Part shown: piece by piece, positions 1 to 64,000 of the stretch
How the letters are laid out: every line of letters begins with the position of its first letter
Position numbering within the stretch: position 1 is the stretch's first letter
From: Dehalococcoidia bacterium
GTDB taxonomy: Bacteria > Chloroflexota > Dehalococcoidia > Lucifugimonadales > UBA826
Direction: 5' to 3'
DNA length: 64,000 nt
Assembly: GCA_045564655.1 (NCBI GenBank)
Contig: JBJLGX010000022.1
Span: 9,274-73,273 of the forward strand
The notes under the pieces: model-generated
Told to the model about the DNA's origin: nothing
Database searches by the model: none
Seen by the model: only the letters and a program-made list of their open reading frames with translations
Position numbers and translations under genes: made by a program

Positions 1-633
1 TTTCATTTTATATTAAGGAATTTGTCTCAAGCAGTAGTTCTATTTTAATTTTGGGCTGTCCTACTGATATTCAAAAAGAGATAACTGAAAAATTTGAAAA
101 TCTGACATTTTTAAACTTCTTTAATTCTGAAGAATTAGAAGAATCTTTAAAAGATAAACAAAAGTATGAACTCATTATTATTCCTTTTTTGGCAATGATG
201 TCTGTTGTAGACCACAGAGAACAAGAAAAAATATTAAAGATTTTAAAGAATCACATCTTGCCTTCTGGGAAGCTTGTTTTTGATATAGAAACACCGGATA
301 TGCAAGTTATGTTGTGTGATCCGTCAACGATTTTTTTTTGAAGAGCAAATTAATATACCTGAAAAACCAGACTCTATAATGTTACACACTCAAAGAGATT
401 ATGAAGAATATACACAAATTCTACATTTGAAAGTATTTGCAGAATTTTTAGATTCATCTGGGGTGGTTACTTGCAAAATTATGCATCAAATAAAATCTCG
501 GTACACGTTCAAGTGGGAAATGTATAACTTACTTCTTCTTTGTGGATTTGATGTTATCGATATATACGGTGATCATAGCAAAGGGGATTTCACAGAAGAA
601 AGCCCTAACATGGTTTGGGTATCTTCATTTTAG
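1..633 (+). pseudogene. Class I SAM-dependent methyltransferase, 5' end outside the window, frame broken at a T9 run
   Basis: The frame of ORF 51-341 stays open back to base 3 (...SSILILGCPTD, at the position of the glycine-rich SAM loop). The same protein continues in ORF 316-633 after a 1-nt frame change inside ttttttttt (331-339). Confidence 0.6.
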
Positions 634-794
634 AAATTTACATTTAAGATCAAAAAATTATTAAATTATCAACAATATCCCTCTTGACATTGTGGTTCGT
701 ATAATACAAACTAGTGAACCCTACTTCAGTAATTAATATTACATAAGTTTAAAACAATAAGATAATTAATAAATGGCCCGGAGAAAATAAATTA

Positions 795-962
795 ATGGTT
801 TACTATAGATCTTGCCCTAAATGTCGAGGAGATATGCACTCTAGAGAAGATGTTTATGGAAACTTTCGAGAATGCCTGCAGTGTGGATTAATTCAAGACC
901 TTAAAGAATTGGTTAATAAACTTAAGCAACCAGTTCATAATAAAAAGGGCGAAGCAGCTTAG
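795..962 (+). CDS. 55-aa zinc-ribbon micro-protein (CPKC-x16-CLQC, basic tail ending in AA)
   Basis: ATG at 795 lies 10 nt after GGAGA (780-784) and the TAG stop is at 960-962. Translation: MVYYRSCPKCRGDMHSREDVYGNFRECLQCGLIQDLKELVNKLKQPVHNKKGEAA. It is below the 60-aa cutoff of the supplied track. The Cys spacing is identical to that of the ORF at 34585. Confidence 0.4.
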   Translation: MVYYRSCPKCRGDMHSREDVYGNFRECLQCGLIQDLKELVNKLKQPVHNKKGEAA

Positions 963-1013
963 GTAAATTATTTCAATATCGTTATTAAACCTGCTTAATT
1001 TAACCGCCATGTA

Positions 1014-1042
1014 TTGACTGTGATTCTTTGTCTGATTAAAAT
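1014..1042 (+). promoter_or_regulatory. Sigma-70-like promoter (TTGACT-17-TAAAAT) upstream of the iscA-type gene
   Basis: TTGACT at 1014-1019, a 17-nt spacer, TAAAAT at 1037-1042, about 55 nt before the ATG at 1098. Confidence 0.45.
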
Positions 1043-1097
1043 TACATCATCTACTATATTTCTATGTTAGACAGAAATAAGTTTTACGGAGTTAAGA

Positions 1098-1454
1098 ATG
1101 GCTACTAGAATTTCACCAGAACCTTTGACAATTACAATAAGTGAAGAAGCAGCTAAACACGTAAAACAATTTGCAGTTGCCGAAGGTAAACCCGACGCTA
1201 ATTTAAGAGTTGGTGTTAAGGGAGGAGGCTGTTCGGGACTAACATATATTTTAGAAATTATTGATGATGAACCAGATGTTGAAGACAAACTGATTGAAGA
1301 ACATGACGTTAAGCTATACGTAGATAAGAAATCTTATATTTTCTTAGCAGGTACTGTTTTAGAGTATTCAGGTGGATTGAACGGTAAAGGCTTTGTTTTT
1401 AATAATCCCAATGCTAAAACAACATGTGGCTGTGGAACATCTTTTAGTGTCTAG
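1098..1454 (+). CDS. HesB/IscA-family iron-sulfur cluster insertion protein
   Basis: 118 aa. Has the internal GGGCSG motif and the C-terminal CGCGTSF motif typical of A-type Fe-S carriers. Confidence 0.9.
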   Translation: MATRISPEPLTITISEEAAKHVKQFAVAEGKPDANLRVGVKGGGCSGLTYILEIIDDEPDVEDKLIEEHDVKLYVDKKSYIFLAGTVLEYSGGLNGKGFVFNNPNAKTTCGCGTSFSV

Positions 1455-1502
1455 AGATAGATTTCTTCGAATCTTTTTTAATCTATAAAAGAGCAGAATA
1501 AA

Positions 1503-2396
1503 ATGGATCCTTTTTCCTTCATTGACTTAACATCTATTCATGCAAGACTAAAGCTTTGTGGTGAAGACAAAGTAGACTTACTAGATCGACTTAGTACAAA
1601 TGATATTTCTACCTTAAAAGAATCCGGTCAGGGAATATCTACGGTTTTGACTACTAATAAGGGAAGAATTATAGATCTGTTAAAAATTTATTTTTTTACA
1701 GATCATTTAATGTTAATTTCCGATATAGAATCCGTTGCCAAAGTTTCTGAATGGATCGAGTTTTATACGATTATGGAAGATGTTACGCAAAAAGATGTTT
1801 CTCATGAAACATTTCAAATTAGAATATTTTCAGATAATCCGAAGTGTATATTTTCAGAAATAGATAACTATAAAGAAGATGATTTTTTCATAGGAAATTT
1901 GAATGGGACAGAGCTTGTAGTTATTGCTAATAAAATGAATCAGAAAAATTGTGTTGATATTATTGGTCAAATATCTGACAAAAAAGAAATTATTGAATAC
2001 CTTAAAACTGATGGAACTCAATTAGATGAAGATCAATTTGAGAATATTAGAATTTCATTAGGTTATCCAAAATTTGGAACTGAATTAACAGAGGAATTTA
2101 ACCCACTAGAGGCACTTTTGATTAACCATATTAGTTTTAATAAAGGTTGCTACATTGGCCAAGAAGTTGTTGCAAGGCTTAATACTTATGACAAAGTGCA
2201 GCGTCAAATGGTAAAACTATCCAGTGATACTAAGTTACAGTTGGGGGATTTAAAATTTCGAGGTAATATTGTGGGTAAAATAACTTCTGCTTTTAATCAT
2301 GAAGGTATTGGATTTATTAAAAAAAATGTTCTTGGTGATACTAATCAACTTGAATCAAATGAATCTACAGTAGAGATTACACCTATTACAACATGA
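1503..2396 (+). CDS. ygfZ: YgfZ/CAF17-type folate-binding protein (GcvT-like fold)
   Basis: Carries the signature KGCYIGQE (NKGCYIGQEVVARL). It sits next to the iscA-type gene, which is a known association. Confidence 0.75.
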   Translation: MDPFSFIDLTSIHARLKLCGEDKVDLLDRLSTNDISTLKESGQGISTVLTTNKGRIIDLLKIYFFTDHLMLISDIESVAKVSEWIEFYTIMEDVTQKDVSHETFQIRIFSDNPKCIFSEIDNYKEDDFFIGNLNGTELVVIANKMNQKNCVDIIGQISDKKEIIEYLKTDGTQLDEDQFENIRISLGYPKFGTELTEEFNPLEALLINHISFNKGCYIGQEVVARLNTYDKVQRQMVKLSSDTKLQLGDLKFRGNIVGKITSAFNHEGIGFIKKNVLGDTNQLESNESTVEITPITT

Positions 2397-3814
2397 CTCA
2401 ACCTAATGTTATTCACTGGTTTAATCAAGATTTACGTTTATTAGATAATCCGGCCTTATTTGATTCAGCAAAAGATAAGCATGTTTTAGCTGTATATATA
2501 CTAGATGATCTTAATGAATCTAATAATTCTATTGGTCAGACAAGCAAGGTTTGGTTACATCATTCGCTTGAATCATTAAATGAAAGCATGGGTGGCAAAT
2601 TATCTTTTTTTAGAGGAGACCCTCTATCTATTCTTTCTAAATTATGTAGTAAATATCAAATAAATGAAATTTTCTGGAATCAAATTTATGAACCACATAT
2701 TATTAAAAGAGACGAACATATTAAAGAGCAAATGGCTCTCCAAGGAGTGATTTCGAATACTTATAATGCATCACTTCTTTGGCATCCAGATAATATAAAA
2801 AAAGATGATGGGTCTCCTTATAAGGTTTTCACTCCTTTTTATCGGAAAGGATGTTTAGTAAATGCTCCTGATCCACGGAAACCACTACCGCTTCCAGAAA
2901 ACATACACTTTTTAGATAAAGATGGCGACTCACTTAAAGTAAAGGATTTAGAATTATTGCCAAATATTAGTTGGGATAAAAAAATATCTCAATATTGGAA
3001 TATAGGAGAAGTAGCGGCACATGTACAATTATCCAAATTTTTAGAAATTGGGATAAAAGATTATAAAGAAGGTCGAAATTATCCCGCAAAGTCTTATGTT
3101 TCTAAATTATCTCCTTATATTCATTTTGGAGAAATTTCTCCAAATCAGATTTGGTATAAGTTAAAACAATTAGATTTTAATAAAAATATAGATCATTTTA
3201 TGAGTGAACTTGGATGGAGAGAATTTTCATATAGCCAACTTTACTTTAATCCTGATTTACGTACTAAAAATCTCCAACCTAAATTTGATAGGTTCCCATG
3301 GAAATATGATAAACCCAACCTTTTAGCATGGCAAAAAGGATTAACGGGAGTGCCTATAGTTGATGCAGGAATGAGGCAATTATGGCAGACGGGATATATT
3401 CATAACCGAGTTCGCATGATCGTCGCTTCTTTTTTAGTAAAAAACTTGTTATTACATTGGCACTATGGAGAACAGTGGTTTTGGGATTGCCTAGTAGATG
3501 CTGATTTAGCTAGTAATAGTGCGGGTTGGCAGTGGGTGGCAGGTTCTGGTGCAGATGCAGCTCCGTATTTTCGTATTTTTAATCCTGTTACACAAGGACA
3601 AAAATTTGACCCAGATGGAGAATATGTTAGGAGTTACGTACCAGAATTAGAGAAATTGCCTAACAAGTATTTATTTAACCCATGGGAGGCCCCTGATTTC
3701 GTTTTACAAGAATCAGAGGTTTTCTTGGGTGTAAATTACCCTAATCCTATTGTGGATATAAAAGAATCGCGTAAAAAAGCATTAGGTGCTTTTGAGTCAA
3801 TTAAAACAACTTAG
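2393..3814 (+). CDS. phr: Deoxyribodipyrimidine photolyase / cryptochrome family (class I type)
   Basis: N-terminal IHWFNQDLRL. The FAD-binding region reads GYIHNRVRMIVASFLVKNL...WFWDCLVDADLASNSAGWQWVAGSGADAAPYFRIFNP. There is a 4-nt overlap with the upstream gene. Confidence 0.92.
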   Translation: MTQPNVIHWFNQDLRLLDNPALFDSAKDKHVLAVYILDDLNESNNSIGQTSKVWLHHSLESLNESMGGKLSFFRGDPLSILSKLCSKYQINEIFWNQIYEPHIIKRDEHIKEQMALQGVISNTYNASLLWHPDNIKKDDGSPYKVFTPFYRKGCLVNAPDPRKPLPLPENIHFLDKDGDSLKVKDLELLPNISWDKKISQYWNIGEVAAHVQLSKFLEIGIKDYKEGRNYPAKSYVSKLSPYIHFGEISPNQIWYKLKQLDFNKNIDHFMSELGWREFSYSQLYFNPDLRTKNLQPKFDRFPWKYDKPNLLAWQKGLTGVPIVDAGMRQLWQTGYIHNRVRMIVASFLVKNLLLHWHYGEQWFWDCLVDADLASNSAGWQWVAGSGADAAPYFRIFNPVTQGQKFDPDGEYVRSYVPELEKLPNKYLFNPWEAPDFVLQESEVFLGVNYPNPIVDIKESRKKALGAFESIKTT

Positions 3815-3820
3815 TAATAA

Positions 3821-4576
3821 TTACATATTTGTCGTTAACGTAATTCCCCCATCAACGACAATGACTTGGCCTCTAATCATCTCTGCATCTTTTGTACATA
3901 AAAATGCGGTTACTTTTGCAATATCTTCAACTTCAAGAATTTTATTGGAAGGATTGTTTTTCCCAGCGTTTAGCATTTCTTCCTTGTTTGGGAAACTGTC
4001 TAATGCGCCAGTTTCCACATATCCACCCGAAACAGCATTAACGTTTATGTTTTGATCGGCAAGTTCAATTGCTAAATAGCGAGTAATAGATTCTAAAGCT
4101 GCTTTTGATGCACCTACAGCTGTGTAATAAGGTAAGACGTGTCGAGATCCTTCAGAGCTAATATTAACGATGCTTCCTCCATTTTTCATTAGCTTTGAAG
4201 CCTGTATTGAACATAACCAAGGAGCTCTAGCATTAATATTCATTGTCCAATCCCAATGTTTTGCCGTTAAATCTTTCGCATCTCTTTGAACACCAGACGC
4301 TGCATTATTAATTAGAACATCTAAAGTGCCAAATTTTTTTGATATTTCATTAAAAAGATCTTCAATTTTATCTGGATCTCCTAAATGAGCTTTAATTTTT
4401 AAACATTTAACTCCTAAGTCATTTAATTCTTCTTCAGTTTTTTGGGCAGATTCATGATCTTTAAGGTAGTTAAATATTATGTTTGATCCTCGACGTGCAA
4501 ATTCTAGGGCGATAGCTTTCCCTATTCCTCTTGACCCTCCAGTTATTAGTGTGTTTCTACCTGAAAAATCTGTCAT
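3821..4576 (-). CDS. fabL: SDR, enoyl-ACP reductase FabL-like
   Basis: TGGSRGIGKA and YxxxK (YTAVGASKAAL). The C-terminal half reads like Bacillus FabL (NVNAVSGGYVETGALDSFPN...MIRGQVIVVDGG). It is the last gene of the plsX-fabG string. Confidence 0.65.
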   Translation of the reverse strand: MTDFSGRNTLITGGSRGIGKAIALEFARRGSNIIFNYLKDHESAQKTEEELNDLGVKCLKIKAHLGDPDKIEDLFNEISKKFGTLDVLINNAASGVQRDAKDLTAKHWDWTMNINARAPWLCSIQASKLMKNGGSIVNISSEGSRHVLPYYTAVGASKAALESITRYLAIELADQNINVNAVSGGYVETGALDSFPNKEEMLNAGKNNPSNKILEVEDIAKVTAFLCTKDAEMIRGQVIVVDGGITLTTNM

Positions 4577-4578
4577 GA

Positions 4579-5346
4579 TTAAATCGCCATTCCTCCATCA
4601 ATACTTATGACTTGTCCGGTTACATATTTAGCTTTATTGCTAGCTAAATAGCCTACCATGTTAGCAATATCTTCTACCTCTCCAAATCTTTGCATGGGAA
4701 TCCATGTCATGATTGTTTCTTTTTGTTTGTCAGTAAGAGTAGCAACAGTATCTGTACTAATATAACCCGGAGTTATGGTGTTTACAGTTATATTTCGAGT
4801 TGCTACTTCTTTTGCTAGCGCAAATGTGAAACCGTTAATTGCTGCTTTTGAAGCTGTGTAATTAGTTTGTCCTATATTTCCTCTTAATCCAACAACGGAT
4901 CCTATATTTATGATTCTTCCCCATTTACTTTTAAACATAGATTTCACTGCTGCCCTAGAACAATAAAATGTACCGTTCAGATTTGTATCGATAACTCTTT
5001 CCCAGGCTTCATCTTTCATTCTAAGTAGCAAACTATCATCGATAATTCCAGCATTATTAATCAATATGTCTATCTGCGAAAAACGGTTCAGGGTTTCATC
5101 TATCATTGCATTTACTTGATTTAAATCTCCCACATTTGCTTGAGTTGCAAATGAGTCAACGCCTAGAGATTTGATCTCTGCCACTGTTTTCAACGCTTCG
5201 GATTCCGAAGAATTGTAGTTAATAGCAACATTAACTCCCATTTTTGCTAACTCTAATGCAGATGCCTTACCGATACCTTTGGCAGCCCCAGTTACAAGTG
5301 CAAATTTTCCTGATATAGAATCTTCATCATTGTTTTCGTGATTCAC
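4579..5346 (-). CDS. fabG: 3-oxoacyl-ACP reductase
   Basis: TGAAKGIGKA, NNAGI and YTASKAAINGFTFALAKE. Located directly downstream of plsX. Confidence 0.85.
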   Translation of the reverse strand: MNHENNDEDSISGKFALVTGAAKGIGKASALELAKMGVNVAINYNSSESEALKTVAEIKSLGVDSFATQANVGDLNQVNAMIDETLNRFSQIDILINNAGIIDDSLLLRMKDEAWERVIDTNLNGTFYCSRAAVKSMFKSKWGRIINIGSVVGLRGNIGQTNYTASKAAINGFTFALAKEVATRNITVNTITPGYISTDTVATLTDKQKETIMTWIPMQRFGEVEDIANMVGYLASNKAKYVTGQVISIDGGMAI

Positions 5347-5387
5347 AAGTTCTCCTAAATTTGAGCATATGAATAATTAAGCTCTTA

Positions 5388-6395
5388 TTAGTTTATCGTA
5401 GACATTACTGCAGGAACCTTTTTACCCATTTCTTCGATCAGTTTTGTTTCAATACACATACGTGCTAAGTTTACAGCCCTTTCTATGGTGCCAGATGTTG
5501 CACTGCCATGGCCAACAATGCTTACACCGTTTACGCCGTAAACTGGTCCCCCTCCCCTTGAATCAGTGACATTATTTTTTTGATATAAGTCTTTTAATAG
5601 GGATTCGATGTTGTTAGGGTCTATTTTGCCAGTTAGATAATCTTGTAATTGAGCTGCTAATCCTTTTCCTAACCCTTCAACTAATTTAAGAACTATGTTT
5701 CCAACAAATCCATCACAGACTACTACATCGGCTTTTCCTGTTATTAGGTCATTTCCTTCAATGTTACCAATAAAATTTAGATCGCTTTTTTGGAATAGCG
5801 AATATGTTTCCTTGGTTAAGGAGTTTCCTTTTCCTTCTTCACTGCCAACACTTAGTATTCCAATTTTGGGATTTGTCACTTTTAGTAAAAGCTCACTGAA
5901 AACGGAACCTAATACTCCAAAACCAAGTAGCTGAGATGGCTTGCAGTCGATGTTTGACCCTAAGTCTAAAATTGTTTGGTTGGGCGCAGAACCTATGACA
6001 GGTCCTCCGATTGCTGGTCTTTCAATTCCCTCAATTGTTCCTAATACAACTACGGCGGCAGCCATTGTGCCTCCCGTGGAACCCATTGATACGACAGCAT
6101 CTGCTAAGCCCTTCTTTACTAGACCAGTGGAAACTAAAATCGAGGATTTAGGTTTTTGCCTTAATGCCATTGCAGGCGATTCTCCGTCTTCAATTTTTCC
6201 TTCTGAAGGAATTATTTTTATTGGTAAGGATTTACTGTCATGTTTCTTAAGTTCATCTTGAAGAACAATAGGGTCACCTACGAGGAGTATTTCATTATTA
6301 TCATTTTGTGATGCTTTGATAGCACCTTCAACTGGAGCTTCAGGTGCGTTGTCACCACCCATTGCATCTATAGCTATAGTTAATTTTTGTTTCAT
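5388..6395 (-). CDS. plsX: Phosphate acyltransferase PlsX
   Basis: MKQKLTIAIDAMGGDNAPE is the canonical PlsX N-terminus. I prefer the start at 6395 (4-nt overlap with the upstream stop) over the track start at 6437. Confidence 0.9.
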   Translation of the reverse strand: MKQKLTIAIDAMGGDNAPEAPVEGAIKASQNDNNEILLVGDPIVLQDELKKHDSKSLPIKIIPSEGKIEDGESPAMALRQKPKSSILVSTGLVKKGLADAVVSMGSTGGTMAAAVVVLGTIEGIERPAIGGPVIGSAPNQTILDLGSNIDCKPSQLLGFGVLGSVFSELLLKVTNPKIGILSVGSEEGKGNSLTKETYSLFQKSDLNFIGNIEGNDLITGKADVVVCDGFVGNIVLKLVEGLGKGLAAQLQDYLTGKIDPNNIESLLKDLYQKNNVTDSRGGGPVYGVNGVSIVGHGSATSGTIERAVNLARMCIETKLIEEMGKKVPAVMSTIN

Positions 6396-6805
6396 ATTGT
6401 CTCCTGATTTATAGGGGTGGATACAAAAGCGTCGCATGATATTACAACGTTCTCATTTGACGATATATCAATAACACAGTGTATGTCATTAGTTTTTTCT
6501 GATTTAGTTATTTTCTTTATGAATCCTGAAGCTCGGATAGTGTCATTTGGGTACACCGGTGATTTGAATCGTAATTTCATTTTTCCAGATGATTGCCATA
6601 ATTCTCCAAAATTAATAAGCATTATTTCAGAAATTGTCGCAGCAACCATCATTCCGTGTGCAATATTTTTACCAAATTGTGATTGCTTTCCAAATTCCTC
6701 GTCGATATGTATAGGATTAAAATCACCAGATACTTCTGCATATCGGTTAATGTTATCCTGAGCTATTGTTTTTTCAATAGGTTTTAATATATCACCTTCA
6801 TTCAT
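6392..6805 (-). CDS. MaoC-like (R)-specific hydratase/dehydratase, catalytic hot-dog subunit
   Basis: Hydratase-2 motif YAEVSGDFNPIH. 137-aa single hot-dog. Confidence 0.8.
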   Translation of the reverse strand: MNEGDILKPIEKTIAQDNINRYAEVSGDFNPIHIDEEFGKQSQFGKNIAHGMMVAATISEIMLINFGELWQSSGKMKLRFKSPVYPNDTIRASGFIKKITKSEKTNDIHCVIDISSNENVVISCDAFVSTPINQETI

Positions 6806-6820
6806 AAGTACACCAAAATA

Positions 6821-7231
6821 TTATGCTGGAAGCATAATGCTGCTTTTTCCTTCCATAACTAAAGAATTATTTTTATTATGAACTTCAATTCCTACAGACA
6901 TGAATCTCCAATCCTTTCTTACAGTATTAGATAATAAATGAGCTTCACACTTTAAGGTTTCTCCAATGGAAACACTGCTTTTGAAATTTATTTCTTGGCC
7001 AACATGGAGAGTCCCGCCAGGAATTTTCAAATCATTAACTACTCCTCGTAATCCAAGTGCCGCTATTATCATAGATGGAATATCTTCAGTGATTTGTTTT
7101 GAATTTTGATCCTGCGTTGCAGACAAATAATCATTAACAATTTTTTCATCTATAACGTAAGATCTTTTTGAAATAAGATCTCCTGATGATAAAGTTTCAT
7201 AATTAATATATTTTGAATTATCTGCTGTCAT
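6821..7231 (-). CDS. Hot-dog fold protein lacking the hydratase motif (HadA-like partner subunit)
   Basis: 136 aa, hot-dog-like length and pattern, no D-x-N-P-x-H motif. It lies 15 nt upstream of the catalytic MaoC gene. Confidence 0.55.
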   Translation of the reverse strand: MTADNSKYINYETLSSGDLISKRSYVIDEKIVNDYLSATQDQNSKQITEDIPSMIIAALGLRGVVNDLKIPGGTLHVGQEINFKSSVSIGETLKCEAHLLSNTVRKDWRFMSVGIEVHNKNNSLVMEGKSSIMLPA

Positions 7232-7265
7232 AACAAACCATTTTAAATTGAAAGAGTGTAAAACT

Positions 7266-7352
7266 TAATGCATTATAAAGTTGCTTGAGCGCGGTATCAA
7301 GAAAATTACGATGTTTATATACGATAAAGACAAGGTTATCTATAATGCATTA
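7266..7352. promoter_or_regulatory. Two copies of the perfect 10-bp palindrome TAATGCATTA in the divergent fab/serS intergenic region
   Basis: TAATGCATTA occurs at 7266-7275 and 7343-7352, 77 bp apart centre to centre. The second copy overlaps a TATAAT (7341-7346). Confidence 0.5.
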
Positions 7353-7380
7353 AATGATTTAAAACTAAAGGGAGCCTAAA

Positions 7381-8640
7381 TTGATTGATGTCGAATTGCT
7401 TAGAGGGAATCAGCAAATAATAAAAAATGCTGCTCGCAGAAGAAATCAAGATATACCAATTGAAAAGCCACAAGAACTTGATTTGGAGAGACGAAATATC
7501 ATTGTTGAACTTGATAATTTAAGAGCTCAACGTAATGAGACTTCTAAGATTATCGGCTCCTCTAAAGAAAAATCACCTGATCTAATTGCTGATATGAAAA
7601 ATGTTGGTATACGTATAAAAGAACTTGAAATAAAATTGAAAGATTTGAATGGAGAATTAAAAAACATACTTCTTAATATACCTAATATCCCCGCAGATTC
7701 AGCTCCTGATGGTAAGGATGAGAATGATAATGTAGAAATCCGTATTGTTGGTGAAAAACCTGATTTCAAGTTTGTTCCAAAGCCTCACTGGGAACTGGGT
7801 GAAAATTTAGGCATTATTGATCTGGAAAAAGGAGTTAAGTTAGCGCATACGAGATTTTATGTTTTGAAAGGTAAAGGGGCCACTCTGCAAAGATCTATTA
7901 TAGCGTGGATGCTTAATTTCCATACTAATAATCATGAGTACGAAGAACTTTATCTTCCCTATCTTGTAAACAGAGAAACAGTTACAGCATCCAGTCATTT
8001 ACCACATTTTGAAGAGAATATGTATCACGATAAAGAGGATGATTTATTCATGGTACCAACAGCAGAAGCACCGGTAACAGGGTTGTTTAGGGATGAAATT
8101 TTAGATGAAAACGAATTGCCTATGAGATTTGTATCCCATACTCCTTGTTGGCGTAGAGAAAAATTTTCTGCAGGAAGAGATACAAGAGGGATAAAGAGAG
8201 TTCATCAATTTGATAAAGTTGAAATGTATAAGTTTGTTAAACCCGAAACATCATTTGACGAATTAGAGTCTTTAGTTAAAGATGCAGAAGAAATATGTAT
8301 AGCTTTAGGTATACCTCATAGGGTTTTAGAATTATGTACAGGAGATTTGGGGTTTGCGGCTGCTAAGAGTTATGATGTGGAAATGTGGAGTGCTGCGACT
8401 CAAGAATGGCTGGAGGTTTCCTCTTGCTCTAACTGTACAGATTTTCAATCTAGAAGAGCCGCTATAAGGTATAAAAACAGCGAAGGTGGAAAGCCTAGGT
8501 TTTTACATACTCTAAATGGGTCGGGCTTAGCAATTCCGCGAGTCATGATTGCGATTATGGAAAATTATCAACAAGAAGACGGCTCAATTGTTGTACCTGA
8601 AGTTTTACGACCATATACTGGATTTGACGTAATAGATTAA
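7381..8640 (+). CDS. serS: Seryl-tRNA synthetase
   Basis: N-terminal coiled-coil arm, class II motifs (FRDE..., TPCWRRE, GSGLAIPR). TTG start 6 nt after AAGGGAG. Confidence 0.95.
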   Translation: MIDVELLRGNQQIIKNAARRRNQDIPIEKPQELDLERRNIIVELDNLRAQRNETSKIIGSSKEKSPDLIADMKNVGIRIKELEIKLKDLNGELKNILLNIPNIPADSAPDGKDENDNVEIRIVGEKPDFKFVPKPHWELGENLGIIDLEKGVKLAHTRFYVLKGKGATLQRSIIAWMLNFHTNNHEYEELYLPYLVNRETVTASSHLPHFEENMYHDKEDDLFMVPTAEAPVTGLFRDEILDENELPMRFVSHTPCWRREKFSAGRDTRGIKRVHQFDKVEMYKFVKPETSFDELESLVKDAEEICIALGIPHRVLELCTGDLGFAAAKSYDVEMWSAATQEWLEVSSCSNCTDFQSRRAAIRYKNSEGGKPRFLHTLNGSGLAIPRVMIAIMENYQQEDGSIVVPEVLRPYTGFDVID

Positions 8641-8663
8641 TTTTAGATTCTTAGGAGAATGAT

Positions 8664-10106
8664 ATGGAAATAAATGAAAATTTAGCTTTTACGAACGCAT
8701 CGGAGCTACAAGGATTATATGCGTCTAAAGAAGTTTCTCCAGTAGAGATAACTGAAATTTTTATAAACAGGATCGAAAGATTAGATGGTCAATTGAATGC
8801 TTTTTTAGAGTTTACTTTTGACTTAGCCCGTCAAAAAGCAAAAGAAGCTGAAAAAGAAATATTAAATGGGACAGCGTCAGGGTTGCTACACGGAATCCCA
8901 ACAACTATAAAAGATATGGAAATGACAAAAGGAATTAAGACAACTGCAGGGTCTTTAATTTTTAAAGATCAGGATCCCTGAATTCGATAGCGTGGTTTCT
9001 GAAAGGGTAAAGAGAGAAAATGCCATTATTTTGGGTAAAACCAATACCCCGGAATTTGGGTTGCTAGGTGAAACGAGGAACAAACTGGGCGACGATTGTC
9101 GAAATCCTTGGAACACTGACATGACTCCTGGCGGATCTTCAGGCGGAGCCGCAGTATCCTTAGTTTCGGGAATGTGTTCTCTTGCAACAGGTTCTGACGG
9201 CGGGGGATCTGTAAGAGTTCCTGCTAGTTTCTCTGGTGTATATGCTATAAAACCTACCCAAGGGAAGAATTCCTAGGTTTGCTGGCCCAGTTCCTGACTC
9301 CTATCTCTAACCAACACTAGTCAAGCAGGCCCGATGGCTAGGTCAGTTGAAGATGCGGCGATTCTTTTTCAAGCGATGGCTGGACTACGACCCCAGAGAT
9401 GTTTCTTCTTTGAGAGCAACCGGTTCCTGATTTTATTGGTGCCGCTAAAGAAGGGGCAACTAATGGAATAAAAGGATTAAGAATAGGGTGGACTCCCGAC
9501 TATGGATTTGGAAAAGTTGACCCTGAAGTTTTGGATATTTGCAAAAAAGCAGCTAATCTTTTTACAGATACAGGGTGCACAGTTGAAGAATCTGATTTTT
9601 CTATAGAGGACCCTTTTTCCCATTGGTTAACATTGTTTTCTACATTTGCTTATTCTATGCAACAGGCACATTGGCCAGAAAGAAGATCTGATATGAATCA
9701 GTATGCAGTAGATTTATTTGAACATGCATCTAAATCCACAGCTGTAGATTTTACTAAGGCAGTTGGGAATGTTGATACCATAAAATTAGCATTAGCAGAA
9801 CAGTTTGATAAGTTTGATTTGTTAATTTCACCAACAATGCCTGTTCCTCCGTATGAGTGTGCTAAACCTCCAAGAGAAGTAGAGGGCTTTGATGTTGACG
9901 GATCATGGAATTGTTTGCAATTTACGTATCCTATTAACTCTTCTGGGCACCCTGCTGCTAGTATTCCGGCAGGGTTAAATTCTAATGGATTACCTATAGG
10001 CTTACACATAATAGGTAAATTTGGAGACGAAGAAACCATTATCAAAGCGTCAGCTGCGTTTGAAAAAATCAAACCTTGGAACCATATTCGTCCTGCTGTT
10101 TCCTAA
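8664..10106 (+). pseudogene. Amidase-signature family amidase with at least five frame changes
   Basis: ORFs 8664-8981, 8992-9276 and 9531-10106, plus untracked pieces between 9277 and 9530, read as one amidase: GKTNTPEFG, GGSSGGAA, GSDGGGSVRVPA, KPTQG(R)IP, GPMARSVEDAA. Frame breaks are near 8976, 9264, 9310, 9386 and 9424. Confidence 0.8.
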
Positions 10107-10181
10107 TTATGGTGTGACGAGGATTATTTTGATATTGTATATTTAATGAATAAAACTTACTGAATTAAAAAGGTGTGATGA

Positions 10182-11162
10182 ATGTTTCAAGCAAGAATAA
10201 CAAGTCCCAAAAAAATTGAAATTCAAGAGGTTCCTATTCCTACCGTAGATACGGGGCAATGCTTAATAAAACTTGAAAGATGGTCTGTTTGCGGAAGTGA
10301 TATACGTCATGCTTTTGGACCTGTTTTTCCAGAAGAAGAATATCCAATGAGACCTGGTAGCCATTGCCATGAGTGTGCAGGAACAATTATTGAAACTAAA
10401 TCTGATAAATTTAAGGTTGGACAAAGGGTAATAATGTTACCTACTGGACCAGATATTGGGTCTGGTGGGTTGGTTGAGTATTATGCAGCTGATGAAGGAA
10501 GAATGGCATTGTTGCCTGATGAAGGTGATTTAGGGGAATGGCTTATGTGCCAACCTTCTGGAACTGTGCTGTATGCCTGCCAACAAATGGGAACTATATT
10601 AGGTAAGGATGTTGTTATTATGGGCCAGGGCAGCATAGGGCTTTCGTTCACTGCTATATGTGCTCGAGCTGGCGCAAACAAAGTAATTGCTGTTGACCCA
10701 CTAGACTATAGATTAGATTGGGCTAAGAATTTTGGAGCTACTCATACTATTAATCCTGATAAAGAAGATTTAGATGAAACATTAGCTGAGATTACATCTG
10801 GTAGATTAGCTGATATTTCTGTTGAAGCTTCAGGCTTTCCGGATGCTTTAAATGCAGCTCTGCGATCTACAGTATTTAGAGGGAAGGTTATTTTATTTGG
10901 AATTCAGGAATCAGGAGAAAAAAGCAGTATAGATACTCATGCTTATATAAATAAGGCTCCTATCATAATGCCTGTAGCTGGTGGTAGGACACCTGATCCA
11001 ACTGGCCATATTGAGAAAATGATAGCCTTAAAACAAAGAGGGTGGTGGGATCCAGGATTAATGAAGACACATGAAAGACCTTTTTCCCAAGTACAAGATG
11101 CGTATGAAGATTACGAAGGGTACAAAGATAATATTGTAAAGGTCGTATTACATAATGACTAA
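10182..11162 (+). CDS. Zn-dependent medium-chain alcohol dehydrogenase family
   Basis: CGSDIRH, a GSHCHECAG Zn-site region and a GQGSIG Rossmann motif. Confidence 0.85.
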   Translation: MFQARITSPKKIEIQEVPIPTVDTGQCLIKLERWSVCGSDIRHAFGPVFPEEEYPMRPGSHCHECAGTIIETKSDKFKVGQRVIMLPTGPDIGSGGLVEYYAADEGRMALLPDEGDLGEWLMCQPSGTVLYACQQMGTILGKDVVIMGQGSIGLSFTAICARAGANKVIAVDPLDYRLDWAKNFGATHTINPDKEDLDETLAEITSGRLADISVEASGFPDALNAALRSTVFRGKVILFGIQESGEKSSIDTHAYINKAPIIMPVAGGRTPDPTGHIEKMIALKQRGWWDPGLMKTHERPFSQVQDAYEDYEGYKDNIVKVVLHND

Positions 11163-12510
11163 TAAGCCAAAGTCAATCATTCCATCAGGAAAAGTTTATT
11201 ACGGATGGCTTGTATTGGCGGTGTCTACTTTCTTAATTATGACTGCTTTTGGGATCAGGCAGTCTACAGGGGTATTTGTCACTCCTATGGAAGCGGACCT
11301 AAATTGGACCAGAGCAGAAATAACACGGATCCTGTCGTTTGGAATATTCTTTGGTGCAATTTCTTTTGTTTTTATCGGCACGTTACAAGATAAGTTTGGT
11401 GGGCGCATAGTTATTACAGTATGTCTTCTACTACTTGGATTATCTACGGCTGCTATGGGTATGATTACTTCAAATCCAGTACCCTGTCAAAATTGTACGT
11501 TACATATTTTTAATTTATCGATTACTTCAGAATACCTTACTTTTTTAATCCTTCATGGTTTTATAGCTAGTTTTGCTACGGGAGGTATTTCGTTTGTCAC
11601 CGTACACACATTACTTTCTAAATGGTTTGTTAAAAGAAGGGCGCTGGCAAATAGTATTTCTGCTGCAGGAGCATCGTTAGGTTCTGTGTTTTTTGCACCA
11701 ATGTCGGCATATATTGTTGAAATAGCTGATTGGGAAAGAGGGTTTTTGACTTTAGGAATGATTGCATTGTTTGTTGCGATGCCTTTATCTGCGTTATTTA
11801 TGAAAGAAGATCCTGGAAATTTGCTACCAGAATCCGAGAAGATGACCGATACATCGGGAAATTCAGATTCTGAAATGACAGGTCCATATTTTACAGAAAA
11901 ATTATCACAAGCTTTTAAATCACCTCCATTTTGGCAACTTTCCACATCGTATGTTGTATGCGGCATTACGACTACTATGATGGGGGTACACTTTGTTCCA
12001 TTTGCTGAAGATCAGGGAGTATCAAGAGTAACGGCGGCAACCATTTTCGGGTTTATGATGGGAGTTAATCTTTTTGGTGTTTTACTTGCGGGTGCGTTTG
12101 CTCAAAAATTTCAACAAAAAAATGTTTTAGGTGTCGTCTACGCTGTAAGGGCTATGGCTTATCTTCTTTTAATAGTAATTGGGGGTACTGTAGGATTATG
12201 GGTTTTTGCTGTTGTTGCAGGCATGTCTTGGTTGTCAACTCCTGCTATGACTTCATCTATAACAGCAGATGTTTATGGGTTGAATAACTTAGGAGCTATT
12301 AACGGATTGACTAATGGAGCCCATCAGGTTGGAGGAGCTGCAGCTGTTTTGATTACAGGAGAATTATATTCATTAACAGGTTCATATACGCTACCTTTTG
12401 CGTTGGCAGGATTAACTCTAATTATTGCTACATACTTCTCGTTTGCTGTAAATGAGAATAAATATTCGTATAAATTTAATCCTATAAGAAAAGAATTCGC
12501 TACGGCATAA
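11155..12510 (+). CDS. MFS transporter
   Basis: About 12 hydrophobic segments with a central hydrophilic loop. 8-nt overlap with the ADH gene. Confidence 0.8.
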   Translation: MTNKPKSIIPSGKVYYGWLVLAVSTFLIMTAFGIRQSTGVFVTPMEADLNWTRAEITRILSFGIFFGAISFVFIGTLQDKFGGRIVITVCLLLLGLSTAAMGMITSNPVPCQNCTLHIFNLSITSEYLTFLILHGFIASFATGGISFVTVHTLLSKWFVKRRALANSISAAGASLGSVFFAPMSAYIVEIADWERGFLTLGMIALFVAMPLSALFMKEDPGNLLPESEKMTDTSGNSDSEMTGPYFTEKLSQAFKSPPFWQLSTSYVVCGITTTMMGVHFVPFAEDQGVSRVTAATIFGFMMGVNLFGVLLAGAFAQKFQQKNVLGVVYAVRAMAYLLLIVIGGTVGLWVFAVVAGMSWLSTPAMTSSITADVYGLNNLGAINGLTNGAHQVGGAAAVLITGELYSLTGSYTLPFALAGLTLIIATYFSFAVNENKYSYKFNPIRKEFATA

Positions 12511-12511
12511 C

Positions 12512-13180
12512 ATGCGCATATTTTGTACAAATTCCTCGGCCCCATTAATTCAAGCAACTGAACAGTGGCTTGATAAAATCCATTCTGTTAAGACTGTAAA
12601 AAGTTTTTTTTCGAACGAGAATCAGTCTAAAACATTAATGCAAGGAACCGACGTATTCATCCACTCGTTATCTGAAGATCCTGATATGGAAGATCAGGCT
12701 AAATTAGATGAAGCTATTCAGCAAACGTATGCCCTATTGTCACTATGCGTTGAAATGGGAGTAAAGAGATTTATATTTTTGGGGACACTAGATGTTTTTA
12801 AAGCTTATGATCCTGATTACATTATCGATGAAATGTGGAAACCCAAACCAACGACAGAGATTAATGTACTAACTAGCCATATGGCTGAATTCGTTTGTAA
12901 AGAATTTGGAAGAGAGCACAAGATAGATGTTCGCGTACTTAGGTTGGGGGAAGTATGCTGGGAAGAATCAAGTAATTCTGATTCTCCATTATTTATTGTT
13001 GACGCTTTACAGGCAATACAAAGAACAGTTGAAAAAGACCTTATTTCACCTGATTATATACGACACGTTCCTAATACGTGGAATATTTTTCATATTCAGT
13101 CTGTCGTTCCAAATATGCGATTTAAGATACTAAAAGCTGAGGATGACTTAGGATTTTCTCCACAGAGGTTAGATTTATGA
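12512..13180 (+). CDS. NAD-dependent epimerase/dehydratase-like protein with degenerate cofactor and catalytic motifs
   Basis: The N-terminus MRIFCTNSSAPLIQ replaces the usual TGGAGFIG loop, and SHMAEF stands where YxxxK is expected. The rest of the fold pattern is retained (VKRFIFLGTLDVF). Confidence 0.5.
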   Translation: MRIFCTNSSAPLIQATEQWLDKIHSVKTVKSFFSNENQSKTLMQGTDVFIHSLSEDPDMEDQAKLDEAIQQTYALLSLCVEMGVKRFIFLGTLDVFKAYDPDYIIDEMWKPKPTTEINVLTSHMAEFVCKEFGREHKIDVRVLRLGEVCWEESSNSDSPLFIVDALQAIQRTVEKDLISPDYIRHVPNTWNIFHIQSVVPNMRFKILKAEDDLGFSPQRLDL

Positions 13181-13932
13181 AAATTCTTATTCTTGGTGCA
13201 AATGGTATGTTAACGCCATATGTGACAAAAGCTTTAGAAAAAAATCATGAATTAAGAATTACTGATGTCAGTGACCTTTCAGGTGATGATGAATATAAAG
13301 AACATGAGATTTTACAAGTTGATATTACGAATTTAAATCAAGTTGTAGAAGCTGCAAAAGGCGTAGATGCAATTATTAATTTGGCTGTAGTCAGGCATGA
13401 ATTAAAATTAGCATTTGATGTGAATTCAATCGGCTGTTTCAATATGATGGTTGCAGCTAAGACTCATAATATTAAAAGAGTTATTAATACAGGACCACAT
13501 TGGGTCGCATCTGCCCAATCTTATGAAAAATTTGATTTTGACATACATCCAGATATTCCACATCATCCGGGTACTGGACTATATGCTATATCTAAGTCTG
13601 CCGGTCAAGAGATATGTCGTGTTTTTGCAGAGAACTACAACATTAATGTAATAAATTTATTGTTCAATCATCTGAGGGCTCCATTTGAACCTAGAATGGC
13701 TGTTAGGCCAGAACATTTTTGGCCATTTTCTATTGCTAAAAAAGATGCAGGAATGTCTCTTTTGGCTGCTATTGAGGTGGATATAAAAAAATTATCTACT
13801 ACCTGTGAAACCTTTTTTATATCAGCAGATGTTCCGCATAATCAATATTCTAATACTAAAGCTAAAGAAGTATTAGGTTGGCACCCCACGAATAATTTTG
13901 AGAAACACTGGAGACAATCTGCTAAAAAATAA
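13177..13932 (+). CDS. NAD-dependent epimerase/dehydratase family protein
   Basis: MKILILGANGML glycine-rich loop and YAISK (YxxxK). 4-nt overlap with the upstream gene. Confidence 0.7.
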   Translation: MKILILGANGMLTPYVTKALEKNHELRITDVSDLSGDDEYKEHEILQVDITNLNQVVEAAKGVDAIINLAVVRHELKLAFDVNSIGCFNMMVAAKTHNIKRVINTGPHWVASAQSYEKFDFDIHPDIPHHPGTGLYAISKSAGQEICRVFAENYNINVINLLFNHLRAPFEPRMAVRPEHFWPFSIAKKDAGMSLLAAIEVDIKKLSTTCETFFISADVPHNQYSNTKAKEVLGWHPTNNFEKHWRQSAKK

Positions 13933-13954
13933 TCATATATTTGGGGATAATAAT

Positions 13955-15763
13955 ATGAGTAAAAGTAATACAGATTTATTTGATTCAACTTTTTTTTTAG
14001 AGCAAGGAGAGGCGACTCTTCCAAATACAACAAGACCGGTTATTTACTCTAAGGATTCTGTAATATCGTCCGGACATTACTTAACATCAATGGCTGGCAT
14101 GAGAATGCTGCTATCTGGTGGAAATGCATTTGATGCTTTGGTTGCCTCAACATTTGCAGCAGCGGTTGTTGAGCCTATTGCCGCGTATTCAATTGGTGCT
14201 GAAGCAACATTTATGCTTTATCATGAAAAAAGTGGAGACTTCCTGTCTCTTAGCGGCCAAGGAGTGAGCCCTCAAAAAGCATCAATTGATTTTTTTAAAT
14301 CACAGGGACATGACATAATTCCAACTGGACCAGGGAAAGATGCTCCTCTCTCTTTTACAGTTCCAGGTGTAGTCGCAGCTTCTCTTTCTTTGCTTGAAAA
14401 GTATGGAACAATGACTATTCAGGACGTTTTATCTCCCGCTTTAGATTACTCTAAAAACGGTATTCCTAATTACGAATATATGGTTGATAGGCTGGGAGCA
14501 GGAGATTCATCTCAATTTAATTTGTTCCCCCCAGGAGGGAACAATATATTTTTCAATAATGGAGAATTGCCTAAACCTGGAACATTATTGATTCAAAAAT
14601 CTCTGGGTCGTATATTTGAAAAAATGATAGAGGAATCCTTAAGTTTCTCTAATCGTAAAGAATCTATTTTAGCTGCAAGGAAAAGTTTTTATGAAGGAGA
14701 AATAGCTGATTTAATTATTAAATCCTCTGAAAACGTTGGAGGAATATTAACTAAAAAAGATTTGTCTGAATATAAAGAAGAATACTCCATTCCTGTAAAA
14801 ACTGAATTCTATGGTTATGAAATTCATGGGCACTCTACATGGTCTCAGGGTCCAGTAGTTCAACAAACTCTCAATATTCTTGAAAATTTTGACTTAGTTT
14901 CTATGGGCCACAATTCAACTTTATATACTCATGTTATTACGGAAGCATTAAAACTTGCATTTGCAGATAGGGAAGCTTTTTATGGGGACCCCAATTTTTC
15001 AGAGATTCCAATTGACGGATTGCTTTCTAAAGAATACGCGATTGAAAGATCAAAATTAATTGATCTTAAGAATGCGTGTAAGGGATTGCCAGATTATGGA
15101 GATCCTTGGAAATATTCAAAACTAATAGGTAAAACGTCTGATCAACCAGAAATATTCGTCGAAGAAGAATATTCTCCAGATGAAAAAGGGACAACTCATA
15201 TAACAGTCATGGATAGTGCCGGCAATATTGTTTGTGCAACACCTAGTGGGGGTGCTTTTAATAAATCTGTATTTTTTGATGAATTGGGATTTGCTATTAG
15301 TACTAGGTCTGAAATGTTTAACTTTGTTGAAGGTCACCCAAATATGTTAGTGCCGGGTAAAAGGCCTAGGACTACAATTATTAATTATATGATTACCAAG
15401 GACAGTAAACCTATTGCAACTGTTGGGTGCCCCGGCGGGGATGCGCAAACTCAGGCAAATTTGCAACTAATACTGAATACCCTTGTTTGGAGAATGAATC
15501 CTCAGGAATCTTCTGAAGCACCTAGGTTTTCTACTTTGAGTGTTCCCAATTCTTTTTATCCACATACTTATTTTCCTAATCAATTGTCTATGGAAGATGG
15601 CTTTTCTGATGAAGTAAAAAAAGGATTAGAAAAATTAGGACATCAACTAATTTATACTCCTACTTGTGGTATGGGAGCGACAGTTGCTATCAAAGATTTA
15701 AAAACATCTGTTTTAGCTGTTGGAGCTGACCCAAGACGGGCGTGTTATGCGATCGGACTGTAA
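13955..15763 (+). CDS. ggt: Gamma-glutamyltransferase family
   Basis: Autoprocessing site GTTHITVMD, GGAFNK and GCPGGDAQ. I prefer the ATG at 13955 (after GGGGA) over the track start at 13898, which overlaps the upstream gene by 35 nt. Confidence 0.85.
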   Translation: MSKSNTDLFDSTFFLEQGEATLPNTTRPVIYSKDSVISSGHYLTSMAGMRMLLSGGNAFDALVASTFAAAVVEPIAAYSIGAEATFMLYHEKSGDFLSLSGQGVSPQKASIDFFKSQGHDIIPTGPGKDAPLSFTVPGVVAASLSLLEKYGTMTIQDVLSPALDYSKNGIPNYEYMVDRLGAGDSSQFNLFPPGGNNIFFNNGELPKPGTLLIQKSLGRIFEKMIEESLSFSNRKESILAARKSFYEGEIADLIIKSSENVGGILTKKDLSEYKEEYSIPVKTEFYGYEIHGHSTWSQGPVVQQTLNILENFDLVSMGHNSTLYTHVITEALKLAFADREAFYGDPNFSEIPIDGLLSKEYAIERSKLIDLKNACKGLPDYGDPWKYSKLIGKTSDQPEIFVEEEYSPDEKGTTHITVMDSAGNIVCATPSGGAFNKSVFFDELGFAISTRSEMFNFVEGHPNMLVPGKRPRTTIINYMITKDSKPIATVGCPGGDAQTQANLQLILNTLVWRMNPQESSEAPRFSTLSVPNSFYPHTYFPNQLSMEDGFSDEVKKGLEKLGHQLIYTPTCGMGATVAIKDLKTSVLAVGADPRRACYAIGL

Positions 15764-15829
15764 ATTAGGTATAATGTTGGCTAATTGAGAAAATAAATTA
15801 TTGAAATTTTCTTACAGGTAGTGATCAAA

Positions 15830-17113
15830 ATGAGAAAAATTACTGTTTTAAGTTTAGTCTTTGTTTTAGCTGTTTTTTCATTTGCTTGTGTTACTAGAGG
15901 GGCTACTCTTTATTACACATCAGATAGAGATGGACAACTGGATATATATTCAACTGTTATTGGTTCAGAAAAAGAAACTAATGTAACCGATACTCCAGCT
16001 TTAGATGAATACGATCCTGTTGTATCTCCAGATGGTAAATGGTTAGCATTTCGTGTCGGGGATTCTACAAAATCTTCCATCGATGTGCTGAATTTATCAA
16101 ACAGCAACAGGTTTACAGTCACATACAACATCAATGATAAAGGTGATTCAAAATATTCGATGCCTGTTTGGAGCCCTGATAGTACAAAAATAGCTTTTCT
16201 TAAGGAAACAGATGAAGATGGAGGTCGGGCATACACTGTAGTTGTGGAGGGAGGATCTCCCCCTGCAAAACTTTCTGATGTGGTTGCGACCCAGTTAAAT
16301 GACTGGGCGTCTTCTGGTGACTCTGTTTTGTTTTCTTCTTATATTCAAGAAGTTGACGAGTTCGACGAGTTCGACGAGTTCGATGAGTTCGACGAGTTCG
16401 ATGAGTTCGACGAATTGAGTGTTGGGTCAGACTCTGCAGAGATAGAATGGGAATATGATGAAGAAGGTAATTTGATGGGAGTTAGAACTTTTGGTTCTTC
16501 TGATGATGAAGATAGTCTTCAATTTGAGGGATATGATGACGATAGTCTTCAATTTGAGGGATATGATGACGATTTATTTGAAAGCGATGATGAATACATA
16601 GGTATATATTCTCGTAACCCAGAAGGCGTCAATCAAAGGCAAATGACTTGTGGGGAAGACAGAAACGGGAAATGGTCTCCAGACTCTACTAAGTTAGCTT
16701 TTATTTCTGAAAGAGATGGAAATCCAGAAGTTTATGTTATGGAACGAGATTCTTTGGATGGGCGTTGCGAAAATTCTGGTGGTAACTCCAAGCAGATATA
16801 TAGATTAACGGATACAGAAGAAGATGAGTCTGATATCGCGTGGTCCCCTGATGGTGAAAGGATTTTGTTTGTCTCAGAACGAGATGGGAATAAAGAGATT
16901 TATGTGATGGATTATACCGGTAGTAATGAAACTCGATTAACTTTTAACCAAAAAGATGATTATGATCCAATTTGGGGTACAGATGGTACTTCAGTGATTT
17001 TTGTTTCTGAGTTGGATGGAGATTCAGATATTTTCATCATGGATACAGAAGGTCAATCACAACAAAGAATTACCAATAACGATGCTATTGATGAATCACC
17101 AACTTGGCGATAA
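15830..17113 (+). CDS. TolB-like PD40 beta-propeller lipoprotein with an acidic repeat insert
   Basis: MRKITVLSLVFVLAVFSFAC signal with a lipobox-like Cys. PD40 repeats SPDGKWLAF, SPDSTKIAF, SPDSTKLAFISERDGNPEVYVM and SPDGERILFVSERDGNKEIYVM. Confidence 0.8.
   Translation: MRKITVLSLVFVLAVFSFACVTRGATLYYTSDRDGQLDIYSTVIGSEKETNVTDTPALDEYDPVVSPDGKWLAFRVGDSTKSSIDVLNLSNSNRFTVTYNINDKGDSKYSMPVWSPDSTKIAFLKETDEDGGRAYTVVVEGGSPPAKLSDVVATQLNDWASSGDSVLFSSYIQEVDEFDEFDEFDEFDEFDEFDELSVGSDSAEIEWEYDEEGNLMGVRTFGSSDDEDSLQFEGYDDDSLQFEGYDDDLFESDDEYIGIYSRNPEGVNQRQMTCGEDRNGKWSPDSTKLAFISERDGNPEVYVMERDSLDGRCENSGGNSKQIYRLTDTEEDESDIAWSPDGERILFVSERDGNKEIYVMDYTGSNETRLTFNQKDDYDPIWGTDGTSVIFVSELDGDSDIFIMDTEGQSQQRITNNDAIDESPTWR
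16355..16417 (+). repeat. In-frame 9-bp tandem repeat (GAYGAGTTC) x6 plus one degenerate unit, encoding (DEF)n
   Basis: Units gacgagttc/gatgagttc lie head to tail from 16355, and the seventh unit is gacgaattg. Translation: DEFDEFDEFDEFDEFDEFDEL. Confidence 0.95.
16511..16570 (+). repeat. Perfect 30-bp tandem duplication inside the same gene
   Basis: gatagtcttcaatttgagggatatgatgac occurs at 16511-16540 and again at 16541-16570 (DSLQFEGYDD x2). Confidence 0.95.
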
Positions 17114-17171
17114 ATTTTAAGCGTAATCTGGTTATTTAATAGATTGCGTTAGCCTTTTTGGAGTAACGAAT

Positions 17172-18321
17172 ATGAACAATACGGATAACCGGATTGTTTC
17201 AAATGATTATAAAAGAATTGTTATAAAAGCTGGAACCAGCCTTTTAAATGGTGGGACTGGCGAACTTGATATGGCAATGATTTCTAATATTGTTGACCAA
17301 ATTTGTAGTCTGCAAAGTCAGAATAAGGAAATAATTCTTGTCTCCTCTGGAGCCGTTGCGGCAGGAAGAGAGGTACTTAAGAAATTTGGAGACGGATTAA
17401 GTTTAAATAAACAAGCCTTGGCAGCTATTGGTCAAGGTCGATTAATACAAATTTACGAAGAAATGTTTTTTTCGAATGATATTTTATCTGCTCAAGCGTT
17501 AGTTTCACGACGAGATGTGCATGACCGTTTAGGGTATTTAAATTTAAGAAACACCTTATTGGATCTTCTTAGTAATAATGTGGTTCCTATAGTTAATGAA
17601 AATGATGTTGTCGCAATCGAGGAACTGACAGGGTAAAGTTTTTGGTGACAATGATACGCTGTCTGCTCTTGTAGCCAATTCTATTGATGCTGATTTACTT
17701 ATTATATTAGGTAGAATAAATGGACTATACACTAAAGATCCTACAGTGCATGGAGATGCGAAAGTAGTGCCTGTAGTTGAAAAGATGGATAAAAACATTT
17801 TATCTTATGCCGGACCTTCATCTGATGATTTTGGAAGAGGTGGGATGTTAACCAAATTAGAAGCTGCTCGTTTAGCAACTGCCTCAGGAGTAGATGTTGT
17901 TATGGCTAGCGGGTATGAAAATAATGGATTAGTAAAAATAATTCGAGGAGAACCTGTCGGAACCCTTTTTAAATCAACAACAACTAAATTAGAAAGCCGA
18001 AAACGTTGGATGTTAAGTGCTATAGATTTTAATGATAATAATATAGCTATAAAAATTGACACTGGAGCAAAAGATGCTTTAATCAAAGGTGGTAGCTTAT
18101 TGCCTCCTGGGGTGATTTCTTGTTCAGGGGAATTTTCTAGAGGTGAAATAGTTGTTATTGTTGGTGCGAAAGACGAAATTATAGGTGTAGGCATTACAAA
18201 TTATTCTATGGCAGATATTTCTGAGGTACAGTCTTTAAATTCATCTGATATAAAGAAAATGCTTGGACATTACTACGGAGATGAGATTGTGCATAGGGAC
18301 AACTTAGTTTTATTGGATTAA
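17172..18321 (+). pseudogene. proB: Glutamate 5-kinase with one frame break (possibly artefactual)
   Basis: ORF 17172-17636 (kinase N-terminus, NENDVVA) stops at TAA 17634-17636. Skipping one base gives ...ELTGKVFGDNDTLSALVA, which continues into ORF 17746-18321 (PUA domain). Confidence 0.85.
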
Positions 18322-18334
18322 GGAGCTGGTTATT

Positions 18335-19597
18335 ATGACGGATCTAAATGATATGGGAGTATATGCTAAAAAAGCAGCTCGAATATTATCTACATCTTCA
18401 AGTGAATTGCGTGATAAGGCTTTAATAACTATTTCTAAACATTTGTTAAATTCAGAAGACAAAATATTAGAAAAAAATGCTATAGATATTGAAAATGCAG
18501 AAAAAGCAGGTCAAACAGAATCATTTATTGATAGATTGCTACTAACCTCAGAAAGATTGCAGAAAATGGCATCAGATACTGTTAATGTTGCTTCTTTACC
18601 TGATCCTATCGGTGAAGTAATAGAAACTTATACTCGCCCAAATGGTATTGATTTAACCCGTAAAAGGATTCCTTTAGGCGTTATAGGTATTATCTATGAG
18701 AGTAGGCCTAACATAACTGTAGATATTTCTGCATTGTGTTTAAAATCAGGCAATGTTGCCATATTGAGAGGTGGAAGTGAATCATTTCATTCTAATATGA
18801 TTCTTACAGAGATTGTTCAAAATGCTATGGCTGAAGTTGGATTACCTAAAGATTGTGTTCAAATAATAAAAGATACAGATAGAAATCTTGTCGGAGAAAT
18901 GCTCCAGATGGATGAGTATATTGACCTGATGATTCCTAGAGGTGGAATAGAGTTGGTATCTCGTGTTTCTAGAGAAGCGTCAATGCCTGCTATTACGGGA
19001 GGAGTTGGGGTTTGCCATATCTATGTTGATTCAACTTCATCGATAGAAATGGCGACGGAAATTGTTTATAACGCAAAAGTGCAAAGGCCTTCAGTATGTA
19101 ATGCATTGGATACTTTGATAATAGAATCAGGTGCACTAGATTCTCATTTGCCTAGTATTGCCAATGCTTTATCAAATGCGGATGTTGAGATGAGATGTGA
19201 TGAAAGATCGGAAGAAATCCTTAAATCAAATAAAAATATGAAAATTAAAAAGGTATCAACATCAGACTGGGATACGGAACATTTATCACTTATTATGGGC
19301 ATAAAGGTTGTGGATTCGATTGATGAAGCCCTGGATCATATTTTTGAACATAGCACGGGGCATTCAGAATCAATTATTACTGAAAATCAAGATGACGCAA
19401 ATAAGTTTTTAGAAGAAGTTGACTCAAGTGCTGTTATGGTTAACGCCTCTATTAGATTAAATGATGGAGGAGAATTTGGATTGGGAGCGGAAGTAGCAGT
19501 AAGTACAGGAAAAGTTCATGCTAGAGGCCCTATGGGATTAAAAGAATTGACTTCATATAAATGGATAGTGATCGGTAATGGTCAATTAAGAGATTAA
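18335..19597 (+). CDS. proA: Gamma-glutamyl phosphate reductase
   Basis: IYESRPN, VAILRGGSE and the catalytic-Cys region PSVCNALDTL. Follows proB. Confidence 0.95.
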   Translation: MTDLNDMGVYAKKAARILSTSSSELRDKALITISKHLLNSEDKILEKNAIDIENAEKAGQTESFIDRLLLTSERLQKMASDTVNVASLPDPIGEVIETYTRPNGIDLTRKRIPLGVIGIIYESRPNITVDISALCLKSGNVAILRGGSESFHSNMILTEIVQNAMAEVGLPKDCVQIIKDTDRNLVGEMLQMDEYIDLMIPRGGIELVSRVSREASMPAITGGVGVCHIYVDSTSSIEMATEIVYNAKVQRPSVCNALDTLIIESGALDSHLPSIANALSNADVEMRCDERSEEILKSNKNMKIKKVSTSDWDTEHLSLIMGIKVVDSIDEALDHIFEHSTGHSESIITENQDDANKFLEEVDSSAVMVNASIRLNDGGEFGLGAEVAVSTGKVHARGPMGLKELTSYKWIVIGNGQLRD

Positions 19598-19618
19598 ATA
19601 TTGAATTTGAGGTGAGTA

Positions 19619-20590
19619 ATGTTTGATAAAAACCCTTCCTTCTATACTTCTGACATGCAAAAAGAAGTTAAGGATTTTGTTAACTTTCTAGAATCGGAAT
19701 TATCAAAAGTTGAGCCAATAAATAAACGTAATCATATTGAAGTACGTCAAGAGCAAGAAGAAGGGGTAGGGAGATTTCCTGCTCCTATAATATCTAAAAA
19801 TGCTACTGAAAGAACAATAAATTCTCCAAATGGACCAATCTCAATGAGAATGTTTGTCCCAAAAGGTGATATACGTGGTATTTATTATCATATACATGGA
19901 GGGGGATGGGTTTTGGGAACAGCACATCACCAGGATCCTATTTTAGAAGAAATTTCTAATCAGTGTGGGGTTGTTGTGGCAAGCGTAGATTATAGATTGG
20001 CACCGGAACACCCTTACCCTGCACCTAATGATGATTGTGAAAATGCTGGATTATGGGTCCTAGAAGATCTTACAAAGGAATTTAACACCAATAAAGTACT
20101 TATAGGGGGAGAATCAGCAGGAGCACATTTAGCTGTTACTACGATATTAAGATTACGCGATAAGCATGGCTATAAAGGGTTTGTGGGCGCTAATCTACTG
20201 TACGGGGTATATGATCTTTCAGGATCTCCAAGTGCTTATCTTTGGGGCGATCGCCATTTGATTCTAAGTACTCCTATTATGGAATGGTTTACAGATCATT
20301 ATGTTGGGAAAGGAGATATTAGGCGTGAACCTGATGTATCTCCTTTATATGCTAATTTAAATGACATGCCTAGAGCTTTTTTTACAGTTGGGACTCAAGA
20401 TCCATTGCATGATGATACTGTATTTATGTATAACAGATGGCACGCAGCAGGAAATGATGCTAGAAGAAAAGGGTCTTCTGTAGAAATATATGAAGGTGCT
20501 ACTCATGGTTTTGAAAGACAGCCAACCCAATTGGCAGAGGCTTCATTGGCAAGGATTAGAAACTTTATTAGCGATTGCTTGTCCGACTGA
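19619..20590 (+). CDS. Alpha/beta hydrolase, HSL-type esterase/lipase family
   Basis: HGGGW oxyanion motif and the GESAGA nucleophile elbow. Confidence 0.85.
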   Translation: MFDKNPSFYTSDMQKEVKDFVNFLESELSKVEPINKRNHIEVRQEQEEGVGRFPAPIISKNATERTINSPNGPISMRMFVPKGDIRGIYYHIHGGGWVLGTAHHQDPILEEISNQCGVVVASVDYRLAPEHPYPAPNDDCENAGLWVLEDLTKEFNTNKVLIGGESAGAHLAVTTILRLRDKHGYKGFVGANLLYGVYDLSGSPSAYLWGDRHLILSTPIMEWFTDHYVGKGDIRREPDVSPLYANLNDMPRAFFTVGTQDPLHDDTVFMYNRWHAAGNDARRKGSSVEIYEGATHGFERQPTQLAEASLARIRNFISDCLSD

Positions 20591-21830
20591 GATTCATATA
20601 TAAGAATATGGTAATGGCATACCCCGACACGCCGATTAAAAAGATTGGAGTATAGCTTTCAGCCCAACTTATTGAAAATGCACCAATACTTGGCCCTAAT
20701 CCTAAAGATATTGTTCGTGCGAGGCCTGCTATTCCCTGAACTGTTCCAAATGATTCTCTGTTAAATATCGATGCCAATAACATAGTTCCTAATACAAATG
20801 TTATTGTTGTAACTGATGTCCATATTAAAGATATAGAAAAAGAGATAATTCCCGGTGAACTTATCAAGAATAAACTAGTCATTAGCATGCAAGCCAAAAT
20901 TACTGATATGGCAACAGCTTTTATATTCGTTTTATCAATAATTAATCCCCAAATAGGTATGAAAAATCCACCTAGTAGATTACCCAGAGTTAAAGCTAAT
21001 GAAGCTGTAATTTGAGAAGTTCCGCTATCGACTAAAAATGGGACTAGTTGAAATATAATCATAGATGTACAAATTACAGCTGCCCCATCTCCTAGTATTA
21101 CAATCCAGAAAGAGGGTAACTTGAGAATTTCTTGAGTCGCCCACTTTTTTTCTTTTTTGAGAGTAATTTTTTCTTTAATGAGATTAGTTTTATTTCCATC
21201 TACTAATAAATCTATTTCTTCTGGTTTATGTCTAATAATTAGAAAAATAGGGATAGATAAAGGAAGTGCTACTAGCCCAAGAACTCTGTAAGCGATTCTC
21301 CAAGAGAAGAAGGTAGACAAGAGTGTAATAATTTGTAAATTAGTTGATTCTCCAAATATCCTACTAAAGGCAGTAACTCCTAGAGCTGTATTCTTTTTTG
21401 ACTCAAAGAAATTTACAGCAACTGTTCGGGGAACAACATTTTGTAAACTAGGGCCTGCGATTGCTCGTACAATAATATATACGAAAAAGAATTGCCATAG
21501 TGTTTGCACATTTCCTAAAATAATCAAGCCTACACTTACAAATAATGCAGCTAGAAACATTATCCAGCGTGGCCCAAATTTATCCACTCCTCTTCCGATG
21601 AATGGGCTAATTGACCCTGCCCCCCAAGTCCCAAAAGTAGCTGCTAATGCGATAGTTTTTCTGTCCCAAGACATATTGGTTACAATTAAATCTTGAACTC
21701 CACCAAAAGTCGATTGAGCTAAACTTGTTGCGATGAATTGACCAAATCCAATGACTATTAGAATTAACCAGCCATAAAAAAAAGGAGTATTAGGATGCCA
21801 TTCATATATTTGATTTATAAAAGATTTCAA
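20568..21830 (-). CDS. MFS transporter
   Basis: Polytopic membrane protein with two six-helix halves. Its 3' end overlaps the convergent esterase gene by 23 nt. Confidence 0.8.
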   Translation of the reverse strand: MKSFINQIYEWHPNTPFFYGWLILIVIGFGQFIATSLAQSTFGGVQDLIVTNMSWDRKTIALAATFGTWGAGSISPFIGRGVDKFGPRWIMFLAALFVSVGLIILGNVQTLWQFFFVYIIVRAIAGPSLQNVVPRTVAVNFFESKKNTALGVTAFSRIFGESTNLQIITLLSTFFSWRIAYRVLGLVALPLSIPIFLIIRHKPEEIDLLVDGNKTNLIKEKITLKKEKKWATQEILKLPSFWIVILGDGAAVICTSMIIFQLVPFLVDSGTSQITASLALTLGNLLGGFFIPIWGLIIDKTNIKAVAISVILACMLMTSLFLISSPGIISFSISLIWTSVTTITFVLGTMLLASIFNRESFGTVQGIAGLARTISLGLGPSIGAFSISWAESYTPIFLIGVSGYAITIFLYMNLSRTSNR

Positions 21831-21954
21831 TAGCCTTATCCAGATAAAATATTAATCAAAATAGTACTAATAATAAATTATATTCTCCATGGTAGGATTG
21901 GTACAAATAACTTATTAACAAATTCATATAAAAAAATAATGTGGAGCGCATTTT

Positions 21955-22758
21955 ATGGAAGATAAAGTAAAAAGAGCTGGAAGATTAATGTATGAAGAAT
22001 TTCAAAATAATGTTCCTTTTTCTATGTTGGAAGAAAACAGACCTGAGGGTATTGATGAAGCATATGCGATTCAAAATGAATATACGTGCTTACAAGTTAA
22101 GAATAATTCAGACAGTTTTTCTGGATATAAGATTGCATTTACTACAGATGTAATGCAGAAGCATTTTGGTATGGACCAACCTGCTTACGGAAGAATACTT
22201 ACGTCAAATGTTTTTGAATCTCCTCATTATTTTAACTCAGCTGATTTTTCAAGATTGGGAGTTGAATGTGAAATAGCGATAACAATTGGTAAAGATATCT
22301 CTCTTGAATCTGATGAAATAAATAAAAATGTAGTGTTTGATTCAGTTGAGAGCATAGCATTATCTTTTGAAATAATTGATCCTCGACAGAGTCAAATAGA
22401 AAATATATCTCCTCTTGATATGATTGCTATGAATGTTTCTGGGGCAGGAGTTTTAATGGGAAATAAAATTAATAATTGGCAAAATATTGATTTGCCAAAT
22501 TCAAAATGTCAATTGATGATAGATGGACAAACAATCGGTACGGGATATGGAAAAGATGTTGATGGGCACCCAATATTACCAATAATTTGGTTAGCTAAGA
22601 AATTGTCTGATCAGGGGAATTATTTAAAAGCTGGTGACATTGTTGTTACTGGCAGTATGTTGCCTCCTACTTTTTTGGGAAATAGAGATGCTACTGGACA
22701 GAGTTCTGCAATTTTGACAATGGATAAATTGGGTCAAGTGATTTTGAATTTCAAGTAA
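21955..22758 (+). CDS. 2-keto-4-pentenoate hydratase-like (FAH fold, MhpD family)
   Basis: Length and pattern of the MhpD/HpcG family (...GYKIAFTT..., ...GDIVVTGS...). Confidence 0.7.
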   Translation: MEDKVKRAGRLMYEEFQNNVPFSMLEENRPEGIDEAYAIQNEYTCLQVKNNSDSFSGYKIAFTTDVMQKHFGMDQPAYGRILTSNVFESPHYFNSADFSRLGVECEIAITIGKDISLESDEINKNVVFDSVESIALSFEIIDPRQSQIENISPLDMIAMNVSGAGVLMGNKINNWQNIDLPNSKCQLMIDGQTIGTGYGKDVDGHPILPIIWLAKKLSDQGNYLKAGDIVVTGSMLPPTFLGNRDATGQSSAILTMDKLGQVILNFK

Positions 22759-22781
22759 TAAATTTATGGGATTTTAACGAT

Positions 22782-23621
22782 ATGACAGATTTTAAAAAAA
22801 AAGTAGCTATAGTGACAGGAGGGGCTCAAGGTATAGGTGGAGGGATAGCTCGGCAGATGGCATCTGTTGGCATTAAAGTTTTGGTGGCAGATATTGATAT
22901 AGATTTAGCAGACAACACAGCGTCAGAAATAAATAGTAAAGGAGGCGATGCCTTTTCTGTTAAAACAGATGTCACCTCTTATTCTGAAGTAAAGGAAATG
23001 ATAAATGTTGCCCAAAACCGTTGGGGTAGAGTGGATTATTTTATAAATAATGCCTATAGTGCAGGTTCCGCTACTATAGGTGGGGTGACTGAGGTGTCGG
23101 AGTCTCAGTGGGATATGGATATGAGGGCATTGGTCACATCAGTATATGCAGGGTCAAAATATGTCATTCCTGTTATGACTGATGGAGGGGGAGGTTCTAT
23201 TGTAAACATTTCTTCCGTCCATGGAATTCTTGTATCTAAAAAAGCTTTAACATATGAAACAGGAAAAGCTGCAATTATAGCTATGACACGACAAATGGCT
23301 GTTGATTATGGAAAATTTGGAATCAGAGTAAATTCTATTTCTCCGGGACATATAGTTACTGAACGATTAGGTAAAAGATGGGAAAATAATCCGTCAGGAT
23401 TGAAGTTTTTTGAAGATCAATACCCTGTAAGGCGCACAGGGTTACCTGAAGATATAGGTAATGCTGCTGTATTTTTATGTTCAGATGAAGCATCTTTTAT
23501 AACAGGGCATAATTTAGTGGTAGATGGCGGCTTGTCAATTCAATTACAAGAAGATTTAGCTGTTCAGCAGGGACATTATATAAAAGAAAATCCTGACACT
23601 GAAATGCCATATAAAAAATGA
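22782..23621 (+). CDS. Short-chain dehydrogenase/reductase
   Basis: TGGAQGIGG, NNAY and YETGKAA (YxxxK). Confidence 0.9.
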   Translation: MTDFKKKVAIVTGGAQGIGGGIARQMASVGIKVLVADIDIDLADNTASEINSKGGDAFSVKTDVTSYSEVKEMINVAQNRWGRVDYFINNAYSAGSATIGGVTEVSESQWDMDMRALVTSVYAGSKYVIPVMTDGGGGSIVNISSVHGILVSKKALTYETGKAAIIAMTRQMAVDYGKFGIRVNSISPGHIVTERLGKRWENNPSGLKFFEDQYPVRRTGLPEDIGNAAVFLCSDEASFITGHNLVVDGGLSIQLQEDLAVQQGHYIKENPDTEMPYKK

Positions 23622-23770
23622 TTTATTTCCTTGAAATATTGGTAATTTGTGCCTCGATAGTTTAGAATAGCAACATTATGAAACAGCATAAATTTTTTAT
23701 TATTTTACAAAAAATTAATGATATTGAAGGTTTTTTTTAAATAAACTCGGGCTGTTTGTATTTAATAGAA

Positions 23771-23805
23771 AAAAAAGCCTGAGGTTTACCAAAGGCTTTT
23801 TTGTT
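23771..23805 (+). terminator. Hairpin flanked by A- and T-runs (bidirectional terminator-like)
   Basis: The sequence aaaaaagcct-gaggtttaccaa-aggctttttt forms a 10-bp stem including A-U pairs and is followed by a T-run. It ends 3 nt before the AGGAG RBS of the DUF1800 gene. Confidence 0.45.
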
Positions 23806-23819
23806 ATAGGAGTAAAATA

Positions 23820-25223
23820 ATGTCTAGCAATGATCTTAAATTAAAAGCTCACTTGTTACGTAGAGCTGGGTTTGGCTCAACTAGATCAGAATTAGAAGCA
23901 CTTCAAGATAAATCGTATGAGGAAGTGGTAGAAGATTTATTATTTCCCGAAAGATTTCCTGATTTAGATGAAGATTATATTAATCGTTATAACCCAGATG
24001 TTTCTTATCATGATATTCATCCGGCTAATTCAGGTAAATGGGTCTGGAGGATGATTAACACCAAAAGGCCTTTAGAAGAAAAGATTGCTCTTTTTTGGCA
24101 CCATGTATTTGCTACCGCTTGGTACAAAGGAGAACATACTCCGAGCCAGTTGGCTCAGATAGATACATTCAGAAAAAATGGATTGTCTGATATAAATACA
24201 ATCCTTCTTGATTTATCGAAGGACCCTGCAATGAATTATTGGTTAGATAATTGCGAAAATCATTCGACCCAGCCTAATGAAAATTGGGGAAGGGAATTAT
24301 TAGAATTATTTTCTATGGGTGTTGGTAATTACTCTGAAGATGATATAAAAAATGCAGCTAGGGCTTTTACCGGATGGACTTTTGAACAGCCACAGCCTCT
24401 TTATCCATATGGTAGTTACGAGACATCTTTTATTTATAATGAAAGTGATCATGATAATGGTGAGAAGACGTTCCTTGGCCAGACTGGTAATTTTAATGGA
24501 GAAGACATAATAGACATTATTAGTGAACAAAAGGCTACGTCAAAATTTATATGTAGGCATTTGTATACTTTTTTTGTAGAAGATGAGCCTCAAGTCCATA
24601 CATGGAGCATTGAATCGCCTAGAAATCCACAGGCCCTTGAACAGTTAATTAATGTGTTTGATAAAAATGATGGTCAAATAAAGCCGTTATTGAGATTCCT
24701 TTTTAATTCTGATTTTTTTAAAAATGCGATGTTTAAGAAAGTTAAAAATCCTGCAGAATTAGTTGCAGGAACAATGAAAGTGGTTGGAAAATATTCTGTC
24801 ATTCCTCAAGATGGAGAGGTTGTTGCAACATTGAATAGCAAAGTGTCGGTAATGGGTCAAGATCTAATGAATCCCCCTACAGTTGAAGGATGGCATACAG
24901 GTCAGGAATGGATTGATGGAGGTACTTTAAACGAAAGAGTTAATTTTGCTGTAGATCAATTTAATGACCCAACATCTCCAGGAATTAAAGATATTTTAGA
25001 AAGATTAGGCAAACAAATAAATTCAAAAGATCTTTTAGATAAATGCTTGGATTTGGTGGGACCATTAGAAGTATCCGAAGATACTTATGGAGCTTTACAA
25101 AAATATGCTAATGCGGTCGGAGACATTAGCCTAGATGGGAATGAATCTAAACAAGAAAATATAGAGAAAATTACAAGAATGATTCAATTAATTGTTTCAA
25201 CTCGGGAATATCAATTTGCGTAG
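23820..25223 (+). CDS. DUF1800 family protein (no signal peptide)
   Basis: HLLRRAGFG near the N-terminus, then LFWHHVF, DPAMNYWLDN, NENWGRELLELFSMGVGNY and ARAFTGW. Confidence 0.85.
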   Translation: MSSNDLKLKAHLLRRAGFGSTRSELEALQDKSYEEVVEDLLFPERFPDLDEDYINRYNPDVSYHDIHPANSGKWVWRMINTKRPLEEKIALFWHHVFATAWYKGEHTPSQLAQIDTFRKNGLSDINTILLDLSKDPAMNYWLDNCENHSTQPNENWGRELLELFSMGVGNYSEDDIKNAARAFTGWTFEQPQPLYPYGSYETSFIYNESDHDNGEKTFLGQTGNFNGEDIIDIISEQKATSKFICRHLYTFFVEDEPQVHTWSIESPRNPQALEQLINVFDKNDGQIKPLLRFLFNSDFFKNAMFKKVKNPAELVAGTMKVVGKYSVIPQDGEVVATLNSKVSVMGQDLMNPPTVEGWHTGQEWIDGGTLNERVNFAVDQFNDPTSPGIKDILERLGKQINSKDLLDKCLDLVGPLEVSEDTYGALQKYANAVGDISLDGNESKQENIEKITRMIQLIVSTREYQFA

Positions 25224-25239
25224 GTAAAAGGACAACATT

Positions 25240-26397
25240 ATGACGACAGTGCAGAAAAAAGAAACAGTTTTTGTGGTTGTGCAACTTAGCGGTGGCAACG
25301 ATTTCATGAATACACTCGTCCCCTACTCTAATCCTGTTTATTATGATAATCGTAAATTACTTAACATTCCGGCAGAAGACGTTTTGCCCTTAAACGATTC
25401 TCTTGGATGGCATCCAGAGATGGCTCCTATAAAAGATTTGTATGATCGAGATATGGTTGCTGTTGTTCAAGGTATTGGTTATCCAGATTCTAATAGAAGT
25501 CATTTTAGGGGTATGGATATATGGCATACATGTACTCCGGATGAAGTATCGACTGTAGGATGGCTTGGTTCAACTTTGGAGCAATTAGATCCTAGGGGAG
25601 AGAATCCTCTGACAGGAATTAATTTTGGGGTTGGATTGCCTAAAGCAATGACTAAAATGGGCGTTCCTGTTACTAGTGTTTCTAATTTGGATACATATGG
25701 GTTGATGAGTGGTATAGGTGCTAGCGAACAGAGAGATGAAGCACTAGAGATTTTTAAGAATATGTATGCTCAAGCCATTGGGACGGGTCCAGTTATGGAT
25801 TATTTATCCCAGACTGGCAATGATGTTTTGAAGGGGGCGGATATCATCAAAGTAGCTCCTGAAAAATATGAGTCTACGATTGAATATGGGAATAGTTCGA
25901 TTGCAAAATCACTTAGGGATGTTGCTCGTGTTCACACAGCTGGGTTAGGGTCTCGAATATTTTATACTCAACAAGGTGGCTATGATACGCACGCAAATCA
26001 ACTTCCTTCTCAACCTGGATTATTTAGAGACTTATCAAGAGCTGTAGCAGATTTTTTTGATGATCTTGCAGAGCATGATGCTGATGACAATGTTGTTATG
26101 TTGATTTTCAGTGAATTTGGCAGACGTATTTACGATAATGGTTCTGGAACAGATCATGGCTCAGGTGGTGGAGCATTTTTAGTTGGTAAACCAATAAAAG
26201 GAGGCCTGTATTCTGAGTACCCATCTTTGGATAAAGATCGTTGGGCTAAGGGGGAAGATTTAGAACATACTATTGATTATCGTGGAATATATGGAACTGT
26301 TTTAGAGCAATGGTTAGATCTTGAGGCGTCACCCATCGTCTTAGGGGACTTTGAACAAATAAAGCCTTTCAGGGATGAATTTTATGCTACAAAATAA
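25240..26397 (+). CDS. DUF1501 family protein (sulfatase/alkaline-phosphatase-like), no Tat leader
   Basis: VFVVVQLSGGNDFMNTLVP, RSHF, GGYDTHANQ, SEFGRR and GTDHG. Confidence 0.85.
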   Translation: MTTVQKKETVFVVVQLSGGNDFMNTLVPYSNPVYYDNRKLLNIPAEDVLPLNDSLGWHPEMAPIKDLYDRDMVAVVQGIGYPDSNRSHFRGMDIWHTCTPDEVSTVGWLGSTLEQLDPRGENPLTGINFGVGLPKAMTKMGVPVTSVSNLDTYGLMSGIGASEQRDEALEIFKNMYAQAIGTGPVMDYLSQTGNDVLKGADIIKVAPEKYESTIEYGNSSIAKSLRDVARVHTAGLGSRIFYTQQGGYDTHANQLPSQPGLFRDLSRAVADFFDDLAEHDADDNVVMLIFSEFGRRIYDNGSGTDHGSGGGAFLVGKPIKGGLYSEYPSLDKDRWAKGEDLEHTIDYRGIYGTVLEQWLDLEASPIVLGDFEQIKPFRDEFYATK

Positions 26398-27415
26398 AGA
26401 ATTACTTCGATCCGGGTTTCCGTATTTTATGACCTTAGGTCAAAGAAGAGTTACTTCAACACCGATGGATATAGGGTTTGGAAAAGAAAAAATTTATATT
26501 CTGGTTCGGAACTTAAATTTGGGAACATATATACGAGTTATTAATTGGGAAGATGATAACTTAGGAACTATTGGAGGTCCTGAAGGGACAAGATCCCCGT
26601 CTCCTGGTAATGAAAATATCAAGGACGCTTCGTTTCAATGGCCAGCAGGATTACTGGTCGATGATGAGGAAAACTTATATGTTACTGACGAAGCTAAGCA
26701 CTCTGTTGTTGTTATGAATCAAGATGGAGACCATCTTGATTCTTGGGGTGAATATGGAGCGGGGGAAGCACAACTTAATAGGCCGTCTGGGATGTCTTTT
26801 GATGGGGAAGGTAATATTCTTTTATCAGACACAATGAATAATAGATTGCAAAGATTTACTAAGGACGGTAAACATTTACAGACTATTGGTGAGGATGTAC
26901 TAAATAATCCTTGGGGTGTTTGTGTAGATGCGGATGATGATATTTATGTTGCGGATTGGAAGAATGATAGAGTTGTTAAATTTAATCCAGATGGTATAAA
27001 ACTGCAAACTATAGGGTCATCTGGAAGTGGGAAAGGACAATTTTCTAGACCTTCATCCGTAGCAGTGGACATTCATGGAGATATCTATGTTGCAGATTGG
27101 CAAAATAACAGAGTCCAGCTTTTTGATAATTCAGGTAAATACATACAAAGTTTTCATGGCGACGCCACTTTATCTAAATCAGGCTTAATGTATATTATGG
27201 CAAATCCTGTCACATTACGCCTTAGGGAAATGGCAGACTTTGAGAAGACTCAAAGATTAGATGTTCCTATGATGGTTAAAGTTGATAAAGAGTTAAGGTT
27301 GTTTATAACTGATACTGGTAATCATAGAATCCAAGTTTACAAAAAGGATGCGATAGAATTATCTGAAGATCAGATAGCCCCTCCTATGCGTAACCCTATT
27401 TTGTTTACTACGTAG
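26375..27415 (+). CDS. NHL-repeat beta-propeller protein
   Basis: Repeated units of the type NRPSGMSFD..GNILLSD..NNRLQRF, PWGVCVD..IYVADW.NDRVVKF and SRPSSVAVD..IYVADWQNNRVQLF. Confidence 0.8.
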   Translation: MNFMLQNKELLRSGFPYFMTLGQRRVTSTPMDIGFGKEKIYILVRNLNLGTYIRVINWEDDNLGTIGGPEGTRSPSPGNENIKDASFQWPAGLLVDDEENLYVTDEAKHSVVVMNQDGDHLDSWGEYGAGEAQLNRPSGMSFDGEGNILLSDTMNNRLQRFTKDGKHLQTIGEDVLNNPWGVCVDADDDIYVADWKNDRVVKFNPDGIKLQTIGSSGSGKGQFSRPSSVAVDIHGDIYVADWQNNRVQLFDNSGKYIQSFHGDATLSKSGLMYIMANPVTLRLREMADFEKTQRLDVPMMVKVDKELRLFITDTGNHRIQVYKKDAIELSEDQIAPPMRNPILFTT

Positions 27416-27782
27416 ATTTTGATCTTTTATCTCGTATAAATTGAGCATAATCTAAAACGGATTTCCATTCTTCATCTGAAAGATCACTAATATCTGCTAA
27501 TCTATCTAGGTATTCTTGATTTATTTCGGGAACGTTATAATGCTCAGTTTCAATATATCCTGACAATACAGCTAGTACGGCATATGGCAATCTTAGAGTA
27601 TGAGAAATTTTCTTTAATGTTTTAACAGTTGGTTGTATTTTGCCATTTTCTAGGTGAGTTATGTAACTTCCACTCATCTCGATCGTTGCTGACAATTGTC
27701 TTTGAGACAATTGCCTTGCCTCTCTTGCCTCTTTAACAATCTTTGCAAGTTTTTTATAAGGAAACTCTGTATCTTTTGACAT
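27408..27782 (-). CDS. XRE-family helix-turn-helix transcriptional regulator
   Basis: The segment QLSQRQLSATIEMSGSYITHLENGKIQPTVKTLKKI is a classic HTH_XRE. It lies 20 nt downstream of the enolase-superfamily gene. Confidence 0.85.
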   Translation of the reverse strand: MSKDTEFPYKKLAKIVKEAREARQLSQRQLSATIEMSGSYITHLENGKIQPTVKTLKKISHTLRLPYAVLAVLSGYIETEHYNVPEINQEYLDRLADISDLSDEEWKSVLDYAQFIRDKRSKST

Positions 27783-27802
27783 ATCTGAATTATATTGGTT
27801 TT

Positions 27803-28885
27803 TTATGAAGATAATTTTTCGACCATCTTCATATCTAATTCAACTCCTAATCCTGGCTTATTTGGTATCTCCATGAATCCATTTTTTATATTGAGAGGTT
27901 CTTTTAATATAGGGTAATCATCTCTTATTGATATATGCTCTATATTGTATTCTTGTTCATAGACAGCTATTTCAGTTGCGGCTACAAAATGTGCATGTGC
28001 GACTGTGCTTAAGATAGGCTGAGTATTATGGCAGGTGATAGGAATTTCATACGCTTCTGCTATGCTAGCTATTTTTATTAAGGTAGTAAATCCAGGCGAT
28101 TTAACTATATCGGGCTGAATTATGTCTACTTTTCCTTTTGTAATAAGATCTTTGTACTCATAAGGCGTATATATGTTTTCTCCAGATGCTATAGGGATAT
28201 CTAAATTATCAGCAACATGTGCTAATCCTTCTAAGTCATAATGTGGTCTAGGTTCTTCAAAATGGAACACGCCCAATTGCTCTAATTGTTTCCCGATTTC
28301 GATACTGTGATGCCTAGAGTAAGCTCCGTTAACGTCAACGAGTATATCCATATCGTCACCTATGGCCTTTCGTACTTCAGTGACAGTTTTTATTGTTTGG
28401 TCTGCAGGATCATCAATTTTTCCTGGAATTGCACTGTGAAGTTTATATCCCCGATATCCTTTTTGTATAAAAGAATATGCCCTTTGAGCTTCTTCTTTAG
28501 GTGTCATGCCACGTTTCATAGAGCTTGCATAAACGGGCATTTTTTCGCGTACTTTCCCTCCGAGTAAGTCATATATAGGTAGCCCTAATGCCTTTCCCTT
28601 TATGTCCCATAGGGCTATATCTAAAGCGGCAATTCCTATCCAAACAGCTCCACCCATTTCTGTTAGGGAGTTTCCCGCTACCGTCATGTCATGAAATCTC
28701 ATGTTTGTATCAGTAGGGTTTTTGCCTATAATGGCAGGTGCCAAAATTTCGTCGATTAGGGTTTTTGTTATTACAGGTTGCCTTCTAAAACATTCACCTA
28801 TGCCCGTTATTCCTTCATCGGTTTCCACGAAGACATATGGAAATTCTTTATCTAATATTAAACATTTAACAGATGTTATTTTCAT
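27803..28885 (-). CDS. Enolase superfamily (mandelate racemase / muconate lactonizing enzyme family)
   Basis: MKITSVK...ETDEGITGIGE capping domain. Barrel metal ligands in VDVNGAY, FEEP and ASGENIY. Confidence 0.88.
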   Translation of the reverse strand: MKITSVKCLILDKEFPYVFVETDEGITGIGECFRRQPVITKTLIDEILAPAIIGKNPTDTNMRFHDMTVAGNSLTEMGGAVWIGIAALDIALWDIKGKALGLPIYDLLGGKVREKMPVYASSMKRGMTPKEEAQRAYSFIQKGYRGYKLHSAIPGKIDDPADQTIKTVTEVRKAIGDDMDILVDVNGAYSRHHSIEIGKQLEQLGVFHFEEPRPHYDLEGLAHVADNLDIPIASGENIYTPYEYKDLITKGKVDIIQPDIVKSPGFTTLIKIASIAEAYEIPITCHNTQPILSTVAHAHFVAATEIAVYEQEYNIEHISIRDDYPILKEPLNIKNGFMEIPNKPGLGVELDMKMVEKLSS

Positions 28886-28974
28886 GTGACCTCCGGCCCA
28901 TACCGCGATAAATAACGTGTAGAATACAATTGTACTTGCTAGACTGAAGCAATACTAGTCATGGGATAAAAAGC

Positions 28975-29019
28975 ATACCCATAATGCATATATGTATATA
29001 TAAAATGCATTATGGGTAT
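28975..29019. promoter_or_regulatory. Perfect 15-bp inverted repeat (candidate operator)
   Basis: ATACCCATAATGCAT (28975-28989), a 15-nt spacer, then ATGCATTATGGGTAT (29005-29019). A third half-site, ATAATGCATATAT, is at 29032-29044. Confidence 0.6.
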
Positions 29020-29078
29020 ATATGAACAACTATAATGCATATATATTTGCCTATATATGTTGTAAAAGAGGTAATATT

Positions 29079-29525
29079 GTGAAATTTGTAATGATTTTTG
29101 GGCCTATCTTGATAACCTTATCAATATTATTTGTTGGTTATTCGGATTACATAATTGATGGGCAAAAATTTTCTGAAGGAGAGGCCATTGCAATGGTAAA
29201 AGAAAAACTTGTTCTAGATAGAGACAGTAACTATACGCGAGAAATATGCAACCATGTCCTTATTGAAATTAATAATGATTTATACAATGATGGAGAAGGG
29301 TTGAAAGAAAGATATCTTGGTAGTGGAGTTTGGGAAGTTTCTTTTGGTGAGGGTCCGGTAACTCCTGTTTACGGGGGGCTGTCGTACAGTTCTTTGGGAT
29401 ATAGAAATATTACATATTTATGGTTAGTTTATGAGACTTCTTTAACGGTTGAATCAAAAGGTACTCACGAATATGATGCTGACTTGAACGGTGAATGGAA
29501 TCAAGCAGTTAGGTTTAAATGTTGA
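29079..29525 (+). CDS. Hypothetical membrane-anchored protein
   Basis: I prefer the GTG at 29079 (7 nt after AAAGAGG) over the ATG at 29022, which lies in the operator region. There is one N-terminal TM segment (FVMIFGPILITLSILFVGY). Confidence 0.5.
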   Translation: MKFVMIFGPILITLSILFVGYSDYIIDGQKFSEGEAIAMVKEKLVLDRDSNYTREICNHVLIEINNDLYNDGEGLKERYLGSGVWEVSFGEGPVTPVYGGLSYSSLGYRNITYLWLVYETSLTVESKGTHEYDADLNGEWNQAVRFKC

Positions 29526-29548
29526 TTGATTAAAATAAGAGGTTTTTA

Positions 29549-29968
29549 ATGTTTTGTTCACAATGTGGCGTTGACAACAATGATTCTGCTAGTTTTTGTA
29601 AAACCTGTGGCATATCTTTGGCTTCTCATAGAATTTCATTTTCTGATGCTATTTCTTTAGCATTTAAAAATTATGTGAATTTTAGTGGCAGGGCAACTCG
29701 AGCTGAATTTTGGTGGTTTTTTCTATTCACTACCCTTTTGTCACTTGTTACCCAGGTTATAGATACGGTTTCATCAATAGGGATTTTGAATTTAATTTCC
29801 TCTCTAGTTGTTTTTGTGCCATCTCTATCTGTGGGAGTTAGAAGGCTTCATGATATAAATAAATCAGGATGGTGGTTATTACTGTGGTTTGCAATAATTA
29901 TTGGCTGGATTGTGTTATTAATCTGGCATGTGCGACCTAGCGACAAGGGGGTTAACCAATACGGGTGA
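29549..29968 (+). CDS. Zinc-ribbon plus DUF805 membrane protein
   Basis: N-terminal CSQCG-x11-CKTCG, then the DUF805 pattern FSGRATRAEFWWFFLF...RRLHDINKSGWW. Confidence 0.8.
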   Translation: MFCSQCGVDNNDSASFCKTCGISLASHRISFSDAISLAFKNYVNFSGRATRAEFWWFFLFTTLLSLVTQVIDTVSSIGILNLISSLVVFVPSLSVGVRRLHDINKSGWWLLLWFAIIIGWIVLLIWHVRPSDKGVNQYG

Positions 29969-29996
29969 TTTAACCCAATGTTTTAGTATTGCAATA

Positions 29997-30146
29997 TCAC
30001 TTTAGGTAATTGCGAATGAAATAAATGAAAATTCCAAGACCAACACCAGATAATATGATTTCAGGGTTATTTGTTAATATGCCACCAGTTATTAATCCAA
30101 CTGATATTGCAAAGGTACCTACTAGTGTAAACCATCCTTTAGTCAT
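29997..30146 (-). CDS. Possible 49-aa two-TM micro-protein
   Basis: MTKGWFTLVGTFAISVGLITGGILTNNPEIILSGVGLGIFIYFIRNYLK. The ATG is 5 nt after the stop of the SDR gene. It is not in the ORF track (<60 aa), and no clear RBS is seen. Confidence 0.3.
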   Translation of the reverse strand: MTKGWFTLVGTFAISVGLITGGILTNNPEIILSGVGLGIFIYFIRNYLK

Positions 30147-30151
30147 TAAAT

Positions 30152-30934
30152 TTAACCTTTCGCATATCTAGAAGGATTGTCTCCCTCGAATTGCCACAAT
30201 GGTCGTGCACCTATGTCTACTCCTCCGTCTACGGCAAGATTTTGACCTGTAACCCAAGCTGACTCATCTGATGCGAAAAATAATGACGCATAAGCAATAT
30301 CGTTTGGGAAACCTGTTCTATGCAAGGTTGGCTCAGCGGTTGGGACTGAATCTTCAACTAGGTCTCCTCTAAATAGTCCTGCATAAATACAATTAACTCT
30401 AATATTATCGGAATATATTTCTTTCGCTAAGTGATTAGACAACCCGATAACGCCACTTTTAGCAGCACCATATGCGGAATTCCCTTCCTGACGGACACTA
30501 TCACTTGCCGCTACTGTAATAATTGATCCCCCTCCATTATCTTTCATTACAGGTCTGATAGCCTGATAGATATTGTAGAAACTGTTCATTGTTACGGAGA
30601 TAGTTTCGTTCCAATATTCCTCTTCAATACTTTCAGCTTTTTTACTAGGGTCAAAGTTTCCTCCCGCTGCTGAATAAAGTATGTCAATTTTCCCTAATTG
30701 GCCGACTATCTTTTTTACAACTTCATTAACGGCAGGTTTATTTGTTAGATCACATGTAAAAACTAAACATGTTCCACCAAAAGATTCTATTCTGCGAGCA
30801 GTTTCATTTAAATGGTCATCAGAACGAGCAATAATTGCGACTTTAGCTCCTTCCTGTGCAAAAAGCATAGCTGTTGCTCTTCCCATCCTTACGCCGGCAC
30901 CTGCCAAAACAGCAACTTTATCCTTTAGTCTCAT
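30152..30934 (-). CDS. Short-chain dehydrogenase/reductase
   Basis: GAGVRMGRA glycine loop and YGAAKSG (YxxxK). Confidence 0.88.
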   Translation of the reverse strand: MRLKDKVAVLAGAGVRMGRATAMLFAQEGAKVAIIARSDDHLNETARRIESFGGTCLVFTCDLTNKPAVNEVVKKIVGQLGKIDILYSAAGGNFDPSKKAESIEEEYWNETISVTMNSFYNIYQAIRPVMKDNGGGSIITVAASDSVRQEGNSAYGAAKSGVIGLSNHLAKEIYSDNIRVNCIYAGLFRGDLVEDSVPTAEPTLHRTGFPNDIAYASLFFASDESAWVTGQNLAVDGGVDIGARPLWQFEGDNPSRYAKG

Positions 30935-30967
30935 TTGAGTTCCTTTTAGGTTATTTGTTTAGAAAAA

Positions 30968-31426
30968 TTAAGATATTGGACTGGCTAAGAAAAGAGGTAC
31001 TAATCTTTCAAGTTTGCTTTGGTATTCATCATAAAGAGGTTGAACCGCAGCACCAAGAGACCATAACCTATCCCTTTCAGGTGATTCAGGCATTTCTGTT
31101 GCTATCATTTTAAACACTTGGGTTTTATCTCTTATTTCAACTGTTGGATTAGCTTTGAGGTTGTGATACCACGCCGGATGGTTGGGGTTGCCGCCATAAG
31201 TAGCAATTAAAATGTAATTATCACCATCTGCAACTCTTATTAAAGGTGTTTTTCGAATAGCTCCAGTCTTTAATCCAGTATGAGTTACTATAATTACAGG
31301 TAGACCAGTATCACGTAATGGGTCTCCCTCTACTTTATAGGTAATACCCTCAAGTCCCCCACTACTTTCATAAAGCTCAACTTGATCTGCAACCCATTTT
31401 CTTGAACTAGGTATATATTCAGTCAT
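30968..31426 (-). CDS. DUF385 / Ddn-like deazaflavin-dependent nitroreductase family protein
   Basis: GLKTGAIRKTPL...DGDNYILIATYGGNPNHPAWYHNLKANP matches the F420H2-dependent reductase family pattern. Confidence 0.8.
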   Translation of the reverse strand: MTEYIPSSRKWVADQVELYESSGGLEGITYKVEGDPLRDTGLPVIIVTHTGLKTGAIRKTPLIRVADGDNYILIATYGGNPNHPAWYHNLKANPTVEIRDKTQVFKMIATEMPESPERDRLWSLGAAVQPLYDEYQSKLERLVPLFLASPIS

Positions 31427-31438
31427 TATGTGTCACCT

Positions 31439-31909
31439 TTAATTAGATACAGGGCTAGATAAGAAAATTGGTAATAATCGGTCAGTCCTACCTTGGTAAA
31501 CCTCGAATGGAGGGTAAGTAGCTACTGCTAAATCCCATAATCTAGACCTCTCAGCAGATTCAGGGATTTCAGTTAAAATCACATCAAACACTTCAGTTTT
31601 ATCTCTTAGTTGAACTCTTGGATTAGCTTTAAAATTATGATACCAAACGGGATGCTTAGGTTTCCCTCCTTGCGAAGCGACTAAAATATAATTATCACCA
31701 TCTACAACTCTCATTAAAGGGTTTTTTCTAATAGCTCCTGTCTTTCCTCCAATACTAGTTATTAAAACTACAGGCATTCCTGTATCCCATGACATACCTG
31801 TAATTTGGCCTGTATCCCATAAAGTAGTACCCTCAAGTCCCCCGCTACTTTCATAAAGCTCAACTTGATCTGCAACCCATTTGATTGGACTAGGTATATA
31901 TTCGGCCAT
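31439..31909 (-). CDS. DUF385 / Ddn-like family protein, tandem paralogue
   Basis: GKTGAIRKNPL...DGDNYILVASQGGKPKHPVWYHNFKANP. The start is set at MAEYIPS, matching the paralogue's MTEYIPS. Confidence 0.8.
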   Translation of the reverse strand: MAEYIPSPIKWVADQVELYESSGGLEGTTLWDTGQITGMSWDTGMPVVLITSIGGKTGAIRKNPLMRVVDGDNYILVASQGGKPKHPVWYHNFKANPRVQLRDKTEVFDVILTEIPESAERSRLWDLAVATYPPFEVYQGRTDRLLPIFLSSPVSN

Positions 31910-31938
31910 TATTACCACCTTTGAAAAAATTTAAATTG

Positions 31939-32952
31939 TTATTGAATTGGATCAAAAATCTGTACGCGATGTCTATTAGTTTCTAGAGCGTATACCCTTG
32001 AATCTTCATCAACTTCTACTGCAGTAAGGCCCCAAAAATATTTGTCACTATAGGAAGAAATAGTATGAGGTGAACTGTTTTTAGGTATATCTAAATTGTA
32101 TTCTAGATCTGACGATTTTCTGGGATATGCTTCATCTGGATTGACATCTAGAAACTCTTGTCCCCATTGAGACATAGTAGCTTGTCCTCTAGTTGAAAAT
32201 ATTGGTTCACCTTCTGGTGACAATACTTGAAGGGTTTCGTTTCCAGAATCAGCAACGTATATAGTTCCATTTTTATCTACAGCTACTCCAGATGGGTTCT
32301 TAAGTATACCGTTTCCATTCATTTCAGAAATTAAGTTTCCGTTTGTTGAAAATTTCAATATTCTATTATTTCCCCAATCTGCTACGTAAATATTTCCCTG
32401 ATTGTCTAGATTGATTCCCCAAGGTAAATTAAATAATTTTGAGTCACCAAAGGAAAAATTATAATTTCCAAATTTGTCGTATTGCTGTATTCGATTATTT
32501 TTGTGGTCGACAACCCACAAATTATCATTTTGATCAAATCTGATTCCAGAAGGTCCGGAAAACTCTCCATCACCAGTTCCGTATTTTCCCCATTTATATT
32601 GAAAATTCCCTTCAGGATCAAATACAGTTATTGTATTTTTATATTCGCAACTTACGTATATCATCCCTTCAGAATCTAAGGCTACAGATGTGGCCCAAAT
32701 AAACTGTCCGTCCTTTTCGCCAAAGTGACCTGCAACACCGTGAAAACCATCATCAAGGTCACAAATTACAACTCTCACTGATTCGGGCTCTCCATAAGAA
32801 TCAACTTCATGAGATCTATTTAACACGTACATTTTTTTGTTGGAACCTATAGCTAAATCTCGTGGATAAAAAAAACCTCGACCTCTTTTGCCGGAAAAGC
32901 CAATGGTTTTTTTATATTTTAAGGAAAAGTTTTTTGATTTTGCAGTTATCAT
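31939..32952 (-). CDS. NHL-repeat beta-propeller protein
   Basis: Repeats SGPSGIRFDQNDNLWVVDHKNNRIQQY, LPWGINLDNQGNIYVADWGNNRILKF and NPSGVAVDKNGTIYVAD. Confidence 0.8.
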   Translation of the reverse strand: MITAKSKNFSLKYKKTIGFSGKRGRGFFYPRDLAIGSNKKMYVLNRSHEVDSYGEPESVRVVICDLDDGFHGVAGHFGEKDGQFIWATSVALDSEGMIYVSCEYKNTITVFDPEGNFQYKWGKYGTGDGEFSGPSGIRFDQNDNLWVVDHKNNRIQQYDKFGNYNFSFGDSKLFNLPWGINLDNQGNIYVADWGNNRILKFSTNGNLISEMNGNGILKNPSGVAVDKNGTIYVADSGNETLQVLSPEGEPIFSTRGQATMSQWGQEFLDVNPDEAYPRKSSDLEYNLDIPKNSSPHTISSYSDKYFWGLTAVEVDEDSRVYALETNRHRVQIFDPIQ

Positions 32953-32967
32953 ATTATTATCCCATTA

Positions 32968-34401
32968 CTAGCATAGTTGATATTCACGAGTAGTTGTTAT
33001 TAATTGCATCATAGCTTTAGCATAATTTGTAGGTCCCAATGATCCTTCAGATTTATGTTCCCTAGCAAATGAAATTAATGTTTTTTTAGTTTCATCTCCA
33101 ATTTCTATAGAACCTAATGTTTCCATACAAGAATCTATAAAATCTAAAGGGTCTTCATCATATTTTGCTACAAGACTATCTATAATTTTTTTAACTCCTG
33201 GAGATTCTGTGTTCCCAAATTGTTCAGAACAGAAGTTGATTCTTTCTACAAGTGTTCCTGTATCAGACCATTCTAGTCCACCGTGCCAACCTTCCACTGT
33301 TGGGGGGTTATAAATATGCTGACCCATATTAACCATTGCCAAAAATATATTTCTTGCATCGAGTCTGGGGCCGTTTCCAAATTTGTCTGTCAGGCGCGTC
33401 ACACTAATAACTAATTCGGATGGACTTTTCACTTTTTTATAAAAATTTGATCTGTCTTTAAACTCTTCTGACAAAAATAGAGCTCTGAGCATTTCTTTTA
33501 TGTTGTAGTCAGTTTCAAAGTAAACTTTTTTCAGTTTTTCTATAAGTTTTGGGTTATTTGGTTTTACGTATGGCCATTGAGTTACGGGTACCTCATCGGC
33601 AAGAAAGAAATTACAGATATGTCTTGATATGAAAGTTGCAGTTGCCTCTTGTTTGCAAATAATTCTCACAATGTCTTCACCTGTAAAGTTGCCAGTTTCC
33701 CCTAAAAATGTTTTTTCACCATTGTCATGATCTTCAGGTAAATACTGAAATTGCCAGGCATATCTTCCATATGGTTGAAATGAACACTTTGAAGCTTGCG
33801 CGTCTATATAATCACCGTTCACAACGGTCCATCCTGTAAATGCTCGAGCGCATTCTTTTACATCGGTTTCAGTGTAATTGCCTACTCCCATAGAAAATAA
33901 TTCTAATAATTCACGTCCATAGTTTTCATTAATTTCATCTTTGTGGTTGGTCCAATTGTCTAGCCAATAGATCATTGCAGGGTCTTTTGATAAAGATATT
34001 AATAGGTTATCAAAAGAATTTAAACCATTGTCCCTGAACATAGATATTTGTCGTTTCATAGGAATTGCACCGGATAATTTTGTGACACTAGTTGCAAAAA
34101 TTGTGTGCCAAAACAATGCAATTTTTTCACTTAGCGGAGCATTTGTAGAAACCATTCTATAGATCCATTCTGTTGGACCACCATATGGGCCCATGGTTGC
34201 AGAAGTTTCTGTATGGTATCTCATGATAAGTGAGTCTGGCATTCGGGTGACATCAGTAGGCGTTAATAGTTCTTCTACTGTTTTTTCATATCCAACAGAT
34301 TCGTAATGATTTAATTCTTCTAAAGTGGATCCGAAACCAGCTCTTCTTAGTAAATGCGCAATTTGGTATTTTGATTCTGTTACTTTCTTCTTAGTTACCA
34401 T
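32968..34401 (-). CDS. DUF1800 family protein (paralogue of 23820-25223)
   Basis: HLLRRAGFG, LFWHTIF, DPAMIYWLDN, NENYGRELLELFSMGVGNY and ARAFTGW. Confidence 0.85.
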   Translation of the reverse strand: MVTKKKVTESKYQIAHLLRRAGFGSTLEELNHYESVGYEKTVEELLTPTDVTRMPDSLIMRYHTETSATMGPYGGPTEWIYRMVSTNAPLSEKIALFWHTIFATSVTKLSGAIPMKRQISMFRDNGLNSFDNLLISLSKDPAMIYWLDNWTNHKDEINENYGRELLELFSMGVGNYTETDVKECARAFTGWTVVNGDYIDAQASKCSFQPYGRYAWQFQYLPEDHDNGEKTFLGETGNFTGEDIVRIICKQEATATFISRHICNFFLADEVPVTQWPYVKPNNPKLIEKLKKVYFETDYNIKEMLRALFLSEEFKDRSNFYKKVKSPSELVISVTRLTDKFGNGPRLDARNIFLAMVNMGQHIYNPPTVEGWHGGLEWSDTGTLVERINFCSEQFGNTESPGVKKIIDSLVAKYDEDPLDFIDSCMETLGSIEIGDETKKTLISFAREHKSEGSLGPTNYAKAMMQLITTTREYQLC

Positions 34402-34516
34402 TAATAGTTACCCCTTGAAGCATCATGCTCTTTGATTATATGGCATCAGTCAAATTTCAAGAAACCTAAAAAAACTAACTGTTTATTCCTATAAATGTGT
34501 AGTTTAAATAACACAC

Positions 34517-34545
34517 TTGTATTTTATTACAAACATGTGTATTAT
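34517..34545 (+). promoter_or_regulatory. Promoter-like element TTGTAT-17-TATTAT embedded in an imperfect palindrome
   Basis: TTGTAT at 34517-34522 and TATTAT at 34540-34545, overlapped by ACACACTTGT-n8-ACAAACATGTGT (34511-34540). Confidence 0.4.
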
Positions 34546-34584
34546 ACTTAGCGTAATGCAATTTATTAAGTAGGAGGTTGTGAT

Positions 34585-34731
34585 ATGTACAACAAAAATA
34601 CATGCTACAGATGTGGTGGAAACTACGTTGAAGTTATAGAAATAGGTGCGGTTTTAATCAAATGTATTATGTGCGGTCGCGCCCCTTCATCAGTTATTAA
34701 AACATCTAAGCAAAAATCTAAAGCAGCTTAG
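34585..34731 (+). CDS. 48-aa zinc-ribbon micro-protein (CYRC-x16-CIMC, basic tail ending in AA)
   Basis: AGGAGG lies 7 nt before the ATG. Translation: MYNKNTCYRCGGNYVEVIEIGAVLIKCIMCGRAPSSVIKTSKQKSKAA. The stop is 13 nt before the next gene. Not in the ORF track. Confidence 0.5.
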   Translation: MYNKNTCYRCGGNYVEVIEIGAVLIKCIMCGRAPSSVIKTSKQKSKAA

Positions 34732-34744
34732 GAAAGGAGAAATT

Positions 34745-34954
34745 ATGAGTAAAGAAACAAAACTTAGTTCTTGGATAGAGATGGCCGAAGGCCTATACGA
34801 ATTTTTAAATCGGAGAAACACAACAATCCATTATGATTTTAAAGATCTTGATGTATTTGTTCCTCAAACAACAGGAGAAGATTCTGCTAGGGCAAAATGG
34901 ACAGTTAACGGAACTGTCAGTTTAAGTACGTCTGAGAAACCTCAAGGTAGCTAA
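34745..34954 (+). CDS. Hypothetical 69-aa protein
   Basis: AAGGAG RBS 6 nt upstream. No family recognised. Confidence 0.6.
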   Translation: MSKETKLSSWIEMAEGLYEFLNRRNTTIHYDFKDLDVFVPQTTGEDSARAKWTVNGTVSLSTSEKPQGS

Positions 34955-34959
34955 GGTTT

Positions 34960-35316
34960 ATGAATAACCAGAAGTACAATCTGACTGCTAGTGGATTAGT
35001 AAGTGTCAAATCAGACGATATGGAATGTGAGATCAAATTCGAATCAAATCGTGTTGTGCTGAATATAATTAGTATCAATTCAAAAAACTTACGGTCTTTT
35101 TTTAAGTTATCAGATTTGAAGAAAATAGTAATTGATATTTCAGATAAGTTAGCTTATTTAAAATTTAACTTAACAGTTAGATTTAAAAATTCAGATTTAG
35201 CCATTTTGGGATTAGATGCTAAACCAAATATGTTGCAAAAAATAATAGTATCAAAAAATATCGAAGTAAAAGATATTAAAAGTTTCGTAAAATTACTGGG
35301 AGGTAAATCAAAATGA
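34960..35316 (+). CDS. Hypothetical 118-aa protein
   Basis: 5-nt gap to the upstream gene and an ATGA overlap with the downstream gene. No family recognised. Confidence 0.6.
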   Translation: MNNQKYNLTASGLVSVKSDDMECEIKFESNRVVLNIISINSKNLRSFFKLSDLKKIVIDISDKLAYLKFNLTVRFKNSDLAILGLDAKPNMLQKIIVSKNIEVKDIKSFVKLLGGKSK

Positions 35317-36419
35317 CTTTTAAGTGGCAATTAAATAAGACCACTTCAGACGAAAATGCAAGTAATGTCAGACAACTTGTATTAGAAATGGATGAAGGTT
35401 TAAGAGGTAGTGGGCTACCAATAGAAGGTTTTGAATTTATTCATTCTTCTAAAAAGATGCTTGATATTACCAGGCAAATCGAGAATGATATATTGAGGTC
35501 ACAACAACCGTCGTCTTTGTATGTCGGTTTCCAATCTATAGAAAAATTAGATACTGAAATTTCTAGGTATGAAGAGCTTATAAATAATAATATAGAAGTT
35601 AAAGCATTTGGGATAGGAAAACCTAAAGACGAGCATAAACATTCTTTGAGCACATGGGTAGAGATCCCAAAATCTGTAAGCCTTGTTGAGAACCAGTGGT
35701 TTTTAGTGTCAGAATCTCCGTCACCTATAGCTTTTGTCGGCTGGGAAGTATCTGAGGAAATATTTGCAGAAGGAAAACTGTCTGATCCAGGTAAAATGTT
35801 TGAAGGGTTTGTCTCTTCGGATGAGCGAGTAATTAAATCTTTACTTCAGCATTTAGATTCAGTTTATATGACCAAATCTCAACAACCTATGGATGCAGAT
35901 GGATTGTCCTCTTTTATTGGCAGAAAAGTTGAGAAAGTGATGCTTGTTACCCATGATAAGCCTGAAAAAAACATGCCATTTGAGTATACTCAAATGATAA
36001 AAGACACCTCTGAAATTTGTGGAAAACTCGAATCAGAAGTTATTTTGTATGATTTGTCCGCAGCGTCCTTTTTCGTAGAACCTGGTGGTCACGGTGATAG
36101 TGCAGGTCAAAGATGGAAAGGTTTATTGAACAGACGGGATCTCGAATTACTTGGTAGAAATGATTTAAATAAGCAAATGGGTGTTATTGATGAAACAAAT
36201 GTAAACGCTCAAGCTTTATTGGCCGAGAAACACGGATTTGTGAGTATACATAAGGCGGCATTGGACCATAATGTTGATTTAGTCATAGTTCCTGAATATT
36301 ATGAAAACCCAAGTTTGATAGATAAAATTGTAGGGAATCAATTATCAAAATTAGATGACTATGAAGCGACCTCATTTGTTGTATATGATGTAGAAGGTAA
36401 CTTTAAACCATTTAATTAG
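35313..36419 (+). CDS. DICT-like sensory domain fused to a USP-like alpha/beta domain
   Basis: N-terminal half: LYVGFQS, SRYEEL, ENQWFLVSESP, MFEGFVSSDERV. C-terminal half: KVEKVMLVTHD...VDLVIVPEYY. The assignment is from memory of the family patterns, not from a search. Confidence 0.55.
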   Translation: MTFKWQLNKTTSDENASNVRQLVLEMDEGLRGSGLPIEGFEFIHSSKKMLDITRQIENDILRSQQPSSLYVGFQSIEKLDTEISRYEELINNNIEVKAFGIGKPKDEHKHSLSTWVEIPKSVSLVENQWFLVSESPSPIAFVGWEVSEEIFAEGKLSDPGKMFEGFVSSDERVIKSLLQHLDSVYMTKSQQPMDADGLSSFIGRKVEKVMLVTHDKPEKNMPFEYTQMIKDTSEICGKLESEVILYDLSAASFFVEPGGHGDSAGQRWKGLLNRRDLELLGRNDLNKQMGVIDETNVNAQALLAEKHGFVSIHKAALDHNVDLVIVPEYYENPSLIDKIVGNQLSKLDDYEATSFVVYDVEGNFKPFN

Positions 36420-36431
36420 AAGGTTATTTCA

Positions 36432-37874
36432 GTGAATATATTAATAACTGGAGCTACAGGATATGTAGGTTCAAGACTTGTTGCAGAATTGTCTAAAAGC
36501 CATCAAGTAAAAAGTTTAGTTAGAGATGAAAATTCTTACAGAGATAGGTTTAGACATTTAAACACAACTGTTTGTAAGGGTGACTTAATTGATCTAGAAA
36601 GTATTAGAAATCATTTTCAAGACGTCGATACCGCATTTTATTTGGTTCATTCACTTTCTGCAGGAAATAAATTTCATGATACTGAACTTCTGTGTGCTCA
36701 AAATTTTGTTGATGCCGCAAAAGAAAATGGAGTTAAGAGAATTGTTTATTTAGGTGGACTATCTGACCCCAAAAAACCTCTTTCTCCTCATCTGAGAAGC
36801 CGAAATGACGTAGGAGAACTACTTCGCTTGTCTGGAATACCTTGTATAGAACTTCAATCTTCAATAATAATTGGAGAAGGTGGATTATCTTATGAAATTA
36901 TGAAAAGTTTAGTTCATAAGCTGCCAATTATGATTACCCCTAAATGGGTTTCGTCTTTGTCACAGCCTATATGGATTAATGATGTGATTGAATATTTAAA
37001 AGAGAGTATATCTATAAAAATGTCTGGCAATTTGATTGCACAGATAGGCGGGCCCAGTATTGTCACATATAAAAATTTAATGGCTGCATATGCGGAAATA
37101 TATGGACTTAAAAGATTTATGATTCCTGTTCCTGTTTTAACTCCACGACTTTCTAGTTTATGGCTTGGGTTGGTTACTCCTGCATATGCAAGAGCAGGTA
37201 AAAAATTAATAGAAAGCTTAAAAACAAATAGTATTATTACAGACAAAAAAAGTTCTGAATTATTTAATGTAACTCCGGTTGATTATAAAGAAGCATTAAA
37301 GAATGTGATTAATGTAAAAGAATCAGATATGACAGTAGCCAGATGGTTTGACCCTGTTTCTGCAGGACCTAGCGTAAGCAATAAAATTTCTTCAAAAAAA
37401 ATTGTATATAAATATAAAATGACAGATGAGAGAAGAATAATAACTTCAGCTGATAAGGCCCAATCATTTAAGCCTATAAATGATATTGGTGGGCCTAATG
37501 GTTGGTATTTTGCAAATTTTTTATGGAAGATTAGAGGCTGGTTGGATTTATTAGTGGGAGGAGTCGGCACTAGAAGAACTAGATTTAAAAAAGATAGGTT
37601 TGTGATTGGAGACACGTTAGATTGGTGGAGAATTTCAGACACAATTGAAGGTGAAATGGTCGAATTTAAAGCTGAGATGAAGTTACCGGGGGAAGCATAT
37701 TTAAAATTTTCAGTTAATCCTTCTGGTAAAGATACTGAAATTGTTCAAACAGCTGGATTTAACACTAATAATTTAGCTGGAATATTATATTGGTATTCTT
37801 TATACCCACTTCATGCATTTATATTTTCGAGAATGATAAAATCTATAAAAAAGCGTACCTTACTTGTCAGGTAG
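36432..37874 (+). CDS. NAD(P)H-binding (atypical SDR) protein with a DUF2867-like C-terminal domain
   Basis: GTG start, then NILITGATGYVGSRL. The long C-terminal extension (WWRISD...) is typical of the fused DUF2867 type. Confidence 0.7.
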   Translation: MNILITGATGYVGSRLVAELSKSHQVKSLVRDENSYRDRFRHLNTTVCKGDLIDLESIRNHFQDVDTAFYLVHSLSAGNKFHDTELLCAQNFVDAAKENGVKRIVYLGGLSDPKKPLSPHLRSRNDVGELLRLSGIPCIELQSSIIIGEGGLSYEIMKSLVHKLPIMITPKWVSSLSQPIWINDVIEYLKESISIKMSGNLIAQIGGPSIVTYKNLMAAYAEIYGLKRFMIPVPVLTPRLSSLWLGLVTPAYARAGKKLIESLKTNSIITDKKSSELFNVTPVDYKEALKNVINVKESDMTVARWFDPVSAGPSVSNKISSKKIVYKYKMTDERRIITSADKAQSFKPINDIGGPNGWYFANFLWKIRGWLDLLVGGVGTRRTRFKKDRFVIGDTLDWWRISDTIEGEMVEFKAEMKLPGEAYLKFSVNPSGKDTEIVQTAGFNTNNLAGILYWYSLYPLHAFIFSRMIKSIKKRTLLVR

Positions 37875-37966
37875 TATTTTCATTTGTTCTGAAATAGGCA
37901 ATTCTAGAAAAGTCTCAAATTCATTAAATTTTCTTATTAAAGAAGTTTATAGTCAATATATTAATG

Positions 37967-38713
37967 TTATAGAGAAGTTAAATAATTTATTAGTTTTGTA
38001 GAATTTTCATCCAATTCATTTATAGGACTTATGGAGAAGGACTCATAAGTGAAGTTATGCTCTGTGAATCGTTTGGCTAATTGCTGAGCATCTTCTTGGC
38101 TTTTATAATTTTTCAGTCCTTGAATTTTTGTTTCAAAAGTATCTTCTATATCGACAACAATATCTAATCTTTTTTCGTCTTCACTTAATTCAAGTCCATA
38201 ATCTTTTGCTCGCTCTTCTGCAATTGCAGGATATATAAGCAAAGGATTTTGATCTGTTTCTGACTTATAGTATTTGTATGCGATTAATGCTGATTTATGT
38301 ATAGCAATGTGATCTGGATGATTAGATATACCAGTGGGGCCAAATGTAATAATGACATCTGGGGTTGTTTCTTTAAGTATTGTTAAAATTTTTTTAGCTA
38401 AAGTTTCAGGGATTTCTTTATCTAAATCTTGATCTCTATAGTTAAATATATATGGTGGATTCACCCCATATAAATCTAGATTATGTCGCAGTTCTTCTTC
38501 TCTTACTTTTCCTAGGTCTTCCCTTTTAATCTTTAAGTCTCCAGTTCCTAAAGTACCTTCTTCTCCTCTGGTTCCAGTAATAATGTATGCTTCATTATTT
38601 TTTTTAACCCATTTCATCATGGTTCCAGAACTACTGGTTGTTTCATCATCAGGATGTGCAAAAACCCCAATCCATACGAGTGGTTTTTTATCAACGATTT
38701 TATTTGACATCAT
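37967..38713 (-). CDS. PIG-L / LmbE family deacetylase
   Basis: VFAHPDDE and HPDH motifs. I prefer the start at MMSNK (38713), because the track start at 38770 would end 3 nt from the tRNA. Confidence 0.8.
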   Translation of the reverse strand: MMSNKIVDKKPLVWIGVFAHPDDETTSSSGTMMKWVKKNNEAYIITGTRGEEGTLGTGDLKIKREDLGKVREEELRHNLDLYGVNPPYIFNYRDQDLDKEIPETLAKKILTILKETTPDVIITFGPTGISNHPDHIAIHKSALIAYKYYKSETDQNPLLIYPAIAEERAKDYGLELSEDEKRLDIVVDIEDTFETKIQGLKNYKSQEDAQQLAKRFTEHNFTYESFSISPINELDENSTKLINYLTSL

Positions 38714-38773
38714 ATTAATTCCAAAATGTATTTGGTAGGTTATAATAGGTACAGTCAATATTATATACAATTT

Positions 38774-38849
38774 GGGGCTGTAGCTCAGCCGGGAGAGCGC
38801 TTCAATGGCATTGAAGAGGTCAGGAGTTCGATCCTCCTCAGCTCCACCA
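38774..38849 (+). tRNA. tRNA-Ala (anticodon GGC), CCA encoded
   Basis: Cloverleaf by hand: acceptor ggggctg/cagctcc with the G3:U70 identity pair, D arm gctc..gagc, anticodon arm cttca-atGGCat-tgaag, T arm caggagttcgatcctcctc (stem aggag/ctcct). Confidence 0.93.
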
Positions 38850-38871
38850 TAATATTAATTAAGGGGAAACC

Positions 38872-39198
38872 ATGAGTGAATGGAATTATACAAAATGTGC
38901 TAAGCCTTTTTCATCGGAAGAAGATGCTTTAGACTTTATGGTCTCACAATCTTATGATGGACAGGTATTAAAAAGAAATGAAGGGTATTCGGCAGTTTGC
39001 CCAACGTATCCAGATGGGTTTTATCCTGATGCGACTCCTGTCGCAGCATACTCTGTCAAAACGGGCATTATTAGAGATGAAAAACTTTTCCATATTGTTA
39101 TGGAACCAGATGCAAATGAAAAAGAAACAATTATTTCAGAAGAGTGTTGCCCTGTGCCTGTTCAAGTTTCTGTAAATACTAATGAGAAGTGTTGTTAA
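38872..39198 (+). CDS. Hypothetical 108-aa protein with a Cys-rich C-terminus
   Basis: GGGGA RBS region upstream. The C-terminus reads ...EECCPVPVQVSVNTNEKCC. No family recognised. Confidence 0.5.
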   Translation: MSEWNYTKCAKPFSSEEDALDFMVSQSYDGQVLKRNEGYSAVCPTYPDGFYPDATPVAAYSVKTGIIRDEKLFHIVMEPDANEKETIISEECCPVPVQVSVNTNEKCC

Positions 39199-40306
39199 AA
39201 ATATAGTGCAAGAAAAAAGATTTCATGGTCTAGATGCATTACGAGGCATTGCAATGCTGTTGGGAATAGTTTTGCATGCTGCACTACCTTATATTCCTGA
39301 TATAGATGCTTTTTGGCCTCAAGATAACCAATCATCTTACCTGATCACAGCTATATTTCAATTTATCCATGTTTGGAGAATGCCGTTATTTTTCATACTA
39401 GCAGGATTTTTTACAAAGTTGTTTATCGATAGAAAATCTTGGGAAAAATGGATTTCTAACAGAGTGCTTAGGATAGGGATACCATTATTGATATTTTCTC
39501 CATTAATGGCGTTAACGTTACCTTGGATTTTTAAATTTGGTAGAACAGCAGAATTAAACTTTTTTTATTCTATGGAAGGATATCCTTTTCATTTATGGTT
39601 TTTGTGGCACCTATTAATTTTTGTTTTTCTATCTCTAATTTTTAAGCCTATTAATTCTTTACTTGAGAACAATATGATTTTTGATCGTATTGGCAAGCAA
39701 TTGTTCCAAGTAAGAATTCCTGTAATCTTAATTTTTTTAATTTCTATTTTAATTATCCCTACAGGTGGTGAATTAATTACTAATCCAATAGCGACAGGGC
39801 TATATTTTGTTTTAGGTTATTTGCTTTACAAAAATACTGATCTATTTGAGGCAATGAAGAAAAACTGGGTCGTTTACTTATCGGTGGGATTAGTTGCTTT
39901 TGCACTATTTTTCGCATTAGAAATTTTTAAATATTATGAGCCTTTTAAAAATTTACCTACATCTAAAGAAAAAGAAGATGCTGAAGCTTTTGTATGGATT
40001 CTTCAGCAACCTATAAAAGTTACTTCGGCACTATTCCTTTCCTATTCTTTCATAGGGTTGATAGAGGCTAAATTTGGAGATTATAGTTTTGCAAAAAGAT
40101 TTATATCTGATGGGGCATATTGGATGTATTTGATCCATCTACCAATTGTTACGTTTATTACTTTTTTCATGTTTAGATTTGATATAAACCCTATGTTTAA
40201 ATTTATTGTAGCTATTTTATTAACTTCTGCGATTTGTTTAGGTACCTATAAATACATAGTGAGACCTACGCTTATCGGGACACTATTAAATGGGAAAAGA
40301 TCATAA
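39182..40306 (+). CDS. Acyltransferase 3 family membrane O-acyltransferase
   Basis: FHGLDALRGIAMLLGIVLH N-terminus and about 10 TM segments. Confidence 0.85.
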   Translation: MRSVVKNIVQEKRFHGLDALRGIAMLLGIVLHAALPYIPDIDAFWPQDNQSSYLITAIFQFIHVWRMPLFFILAGFFTKLFIDRKSWEKWISNRVLRIGIPLLIFSPLMALTLPWIFKFGRTAELNFFYSMEGYPFHLWFLWHLLIFVFLSLIFKPINSLLENNMIFDRIGKQLFQVRIPVILIFLISILIIPTGGELITNPIATGLYFVLGYLLYKNTDLFEAMKKNWVVYLSVGLVAFALFFALEIFKYYEPFKNLPTSKEKEDAEAFVWILQQPIKVTSALFLSYSFIGLIEAKFGDYSFAKRFISDGAYWMYLIHLPIVTFITFFMFRFDINPMFKFIVAILLTSAICLGTYKYIVRPTLIGTLLNGKRS

Positions 40307-40319
40307 TATTTATTATGGC

Positions 40320-41066
40320 TTAAAATAATTTAAATGCTTCTCTTAGAAGTGGTATGCTTCCTGCACATATTATGATAGTTAACAAATATTTTCTGTGTGA
40401 TTCGTCCTTTACCTTGGAAATAACCTTAGAGGCTATTAAGAATCCAAAGATTACAGGAATTATCCCTATAGATGATATCAACCATATTTCTTTGTTGTAC
40501 TGATCTGTGATCATGTATCCGATTACGGCTAATCCTTCTACAAGAAGATAAAATAAAGATAAAGATCCCCGAATTGAATTTTTCCTCCACCCTTTAGATA
40601 TAACAGCGATAGCCATTAATGCACCCCCTACTCCTGTAGACACTACAATAGCAGAGCTAATGAATGCCATCACTGAAAATTTAAAAGGATTCAGCTTTAT
40701 TGGTTTGTTGTTGAATAAGATTGTATATAAAGCTAATGCAATGATTAATATTGATATAAGTATTCCCAAAAGAGTAGATGACACTTTGGTAAAAAATATT
40801 AACCCAAAAGGTACTCCTGCTATTCCAGCAACGGAAGGAGAAATCATTGCCCTATAGTCAATGTAGGATCTGTTTTGCAATATTATCATTACAAAAAGTG
40901 GTAATGAAACGGTATTGATAACCACAACAATGGTTTTTGAGTCCATAGTCATTAACATAAACGGAGAGCTGGCGATTGCTATTCCAAATCCTGCTGAGCT
41001 AAATACAAAAGATCCAAAGAGCAATGCAAAAAAAGTGATTAAAATGTCTACTGTAAGCTCAGTCAC
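40320..41066 (-). CDS. TauE/SafE family sulfite/anion exporter
   Basis: 248-aa polytopic protein with the internal duplication typical of TauE. Confidence 0.75.
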   Translation of the reverse strand: MTELTVDILITFFALLFGSFVFSSAGFGIAIASSPFMLMTMDSKTIVVVINTVSLPLFVMIILQNRSYIDYRAMISPSVAGIAGVPFGLIFFTKVSSTLLGILISILIIALALYTILFNNKPIKLNPFKFSVMAFISSAIVVSTGVGGALMAIAVISKGWRKNSIRGSLSLFYLLVEGLAVIGYMITDQYNKEIWLISSIGIIPVIFGFLIASKVISKVKDESHRKYLLTIIICAGSIPLLREAFKLF

Positions 41067-42450
41067 GAGGATCCCAATTTCTTGTGAACATATTTAACCC
41101 TAATCCTACCCCTACTACTACAAATCCTAATACTATTCCTGCAAAAATAGTATTTATACCCAAAGAAGATATTCCAAAATTAGCATTAAATATAGATATC
41201 ACTATGCTGTAGTCTGAAAGAGTAACAACTAATATACCTACAAACAGGACTATTAACATTCGTAAAACCCCAACAGTAACAGGAAGAATCATTTTTCCTG
41301 TTCCTTGACTTGCAAAGAATAAAGTTTGGCCACCACCAAATAAACAGAAAAAAGGAGCTGCAATGCTAAGATATAAAGCACCATATTTGTATGCTTCTGA
41401 GTCTGCTGTAAATAAGTTTAACCATAAGCTTGGGAATATGGATATTGTAATCCCTAAAACCATAATAAATAAGAATACAATTGACGCTCCAGACCATGCA
41501 ATTTTTCGAGCTCTTGCATATTGTTTTGCTCCGAAATTAATTCCGACTGCAGCATTTAGTACTCCGCCAACGCCAAAAGATAGAGGAATAAGTATTAGTT
41601 CTAACCTGTTGCCAAGTCCATATCCAGCTATAGCAGCAGTTCCGTATTCTGATATTAATCTAGTTACTATCAGAACAGTTATAGCAATACTAAGGCTGTT
41701 TATTAAGCTTAGTGCGCCTACTTTTAGTATATCTACCATTGGAGCTAATTTAATACTTTGTGGTTGTATTCGGATGGATGTTTGAGTAAATATGATATAC
41801 ATCATATAAGATGTTGCAGTTAGATGGCATACGACAGCAGATATTGCTGGACCGACTACTCCAAATCCTGAAAAACTACCTAATCCAACCGTCAAAATCC
41901 CAGATAATATCACCTGTATGATTACACTAGATATTGTGGCTATTGCAAATGCATCAGTTCGTCCAAACGCTCGTAGAACAGCAGAACATACATAAAATGA
42001 CCATATTGCTATTGATACACCAAAAAACACTCTAGAATATAAGACGGCTCCTCTTACAACATCGGGATCACTTGAGAATATGGTAATAATGTAATTTGAT
42101 AGTAACCCAAAAACTAACGTGTATATCGCACACATAAACCCGGAAATTATAATACTGTGCCACACTAGTGTATTAACTTCACTTAGTGCATTTCTGCCAA
42201 GAGCCCTTGATATGGATGACGTGATTCCTCCACCCATCGCTCCACCAGACTGCATAATCATTAATGTCTGTAAAGGAAATACTATAGCTAAACTTGCTAA
42301 TGCAACTGTTCCTATTTTGCCGACAAAGAAAGCATCAGCCATTGTTGAAAATGTTATAAAAAATACAGCTGCCATATTTGGTGTGGCGAGTTTCCATAAC
42401 AGATTAATGACGGATCCTTCTAAAAGCAGTTTAATTTGAGGGGTGGTCAC
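41059..42450 (-). CDS. MATE family efflux transporter
   Basis: 463 aa, 12 TM, N-terminal region ...LLWKLATPNMAA... Confidence 0.85.
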   Translation of the reverse strand: MTTPQIKLLLEGSVINLLWKLATPNMAAVFFITFSTMADAFFVGKIGTVALASLAIVFPLQTLMIMQSGGAMGGGITSSISRALGRNALSEVNTLVWHSIIISGFMCAIYTLVFGLLSNYIITIFSSDPDVVRGAVLYSRVFFGVSIAIWSFYVCSAVLRAFGRTDAFAIATISSVIIQVILSGILTVGLGSFSGFGVVGPAISAVVCHLTATSYMMYIIFTQTSIRIQPQSIKLAPMVDILKVGALSLINSLSIAITVLIVTRLISEYGTAAIAGYGLGNRLELILIPLSFGVGGVLNAAVGINFGAKQYARARKIAWSGASIVFLFIMVLGITISIFPSLWLNLFTADSEAYKYGALYLSIAAPFFCLFGGGQTLFFASQGTGKMILPVTVGVLRMLIVLFVGILVVTLSDYSIVISIFNANFGISSLGINTIFAGIVLGFVVVGVGLGLNMFTRNWDPRD

Positions 42451-42459
42451 AGGAATAAC

Positions 42460-42780
42460 TTAATCAAGCATTTTAGACGGGGTTAATAATTCATTAAATT
42501 CAATTTTGCTACTTATAATTAATTCCGAAACTTTATTTGCTATATTAAGTCCTTCGGGTATAGGTTTTTTACCTTCTCTCATTCCGGACATAAGTGCTTC
42601 ATCCGTCCATTGAACAGTAACAGTATCTACTTCTGAAGGAGTGGTCCCTCCGTTAAAGTAGACAAGAAAATCTCCTCTGAATCCGGCATCTTTTATTATT
42701 TGAACTTGTTTATGTACTAAAGTAGCTACTTTTCGAGCTAAACCCGGTTTTGTTTTATATGTTCTTCTTACGTGAAACAT
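42460..42780 (-). CDS. Hypothetical 106-aa protein, tandem paralogue A
   Basis: MFHVRRTYKTKPG...FNGGTTPSE...WTDEALMS. Has its own GGAGAAAAAATG translation start context. Confidence 0.6.
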   Translation of the reverse strand: MFHVRRTYKTKPGLARKVATLVHKQVQIIKDAGFRGDFLVYFNGGTTPSEVDTVTVQWTDEALMSGMREGKKPIPEGLNIANKVSELIISSKIEFNELLTPSKMLD

Positions 42781-42803
42781 TTTTTCTCCAGATTAATATT
42801 GAA

Positions 42804-43124
42804 TTAATCAATCATTTTAGCTGGAATTAGTAATTCATTAAATTCAATTGAGCTACTGACTATTAACTCAGATAATTGCTTTGCAACATCATTAGCTGCT
42901 GGAGGAATATCATTTCCTTCACGACTTATTGACATAAGTGCTTCATCTGTCCATTCTAGTACTACAGTATCTGCTTCAGATGGTGTTGTGCCACCATTAA
43001 AATAAACAGTAAAGTCTCCTCTTTGTCCTGCATCTTTAAATATTTGAGCCTCTTTGTGTACTAAAGTTGCTACTTTTCGGGCTGAACCCGGAGTTGTTTT
43101 ATACAATCTTCTTATGTGAAACAT
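42804..43124 (-). CDS. Hypothetical 106-aa protein, tandem paralogue B
   Basis: MFHIRRLYKTTPG...FNGGTTPSE...WTDEALMS. Has the identical GGAGAAAAAATG start context. Confidence 0.6.
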   Translation of the reverse strand: MFHIRRLYKTTPGSARKVATLVHKEAQIFKDAGQRGDFTVYFNGGTTPSEADTVVLEWTDEALMSISREGNDIPPAANDVAKQLSELIVSSSIEFNELLIPAKMID

Positions 43125-43231
43125 TTTTTCTCCTCAATTTGATTTATACATAGGTTACAAAAAATATCATAACTTGAATACATGTAAATCAGATTATATT
43201 ATTCAGATACTTTAATTTATAGGGGTGTTTC

Positions 43232-44383
43232 ATGTTTGTGGCTTCTAAGGATAAGATTTTACCTACAACGGTTATTGGCTCATACCCTAGACCACATTGG
43301 TATAAGGAAAGTTTGAATGGGCGATCATTTAAGGACGCCTTAACAGACCAACTTTTTAGAGAACAATATTTTGATGCTGTATCTTCAACTATTAGTGATC
43401 AAACAAGGGCAGGATTAGATATTGTTACTGATGGAGATTCGAGATTTGATCTCGATGTTGGGGGGAGGTCTTGGTTTTTTTACCCTATTGAAAGACTGAA
43501 AGGTATAGAAGGTAGTGTAACAGGCTCAACTAGATGGAAGGATAGGTTTGGAATATACCCAGGACATATACTTTGGGAAGTTCAAGAAGCTTATCAACCA
43601 GCTCGTGTTGTAGATAAGATAGAGAGGGGATCTCTAGAATATAAGGATGTTTGGAAGGTAGCTCAAAAATTTACTGATAAGCCTGTTAAATTTGGTTCGA
43701 TTAGCGCTCAGTGTATTCCTGGAATGCTTGAGAATGAATATTATGATTCTGAACAAGATCTTGTTATGGATTTAGCTGATTGCATAAATCAGGAATTAAG
43801 AGAATTAGATAATGCCGGCTGTCCAGTTATTCAAGTTGAAGAACCTGCAATACATATGGGAGCAACAACTCAAGGTTATGAAACCTTGGAATTTTTAGTT
43901 AAGGCTTTTAATAAAGAGGTTTCTGGTATTAAAACTGAAGTTTGGGCTCATACATGTTGGGGTAACCCCAACCAGCAATCAATGCACTGGAATAGACCTT
44001 CTTATAGAGATTCATTAGAATATTTATGGCAACTTGATGCCGATGTAATTACTTTTGAGTGTGCTAGTTCTAAGGGTGCTGAAATATCAATATTATCTGA
44101 TATCCCAAAAGATAAAAAATTAGCGATTGGCGTTGTAAGTCATACCAATACAAATGTTGAACCACCTGGGGTAGTTGCTGAAGTTATCCGTAAAGCTTTA
44201 AAAATAGTTCCCCCTGAAAGATTAATCATTTCATCAGATTGTGGATTTGGAAGAGAAGGCCTTTCAAGAAGAATAGCTTTTTATAAATGCGTATCTATAG
44301 TTATGGGGACGAATATTGTAAGAAAAGAGCTTGGTTTACCTGAGGTAGATATCCCTGCAGCTAATGAGAACTTATATTTTTAA
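43232..44383 (+). CDS. Cobalamin-independent methionine synthase (MetE C-terminal domain) family protein
   Basis: 383-aa single-domain form. Putative Zn ligands in HTCWGN and SSDCGFG. Confidence 0.75.
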   Translation: MFVASKDKILPTTVIGSYPRPHWYKESLNGRSFKDALTDQLFREQYFDAVSSTISDQTRAGLDIVTDGDSRFDLDVGGRSWFFYPIERLKGIEGSVTGSTRWKDRFGIYPGHILWEVQEAYQPARVVDKIERGSLEYKDVWKVAQKFTDKPVKFGSISAQCIPGMLENEYYDSEQDLVMDLADCINQELRELDNAGCPVIQVEEPAIHMGATTQGYETLEFLVKAFNKEVSGIKTEVWAHTCWGNPNQQSMHWNRPSYRDSLEYLWQLDADVITFECASSKGAEISILSDIPKDKKLAIGVVSHTNTNVEPPGVVAEVIRKALKIVPPERLIISSDCGFGREGLSRRIAFYKCVSIVMGTNIVRKELGLPEVDIPAANENLYF

Positions 44384-44940
44384 ATTGAATTATTTTCAAA
44401 TTCTGTCGATAACATTCCCATAATAATAGAGTCATGCCTTACCCCGTCATGGGGACGACTTTTTCTAAGGGTTCCTTCATGAACAAAACCGATATGTTCA
44501 AACAGACTTTTAGCTGCTTCGTTATAGTCAGGGATATCAGCCCACACTCGAAATAAACCATAAGAATTAAATGAAATATCTAATGTGGCTCTTAATGTTG
44601 CGGTTCCGTAACCTTTATGCCAATGATCTTTGTCACCAATAAGTATAGATATTTGAGCATCACCTAGAGATTCTTCAATAGTTATGTGAATTTCTCCAAT
44701 ATGTTCATTAGTTTCAGTATATATGGAAAAAATTCTATGTTCTGGATTTTCAAATATGGAATCCCATTCTTCTATACTGAGGCTATCTACTTTTTCTGGA
44801 TGGTATCCTAAATGAGCAGGGTCACCATATGAATATCTTCCAAACCAACTTTCAGCTATAGATTCATTAGATAACCAAGCAGTTATTCTTTTAACATCAT
44901 CTCTAGTAACATGTTGTAATAGTATTTTTTGATCTGTCAT
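44380..44940 (-). CDS. GNAT family N-acetyltransferase
   Basis: WHKGYGT acetyl-CoA loop region and a RimJ/RimL-like pattern. Confidence 0.8.
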   Translation of the reverse strand: MTDQKILLQHVTRDDVKRITAWLSNESIAESWFGRYSYGDPAHLGYHPEKVDSLSIEEWDSIFENPEHRIFSIYTETNEHIGEIHITIEESLGDAQISILIGDKDHWHKGYGTATLRATLDISFNSYGLFRVWADIPDYNEAAKSLFEHIGFVHEGTLRKSRPHDGVRHDSIIMGMLSTEFENNSI

Positions 44941-45085
44941 TTGAACCTTCCAATAAGATATCCTAATCCTTATGGTTTTTTGATATTATCATTATTGTGA
45001 ATAGAAGGTCATTAGTCAATAAAGGCTCACATGATTATATTAATGTTAATTTAACATAAATGAATTAATTCAATAAGGAATAGAG

Positions 45086-46156
45086 ATGTTAGAGAGATTA
45101 TCTTCCCTTGAGGATAGATATGAGGAATTGAATAAACTACTTTCAGATCCTGAGATAGTAACTGACTACATGCAGATCGAGAAATATGCTAAGGAACAAT
45201 CTGCTATTAGAGAAGTGGTTGAACTTGCTAGGAGTTATAGAAAAACATTAGAAGATTTAGAAGAAATTTCTCAGATGATTAAAAGCGAAAATGATTCTGA
45301 CCTTATTGCAATGGCGAAAACTGAACAGTTAGATTTAGAGAAAAAAAAAGTTATTGCTGAAGAAAATTTAAAAATGGCACTAATACCCCAAGACCCAAAT
45401 GATGAAAGAAATGTCATTATGGAAATTAGAGCAGGAACAGGGGGAGAAGAGGCGGGGTTGTTTGCGTCTGATTTGTATAGGATGTATTCACGTTTTGCGC
45501 AGCGGGTTAATTGGAAATTAGAAGTAATTAATTCTAATACTACTGGCATTGGGGGTCTTAAAGAAATTACATTTCAAGTTAATGGAGATATGGCTTACAG
45601 TCAACTCAAACACGAAAGTGGTGTCCATAGAGTTCAGCGAGTTCCAGCTACAGAATCAAGTGGCAGAATACACACTTCTGCTGTAACCGTTGCGGTTTTA
45701 CCTGAGGCTGAAGAAGTTGATGTTCAGATTAATCCTGATGAGATTCAAATTGATATTTATCATGCTAGTGGACATGGAGGCCAGAACGTTCAAAAAGTTG
45801 CCACAGCTGTGCGGATAACACATATCCCTACTGGACTTGTGACAACATGCCAAGATGAAAGATCTCAATATAAAAATAAAGAAAAAGCTTTATCTGTTTT
45901 AAGGTCTAGATTGTTAGCATCTGAATTAGAGAAGCAACAAAAGGAAATTACTGATGAAAGAAGATCTCAAGTTGGTTCAGGAGATCGTTCTGAAAGGGTC
46001 AGGACATACAATTTTCCCCAAGGACGAGTCACAGATCATAGAATAGGTTTAACAAGTTATAGCCTAGATCAAATGCTTGATGGTGAAATCAGTGAATTCG
46101 TTGAAGCGTTAGTACATGATGACCAAGCTAGGAAATTAGAAGAAATAGGCTCTTGA
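45086..46156 (+). CDS. prfA: Peptide chain release factor 1
   Basis: PAT tripeptide (RVPATES) and the GGQ motif (SGHGGQNVQK). Confidence 0.97.
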   Translation: MLERLSSLEDRYEELNKLLSDPEIVTDYMQIEKYAKEQSAIREVVELARSYRKTLEDLEEISQMIKSENDSDLIAMAKTEQLDLEKKKVIAEENLKMALIPQDPNDERNVIMEIRAGTGGEEAGLFASDLYRMYSRFAQRVNWKLEVINSNTTGIGGLKEITFQVNGDMAYSQLKHESGVHRVQRVPATESSGRIHTSAVTVAVLPEAEEVDVQINPDEIQIDIYHASGHGGQNVQKVATAVRITHIPTGLVTTCQDERSQYKNKEKALSVLRSRLLASELEKQQKEITDERRSQVGSGDRSERVRTYNFPQGRVTDHRIGLTSYSLDQMLDGEISEFVEALVHDDQARKLEEIGS

Positions 46157-47037
46157 AAATAAAAGAAATTTTATACGAGACTTCAAAACAATTAGAAAAA
46201 TTTGGTATTTTAGATTTTGATTTAGAGGCTGAAGTTCTGGTTAGATATATCCTCAAAATTGACAGGGAAACGATATTTCAAGACTTGAATAAGAACTTGC
46301 AAGAGATCCAAAAGAAATCAATATATGCAGTTACAGAAAAACGTTTAAAAGGATATCCTCTTTCATATATTACAGGGCAACGTGAATTTTATGGAATTGA
46401 AATAGGAGTCAAAGAGGGGGTTTTAATACCTAGGCAAGAAACAGAATTATTGATTGAAACAGCAATTAATATTGCTAATAATCTCGAAAATAAAAACTTA
46501 AAGATTGCCGATATCGGTACAGGTAGCGGGGCAATAGCTATAGCTATTGCAATTAATATACCAAATTCTTTAGTTTATGCTTCTGATATTAGTAAGGAAG
46601 CACTTTGTGTTGCAGATGAGAATGTAAAAAAATATTCGTTAGGGAATAGAATTTTATTAAATCAGGGTGATTTACTAGAAAATATATTAGATAAGGTAGA
46701 CATTATTTTATCCAATCCCCCCTATATTCCTACTGCTCAGTTATGTGATTTGTCACAAGAAGTTTTGGCTGAACCTAGAATTGCTTTAGATGGAGGCTCA
46801 AATGGACTTAAGGTTATTTCTAAGCTTTTTAAAGAAGCGGTTGATAAATTATCAGATTCAGGATTTATGATTATTGAAATTACCCCAGAGATATCAACTC
46901 AAGTAGCGTCTTTGGCAAAAAAATACTTTCCAAAAGCTAATATTTTGATTCTGAAAGACCTTATGCATAATAATCGTGCCGTTTTAATAAATAGATCTAT
47001 TGCTAATTTTGCTGAATATCACTCTAGGCCTAATTGA
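46153..47037 (+). CDS. prmC: Release factor glutamine N5-methyltransferase
   Basis: DIGTGSGAIAI and NPPY motifs. 4-nt overlap with prfA. Confidence 0.9.
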   Translation: MKIKEILYETSKQLEKFGILDFDLEAEVLVRYILKIDRETIFQDLNKNLQEIQKKSIYAVTEKRLKGYPLSYITGQREFYGIEIGVKEGVLIPRQETELLIETAINIANNLENKNLKIADIGTGSGAIAIAIAINIPNSLVYASDISKEALCVADENVKKYSLGNRILLNQGDLLENILDKVDIILSNPPYIPTAQLCDLSQEVLAEPRIALDGGSNGLKVISKLFKEAVDKLSDSGFMIIEITPEISTQVASLAKKYFPKANILILKDLMHNNRAVLINRSIANFAEYHSRPN

Positions 47038-48152
47038 TAATGTTTCCCCTCTGTTTTTATAGATGGGGCTACTACTATTTCAGCATTATGCATTTCTTTA
47101 ATATTCGTTGCTCCAACCATTCCCATACACGCCTTAAGAGCTCCTATGAGATTTTGTGTTCCATTTGATACTGAAGATGGACCATGGAATAGTTGCTTTA
47201 AAGTTCCCTTTGTTCCTACTTTTACTCTAGTTCCTCTAGGTAGTGCAGGGTGAGGGCTTGCCATACCCCAATTAACGCCGTTTGCGGGAGCTTCTTCTGA
47301 TTGTGCTAGTGGGGTGCCTATCATAACAGCATCTGCCCCACTTGCAATTGATTTGCAGAGTTCTCCACCTGTTCTTATTCCACCATCAGTTATGATGGGA
47401 ATATATTTTCCGGTCCGATTGTAGAATTCATCTCTTGCCTGTGCACAGTCCATAGTTGCAGTTACTTGAGGTACCCCTACACCGGTAACCTCCCTAGTTG
47501 TACAGGCAGCACCGGGACCAACTCCTACCAGAATTCCATGAATGCCAGTCTCCATTATTTCTAAGGCAACATCGTAACCTACACAGTTTCCTACCAATAT
47601 AGGTACATCCACTAATTCTAGTAGTTCAGGGAATTTTAATCCTTGTAAACTACGAGATGAGTGACGAGCCGTTGTAACTGTAGATTGAACTACTAGCATG
47701 TCAGCTCCAGCCTCAACTGCAATGGGGCCTAATTTTTTTGTAAGTGCAGGTGTAACTGAAACAGCACAATAAGCCCCAGTAGACTTTATTTCCCGTACTC
47801 TTTTTTCTATTAGCTCGTTATTTATAGGTTTTGAATAGATTTTTTGCATTGTTTTTGTAACATCGTTAGGAGAAGACGCAGAAATTTCGTCAATAGCATC
47901 TTGGGGGTTATCATATCTAGTCTGTACTCCCTCTAGGTTCATTACACTCATCGCGCCTTGTCTATGCATCTCACCGGCAAATTGAGGGCTTGCTACAGCA
48001 TCCATAGCTGAACCCAATATTGGAATATTGATAGTTACATCTCCTAGAGAAAATGAGGTGTCTGTCATGTCGGGGTTTATTGTCATAGCTCCAGGAACAA
48101 TCGCAACTTCATCAAATCCGTAAACTCTTCTTAATTCTCTAAAGTTAGTCAT
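47019..48152 (-). CDS. IMP dehydrogenase-related protein without CBS insert (GuaB3-like)
   Basis: FDEVAIVPG, the GVGPGAACTTR catalytic-loop analogue and DGGIRTGG. Confidence 0.8.
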   Translation of the reverse strand: MTNFRELRRVYGFDEVAIVPGAMTINPDMTDTSFSLGDVTINIPILGSAMDAVASPQFAGEMHRQGAMSVMNLEGVQTRYDNPQDAIDEISASSPNDVTKTMQKIYSKPINNELIEKRVREIKSTGAYCAVSVTPALTKKLGPIAVEAGADMLVVQSTVTTARHSSRSLQGLKFPELLELVDVPILVGNCVGYDVALEIMETGIHGILVGVGPGAACTTREVTGVGVPQVTATMDCAQARDEFYNRTGKYIPIITDGGIRTGGELCKSIASGADAVMIGTPLAQSEEAPANGVNWGMASPHPALPRGTRVKVGTKGTLKQLFHGPSSVSNGTQNLIGALKACMGMVGATNIKEMHNAEIVVAPSIKTEGKHYQLGLE

Positions 48153-48233
48153 ATAAGAACCTCCGAATGTGAAGCCATTTTAGTATCAATTTGATATCAA
48201 TATGTAATTCAAATCAAATATATTAGGTACTTG

Positions 48234-48262
48234 ATGATATGGATGTGCGTTTATAGTGTCAA
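48234..48262 (-). promoter_or_regulatory. Sigma-70-like promoter TTGACA-17-TATCAT for the guaB3-like gene
   Basis: Minus strand: TTGACA at 48262-48257, a 17-nt spacer, TATCAT at 48239-48234. Confidence 0.6.
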
Positions 48263-48339
48263 CAGTATGAATTGCTTTTTATTTAAGATTATTTTATCAA
48301 TCTAGCTGTAAATCGACTATTTTATATCTGGGTTACAGA

Positions 48340-49152
48340 CTAGATTATAAATACTTCAGAATTTACACTTTTTATTCCTGGGTACTTAGTACTTTTTGCA
48401 GCAATTTTATTTGCTATATTTCCCGAGTAAATTATTTTTTTTGTTTTATAAAATTCTAATGAAAAAACAGAAGCAAATATGTCGCCGGCCCCTATAGTGT
48501 TTATTGCTTGTGTAGGAAAAGGAGAAATATCAATAATTTTATCTTTAATATATATTTTGGCTCCATTTTTGCCCTGAGTAACCACTAATATTTTTGCTAA
48601 ATTCTTTAAATGTTCCATGGGTATTTTACTGTTTGATATTTCTTCTTCAGAAAAAAAAACGATATTGAAAAATGGTAAATTGCTTAACATTGAATAATCA
48701 AAACTGACATTTTTATTTTCCAATTTTCTTATCCAGCCTTGAGGCATTCCTACGAAAAAAGAGTTTTTATATTTATTCATTAATTCCTCAGTTTTTTTAA
48801 TAGAAAACTCATTTAAAACAGGTGCAATAAAAATCAAATCAGGAACCCTTTCCAAGTTGATGTTGGTTAGATCAATCAGATTGCTTGAAGAAATAACCAT
48901 CATTTTTCGATTATCAGAAGAAATAGAAAAATCAAACTTGTTAGTTTTATCACTTTTGATATTAATAACACGGCTAGTTTTAGGGAAGTTAGTATAAGAA
49001 AAATCTTTTCCGAAGCTTGTTACTGCCGTAATGTTGTGTTGCCCTAACTGGTATAAAGAATTAGTTATATACGTAACTGGCCCTCCAGGGCTAAAATAGT
49101 CACCATCAATGTAATCTACGGTTGGGTTGCCAATAATTAAAATATCAGTCAT
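48340..49152 (-). CDS. PfkB family carbohydrate/nucleoside kinase
   Basis: TIGAGDIFASVF (GAGD anion-hole motif) near the C-terminus. Confidence 0.75.
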   Translation of the reverse strand: MTDILIIGNPTVDYIDGDYFSPGGPVTYITNSLYQLGQHNITAVTSFGKDFSYTNFPKTSRVINIKSDKTNKFDFSISSDNRKMMVISSSNLIDLTNINLERVPDLIFIAPVLNEFSIKKTEELMNKYKNSFFVGMPQGWIRKLENKNVSFDYSMLSNLPFFNIVFFSEEEISNSKIPMEHLKNLAKILVVTQGKNGAKIYIKDKIIDISPFPTQAINTIGAGDIFASVFSLEFYKTKKIIYSGNIANKIAAKSTKYPGIKSVNSEVFII

Positions 49153-49293
49153 GTATTTGTTTGCTGAAACCTTATATATACATATTTTTATTTAAACAAA
49201 TTAATAAGTTCACTTGATTTTTAGGAGTTGGAACAATTCTTTTTGTAGTAAGTCTGAATTCTAAGCAATCAAATGATCATGTACGATTTATTG

Positions 49294-49322
49294 ATGATAT
49301 GGACGTGCTTATATGCTGTCAA
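49294..49322 (-). promoter_or_regulatory. Sigma-70-like promoter TTGACA-17-TATCAT for the PfkB kinase gene (near-copy of 48234-48262)
   Basis: Minus strand: TTGACA at 49322-49317, a 17-nt spacer, TATCAT at 49299-49294. Confidence 0.6.
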
Positions 49323-49370
49323 TAATATTATCCATTTCATTAAAATCACGTTAGAATCATAAAGATTATT

Positions 49371-50516
49371 ATGAATACTGAAATTGTAAAAAATTTAGCA
49401 AAAGATATAGGGTTTGATATCGTTAAGATAACAAATGCGGATTCATTTGTTGAAGATGAAAAAGCTGCATTAAAAAGATTTAATGATGGCCATATAAATG
49501 ATTATCCTTGGTACGATAAAGATAGGATAAAACTTATGAATAGACCTGCCTTGTTATTGGAAGGTGCTAAATCCGTCATATCCCTTGGGGCTAGTTATTT
49601 AAATCCCGATACATCTGATGATGAATCTGGTAAATTACGCGGTAAAATTGCAAAGTACGCTTTGGGCGATGATTATCATAAAGTCTTAAAGAAACGTCTT
49701 AAACTATTTTGTAGTCAGATATCGGGTCATGTAGGGAGAGAAGTTAAGACAAGGATATTTGTTGATGATGGACCAATGAATGATAGGGCAGCAGCTCGGA
49801 GATCAGGATTGGGTTGGGTAGGGAAAAACACTAATATCATTACGGAAAATTATGGATCTTGGGTATTGTTAGGTCAGGTAATTACAGATTTAGAGTTAAA
49901 TATTGATGAGCCGTTAAAGAAGAATTGCGGTAATTGTGTTCGGTGCATAGATGATTGCCCAACAGGCGCCATTGTAGCTCCATATGTTATAGATAATTCT
50001 AAATGTATTTCATATTTAACGATTGAACTTAAAGGGGTAATCCCTAGAGATATGAGACCACTACTAGGAGATTGGATTTTTGGATGTGATATCTGCCAAG
50101 ATATTTGCCCTGTAAACAGAAAGGCGGAATTTGGGACTACTAGAGAATTTGAAAAACGCCAAGGATTTGAATTCACAGAATTATTACCTGTTTTGGATAT
50201 GGACCAAGAGACATTTAGCAAAATTTATAAAAATAGCCCCATAAAGAGAGCTAAATTAAATGGTCTCAAAAGAAATGTATGTGTAGCTTTGGGTAATAGT
50301 GGTGATTCACGTGCTATTGAACCGCTATCTAAAATATTGAAAAATTCTGATTCAGTCCTGAAAATACACGCGGCTTGGGCTTTAGGGCGTATAGGAGGTA
50401 TGTCGGCATATCAAATACTTTTAGAAGAATTAGATAAAGACAACTCTATAGAAGTTAAAGATGAGATTGAAAACTCTTTAGCTGATTTACAGTCAGTAAG
50501 TGATAAGCATAATTAA
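49371..50516 (+). CDS. queG: Epoxyqueuosine reductase
   Basis: 4Fe-4S motifs CGNCVRCIDDCP and CDICQDICP, plus a C-terminal HEAT-like repeat. Confidence 0.9.
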   Translation: MNTEIVKNLAKDIGFDIVKITNADSFVEDEKAALKRFNDGHINDYPWYDKDRIKLMNRPALLLEGAKSVISLGASYLNPDTSDDESGKLRGKIAKYALGDDYHKVLKKRLKLFCSQISGHVGREVKTRIFVDDGPMNDRAAARRSGLGWVGKNTNIITENYGSWVLLGQVITDLELNIDEPLKKNCGNCVRCIDDCPTGAIVAPYVIDNSKCISYLTIELKGVIPRDMRPLLGDWIFGCDICQDICPVNRKAEFGTTREFEKRQGFEFTELLPVLDMDQETFSKIYKNSPIKRAKLNGLKRNVCVALGNSGDSRAIEPLSKILKNSDSVLKIHAAWALGRIGGMSAYQILLEELDKDNSIEVKDEIENSLADLQSVSDKHN

Positions 50517-50525
50517 GGGATTAGT

Positions 50526-51287
50526 GTGGCAGGCAAAATTTTTTTAATAAATGTTGGAAGTAATGCTAATCATTCTTTTTGCAGTCCCATATTTAATGAC
50601 AGGACATTCGAATTTATTCCAATACCCGAAGATATAGAAGTTTCATATCCTCATGGTATTAAATATAGGGATTTGAGATCTTATTACGATCCAGCAAGTA
50701 ATTTAGATTTATATATCCCAGAAAATTTACGAGATGTATCTATGCATAATGATCCGGAGTTTGACACTTTTACTTATGGTGATAATTGTGATGTAAATCC
50801 AAGAGCTTCTGCATTAAGAAAAGTTTCAAGGGGTGATTTTCTAATATTTATTTCTAGGTTACAAAATTGGGTCGAAGGTGCTCCAACTAATATTTTTGGT
50901 TTTTATTTAATAGGCTATATACATGTAGATCAGGTTGCCGAATCTATAGTTAGTAAGTTAGATAAAAGCCTTATGAAAAGATTTTCTGTTAATGCTCATG
51001 TGAGAGCAGCCATGTTTAATGAGAGTATGTGGAATTCATTTTGGCTTTTTTCGGGTTCTTCTTGGTCAAAAAGGTTTTTTAAAGCAGTTCCTGTGACAAA
51101 ATCTTTTTGTGATGATGTTTTTAGAAAATCAAATGGTGATAAGTGGGATTGGAAAGAAAATAGGACAGACCTGCAAGTTATTGGTTCATATACTAGGACT
51201 TGTAGACCTATTTTGAATTCTAATATTGAATCTGACCATAAGAGGATTAATATTTTGTGGGAATGGATATCAAAGTATTCAGAATGA
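50526..51287 (+). CDS. Hypothetical 253-aa protein coupled to queG
   Basis: GTG start 9 nt after the queG stop, with an AAGGGA RBS. N-terminus IFLINVGSNANHSFCSPIFNDRTFEFIPIPED. Confidence 0.6.
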   Translation: MAGKIFLINVGSNANHSFCSPIFNDRTFEFIPIPEDIEVSYPHGIKYRDLRSYYDPASNLDLYIPENLRDVSMHNDPEFDTFTYGDNCDVNPRASALRKVSRGDFLIFISRLQNWVEGAPTNIFGFYLIGYIHVDQVAESIVSKLDKSLMKRFSVNAHVRAAMFNESMWNSFWLFSGSSWSKRFFKAVPVTKSFCDDVFRKSNGDKWDWKENRTDLQVIGSYTRTCRPILNSNIESDHKRINILWEWISKYSE

Positions 51288-51320
51288 TAATGTTTAATAA
51301 ACATGATAAACTTCTTGCTA

Positions 51321-51420
51321 CGCCGGGGGAGCTTAGTTATCTAGGCTGAGAGGGTAGAAATACCGACTCCTTTTGATACCTATTTAGATAATGCTAAATA
51401 GGGAGTGCTAATCTTCTCCG
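51321..51420 (+). promoter_or_regulatory. TPP (THI-box) riboswitch
   Basis: GGGGAGC, then the hairpin agcttag-ttat-ctaggct, then CTGAGAGG...ACC...TTTGATACC, then tatttag-ATAATG-ctaaata, then GGGAG. CCGG (51323-51326) can pair with CCGG (51417-51420). Confidence 0.85.
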
Positions 51421-51451
51421 GTATTCATTAAATATAAGGTGGCATTATTAT

Positions 51452-52231
51452 TTGAATACCAATATTCCTGATAATTCATTGGATAGAGTATTTCTTAAAG
51501 ATGTTAATTATTCTTTGGACTCATTAGAAGTTCTTAGAAGTATTAATTTTTCCGTTAATTCTAGAGAAATAGTGTCTATTATCGGCCCTAGTGGATGTGG
51601 AAAAAGTTCGATTTTGAATTTAATTTCTGGGATTCAAAGTCCTAGCTCTGGTCATATTAAGGTTGAAGGTAAAAGTGATCAATCTGATCGACTGAATATG
51701 ATTTCATATATGCAACAAAAAGACCTATTGCTACCTTGGAGAACAGTTTTAAGTAATGTAATTTTAGGCCTTGAAATCCAAGGTGTTGCGAAAAAAGAAG
51801 CTAAGGAAATCGCAATGGCCCAAATGGAAAAATTTGGTCTTTTAGGTTTTGAAGATAAATATCCTTTTACATTATCTGGTGGAATGAGGCAAAGGGCTGC
51901 TTTCTTGCGGACTATTTTAATGGATAGGCCTGTTTTGTTATTAGATGAACCTTTCAGTTCATTAGACGCGTTAAATCGCATGCAAATGCAAGAATGGGTA
52001 ATTAAGTTGTTTGATAACGTGAACAAGACGGTTATTTTTGTTACCCATGATATAGATGAAGCTATTTTCTTGTCAGATAGAATCTATGTCATGTCTCCAT
52101 CTCCAGGGCAAATTGTTTCTGTTGAAGATATTAAATTGAAACGACCAAGATCTAGGGAAGTAATGTTAACTTCACACGTTTTAGATATGAAAAACCGTTT
52201 ATTAAATCAACTTTTGCAACCAGTAGTTTAG
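51452..52231 (+). CDS. ABC transporter ATPase (NitT/TauT-type)
   Basis: Walker A GPSGCGKSS, signature LSGGMRQR, Walker B LLLDEP. TTG start after AAGGTGG. Confidence 0.9.
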   Translation: MNTNIPDNSLDRVFLKDVNYSLDSLEVLRSINFSVNSREIVSIIGPSGCGKSSILNLISGIQSPSSGHIKVEGKSDQSDRLNMISYMQQKDLLLPWRTVLSNVILGLEIQGVAKKEAKEIAMAQMEKFGLLGFEDKYPFTLSGGMRQRAAFLRTILMDRPVLLLDEPFSSLDALNRMQMQEWVIKLFDNVNKTVIFVTHDIDEAIFLSDRIYVMSPSPGQIVSVEDIKLKRPRSREVMLTSHVLDMKNRLLNQLLQPVV

Positions 52232-52238
52232 GAGGGGT

Positions 52239-53012
52239 ATGAAAAACCAATTAACATGGGTCCCCCCAATATTTTTTATCATAGTACTTTTACTAATATG
52301 GGATATTTTAGTAAAAGTTAACGATGTTCCTTCATGGCTTTTACCTAGTCCTTCTGAAATATTCCAAGCTATGCTAGATAATGTTCGTATACTTACATCA
52401 CATACGATTACAACATTAACGGAAGTGTTATTAGGTTTTGCTATCGCTTTGCTTGTAGGATTATTGTTATCCTCCGCGATTACATTGTCTAATACTGTTG
52501 AAAAGTCATTTTATCCATTAATTATTGCTTCACAGACTATTCCTATAATTGTTATTGCACCAATGTTATTGGTTTGGGTTGGATATGGACTAATGCCAAA
52601 AATAATTGTCGTTGCGCTCATTAGTTTTTTCCCCATTGTTGTCAATACAGTTGATGGGATGAAATCTATCGATATGGATTTAGAGAGATTGTTTAAAACA
52701 ATGGGTGCTAATAAATGGGATATATTTAGAAAAATCAGGATTCCGAATTCATTACCATATATGTTTTCAGGGTTAAGAGTTGCAATATCTATTAGTGTTA
52801 TTGGGGCTGTAATTGGGGAATGGGTAGGTTCTAGTGAGGGATTAGGATATTTAATGATCAGATCAAAGCCACAATTTCAGACAGAACTTGTGTTTGCAGC
52901 AATATTTATTTTGTCTATTATGGGGATTATTTTATTTTTTGGAATTGGGTTGTTAGAAAAAATATGTATCCCTTGGAACAACTTTAGAAAGGGAGATAAC
53001 TTTGGTAAATAA
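52239..53012 (+). CDS. ABC transporter permease
   Basis: Six-TM BPD-type permease containing an EAA-like loop. Confidence 0.88.
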   Translation: MKNQLTWVPPIFFIIVLLLIWDILVKVNDVPSWLLPSPSEIFQAMLDNVRILTSHTITTLTEVLLGFAIALLVGLLLSSAITLSNTVEKSFYPLIIASQTIPIIVIAPMLLVWVGYGLMPKIIVVALISFFPIVVNTVDGMKSIDMDLERLFKTMGANKWDIFRKIRIPNSLPYMFSGLRVAISISVIGAVIGEWVGSSEGLGYLMIRSKPQFQTELVFAAIFILSIMGIILFFGIGLLEKICIPWNNFRKGDNFGK

Positions 53013-54000
53013 TTTGTATATGAAAAATTTAGCTTTTTTAGCTGTGTTTATACTTTTAAGTATTTTTGTTAGTGCATGTGACGAGCAAAATGATGGTAAA
53101 GATGTAACATTAGCACTAGACTGGTTCCCTAATGCTAATCACATAGGGTTATATATAGCAGAAGATAAAGGATACTTTAAAGAAGAAGGCTTGAATGTAG
53201 AAATACGTACTCCTTCAGATCCATCTACTATATTACAAACTGTTGCCTCAGGAACTGATGATTTTGGTATTAATTATCAACCTGATTTATTAATTGCACG
53301 AGACGCAGGGGTCCCTGTAGTTTCTATCCTTGGAATGGTACAACACCCATTGAATTCAATTATGACACTTAAATCTTCGGAGTATAAGTCTTTAAGTGAT
53401 TTGAAGAATAAGAAAATTGGATATCCTGGTATTCCGTGGAATGAAGATGCCCTTGATACGATGTTGAAAACGGATGGGCTTACAGGAATTGAGGATGTTG
53501 AATTAGTAAATGTTGGCTGGGAATTAGGTACATCATTGATGTCTGGAAAAGTGGATGCTGTTATTGGGGCATATTTTACCCATGAGAGTATTAGCTTAGA
53601 AAATGAAGGATACCCAGTAGATATTTTCAGAATGGAAAATTGGGGTGTCCCCGATTATTATGAACTTATTTTAGTTACTAGTGAGACTTATTTAGAAGAT
53701 AATTCTGAAACAGTTCAAAGTATTACAAGAGCTATTACAAAAGGGTATGAGGATGCTATTAGAGATCCTCAATCTGGCGCAGATATTTTAAAGAAATATT
53801 CTCCAGATATTGATGAGTCTATTGATAGGCCAGGTGCAGATCTTTTACAAAATCTTTGGGTAGACCCAGGTGTAAATTTTGGAAATCAGACATCAGAAAA
53901 ATGGAATAATTTTGGAAATTGGATGAAAGATAACAGTATTATTTCTGATAATTTAAACATTGATGAGGCTTATACAGAAGAATTTTTTCTGATTAAATGA
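53002..54000 (+). CDS. NMT1/THI5-like (ThiY-type) substrate-binding lipoprotein
   Basis: Signal sequence with VSAC lipobox. LALDWFPNANH is typical of NMT1/ThiY binding proteins. TTG start after AAGGGAGA. Confidence 0.8.
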   Translation: MVNNLYMKNLAFLAVFILLSIFVSACDEQNDGKDVTLALDWFPNANHIGLYIAEDKGYFKEEGLNVEIRTPSDPSTILQTVASGTDDFGINYQPDLLIARDAGVPVVSILGMVQHPLNSIMTLKSSEYKSLSDLKNKKIGYPGIPWNEDALDTMLKTDGLTGIEDVELVNVGWELGTSLMSGKVDAVIGAYFTHESISLENEGYPVDIFRMENWGVPDYYELILVTSETYLEDNSETVQSITRAITKGYEDAIRDPQSGADILKKYSPDIDESIDRPGADLLQNLWVDPGVNFGNQTSEKWNNFGNWMKDNSIISDNLNIDEAYTEEFFLIK

Positions 54001-54032
54001 AACTTATTTATAAAATAGAGGTATAAATATTT

Positions 54033-54842
54033 GTGACTTCTTTACCTAAAGCTATGACTATTGCTGGATCTGACTCTGGTGGGGGTGCTGGAATTCAAGC
54101 AGATTTAAAGACATTTTCTGCAAATGGAGTATATGGTTCATCTGTGATAACGGCTATTACAGCTCAAAATACTCTAGGAGTACACGATGTTTTGGAGTTA
54201 CCTGCTTCATTAATTGAATCTCAAATTAGAGTAGTTATGTCTGATATAGGGTGTGATGTTATAAAAACAGGGATGCTTTCAAGTTCTGTTATTGTGGAAA
54301 CAGTGGTTAAAACTCTAAAGGATTTTGAGTTTGAGAATATTGATATTGTTGTAGACCCTGTTATGAAAGCTAAAGGTGGAGCAAGCTTAATAAATGATGA
54401 AGCTATAGATACGGTAAAAAATATATTAATACCAATGGCTTCTGTTGTTACTCCTAATGTTCCAGAAGCAATTGAACTTACAAATATGAATATTGTTGAT
54501 GTGAACTCTGCAAAAAAAGCAGCGTTAGCAATAATAGATATGGGATCTAAAGCTGTTGTTATAAAGGGAGGTCACTTGGAAGGACAAGAATCTCAAGATC
54601 TTTATTATGATGGAAAAGATTTTGAGGTTTTTTCTTCAGAAAGAATTGATACACATAATACACATGGAACAGGGTGTACATTTGCTTCAGCAATTGCTGC
54701 AGGATTGGCTAAAGGATTTTCAATGTTAGAATCAGTCTCTGCGGCAAAAGAATATGTAACGCTGGCAATAAAAAACAATCATGATATTGGTGGTGGCCAC
54801 GGACCTGTGAACCATTTTTTTAAATATTGGGGAAAATCTTAG
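54033..54842 (+). CDS. thiD: Hydroxymethylpyrimidine/phosphomethylpyrimidine kinase
   Basis: AGSDSGGGAGIQADLKTF and GTGCTFASAIAA. Confidence 0.92.
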   Translation: MTSLPKAMTIAGSDSGGGAGIQADLKTFSANGVYGSSVITAITAQNTLGVHDVLELPASLIESQIRVVMSDIGCDVIKTGMLSSSVIVETVVKTLKDFEFENIDIVVDPVMKAKGGASLINDEAIDTVKNILIPMASVVTPNVPEAIELTNMNIVDVNSAKKAALAIIDMGSKAVVIKGGHLEGQESQDLYYDGKDFEVFSSERIDTHNTHGTGCTFASAIAAGLAKGFSMLESVSAAKEYVTLAIKNNHDIGGGHGPVNHFFKYWGKS

Positions 54843-54843
54843 A

Positions 54844-56103
54844 ATGGATATGGTTGTATCTGAAGAAGAAAAATTAGGCCGGAATCGATTAGCCTTTGCT
54901 GTCACCTTAGGGCATACCGTAAAACATATATTTATGTCATCGCTACCTCTATTGTTATCTATGTTGAAAGTAGATCCGAGATTTAACTTAAATGCTACAC
55001 AGTATGGAGTAATAGCTGCAGCAGACAAAGGTGCTGCGGGTGCCACAACCATGGTTGCTGGATATCTGGGTGAGAGATTTGCTCACAGGTCAAGCGAGTT
55101 GTTGTTTTTATCTTTATCCCTCATGGGTGTTGCCTACTTTTTTCTTGGAAATGCCCCAAGTTTTTTTTGGATAGTTTTTATAATGTTATTAGCTGGAATT
55201 GGACCTGCTTTGTATCATCCACCTGCAATAGCATCGTTATCAAGGAAATTTCCTGATCGTAGGGGATTTGCTATCTCATTACATGGGACAGGCGGAGCAA
55301 TTGGAGGAATGTTAGGGCCGATTATTATAGGGGTTTTAACAATAGAATCATTTGATTCTAATATTGTTTTGGTTGGGAATTTGCTTAATTTGCATTGGGA
55401 TCAGATATTAAGAATAAGTGTTTTTCCCGCTATTTTATTTGCTATATTAGTGTATGCCTTAATGAAAAATGTACCTGTTGTTCAAACGAAAACAGAATCA
55501 CTTAAAGATTATTTTGGAGATCTAGGGGCTTTGCTGAAAGATAGGCAAATGCTAGGGTTGATTTCGGTAACAGCATTACGGTCTTTTGCCCAATCTTCGA
55601 TTATGTATTTTTTACCTTTATATCTTATTTCAGATCCATTGGATGGCGGTCTTGGAAAAGATACTCTTATAGCGGGAGTATTTTTGTCGGGAGCTCAGGT
55701 TGTTGGAGTATTTACTCAGCCGATTCTTGGGTGGGCATCAGATAACTATTCTAGAAAACAAGTATTATTTCCTTCCATGGCTATTTTGTCGGTATGTTTT
55801 TTTACTCTTACATACGCTTCTGATGGATATCAACTTATTTTAAATATTATCGTTATGGGAGCTTTTATATATTCATTACACGCTATTTTTATAGCTGCTG
55901 CAATGGATGTTGCTAAAGGACAAGCACAGTCAACGGTGGTCTCTTTAATTTATGGAGCTACATTTTTAGGTACATTTTCTCCAATATTTGCCGGTATGAT
56001 AGTAGATGAGTTTGGGTTGAAATATGCTTTTACTTATTGCGGGGTAGTTGCTTTAATTTCTACAGTAATATTTGGGTTTTTAAAGCTTCCCTCTAAGAAT
56101 TAA
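54844..56103 (+). CDS. MFS transporter co-transcribed with thiD
   Basis: 12-TM protein whose start is 1 nt after the thiD stop. Confidence 0.8.
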   Translation: MDMVVSEEEKLGRNRLAFAVTLGHTVKHIFMSSLPLLLSMLKVDPRFNLNATQYGVIAAADKGAAGATTMVAGYLGERFAHRSSELLFLSLSLMGVAYFFLGNAPSFFWIVFIMLLAGIGPALYHPPAIASLSRKFPDRRGFAISLHGTGGAIGGMLGPIIIGVLTIESFDSNIVLVGNLLNLHWDQILRISVFPAILFAILVYALMKNVPVVQTKTESLKDYFGDLGALLKDRQMLGLISVTALRSFAQSSIMYFLPLYLISDPLDGGLGKDTLIAGVFLSGAQVVGVFTQPILGWASDNYSRKQVLFPSMAILSVCFFTLTYASDGYQLILNIIVMGAFIYSLHAIFIAAAMDVAKGQAQSTVVSLIYGATFLGTFSPIFAGMIVDEFGLKYAFTYCGVVALISTVIFGFLKLPSKN

Positions 56104-57317
56104 ATAGATATTAAGTATGGATTAGTTTGCCTTTCAGTAGTGACTTTTGGTCCATCCTCATGGTAGAAAATGTTTATTTCAGACCGAACTCCAAATTCAC
56201 CTGGCAAATAAATTCCTGGTTCAATTGTCACACCTATATTAGGAAGAAAATGACGAGTATCATATGTTTCCCAGCCATCCAGGTTAACTGCGTTGCTATG
56301 GACTTCACGTCCCAAGCTGTGACCTAAACGATGACTGTAATATTCCCCGTATCCTTTGGATGTAATAAAGTCGCGAGATACTTTGTCTATTTCCCAGCCT
56401 TGAAGCTGTTTCCCTTTAGAGTGCGATTCTTCTATTAAAGATACTGCTGCATCTCTTCCACCTATAACGGTTTCGAAGACTTCTTTGTGTTTATCGGGCA
56501 CATTATCCCCTACAAATGCCGTCCATGTTATATCGCTATAGATTGTTTCTTTTGAATCTTTAGGTATATTTCTAGCCCAAAGATCTATTAAAATCCAATC
56601 ACCTTTTTGAATAGGAACAGATAAATCATATGTCGGGTCAAAGTGTGGATCTGCTGCATGGGCATTGGCAGCAACAACGGGACCGTCTGGAGATTCTAAC
56701 CCTTCTTCTTTAAATCTATTTCTGATAAATTCAGCTAATTCGAATTCTGTAGGATTTGAATTTATATTTACTCCAACATAATCAAAAGCCTGTTTGACAA
56801 TTTTTGTTAATTTATCTGCAGCATCTAGGTGAGAATTTAAAGCATAGTCATTCCACCTTTGAGTAGCATATTGGAGTAAATCTCCAGAAGATACAATATT
56901 AACGCCAAGGCTTTTAACTAATTCTACCGTCCCAGCATCTATTTTAGATACCCTAGGTAGTTCCCCCATGGGAGAATATTCCATTGCAATAGATGAATGT
57001 GCAGACAAAGTTTTTGATAGTGTTTCAACCATGTCTGATCTAGATACCCAAAATGATGTTTTTATTCCAAGGTGTTCAAATCTGTTTTGGTCAACATAAC
57101 TTACGATTAATTCTGGAATTCCTTCCTTGGGGATCCATAACCAGCAAGGTCTTGTTACATTTGGTATCTGGCCAACTGTTTCCCAGAATATTGGATTCAT
57201 TCCGTGATAGTCATAAAGTAGCCATCCGTCTATTTTTTTTGATGACATAAATTTTTGGGCGCTAGTTATTATTTTTTTAATATCATGATCCATTGTTAAA
57301 ATCCGATAAATTCTCAA
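56100..57317 (-). CDS. M24 family metallopeptidase (Xaa-Pro aminopeptidase-like)
   Basis: HRLGHSLGREVH and VTIEPGIY. The real start may be the internal MDHDIKK (57293). Confidence 0.8.
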   Translation of the reverse strand: MRIYRILTMDHDIKKIITSAQKFMSSKKIDGWLLYDYHGMNPIFWETVGQIPNVTRPCWLWIPKEGIPELIVSYVDQNRFEHLGIKTSFWVSRSDMVETLSKTLSAHSSIAMEYSPMGELPRVSKIDAGTVELVKSLGVNIVSSGDLLQYATQRWNDYALNSHLDAADKLTKIVKQAFDYVGVNINSNPTEFELAEFIRNRFKEEGLESPDGPVVAANAHAADPHFDPTYDLSVPIQKGDWILIDLWARNIPKDSKETIYSDITWTAFVGDNVPDKHKEVFETVIGGRDAAVSLIEESHSKGKQLQGWEIDKVSRDFITSKGYGEYYSHRLGHSLGREVHSNAVNLDGWETYDTRHFLPNIGVTIEPGIYLPGEFGVRSEINIFYHEDGPKVTTERQTNPYLISI

Positions 57318-57381
57318 TTATTCTTTTTAAGGTAAGCATTTCTTTATTTCTTCTGATCTAGTTAAGATCTATTCATCTGTA

Positions 57382-58659
57382 CTATTCCTCTGAAGCCAGT
57401 AAACTCTTTACTTTTAGTATATCTTCACTTTGTAGTTCTAATTGAGAATCTCCAGAATTAAGAAATTTTATAGTAATTGAGTTGTTATTAATTTCATTTT
57501 CACCAAGAATTACAGCAAGTTTAGCATTCATATTATTTGCGAATCTTAATTGTCCCTTTATGGACCTTCTAGGAGCAATTATTGTACTTATTTCATTACT
57601 TCTAAATAAATCAGAGGTTGATTCAGCATTGGTTCTGAACTCATCTTTTAATACAACTATTACTATATCTAAATCATTGTCTTTTATAGAACCTTGTTTA
57701 CTAACCTCATTCACGATTCTTTCAACTCCCATAGCAAAACCAACAGCAGGTGTATCTGGTCCGCCTAGAATCTTTATAAGAGGATCATATCTTCCTCCTC
57801 CTAATAGCACTCCCTGAGGTCCAGATGAGTCGCTTAGGTACTCAAAAACAGTTCTGTTATAGTAGTCTAATCCTCTTACTAATTTATCGTTTATCTTATA
57901 TTTGAAGTTTCTTTCTGTTTTTCTTAAGTTCTCTAGATTTTCAATAATTTTATCGTGATGATTCTTACTATCTTTAGAAATAAAATCTAAAGTTTTTGGA
58001 GCATCCTTGGAAATGTTTATAGTTACCTTTTCTTTTGAGTCCAATAATCTTAATGGGGCTCTTTCAAATCTTAGTTTGTCAACTTTTGGTAAATCATTTA
58101 TGTACTTACTAAAATAATCTATAAGCTTTGAAACATAAACTTCCCTATCTTCTTTATCACCTAAAGAATTTATATTCAGTTCAGTATTTTTGATTTCTAA
58201 TTTATCTAAAATATTCCAAGCAAGTTTAATTACTTCAAAATCATTATCATGCGAACTATCACCAATACATTCAATACCAAACTGATGAAATTGTCTGAAT
58301 CTACCTGATTGAGGTCTCTCGTACCTAAACATAGGGCCATAGTAAAATAGGCGAGCAGGTAAAGTATTATTATAAAGACCATTCTCTATGAAAGCTCGGC
58401 AAACCCCAGCAGTATTTTCAGGTCTAAGGCTAATATTTTCTCCACCTTTATCAACAAAGGAATACATCTCTTTTTCAACTATGTCTGTATCTTCCCCAAC
58501 TGTTCTTTCGAATATTCTTGAATCTTCGAATATGGGTGTTTCAATATATCTATAACCAAATTTTTTTGCAGTCAAAAATGCCTTTTCAGTAACAGTTTTC
58601 CAGTAATCTTGACTTTCAGGCAATATGTCACTTGTGCCTTTTGGGGCCTGAAATTGCAT
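57382..58659 (-). CDS. hisS: Histidyl-tRNA synthetase
   Basis: MQFQAPKGTSDILP N-terminus and class II motifs (FRYERPQSGRFRQFHQ). Confidence 0.95.
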   Translation of the reverse strand: MQFQAPKGTSDILPESQDYWKTVTEKAFLTAKKFGYRYIETPIFEDSRIFERTVGEDTDIVEKEMYSFVDKGGENISLRPENTAGVCRAFIENGLYNNTLPARLFYYGPMFRYERPQSGRFRQFHQFGIECIGDSSHDNDFEVIKLAWNILDKLEIKNTELNINSLGDKEDREVYVSKLIDYFSKYINDLPKVDKLRFERAPLRLLDSKEKVTINISKDAPKTLDFISKDSKNHHDKIIENLENLRKTERNFKYKINDKLVRGLDYYNRTVFEYLSDSSGPQGVLLGGGRYDPLIKILGGPDTPAVGFAMGVERIVNEVSKQGSIKDNDLDIVIVVLKDEFRTNAESTSDLFRSNEISTIIAPRRSIKGQLRFANNMNAKLAVILGENEINNNSITIKFLNSGDSQLELQSEDILKVKSLLASEE

Positions 58660-58808
58660 AATTCACCTCATTGGATCATTTTTTATCAATAGCTATTTTA
58701 ACGCAGACTTACTTTTGAGAGTATCATTAGATTTTCAGATTTTCTACAATTTTAAGTTAATAAGCTATAATGTTAATTCAGTAATTATTGTGATTATGGA
58801 TATTAAAT

Positions 58809-61016
58809 ATGGTTAATGTCACCAAAACTGAGACTCAAGATATTTCTGATGATTTTTTGCTTAAAATTCGATCTTATTTACCTTCTGACAAAGTTGAAGA
58901 TGTAGCTGAAGCATATTTGTTTGCTCAAGAATCTCACAAAGGACAAAAAAGACTTTCTGGAGAACCTTTTTTTGAACATCCTAAGCAAACAGCTATATTT
59001 CTTGCAGATTTAAGATTAGATTCCAACACTTTGTCCGCGGCACTTTTGCATGATGTTATAGAAGATTGTGATGTTTCTTATGGAGAACTGGTAGAACGTT
59101 TTGGGGATGATGTTGCTAGGCTAGTAGAAAGTGTTACTAAGCTGACCCGAACTGAAATGATCGCAGAAGATACAGATATGGATAAGATGTCATCTTCAGA
59201 TATAAGTTCTTTTGATGATCTTGCTCGAGCAGAGACCCTTAGAAAGATGTTAATGGCAATGGCAGAAGATATTCGCGTTGTTCTTATTAAACTTGCAGAC
59301 CGATTACATAATATGAGAACAATATCATATCTTTCAGAGGCACGCAGAATCGCAATATCACATGAAACATTAGATATTTTTGCTCCATTGGCTCACAGGC
59401 TAGGGATTTGGGAAATAAAATGGTTACTTGAGGATTTGTCTTTTCAGCAACTGGATCCAGACTCCTATAAGAAAATTTCTAAAAGATTAAATTCTAAAAG
59501 AGCTGAAAGGGAGGCCTATGTTAATAATATTGTTGACATGACTCGGAAAGAATTGGGGGAGGCTGGTATTGAGGCAGAAGTTTATGGCCGACCTAAGCAT
59601 ATATATAGTATTCATAGGAAATTAGAAAGATATAGGACTCATGATAAAGAATTAGGTGAAATATACGATTTATTTGCAATAAGAATTGTATTAAACCAAA
59701 TACAAGATTGCTATGCTGCTCTTGGGGTGATTCATAGTAAATGGAGACCTTTGTCCGGACAATTTGATGATTATATTGCAAACCCTAAAGATAATTTGTA
59801 TCAATCTTTGCATACTGCTGTGGTGTGTGAAGATTCGGCTCCTGTAGAAATACAAATTAGGACATCAGATATGCATCAAGTAGCTGAATATGGAGTTGCT
59901 GCACATTGGCTATATAAAGAAGGTGGTGAGCAAGATCAGCAATTTGAAAACAAGATGTCTTGGGTTAGGAAACTATTAGATTGGCAAAGGGATGCTGATG
60001 GAGCTGTTGAGTTTGTTGAGTCATTTAAAACAGATATATTTCAAAATCAGGTTTATGTATATACCCCTAAAGGGGATGTGGTAGAGCTTCCTGTTGGGGC
60101 AACGCCTCTTGATTTTGCTTATAGAATCCATACTGATGTGGGTCATAGCTGTGTAGGCGCTAAAGTTAATGGGAAGCTTGTGTCGCTAAAATATCAATTA
60201 GCAAATAGCGACAATATTACTATTATGAATAGTAAGACAACAAGTGGTCCAAGTTTAGATTGGTTAAATGAGAATGCAGGATACGTGAAGACATCTTCAG
60301 CTAAATCTAAAATTAGGCAGTTTTTTAATAAACAAGAAAGACAAAGTAATTTGGAAAGAGGAAAAGAAATTTTCCAACGTCAAATTAAAAGATTAGATAT
60401 TTATATTACTCCTAAAGAATCATCTGATTTGCTAAAATTCAATAATGAAGATGATATGTTTGTATCCTTGGGGGACGGTAGCCTGACATGGGCAAAACTT
60501 ATAGCTAGGACAAATATAAATGAAGTTGATAAGATTAAAACTTCAAATGTTGAAATAAATAAACATTCGTCAGGTGTTGAGGTTTTAGGTGTTGGGGATC
60601 TTCTTACTAACATTGCCCGATGTTGCAATCCTATTATGGGAGATACAATTTTAGGATTCATTACTCGAGGTAGAGGCGTGACCATACATAGAAGCAATTG
60701 CATAAATATTATTAATGAAGATGAGCCAGATAGAATAGTTAACGTAGACTGGGGAGAAACTAAAACATTATATCCAGTACGAATAGAGGTTAGAGGTTGG
60801 GATCGAGTAGGATTGCTACTAGATGTTTCCTCTGCGGTATCTAATGAAAGAATAAATATAAATAACATATCATCAGAAATTGATGAAGATGAAAGCGTGA
60901 TATCTATGACGGTATATGTCACCGGGATATCTCAGCTTAATCTTTTATATACACGGTTAGAATCAATTACTGGTATAATTAGTGTTTCGAGGTTAAGGAA
61001 TCTCGAAAATCATTAA
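58809..61016 (+). CDS. rel: Bifunctional (p)ppGpp synthetase/hydrolase
   Basis: HD domain (LLHDVIED), synthetase region (YQSLHTAV), TGS (VYVYTPKGDVVELP) and a C-terminal ACT-like domain. Confidence 0.95.
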   Translation: MVNVTKTETQDISDDFLLKIRSYLPSDKVEDVAEAYLFAQESHKGQKRLSGEPFFEHPKQTAIFLADLRLDSNTLSAALLHDVIEDCDVSYGELVERFGDDVARLVESVTKLTRTEMIAEDTDMDKMSSSDISSFDDLARAETLRKMLMAMAEDIRVVLIKLADRLHNMRTISYLSEARRIAISHETLDIFAPLAHRLGIWEIKWLLEDLSFQQLDPDSYKKISKRLNSKRAEREAYVNNIVDMTRKELGEAGIEAEVYGRPKHIYSIHRKLERYRTHDKELGEIYDLFAIRIVLNQIQDCYAALGVIHSKWRPLSGQFDDYIANPKDNLYQSLHTAVVCEDSAPVEIQIRTSDMHQVAEYGVAAHWLYKEGGEQDQQFENKMSWVRKLLDWQRDADGAVEFVESFKTDIFQNQVYVYTPKGDVVELPVGATPLDFAYRIHTDVGHSCVGAKVNGKLVSLKYQLANSDNITIMNSKTTSGPSLDWLNENAGYVKTSSAKSKIRQFFNKQERQSNLERGKEIFQRQIKRLDIYITPKESSDLLKFNNEDDMFVSLGDGSLTWAKLIARTNINEVDKIKTSNVEINKHSSGVEVLGVGDLLTNIARCCNPIMGDTILGFITRGRGVTIHRSNCINIINEDEPDRIVNVDWGETKTLYPVRIEVRGWDRVGLLLDVSSAVSNERININNISSEIDEDESVISMTVYVTGISQLNLLYTRLESITGIISVSRLRNLENH

Positions 61017-61061
61017 TTAATATTTAGAGTATGAATAATAAGAATATGGAGGTACTTTTAG

Positions 61062-61319
61062 GTGCCAAGTGCAAAATCTGCTAGAGTTAGCTTGAGAAAA
61101 AAAATAAAGAATCAACCTTTAAAAACTAAGGCTAAATCTTTAATCACTAAAACAAACAATCTTATAGAACAGGGCGACCTTGAAAGTGCTGAGAGCATGT
61201 CTAGATTAGCTTATACAGCGCTAGATAAAGCTGCACAAAAAGGACCTTTGCATAAGAATAATGTTTCTAGGCGTAAGTCTAGGCTCCATAAAGCTCTTAA
61301 TAAGGCTAAAAACCAGTAG
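61062..61319 (+). CDS. rpsT: 30S ribosomal protein S20
   Basis: 85-aa basic protein with a GTG start after GGAGG. Confidence 0.88.
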   Translation: MPSAKSARVSLRKKIKNQPLKTKAKSLITKTNNLIEQGDLESAESMSRLAYTALDKAAQKGPLHKNNVSRRKSRLHKALNKAKNQ

Positions 61320-61337
61320 GGGGATTGAACAAGTAAA

Positions 61338-61595
61338 ATGTTACGTATTAGATTGAAGAGAGTTGGTTCAAGAAATCAACCTAGTTACAGGATTGTTGTT
61401 GCTGATTCTAGAAAGCCTAGAGATGGGGCTTTTGTTGACCATATAGGACATTATAATCCTCGAATTGATCCACCTGAGATAGTTATTGATAATGAAAAAG
61501 CTCAAAAATGGATTAGTAATGGAGCACAACCCAGTGATGCAGTACGCCGTATGTTGGAGTCTGTTGAGGCTGTAGATGGAACTGTTTCAGAATAA
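61338..61595 (+). CDS. rpsP: 30S ribosomal protein S16
   Basis: MLRIRLKRVGSRNQPSYRIVVADSR. Confidence 0.95.
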   Translation: MLRIRLKRVGSRNQPSYRIVVADSRKPRDGAFVDHIGHYNPRIDPPEIVIDNEKAQKWISNGAQPSDAVRRMLESVEAVDGTVSE

Positions 61596-61623
61596 AGTTA
61601 TTAGGTATTAGGGATTATAAAAA

Positions 61624-61854
61624 TTGAAAGAATTAGTAGAATATATAGCTAAAGCTATTACAACCCATCCAGAAGATGTTGTAGTAGAACAAGAATCAGA
61701 TGATGAAGGAAGAGTTGTTCTTACATTGAAAGTGCATTCAGATGATAAAGGTAGAGTAATAGGGAAACAGGGTCGTATTGCACAGTCCATTAGGTCTCTT
61801 CTTCGTGTTGCTGCTGTTAAAGAAGGTGTTCACATCACCTTAGATATTGAATAA
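61624..61854 (+). CDS. khpA: KH-domain RNA-binding protein (YlqC/KhpA type)
   Basis: VIGKQGRIAQSIRSLL (GxxG KH motif). Conserved position between rpsP and rimM. Confidence 0.85.
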   Translation: MKELVEYIAKAITTHPEDVVVEQESDDEGRVVLTLKVHSDDKGRVIGKQGRIAQSIRSLLRVAAVKEGVHITLDIE

Positions 61855-61881
61855 ATATTAGAATCAAGGTTCTTTAGTACT

Positions 61882-62394
61882 GTGTCATCTGACCATCAGA
61901 TTAACAAATCTGAAATTGTGATTGGTATCATAAAAGGTGTTAGAGGGTTACACGGAGAATTAAAAGTAGAGCAAATGACTGATGTTCCCAATAGGTTTAA
62001 TGTTGGGAATAAAGTACTAGTAAATGAAGAAGAATATTCAATATCATCTTCGAGATATGATCGAAACAGACTTCTTATTAAACTGACCGGTATAGACACC
62101 AGAGATCAGGCGGAATATTTTAAAGGATTATCTTTAAATATTAATAGTTCAGATAAAATTGTATTACCCGAAGGTAATTATTTTCATTACCAACTTTTAG
62201 ATTTAAATGTGTTTGATGAAAATGATTGTTACTTAGGAGTAATTAGAGAAATACTTCAAACAGGTGCCAATGACGTATATGTTATTGAGTGTAAAGAAAC
62301 CCCGGACTTATTACTACCCGCTATCTTGAGTGTCATAAAAGATGTTGATTTAAATTTGGGTAAAATGGTTGTTGTTGTTCCTGAAGGATTGTAA
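61882..62394 (+). CDS. rimM: 16S rRNA processing protein RimM
   Basis: GIIKGVRGLHGELKV N-terminus and a PRC-barrel C-terminus. Confidence 0.9.
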   Translation: MSSDHQINKSEIVIGIIKGVRGLHGELKVEQMTDVPNRFNVGNKVLVNEEEYSISSSRYDRNRLLIKLTGIDTRDQAEYFKGLSLNINSSDKIVLPEGNYFHYQLLDLNVFDENDCYLGVIREILQTGANDVYVIECKETPDLLLPAILSVIKDVDLNLGKMVVVVPEGL

Positions 62395-62598
62395 TTGAGG
62401 GTTGGGCATGTTGCATCTGAAATTGTTGTTCATGTAGGGTCACCTATATGTGTAGCAATTACTCCTTATCAATCAACTAGATACAGTCAAATATTCTGCT
62501 TATGGTAATGTTAGGTAAATATTAGATTATTTTTTTAAAAATGGCCTTGTGCCTGAAATTCGTTAAAAATTTAGTTAATATTTTGTAACTTCTAGTCG

Positions 62599-62627
62599 TT
62601 GACACTATGTGCCTTCATGGCTATAAT
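62599..62627 (+). promoter_or_regulatory. Perfect consensus sigma-70 promoter TTGACA-17-TATAAT upstream of rpsL
   Basis: TTGACA at 62599-62604, a 17-nt spacer, TATAAT at 62622-62627. The leader to the rpsL ATG is about 65 nt. Confidence 0.75.
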
Positions 62628-62693
62628 TATTCCTTGTCGCTACTAAAATAGGGTCATATTTGATGTGACGTAGCGCCATATTTAAGGAATCTT

Positions 62694-63116
62694 ATGCCTA
62701 CTGTAAATCAATTAATAAGAAAAAAACGTGCCAAAAAGGTTCGTAAAAATACTGCGCCCGCTTTAGATTTGACTTGGAACACATTGAAAAATCGAGGTAG
62801 TAGGGGTGCAGGGTCTCCTCATAAAAGAGGTGTATGTGTGCAAGTTAGGACCCAAACTCCTAAAAAGCCTAACTCTGCTTTGCGTAAAGTAGCAAGAGTT
62901 CGATTGACTAACGGAATGGAAGTCTCAGCATATATACCGGGAGAAGGGCATAATTTACAAGAGCACTCAGTTGTATTGATACGTGGAGGTAAGGTAAGAG
63001 ATTTGCCTGGAGTTCGTTATCATGTTGTTAGGGGTGTTTTAGACACAGCTGGAGTTCAGGGAAGAAAGCGTGGGCGAAGTAAATATGGAACTCGTACTGA
63101 TGGTAGTAGTGGATAA
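62694..63116 (+). CDS. rpsL: 30S ribosomal protein S12
   Basis: [10 protein letters not shown]...[16 protein letters not shown]... Confidence 0.97.
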
Positions 63117-63147
63117 GTTTAAGTAAAGGTATTTAGGTAGGCATAAA

Positions 63148-63618
63148 ATGGCTCGAAGACGTAGAGCAGAAGTAAGGAAAATTCTTCCAGACCCAAGACA
63201 TGGAAGTATAGATGTTGCTAAGTTTATAAATTCTGTTATGCAAAACGGAAAAAAAACTGTTGCTCAGAAAATTGTTTATTCAGCGTTAGAGAATGCTGAA
63301 ACAGAATCAGGAAGACCGGGATTCGAAATTTTTGAACAAGCTATCAGAAATGCTACTCCTGCTATAGAGGTAAGGTCGCGTAGGGTCGGTGGGGCGAATT
63401 ATCAAGTTCCTACAGAAATAAGACCTTCCAGAAAATTAGCTCTTGCTATGAGGTGGATTGTTACTGGGGCGCGCCAGCGCTCAGGAAGAGGAATGTCTCA
63501 GAAGCTGTCGGCTGAGTTGTTAGATGCCTCTCGGGGTCAAGGTGCAGCTGTACGCAGAAAAGAAGAAGTTTTCCGAATGGCAGAAGCGAATAGAGCTTTT
63601 GCTCATTACAGGTGGTAA
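63148..63618 (+). CDS. rpsG: 30S ribosomal protein S7
   Basis: MARRRRAEVRKILPDP...ANRAFAHYRW. Confidence 0.97.
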   Translation: MARRRRAEVRKILPDPRHGSIDVAKFINSVMQNGKKTVAQKIVYSALENAETESGRPGFEIFEQAIRNATPAIEVRSRRVGGANYQVPTEIRPSRKLALAMRWIVTGARQRSGRGMSQKLSAELLDASRGQGAAVRRKEEVFRMAEANRAFAHYRW

Positions 63619-63638
63619 ATCTAGTAAGGTGATTTTTT

Positions 63639-64000
63639 ATGCCCAGTAATAGTCTTAAACAAACACGAAATATAGGATTCATTGCACATATTGATGCAGG
63701 TAAAACCACTGTGTCTGAAAGAGTTCTTTATTTTTCAGGACGAATACATAAATTAGGCAGTGTTGATGACGGCAATACGGCTACTGATTGGATGGAACAA
63801 GAAAAAGAAAGGGGAATCACTATTGTTTCAGCAGCCACTGCTACTACATGGAAAGAATGGGATCTAAATATTATTGATACTCCTGGCCATGTGGATTTCA
63901 CAGCTGAAGTTGAAAGAAGTTTGCGTGTTTTGGACGGGGGAATTGTTGTTTTTGATTCTGTTGCAGGTGTGCAACCACAATCTGAGACAGTTTGGAGGCA
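63639..64000 (+). CDS. fusA: Elongation factor G, 5' part (runs off the window)
   Basis: [24 protein letters not shown]...DTPGHVDF. Not in the ORF track because it is open-ended. Confidence 0.95.

Follow-up and report, generated by a model that had tools for sequence, protein, structure and literature searches.

A transcribed gene string of marine SAR202 bacteria joins two conserved modules and possibly serves the response to light

What could be the role of a string of short, tightly packed genes, one of which encodes a sensor-like protein devoid of an output domain? This question is raised by a locus in the window analysed here, by which we mean the whole 64-kb stretch of DNA. The first-pass annotation had seen in this orphan gene string a possible unit for ligand sensing or partner switching, self-contained and built from the four products. 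Our analysis leads to a different and still tentative reading, in which the operon joins two conserved modules in marine SAR202 bacteria (Chloroflexota) and serves the response to light or photo-oxidative stress; this is the best explanation that we can offer, with a rough probability of 0.45. The features concerned are as follows.

34490-34546, no strand assigned: candidate operator composed of three overlapping imperfect palindromes, read from the sequence
34517-34545, forward strand: putative sigma-70-like promoter TTGTAT-17-TATTAT, read from the sequence
34585-34731, forward strand: zn48, a 48-aa Zn-ribbon micro-protein (CxxC-x16-CxxC) with a Lys-rich tail and an Ala-Ala end
34745-34954, forward strand: p69, a 69-aa member of a very large unnamed small-protein family (profile searches)
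34960-35316, forward strand: p118, the 118-aa, fast-evolving partner protein of p69 (partner-family HMMs)
35313-36419, forward strand: DICT-USP, 368 aa, with an N-terminal DICT domain and a C-terminal USP-like alpha/beta domain (Pfam, AlphaFold, Foldseek)
36432-37874, forward strand: YbjT-like atypical SDR (NmrA/NAD_binding_10) with a C-terminal DUF2867 domain (Pfam)

The first three frames of the string are separated by 13 nt (zn48 to p69) and 5 nt (p69 to p118), and the junction between p118 and DICT-USP is an ATGA stop/start overlap. Purine-rich ribosome-binding sites precede all four (AGGAGG at 34572-34577 for zn48, then AAGGAG, AAGG and GGGAGG for the next three); the frames, gaps, overlap and ribosome-binding sites originally described are all borne out by the sequence. 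A further frame of 480 aa opens with a GTG codon at 36432, 12 nt past the DICT-USP stop. All four frames of the string are under purifying selection: against the relative L001, which is 84% identical, dN/dS amounts to 0.065 for zn48, 0.13 for p69 and 0.058 for DICT-USP (0.081 for the 480-aa frame), and p118 yields a pN of 0.26 with a saturated pS of 0.77. Homologues of all four occur in the same order at seven further SAR202 loci (L001-L007), and the order p69-p118-DICT is also found at two others (L044 and L069), in which DICT identity drops to only ~34%.

Metatranscriptomes from four runs contain single contigs along the string (34573-36506, 34576-36308, 34576-36394 and 34678-36277) at depths of 48-60x, one of them ~1.9 kb long, whereas the flanking genes reach 0-9x in the same runs, as against ~50x on the four genes. 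Co-transcription and, through the ATGA overlap, translational coupling of the four genes had both been proposed, and the RNA data agree, with one contig extending over all four ORFs. The four-gene operon is the strongest transcript among the examined parts of the window; in four other RNA studies it is present in pieces only. No riboswitch or leader was detected by Rfam between 34350 and 36500 (E<=1), and a terminator scan found none between the DICT-USP and SDR genes. The initial statement that the string cannot be mapped to any described system holds for Pfam, NCBIfam, PADLOC and PHROGs as well as for the literature, none of which offered a matching system.

The TTGTAT-17-TATTAT element put forward as the promoter is indeed in the sequence, and the RNA contigs that start at 34573-34576 do so downstream of it. 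However, its -35 hexamer is weak, agreeing with TTGACA at 3 of 6 positions, and the element was not listed by a consensus promoter scan, in which promoter-like matches were no commoner in this region than in shuffled sequences. The palindrome described at 34511-34540 is present and imperfect, and it overlaps two others, at 34490-34521 and at 34525-34546, the latter with an ACATGT core. Among 10 non-redundant sequences upstream of related operons, 6 contain this hexamer, for which the expectation is ~0.05 per region. A LexA box was considered for the ACATGT palindrome and rejected because, by inspection, its half-site spacing does not fit GAAC-N4-GTTC.

The assignment of the N-terminal half of the 368-aa protein to the DICT domain (PF10069) is confirmed at 32.2 bits, above the gathering threshold of 23.8 (E = 1.2e-7; residues 44-136), and the domain is matched in all 27 aligned family members. 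For the C-terminal half, the Usp HMM (PF00582) gave no match in the window protein at E<=1; it matches 10 of the 27 relatives (best E = 1.9e-5), and a profile search of the PDB yielded one weak USP hit (2dum, E = 0.32) and otherwise nothing meaningful. The AlphaFold model (pLDDT 85.5, pTM 0.80) places DICT at about residues 1-190 and the USP-like domain at about 205-368. Foldseek aligned this model with 5ahw, 7ji4, 1jmv, 6hcd and 3qtb at probability 1.0 and target TM scores of 0.59-0.74 (0.74 for 5ahw), which supports a predicted USP alpha/beta fold for the C-terminal half, as had been suspected. By eye, the family alignment lacks the ATP motif G-2x-G-9x-G(S/T), and the aligned region of the consensus reads P-x-L-x-D-R-L-x-G-x-x-L; a conserved SAAS loop carries a disordered insert. 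The remainder of the model gave weak PLD-like matches (NucT, TM 0.52; PLD3, TM 0.23-0.27), which we assign to the modelled N-terminal half. PLD-like catalysis was rejected because the HKD motif is absent: there is no His-x-Lys, and the invariant residues K161 and D170 form K-x8-D rather than HxK(x)4D.

According to Pfam, neither the 368-aa protein nor the genes around it contain a GGDEF, EAL, HD-GYP, STAS or histidine-kinase domain, and the protein has no enzymatic or DNA-binding output domain, in line with its early description as a sensor without enzymatic output. Almost the whole family, which counts 77 protein clusters and 57 genome loci, comes from Chloroflexota. We know of no chromophore-binding motif in DICT, and a literature search for 'DICT domain' or PF10069 retrieved no functional study. 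The Pfam description of DICT, in the part quoted in PMC8612252, predicts a role in light response and associates the domain with STAS in other proteins.

The two small proteins described as family-less turned out to have numerous relatives. The p69 family, with the consensus WPDLAxGLYDxLTGRxAEIxYxF...VxVP..TG..A..AxWKLNGTLxIRT, includes 93 representative clusters (E<1e-3) and, in a scan run with a narrowed p69 alignment, more than 471 metagenome loci from many phyla, spanning bacteria and haloarchaea. Of 80 metagenome loci, 61 carry an ORF behind p69. A single family accounts for 40 of the 61, and its HMM recognizes p118 (E = 8e-7); conversely, an HMM of the SAR202 p118 proteins recognizes the metagenome partners with E-values down to 2e-10, and hhalign relates p118 to partners from other phyla at E = 2.8e-4. 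Neither p69 nor p118 matched Pfam or NCBIfam, singly or across 71 family members, and sequence-profile searches of the PDB gave nothing meaningful, the matches being designed proteins. The p69 model (pLDDT 76.6), a helix at residues 3-23 followed by a long beta-hairpin, has no fold match in the PDB (Foldseek, nothing better than E = 1.4).

The downstream NAD(P)-binding/DUF2867 gene, suspected to be part of the same unit, does belong to it, and this is the best-supported linkage of all. The domains of its product are recognized by Pfam with E-values of 1.1e-18 (NmrA), 3.2e-17 (NAD_binding_10) and 4.5e-27 (DUF2867), and the gene adjoins p69 in 33 of the 80 metagenome loci, either co-directionally after the partner or divergently. 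It is also syntenic at L001-L007, L044 and L069; its transcription in the sampled runs is ~10-fold under that of the four upstream genes. By gene order, p69, p118 and SDR-DUF2867 form a conserved and widespread three-gene cassette with SDR-DUF2867 as its third gene. Our literature search on DUF2867 and ybjT retrieved no functional study, and a tie of the YbjT family to the p69-p118 pair is undescribed there. Redox-type genes are encountered near some p69 cassettes, namely a catalase with a LysR regulator (L065) and a WhiB gene (L059), which hint at redox stress in a broader sense, and also amine oxidase and DCC1-like genes.

Gene neighbourhoods bear out the association of p69 and p118 with DICT at nine loci (L001-L007, L044 and L069) but not as a rule, since the pair mostly occurs without DICT. 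DICT-USP, in turn, mostly occurs without the pair, and the string is therefore not self-contained but a composite of Zn-ribbon, p69-p118, DICT-USP and SDR-DUF2867 modules. The zn48 homologues of L011, L013 and L057 lie directly upstream of DICT-USP at loci that contain neither p69 nor p118. The four cysteines of zn48 (C7, C10, C27 and C30) are invariant across 11 loci and define two conserved CxxC knuckles; no specific Pfam family was matched, the best E-values (0.02-0.04) lying under the thresholds.

An aspect overlooked by the first-pass annotation is the neighbourhood of the operon in its relatives, which points to light. A photolyase gene directly follows DICT-USP in L004 (with a stop/start overlap), L013 and L044, and a fragment of one does so in L069; a rhodopsin gene is located between the DICT-USP and SDR genes in L005 and L007. 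In L011, L024, L032 and L044, the operon or the DICT gene has as its neighbour a gene for a B12-binding regulator with the Wx9EH photoreceptor motif, and a CarH-like tblastn match is similarly placed in L051, the motif having been read only in the former four. Three of the neighbouring regulators have a C-terminal XRE-type HTH, the reverse of the order with an N-terminal MerR HTH. Overall, a photolyase, rhodopsin or B12-regulator gene lies beside the operon in 6 of ~9 low-GC SAR202 lineages. The window itself, L001-L003 and L006 have no adjacent light gene; the window photolyase (2396-3811) is 31 kb from the operon and barely transcribed in the same RNA runs, and tblastn revealed no B12 regulator anywhere in the window. 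Most high-GC DICT-USP loci have only lineage-specific, non-light neighbours. Among p69 cassettes outside SAR202, only a few have light genes nearby: CarH-like regulators (L059, L083), rhodopsins (L113, L126) and a DPRP photolyase-related gene (L071).

On the light-response reading, one module would consist of p69, p118 and the YbjT-like SDR-DUF2867 oxidoreductase, and the other of the chloroflexotal DICT and USP-like protein preceded by the Zn-ribbon micro-protein. Transcription would proceed from the promoter overlapped by the palindromes, and the likely regulator in relatives is a B12-dependent, CarH-type repressor encoded next door and released by light; light may control the operon in the present genome as well. 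The gene products would be made in coupled amounts. DICT-USP might bind a small ligand, either a nucleotide in the USP-like pocket or an unnamed ligand or chromophore in DICT, and, because it has no catalytic or DNA-binding output, it would act through contacts, be it with p118/p69, with the Zn-ribbon protein or with the SDR-DUF2867 enzyme, whatever chemistry the latter may perform.

Among the alternatives, a general stress or second-messenger module without a role in light is the most serious contender, albeit an unlikely one. The USP-like domain would then bind ATP, cAMP or c-di-AMP and report on energy or redox state, p69, p118 and the SDR would handle oxidative or metabolic stress, and light genes would be found nearby only as a consequence of photo-oxidative stress being one input among many. 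Its support comes from the fold matches, the best of which are nucleotide-binding USPs (5ahw, the cAMP-binding MSMEG_3811, and 7ji4, the c-di-AMP-binding KdpD-USP), from the redox-type neighbours of p69 cassettes and from the lack of nearby light genes at most DICT-USP and most p69 loci. It accounts less well for light genes inside the operon, where a photolyase overlaps the DICT-USP stop and a rhodopsin separates DICT-USP from the SDR gene, for B12 photoreceptor-type regulators directly adjoining in five lineages, and for the missing ATP-binding glycine motif. That the DICT-USP and Zn-ribbon genes merely landed in the p69-p118-SDR cassette of a compact genome, sharing a promoter and nothing else, appears improbable: lineages whose DICT-USP proteins share no more than 34-50% identity have retained the arrangement, tight gaps and the stop/start overlap are maintained, and light genes were repeatedly inserted at the same DICT-USP/SDR junction, even though the modules occur apart elsewhere and the SDR gene is transcribed so much less than the four genes upstream.

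We attach similarly little probability to the earlier idea of a four-product ligand-sensing or partner-switching module. It would be in keeping with the output-less DICT-USP, the translational coupling and co-transcription, and the association of DICT with STAS quoted above; nevertheless, Pfam finds no STAS, anti-sigma or other serine kinase, PP2C phosphatase or sigma factor in the string or the neighbouring genes, the p69-p118 pair and DICT-USP mostly live apart, and the conserved partner of the pair is an oxidoreductase rather than a signalling protein. Least probable by far is a toxin-antitoxin or anti-phage defence cassette, which small, tightly coupled, unannotated ORFs and the protease tag-like Ala-Ala end of zn48 might bring to mind. 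PADLOC and PHROGs gave no match of any weight (E<=0.1), the locus keeps its syntenic place on the chromosome from species to species, purifying selection is strong, mobile-element genes are absent from the vicinity, and the conserved partner is the 480-aa oxidoreductase.

Few groups of bacteria are as abundant in the ocean as SAR202. The operon is a concrete candidate for how they sense or withstand light, because it is the strongest transcript seen here and has photolyase, rhodopsin and B12-regulator genes beside it in relatives. Cultured SAR202 strains are light-sensitive, being inhibited or killed for reasons that are unexplained (PMC10444878). Three unnamed or uncharacterised families, p69 (very large and present in many phyla), p118 and the DICT-USP architecture, are given a context, and the p69-p118 pair is tied to YbjT/DUF2867, a conserved protein that also exists in E. 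coli. A bolder version, which we regard as doubtful, would make p69, p118 and SDR-DUF2867 an unrecognised, very widespread system of bacteria and haloarchaea for photoprotection or oxidative damage, to which SAR202 added DICT-USP and the Zn-ribbon protein as a dedicated sensor; DICT would then be a new domain sensing light or photoproducts without enzymatic output, and the operon the basis of SAR202 light sensitivity or tolerance.

How does the operon compare with known systems? With RsbR/S/T partner-switching it shares only the idea of an output-less sensor acting through small partner proteins, the string being devoid of the STAS, serine kinase and PP2C phosphatase components of this and of the SpoIIAA-AB type. 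The 36432-37874 gene shares its NAD(P)-binding and DUF2867 architecture with E. coli YbjT, itself uncharacterised to our knowledge. In COG the name is 'Uncharacterized protein YbjT (DUF2867 family)' (PMC12630448). The C-terminal domain of the 368-aa protein resembles universal stress proteins in its predicted fold and, in a minority of relatives, in HMM matches; it differs from them in the replacement of the ATP motif by P-x-L-x-x-R-x-x-G, in the insert-bearing SAAS loop and in its fusion to DICT. DICT signalling proteins, for their part, are fused to GGDEF, EAL, HD-GYP, STAS or histidine kinase, an output domain C-terminal to DICT being the usual context and not a requirement of the domain, whereas the partner here is USP-like and the output is lacking; proteins of this ~370-aa architecture make up a separate family that hardly extends beyond Chloroflexota. 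Finally, CarH/LitR-type B12-dependent, light-induced regulons comprise genes for photolyase and carotenoids in bacteria that are not phototrophic, and we know of no described member, from the literature searched or otherwise, that corresponds to any of the four products. The window encodes no such regulator by tblastn, and three of the neighbouring regulators in relatives have their HTH at the C-terminus. On the side of resemblance, relatives of the operon adjoin Wx9EH B12-binding regulators and include photolyase or rhodopsin genes, and in the window a palindrome overlaps the putative promoter.

The window originates from a marine SAR202 bacterium (Chloroflexota, Dehalococcoidia), and the string under study consists of four ORFs read in its sequence:

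34585-34731, + strand, zn48, Zn-ribbon gene, 48 aa
34745-34954, + strand, p69, 69 aa
34960-35316, + strand, p118, 118 aa
35313-36419, + strand, DICT-USP, 368 aa

These ORFs, the gaps of 13 nt (zn48/p69) and 5 nt (p69/p118), the ATGA overlap of p118 with DICT-USP and the purine-rich ribosome-binding site before each ORF are exactly as described in the first-pass annotation. A 480-aa ORF for a YbjT-like protein (SDR-DUF2867) begins with GTG at 36432, 12 nt beyond the end of DICT-USP. The proposed TTGTAT-17-TATTAT promoter is present in the sequence but weak, since its -35 hexamer matches at 3/6 positions and a consensus scan did not list it; in the same scan, promoter-like sites in the region were no more frequent than in shuffles. 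Three imperfect palindromes overlap here (34490-34521, 34511-34540 and 34525-34546), the last with an ACATGT core. Of 10 non-redundant relatives, 6 have palindromes with this core ahead of the operon, versus about 0.05 expected per region; these represent candidate operators. ACATGT-core and ATGTGT/ACACAT inverted repeats recur near promoters in the window (34490-34546) and in loci L001, L002, L005-L007 and L013, with the ACATGT repeat placed anywhere from -49 to -108 relative to the start codon among related operons.

The nearest genome locus shares 84% identity at the 368-aa protein, the remaining loci being from SAR202 or Dehalococcoidia MAGs. Against this nearest relative, dN/dS is 0.065 for zn48, 0.13 for p69, 0.058 for DICT-USP and 0.081 for the 480-aa gene; p118 is fast-evolving, yet its pN is 0.26 versus a pS of 0.77. 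In four metatranscriptome runs from one sample, single assembled RNA contigs span 34573-36506, 34576-36308, 34576-36394 and 34678-36277 at 48-60x, versus 0-3x over the upstream DUF1800 gene and 3-8x over the downstream 480-aa gene, although these are unstranded assembler contigs and depth is therefore a rough guide only. No other region exceeded 26x among RNA contigs from window parts 1-38200 and 44001-64000, and four runs from other studies contained pieces of the operon but no flank sequence. This roughly 10-fold contrast with both flanks argues for one abundant four-gene transcript with weak read-through into the fifth gene. Confidence in the architecture, conservation and expression as described is high. 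Next in transcript abundance in these runs comes the region 62650-63380 (18-26x); one run's contig over it skips 62965-63575, and a short 63-nt RNA contig links 63716-63734 to 57463-57480.

The DICT domain recognised by eye in the N-terminal half of the 368-aa protein is borne out by a Pfam match at residues 44-136 (32.2 bits versus a gathering score of 23.8), found in all 27 aligned relatives. The USP-like nature of the C-terminal half is likewise supported by structural prediction: Foldseek with an AlphaFold model made from the family's alignment (pLDDT 85.5, pTM 0.80) retrieved solved universal stress proteins with probability 1.0, including cAMP-bound MSMEG_3811 (TM 0.74) and c-di-AMP-bound KdpD-USP. 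As the Foldseek table carries no query ranges, we infer the half to which each match belongs, and the USP matches are placed in the C-terminal one because both the Usp HMM matches and a weak PDB profile match (residues 300-362) fall there. The Usp model matches 10 of 27 relatives (best E 1.9e-5) and not the window's own protein, which lacks the classical USP ATP motif. Other matches are weak and of low TM (0.23-0.52), to PLD-like folds (NucT, TM 0.52; PLD3; PPK1 C-terminal domains), which we would assign to the DICT half (35313-35880). The HKD motif is absent from this half, so the likeness is taken as a resemblance of fold only; should the assignment hold, DICT would be a ligand-binding domain with an inactive PLD fold. 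The family (~370 aa; invariant motifs include YVGFQ, ENQWFLV, FVGWE, GKxFxGF and SAAS) is represented by 77 protein clusters and at 57 genome loci, almost all of them from Chloroflexota, and a literature search found no functional study of it.

The two small proteins, at first considered orphans, proved not to be so. Across SAR202, p69 is better conserved (62-79% identity) than DICT-USP (38-50%). An exhaustive HMMER search yielded 93 representative p69 clusters, whose named members, all labelled 'hypothetical', come from Bacteroidota, Planctomycetota, Gammaproteobacteria, SAR324 and Halobacteriales, with one more in an actinobacterial-looking locus; a metagenome scan confirmed at least 471 loci. 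Neither Pfam nor NCBIfam has a model for the family, and its predicted fold, one helix and a long beta-hairpin (pLDDT 76.6), found no PDB match in a fold search. An ORF directly follows p69 in 61 of 80 metagenome loci, and 40 of these 61 belong to one family, whose HMM matches the window's p118 (E 8e-7); reciprocally, a SAR202 p118 HMM matches the metagenome partners, down to 2e-10. The pair is also present in Lewinella, Amphritea and haloarchaeal contigs. Among 146 ORFs flanking p69, a Pfam census is led by NAD_binding_10/NmrA/Epimerase (19-21) and DUF2867 (15), all else being far behind, and tblastn places full-length homologues of the 480-aa gene beside p69 in 33/80 metagenome loci, where they come after the partner in the same direction or are divergent within 34-430 nt. 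p69, p118 and SDR-DUF2867 thus make up the conserved unit, and the downstream gene, first thought merely to possibly belong, has the best-supported linkage of all. The COG name of its family is 'Uncharacterized protein YbjT (DUF2867 family)' (PMC12630448).

DICT-USP stands alone in most high-GC Dehalococcoidia. A Zn-ribbon gene immediately precedes it, without p69 or p118, in L011, L013 and L057; conversely, L044 and L069/L070 carry p69-p118-DICT-USP-SDR without the Zn-ribbon gene, their DICT-USP being ~34% identical to that of the window. Since the modules are seen apart and the full order Zn-p69-p118-DICT-USP-(x)-SDR is retained in L001-L007, the DICT-USP gene, with the Zn-ribbon gene foremost, lies inside an older p69-p118-SDR cassette in these marine SAR202 lineages; the string is a composite. 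A second SDR, of NAD-dependent epimerase/3-beta-HSD type, is the gene just before the Zn-ribbon gene in three of them (L002:4109-5104, L005:4142-5185, L007:733-1671), so that operons there are SDR-flanked on both sides. The zn48 C-terminus (34717-34728; alignment A6) ends in Ala-Ala in 9 of 11 loci (KAA, TAA, RAA or IAA) after a Lys-rich tail variable in length and sequence; this resembles an ssrA-type C-terminal degron and suggests a short-lived protein.

In relatives, light-related genes occupy the x position between DICT-USP and SDR, and the operon's upstream region. A photolyase gene directly follows DICT-USP in L004, where its start overlaps the DICT-USP stop, and in L013 and L044, with a photolyase fragment there in L069; L052 has a photolyase upstream, and L005 and L007 a rhodopsin gene between DICT-USP and SDR. 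Three B12 regulators, each with B12-binding_2 and B12-binding domains and then a C-terminal XRE-type HTH_3, lie directly upstream of the operon:

L011:4637-5530, + strand, B12 regulator
L044:4132-5082, - strand, B12 regulator
L032:4405-5292, - strand, B12 regulator

All three contain Wx9EH, the mark of light-sensing CarH-type B12 domains. Their domain order is the reverse of that in CarH/LitR and their HTH class differs, so they may be B12 photoreceptor-repressors of an architecture not described before. A classical MerR-B12 CarH/LitR protein with Wx9EH is divergent to the DICT gene in L024, and a CarH-like tblastn match falls in the corresponding place in L051. Altogether, a light-related gene neighbours the operon in 6 of about 9 low-GC lineages. 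In other phyla, p69 cassettes accompany CarH-like regulators (L059, L083), rhodopsins (L113, L126) and a DPRP photolyase-related gene (L071), a small minority of ~94 loci. In L059, the actinobacterial-looking locus, the p69-partner pair follows a WhiB gene, and the CarH-like B12 regulator is divergently upstream (L059:64-873, - strand; L059:1120-1455, + strand), so that WhiB-p69-p118 possibly forms a light- or redox-controlled unit.

We tentatively read the operon as one of light or photo-oxidative stress, at a probability of roughly 0.45. A B12-dependent repressor would probably control it in relatives, while a small ligand would bind to the output-less DICT-USP, which would exert its effect through contacts with the small proteins made alongside it or with the SDR-DUF2867 enzyme. 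A light-response role for DICT is predicted in its Pfam note (quoted in PMC8612252). Against this reading, no light gene adjoins the operon in the window or its nearest relatives, no B12 regulator was found within the 64 kb, and the window's photolyase homologue is 31 kb away and almost absent from the RNA contigs that reach 50x over the operon:

2396-3811, + strand, photolyase homologue, 32-37% identical to the post-DICT-USP photolyases of L004 and L013

Other neighbours include catalase with LysR, and WhiB, which fit a broader redox-stress role and thereby the rival of a general nucleotide or redox stress module. The remaining rivals are the partner-switching module of the first-pass annotation, a toxin-antitoxin or defence cassette, and mere juxtaposition of unrelated genes. 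The light hypothesis is directly testable, because SAR202 strains in culture display an 'unexplained sensitivity to light' (PMC10444878). Further downstream in the window, a 108-aa ORF (38872-39198, + strand) without a Pfam match and with a Cys-rich end (...EECCPVPVQ...NEKCC) lies after tRNA-Ala(GGC) (38774-38849) and runs into the beginning of an acyltransferase_3 gene.

The string corresponds to no described system. Its DICT and USP domains were already known, and the CarH/LitR-type light regulon provides the known frame for the operon; uncharacterised are the p69 family, the p118 family, the connection of these two to YbjT/DUF2867, and the DICT-USP architecture.
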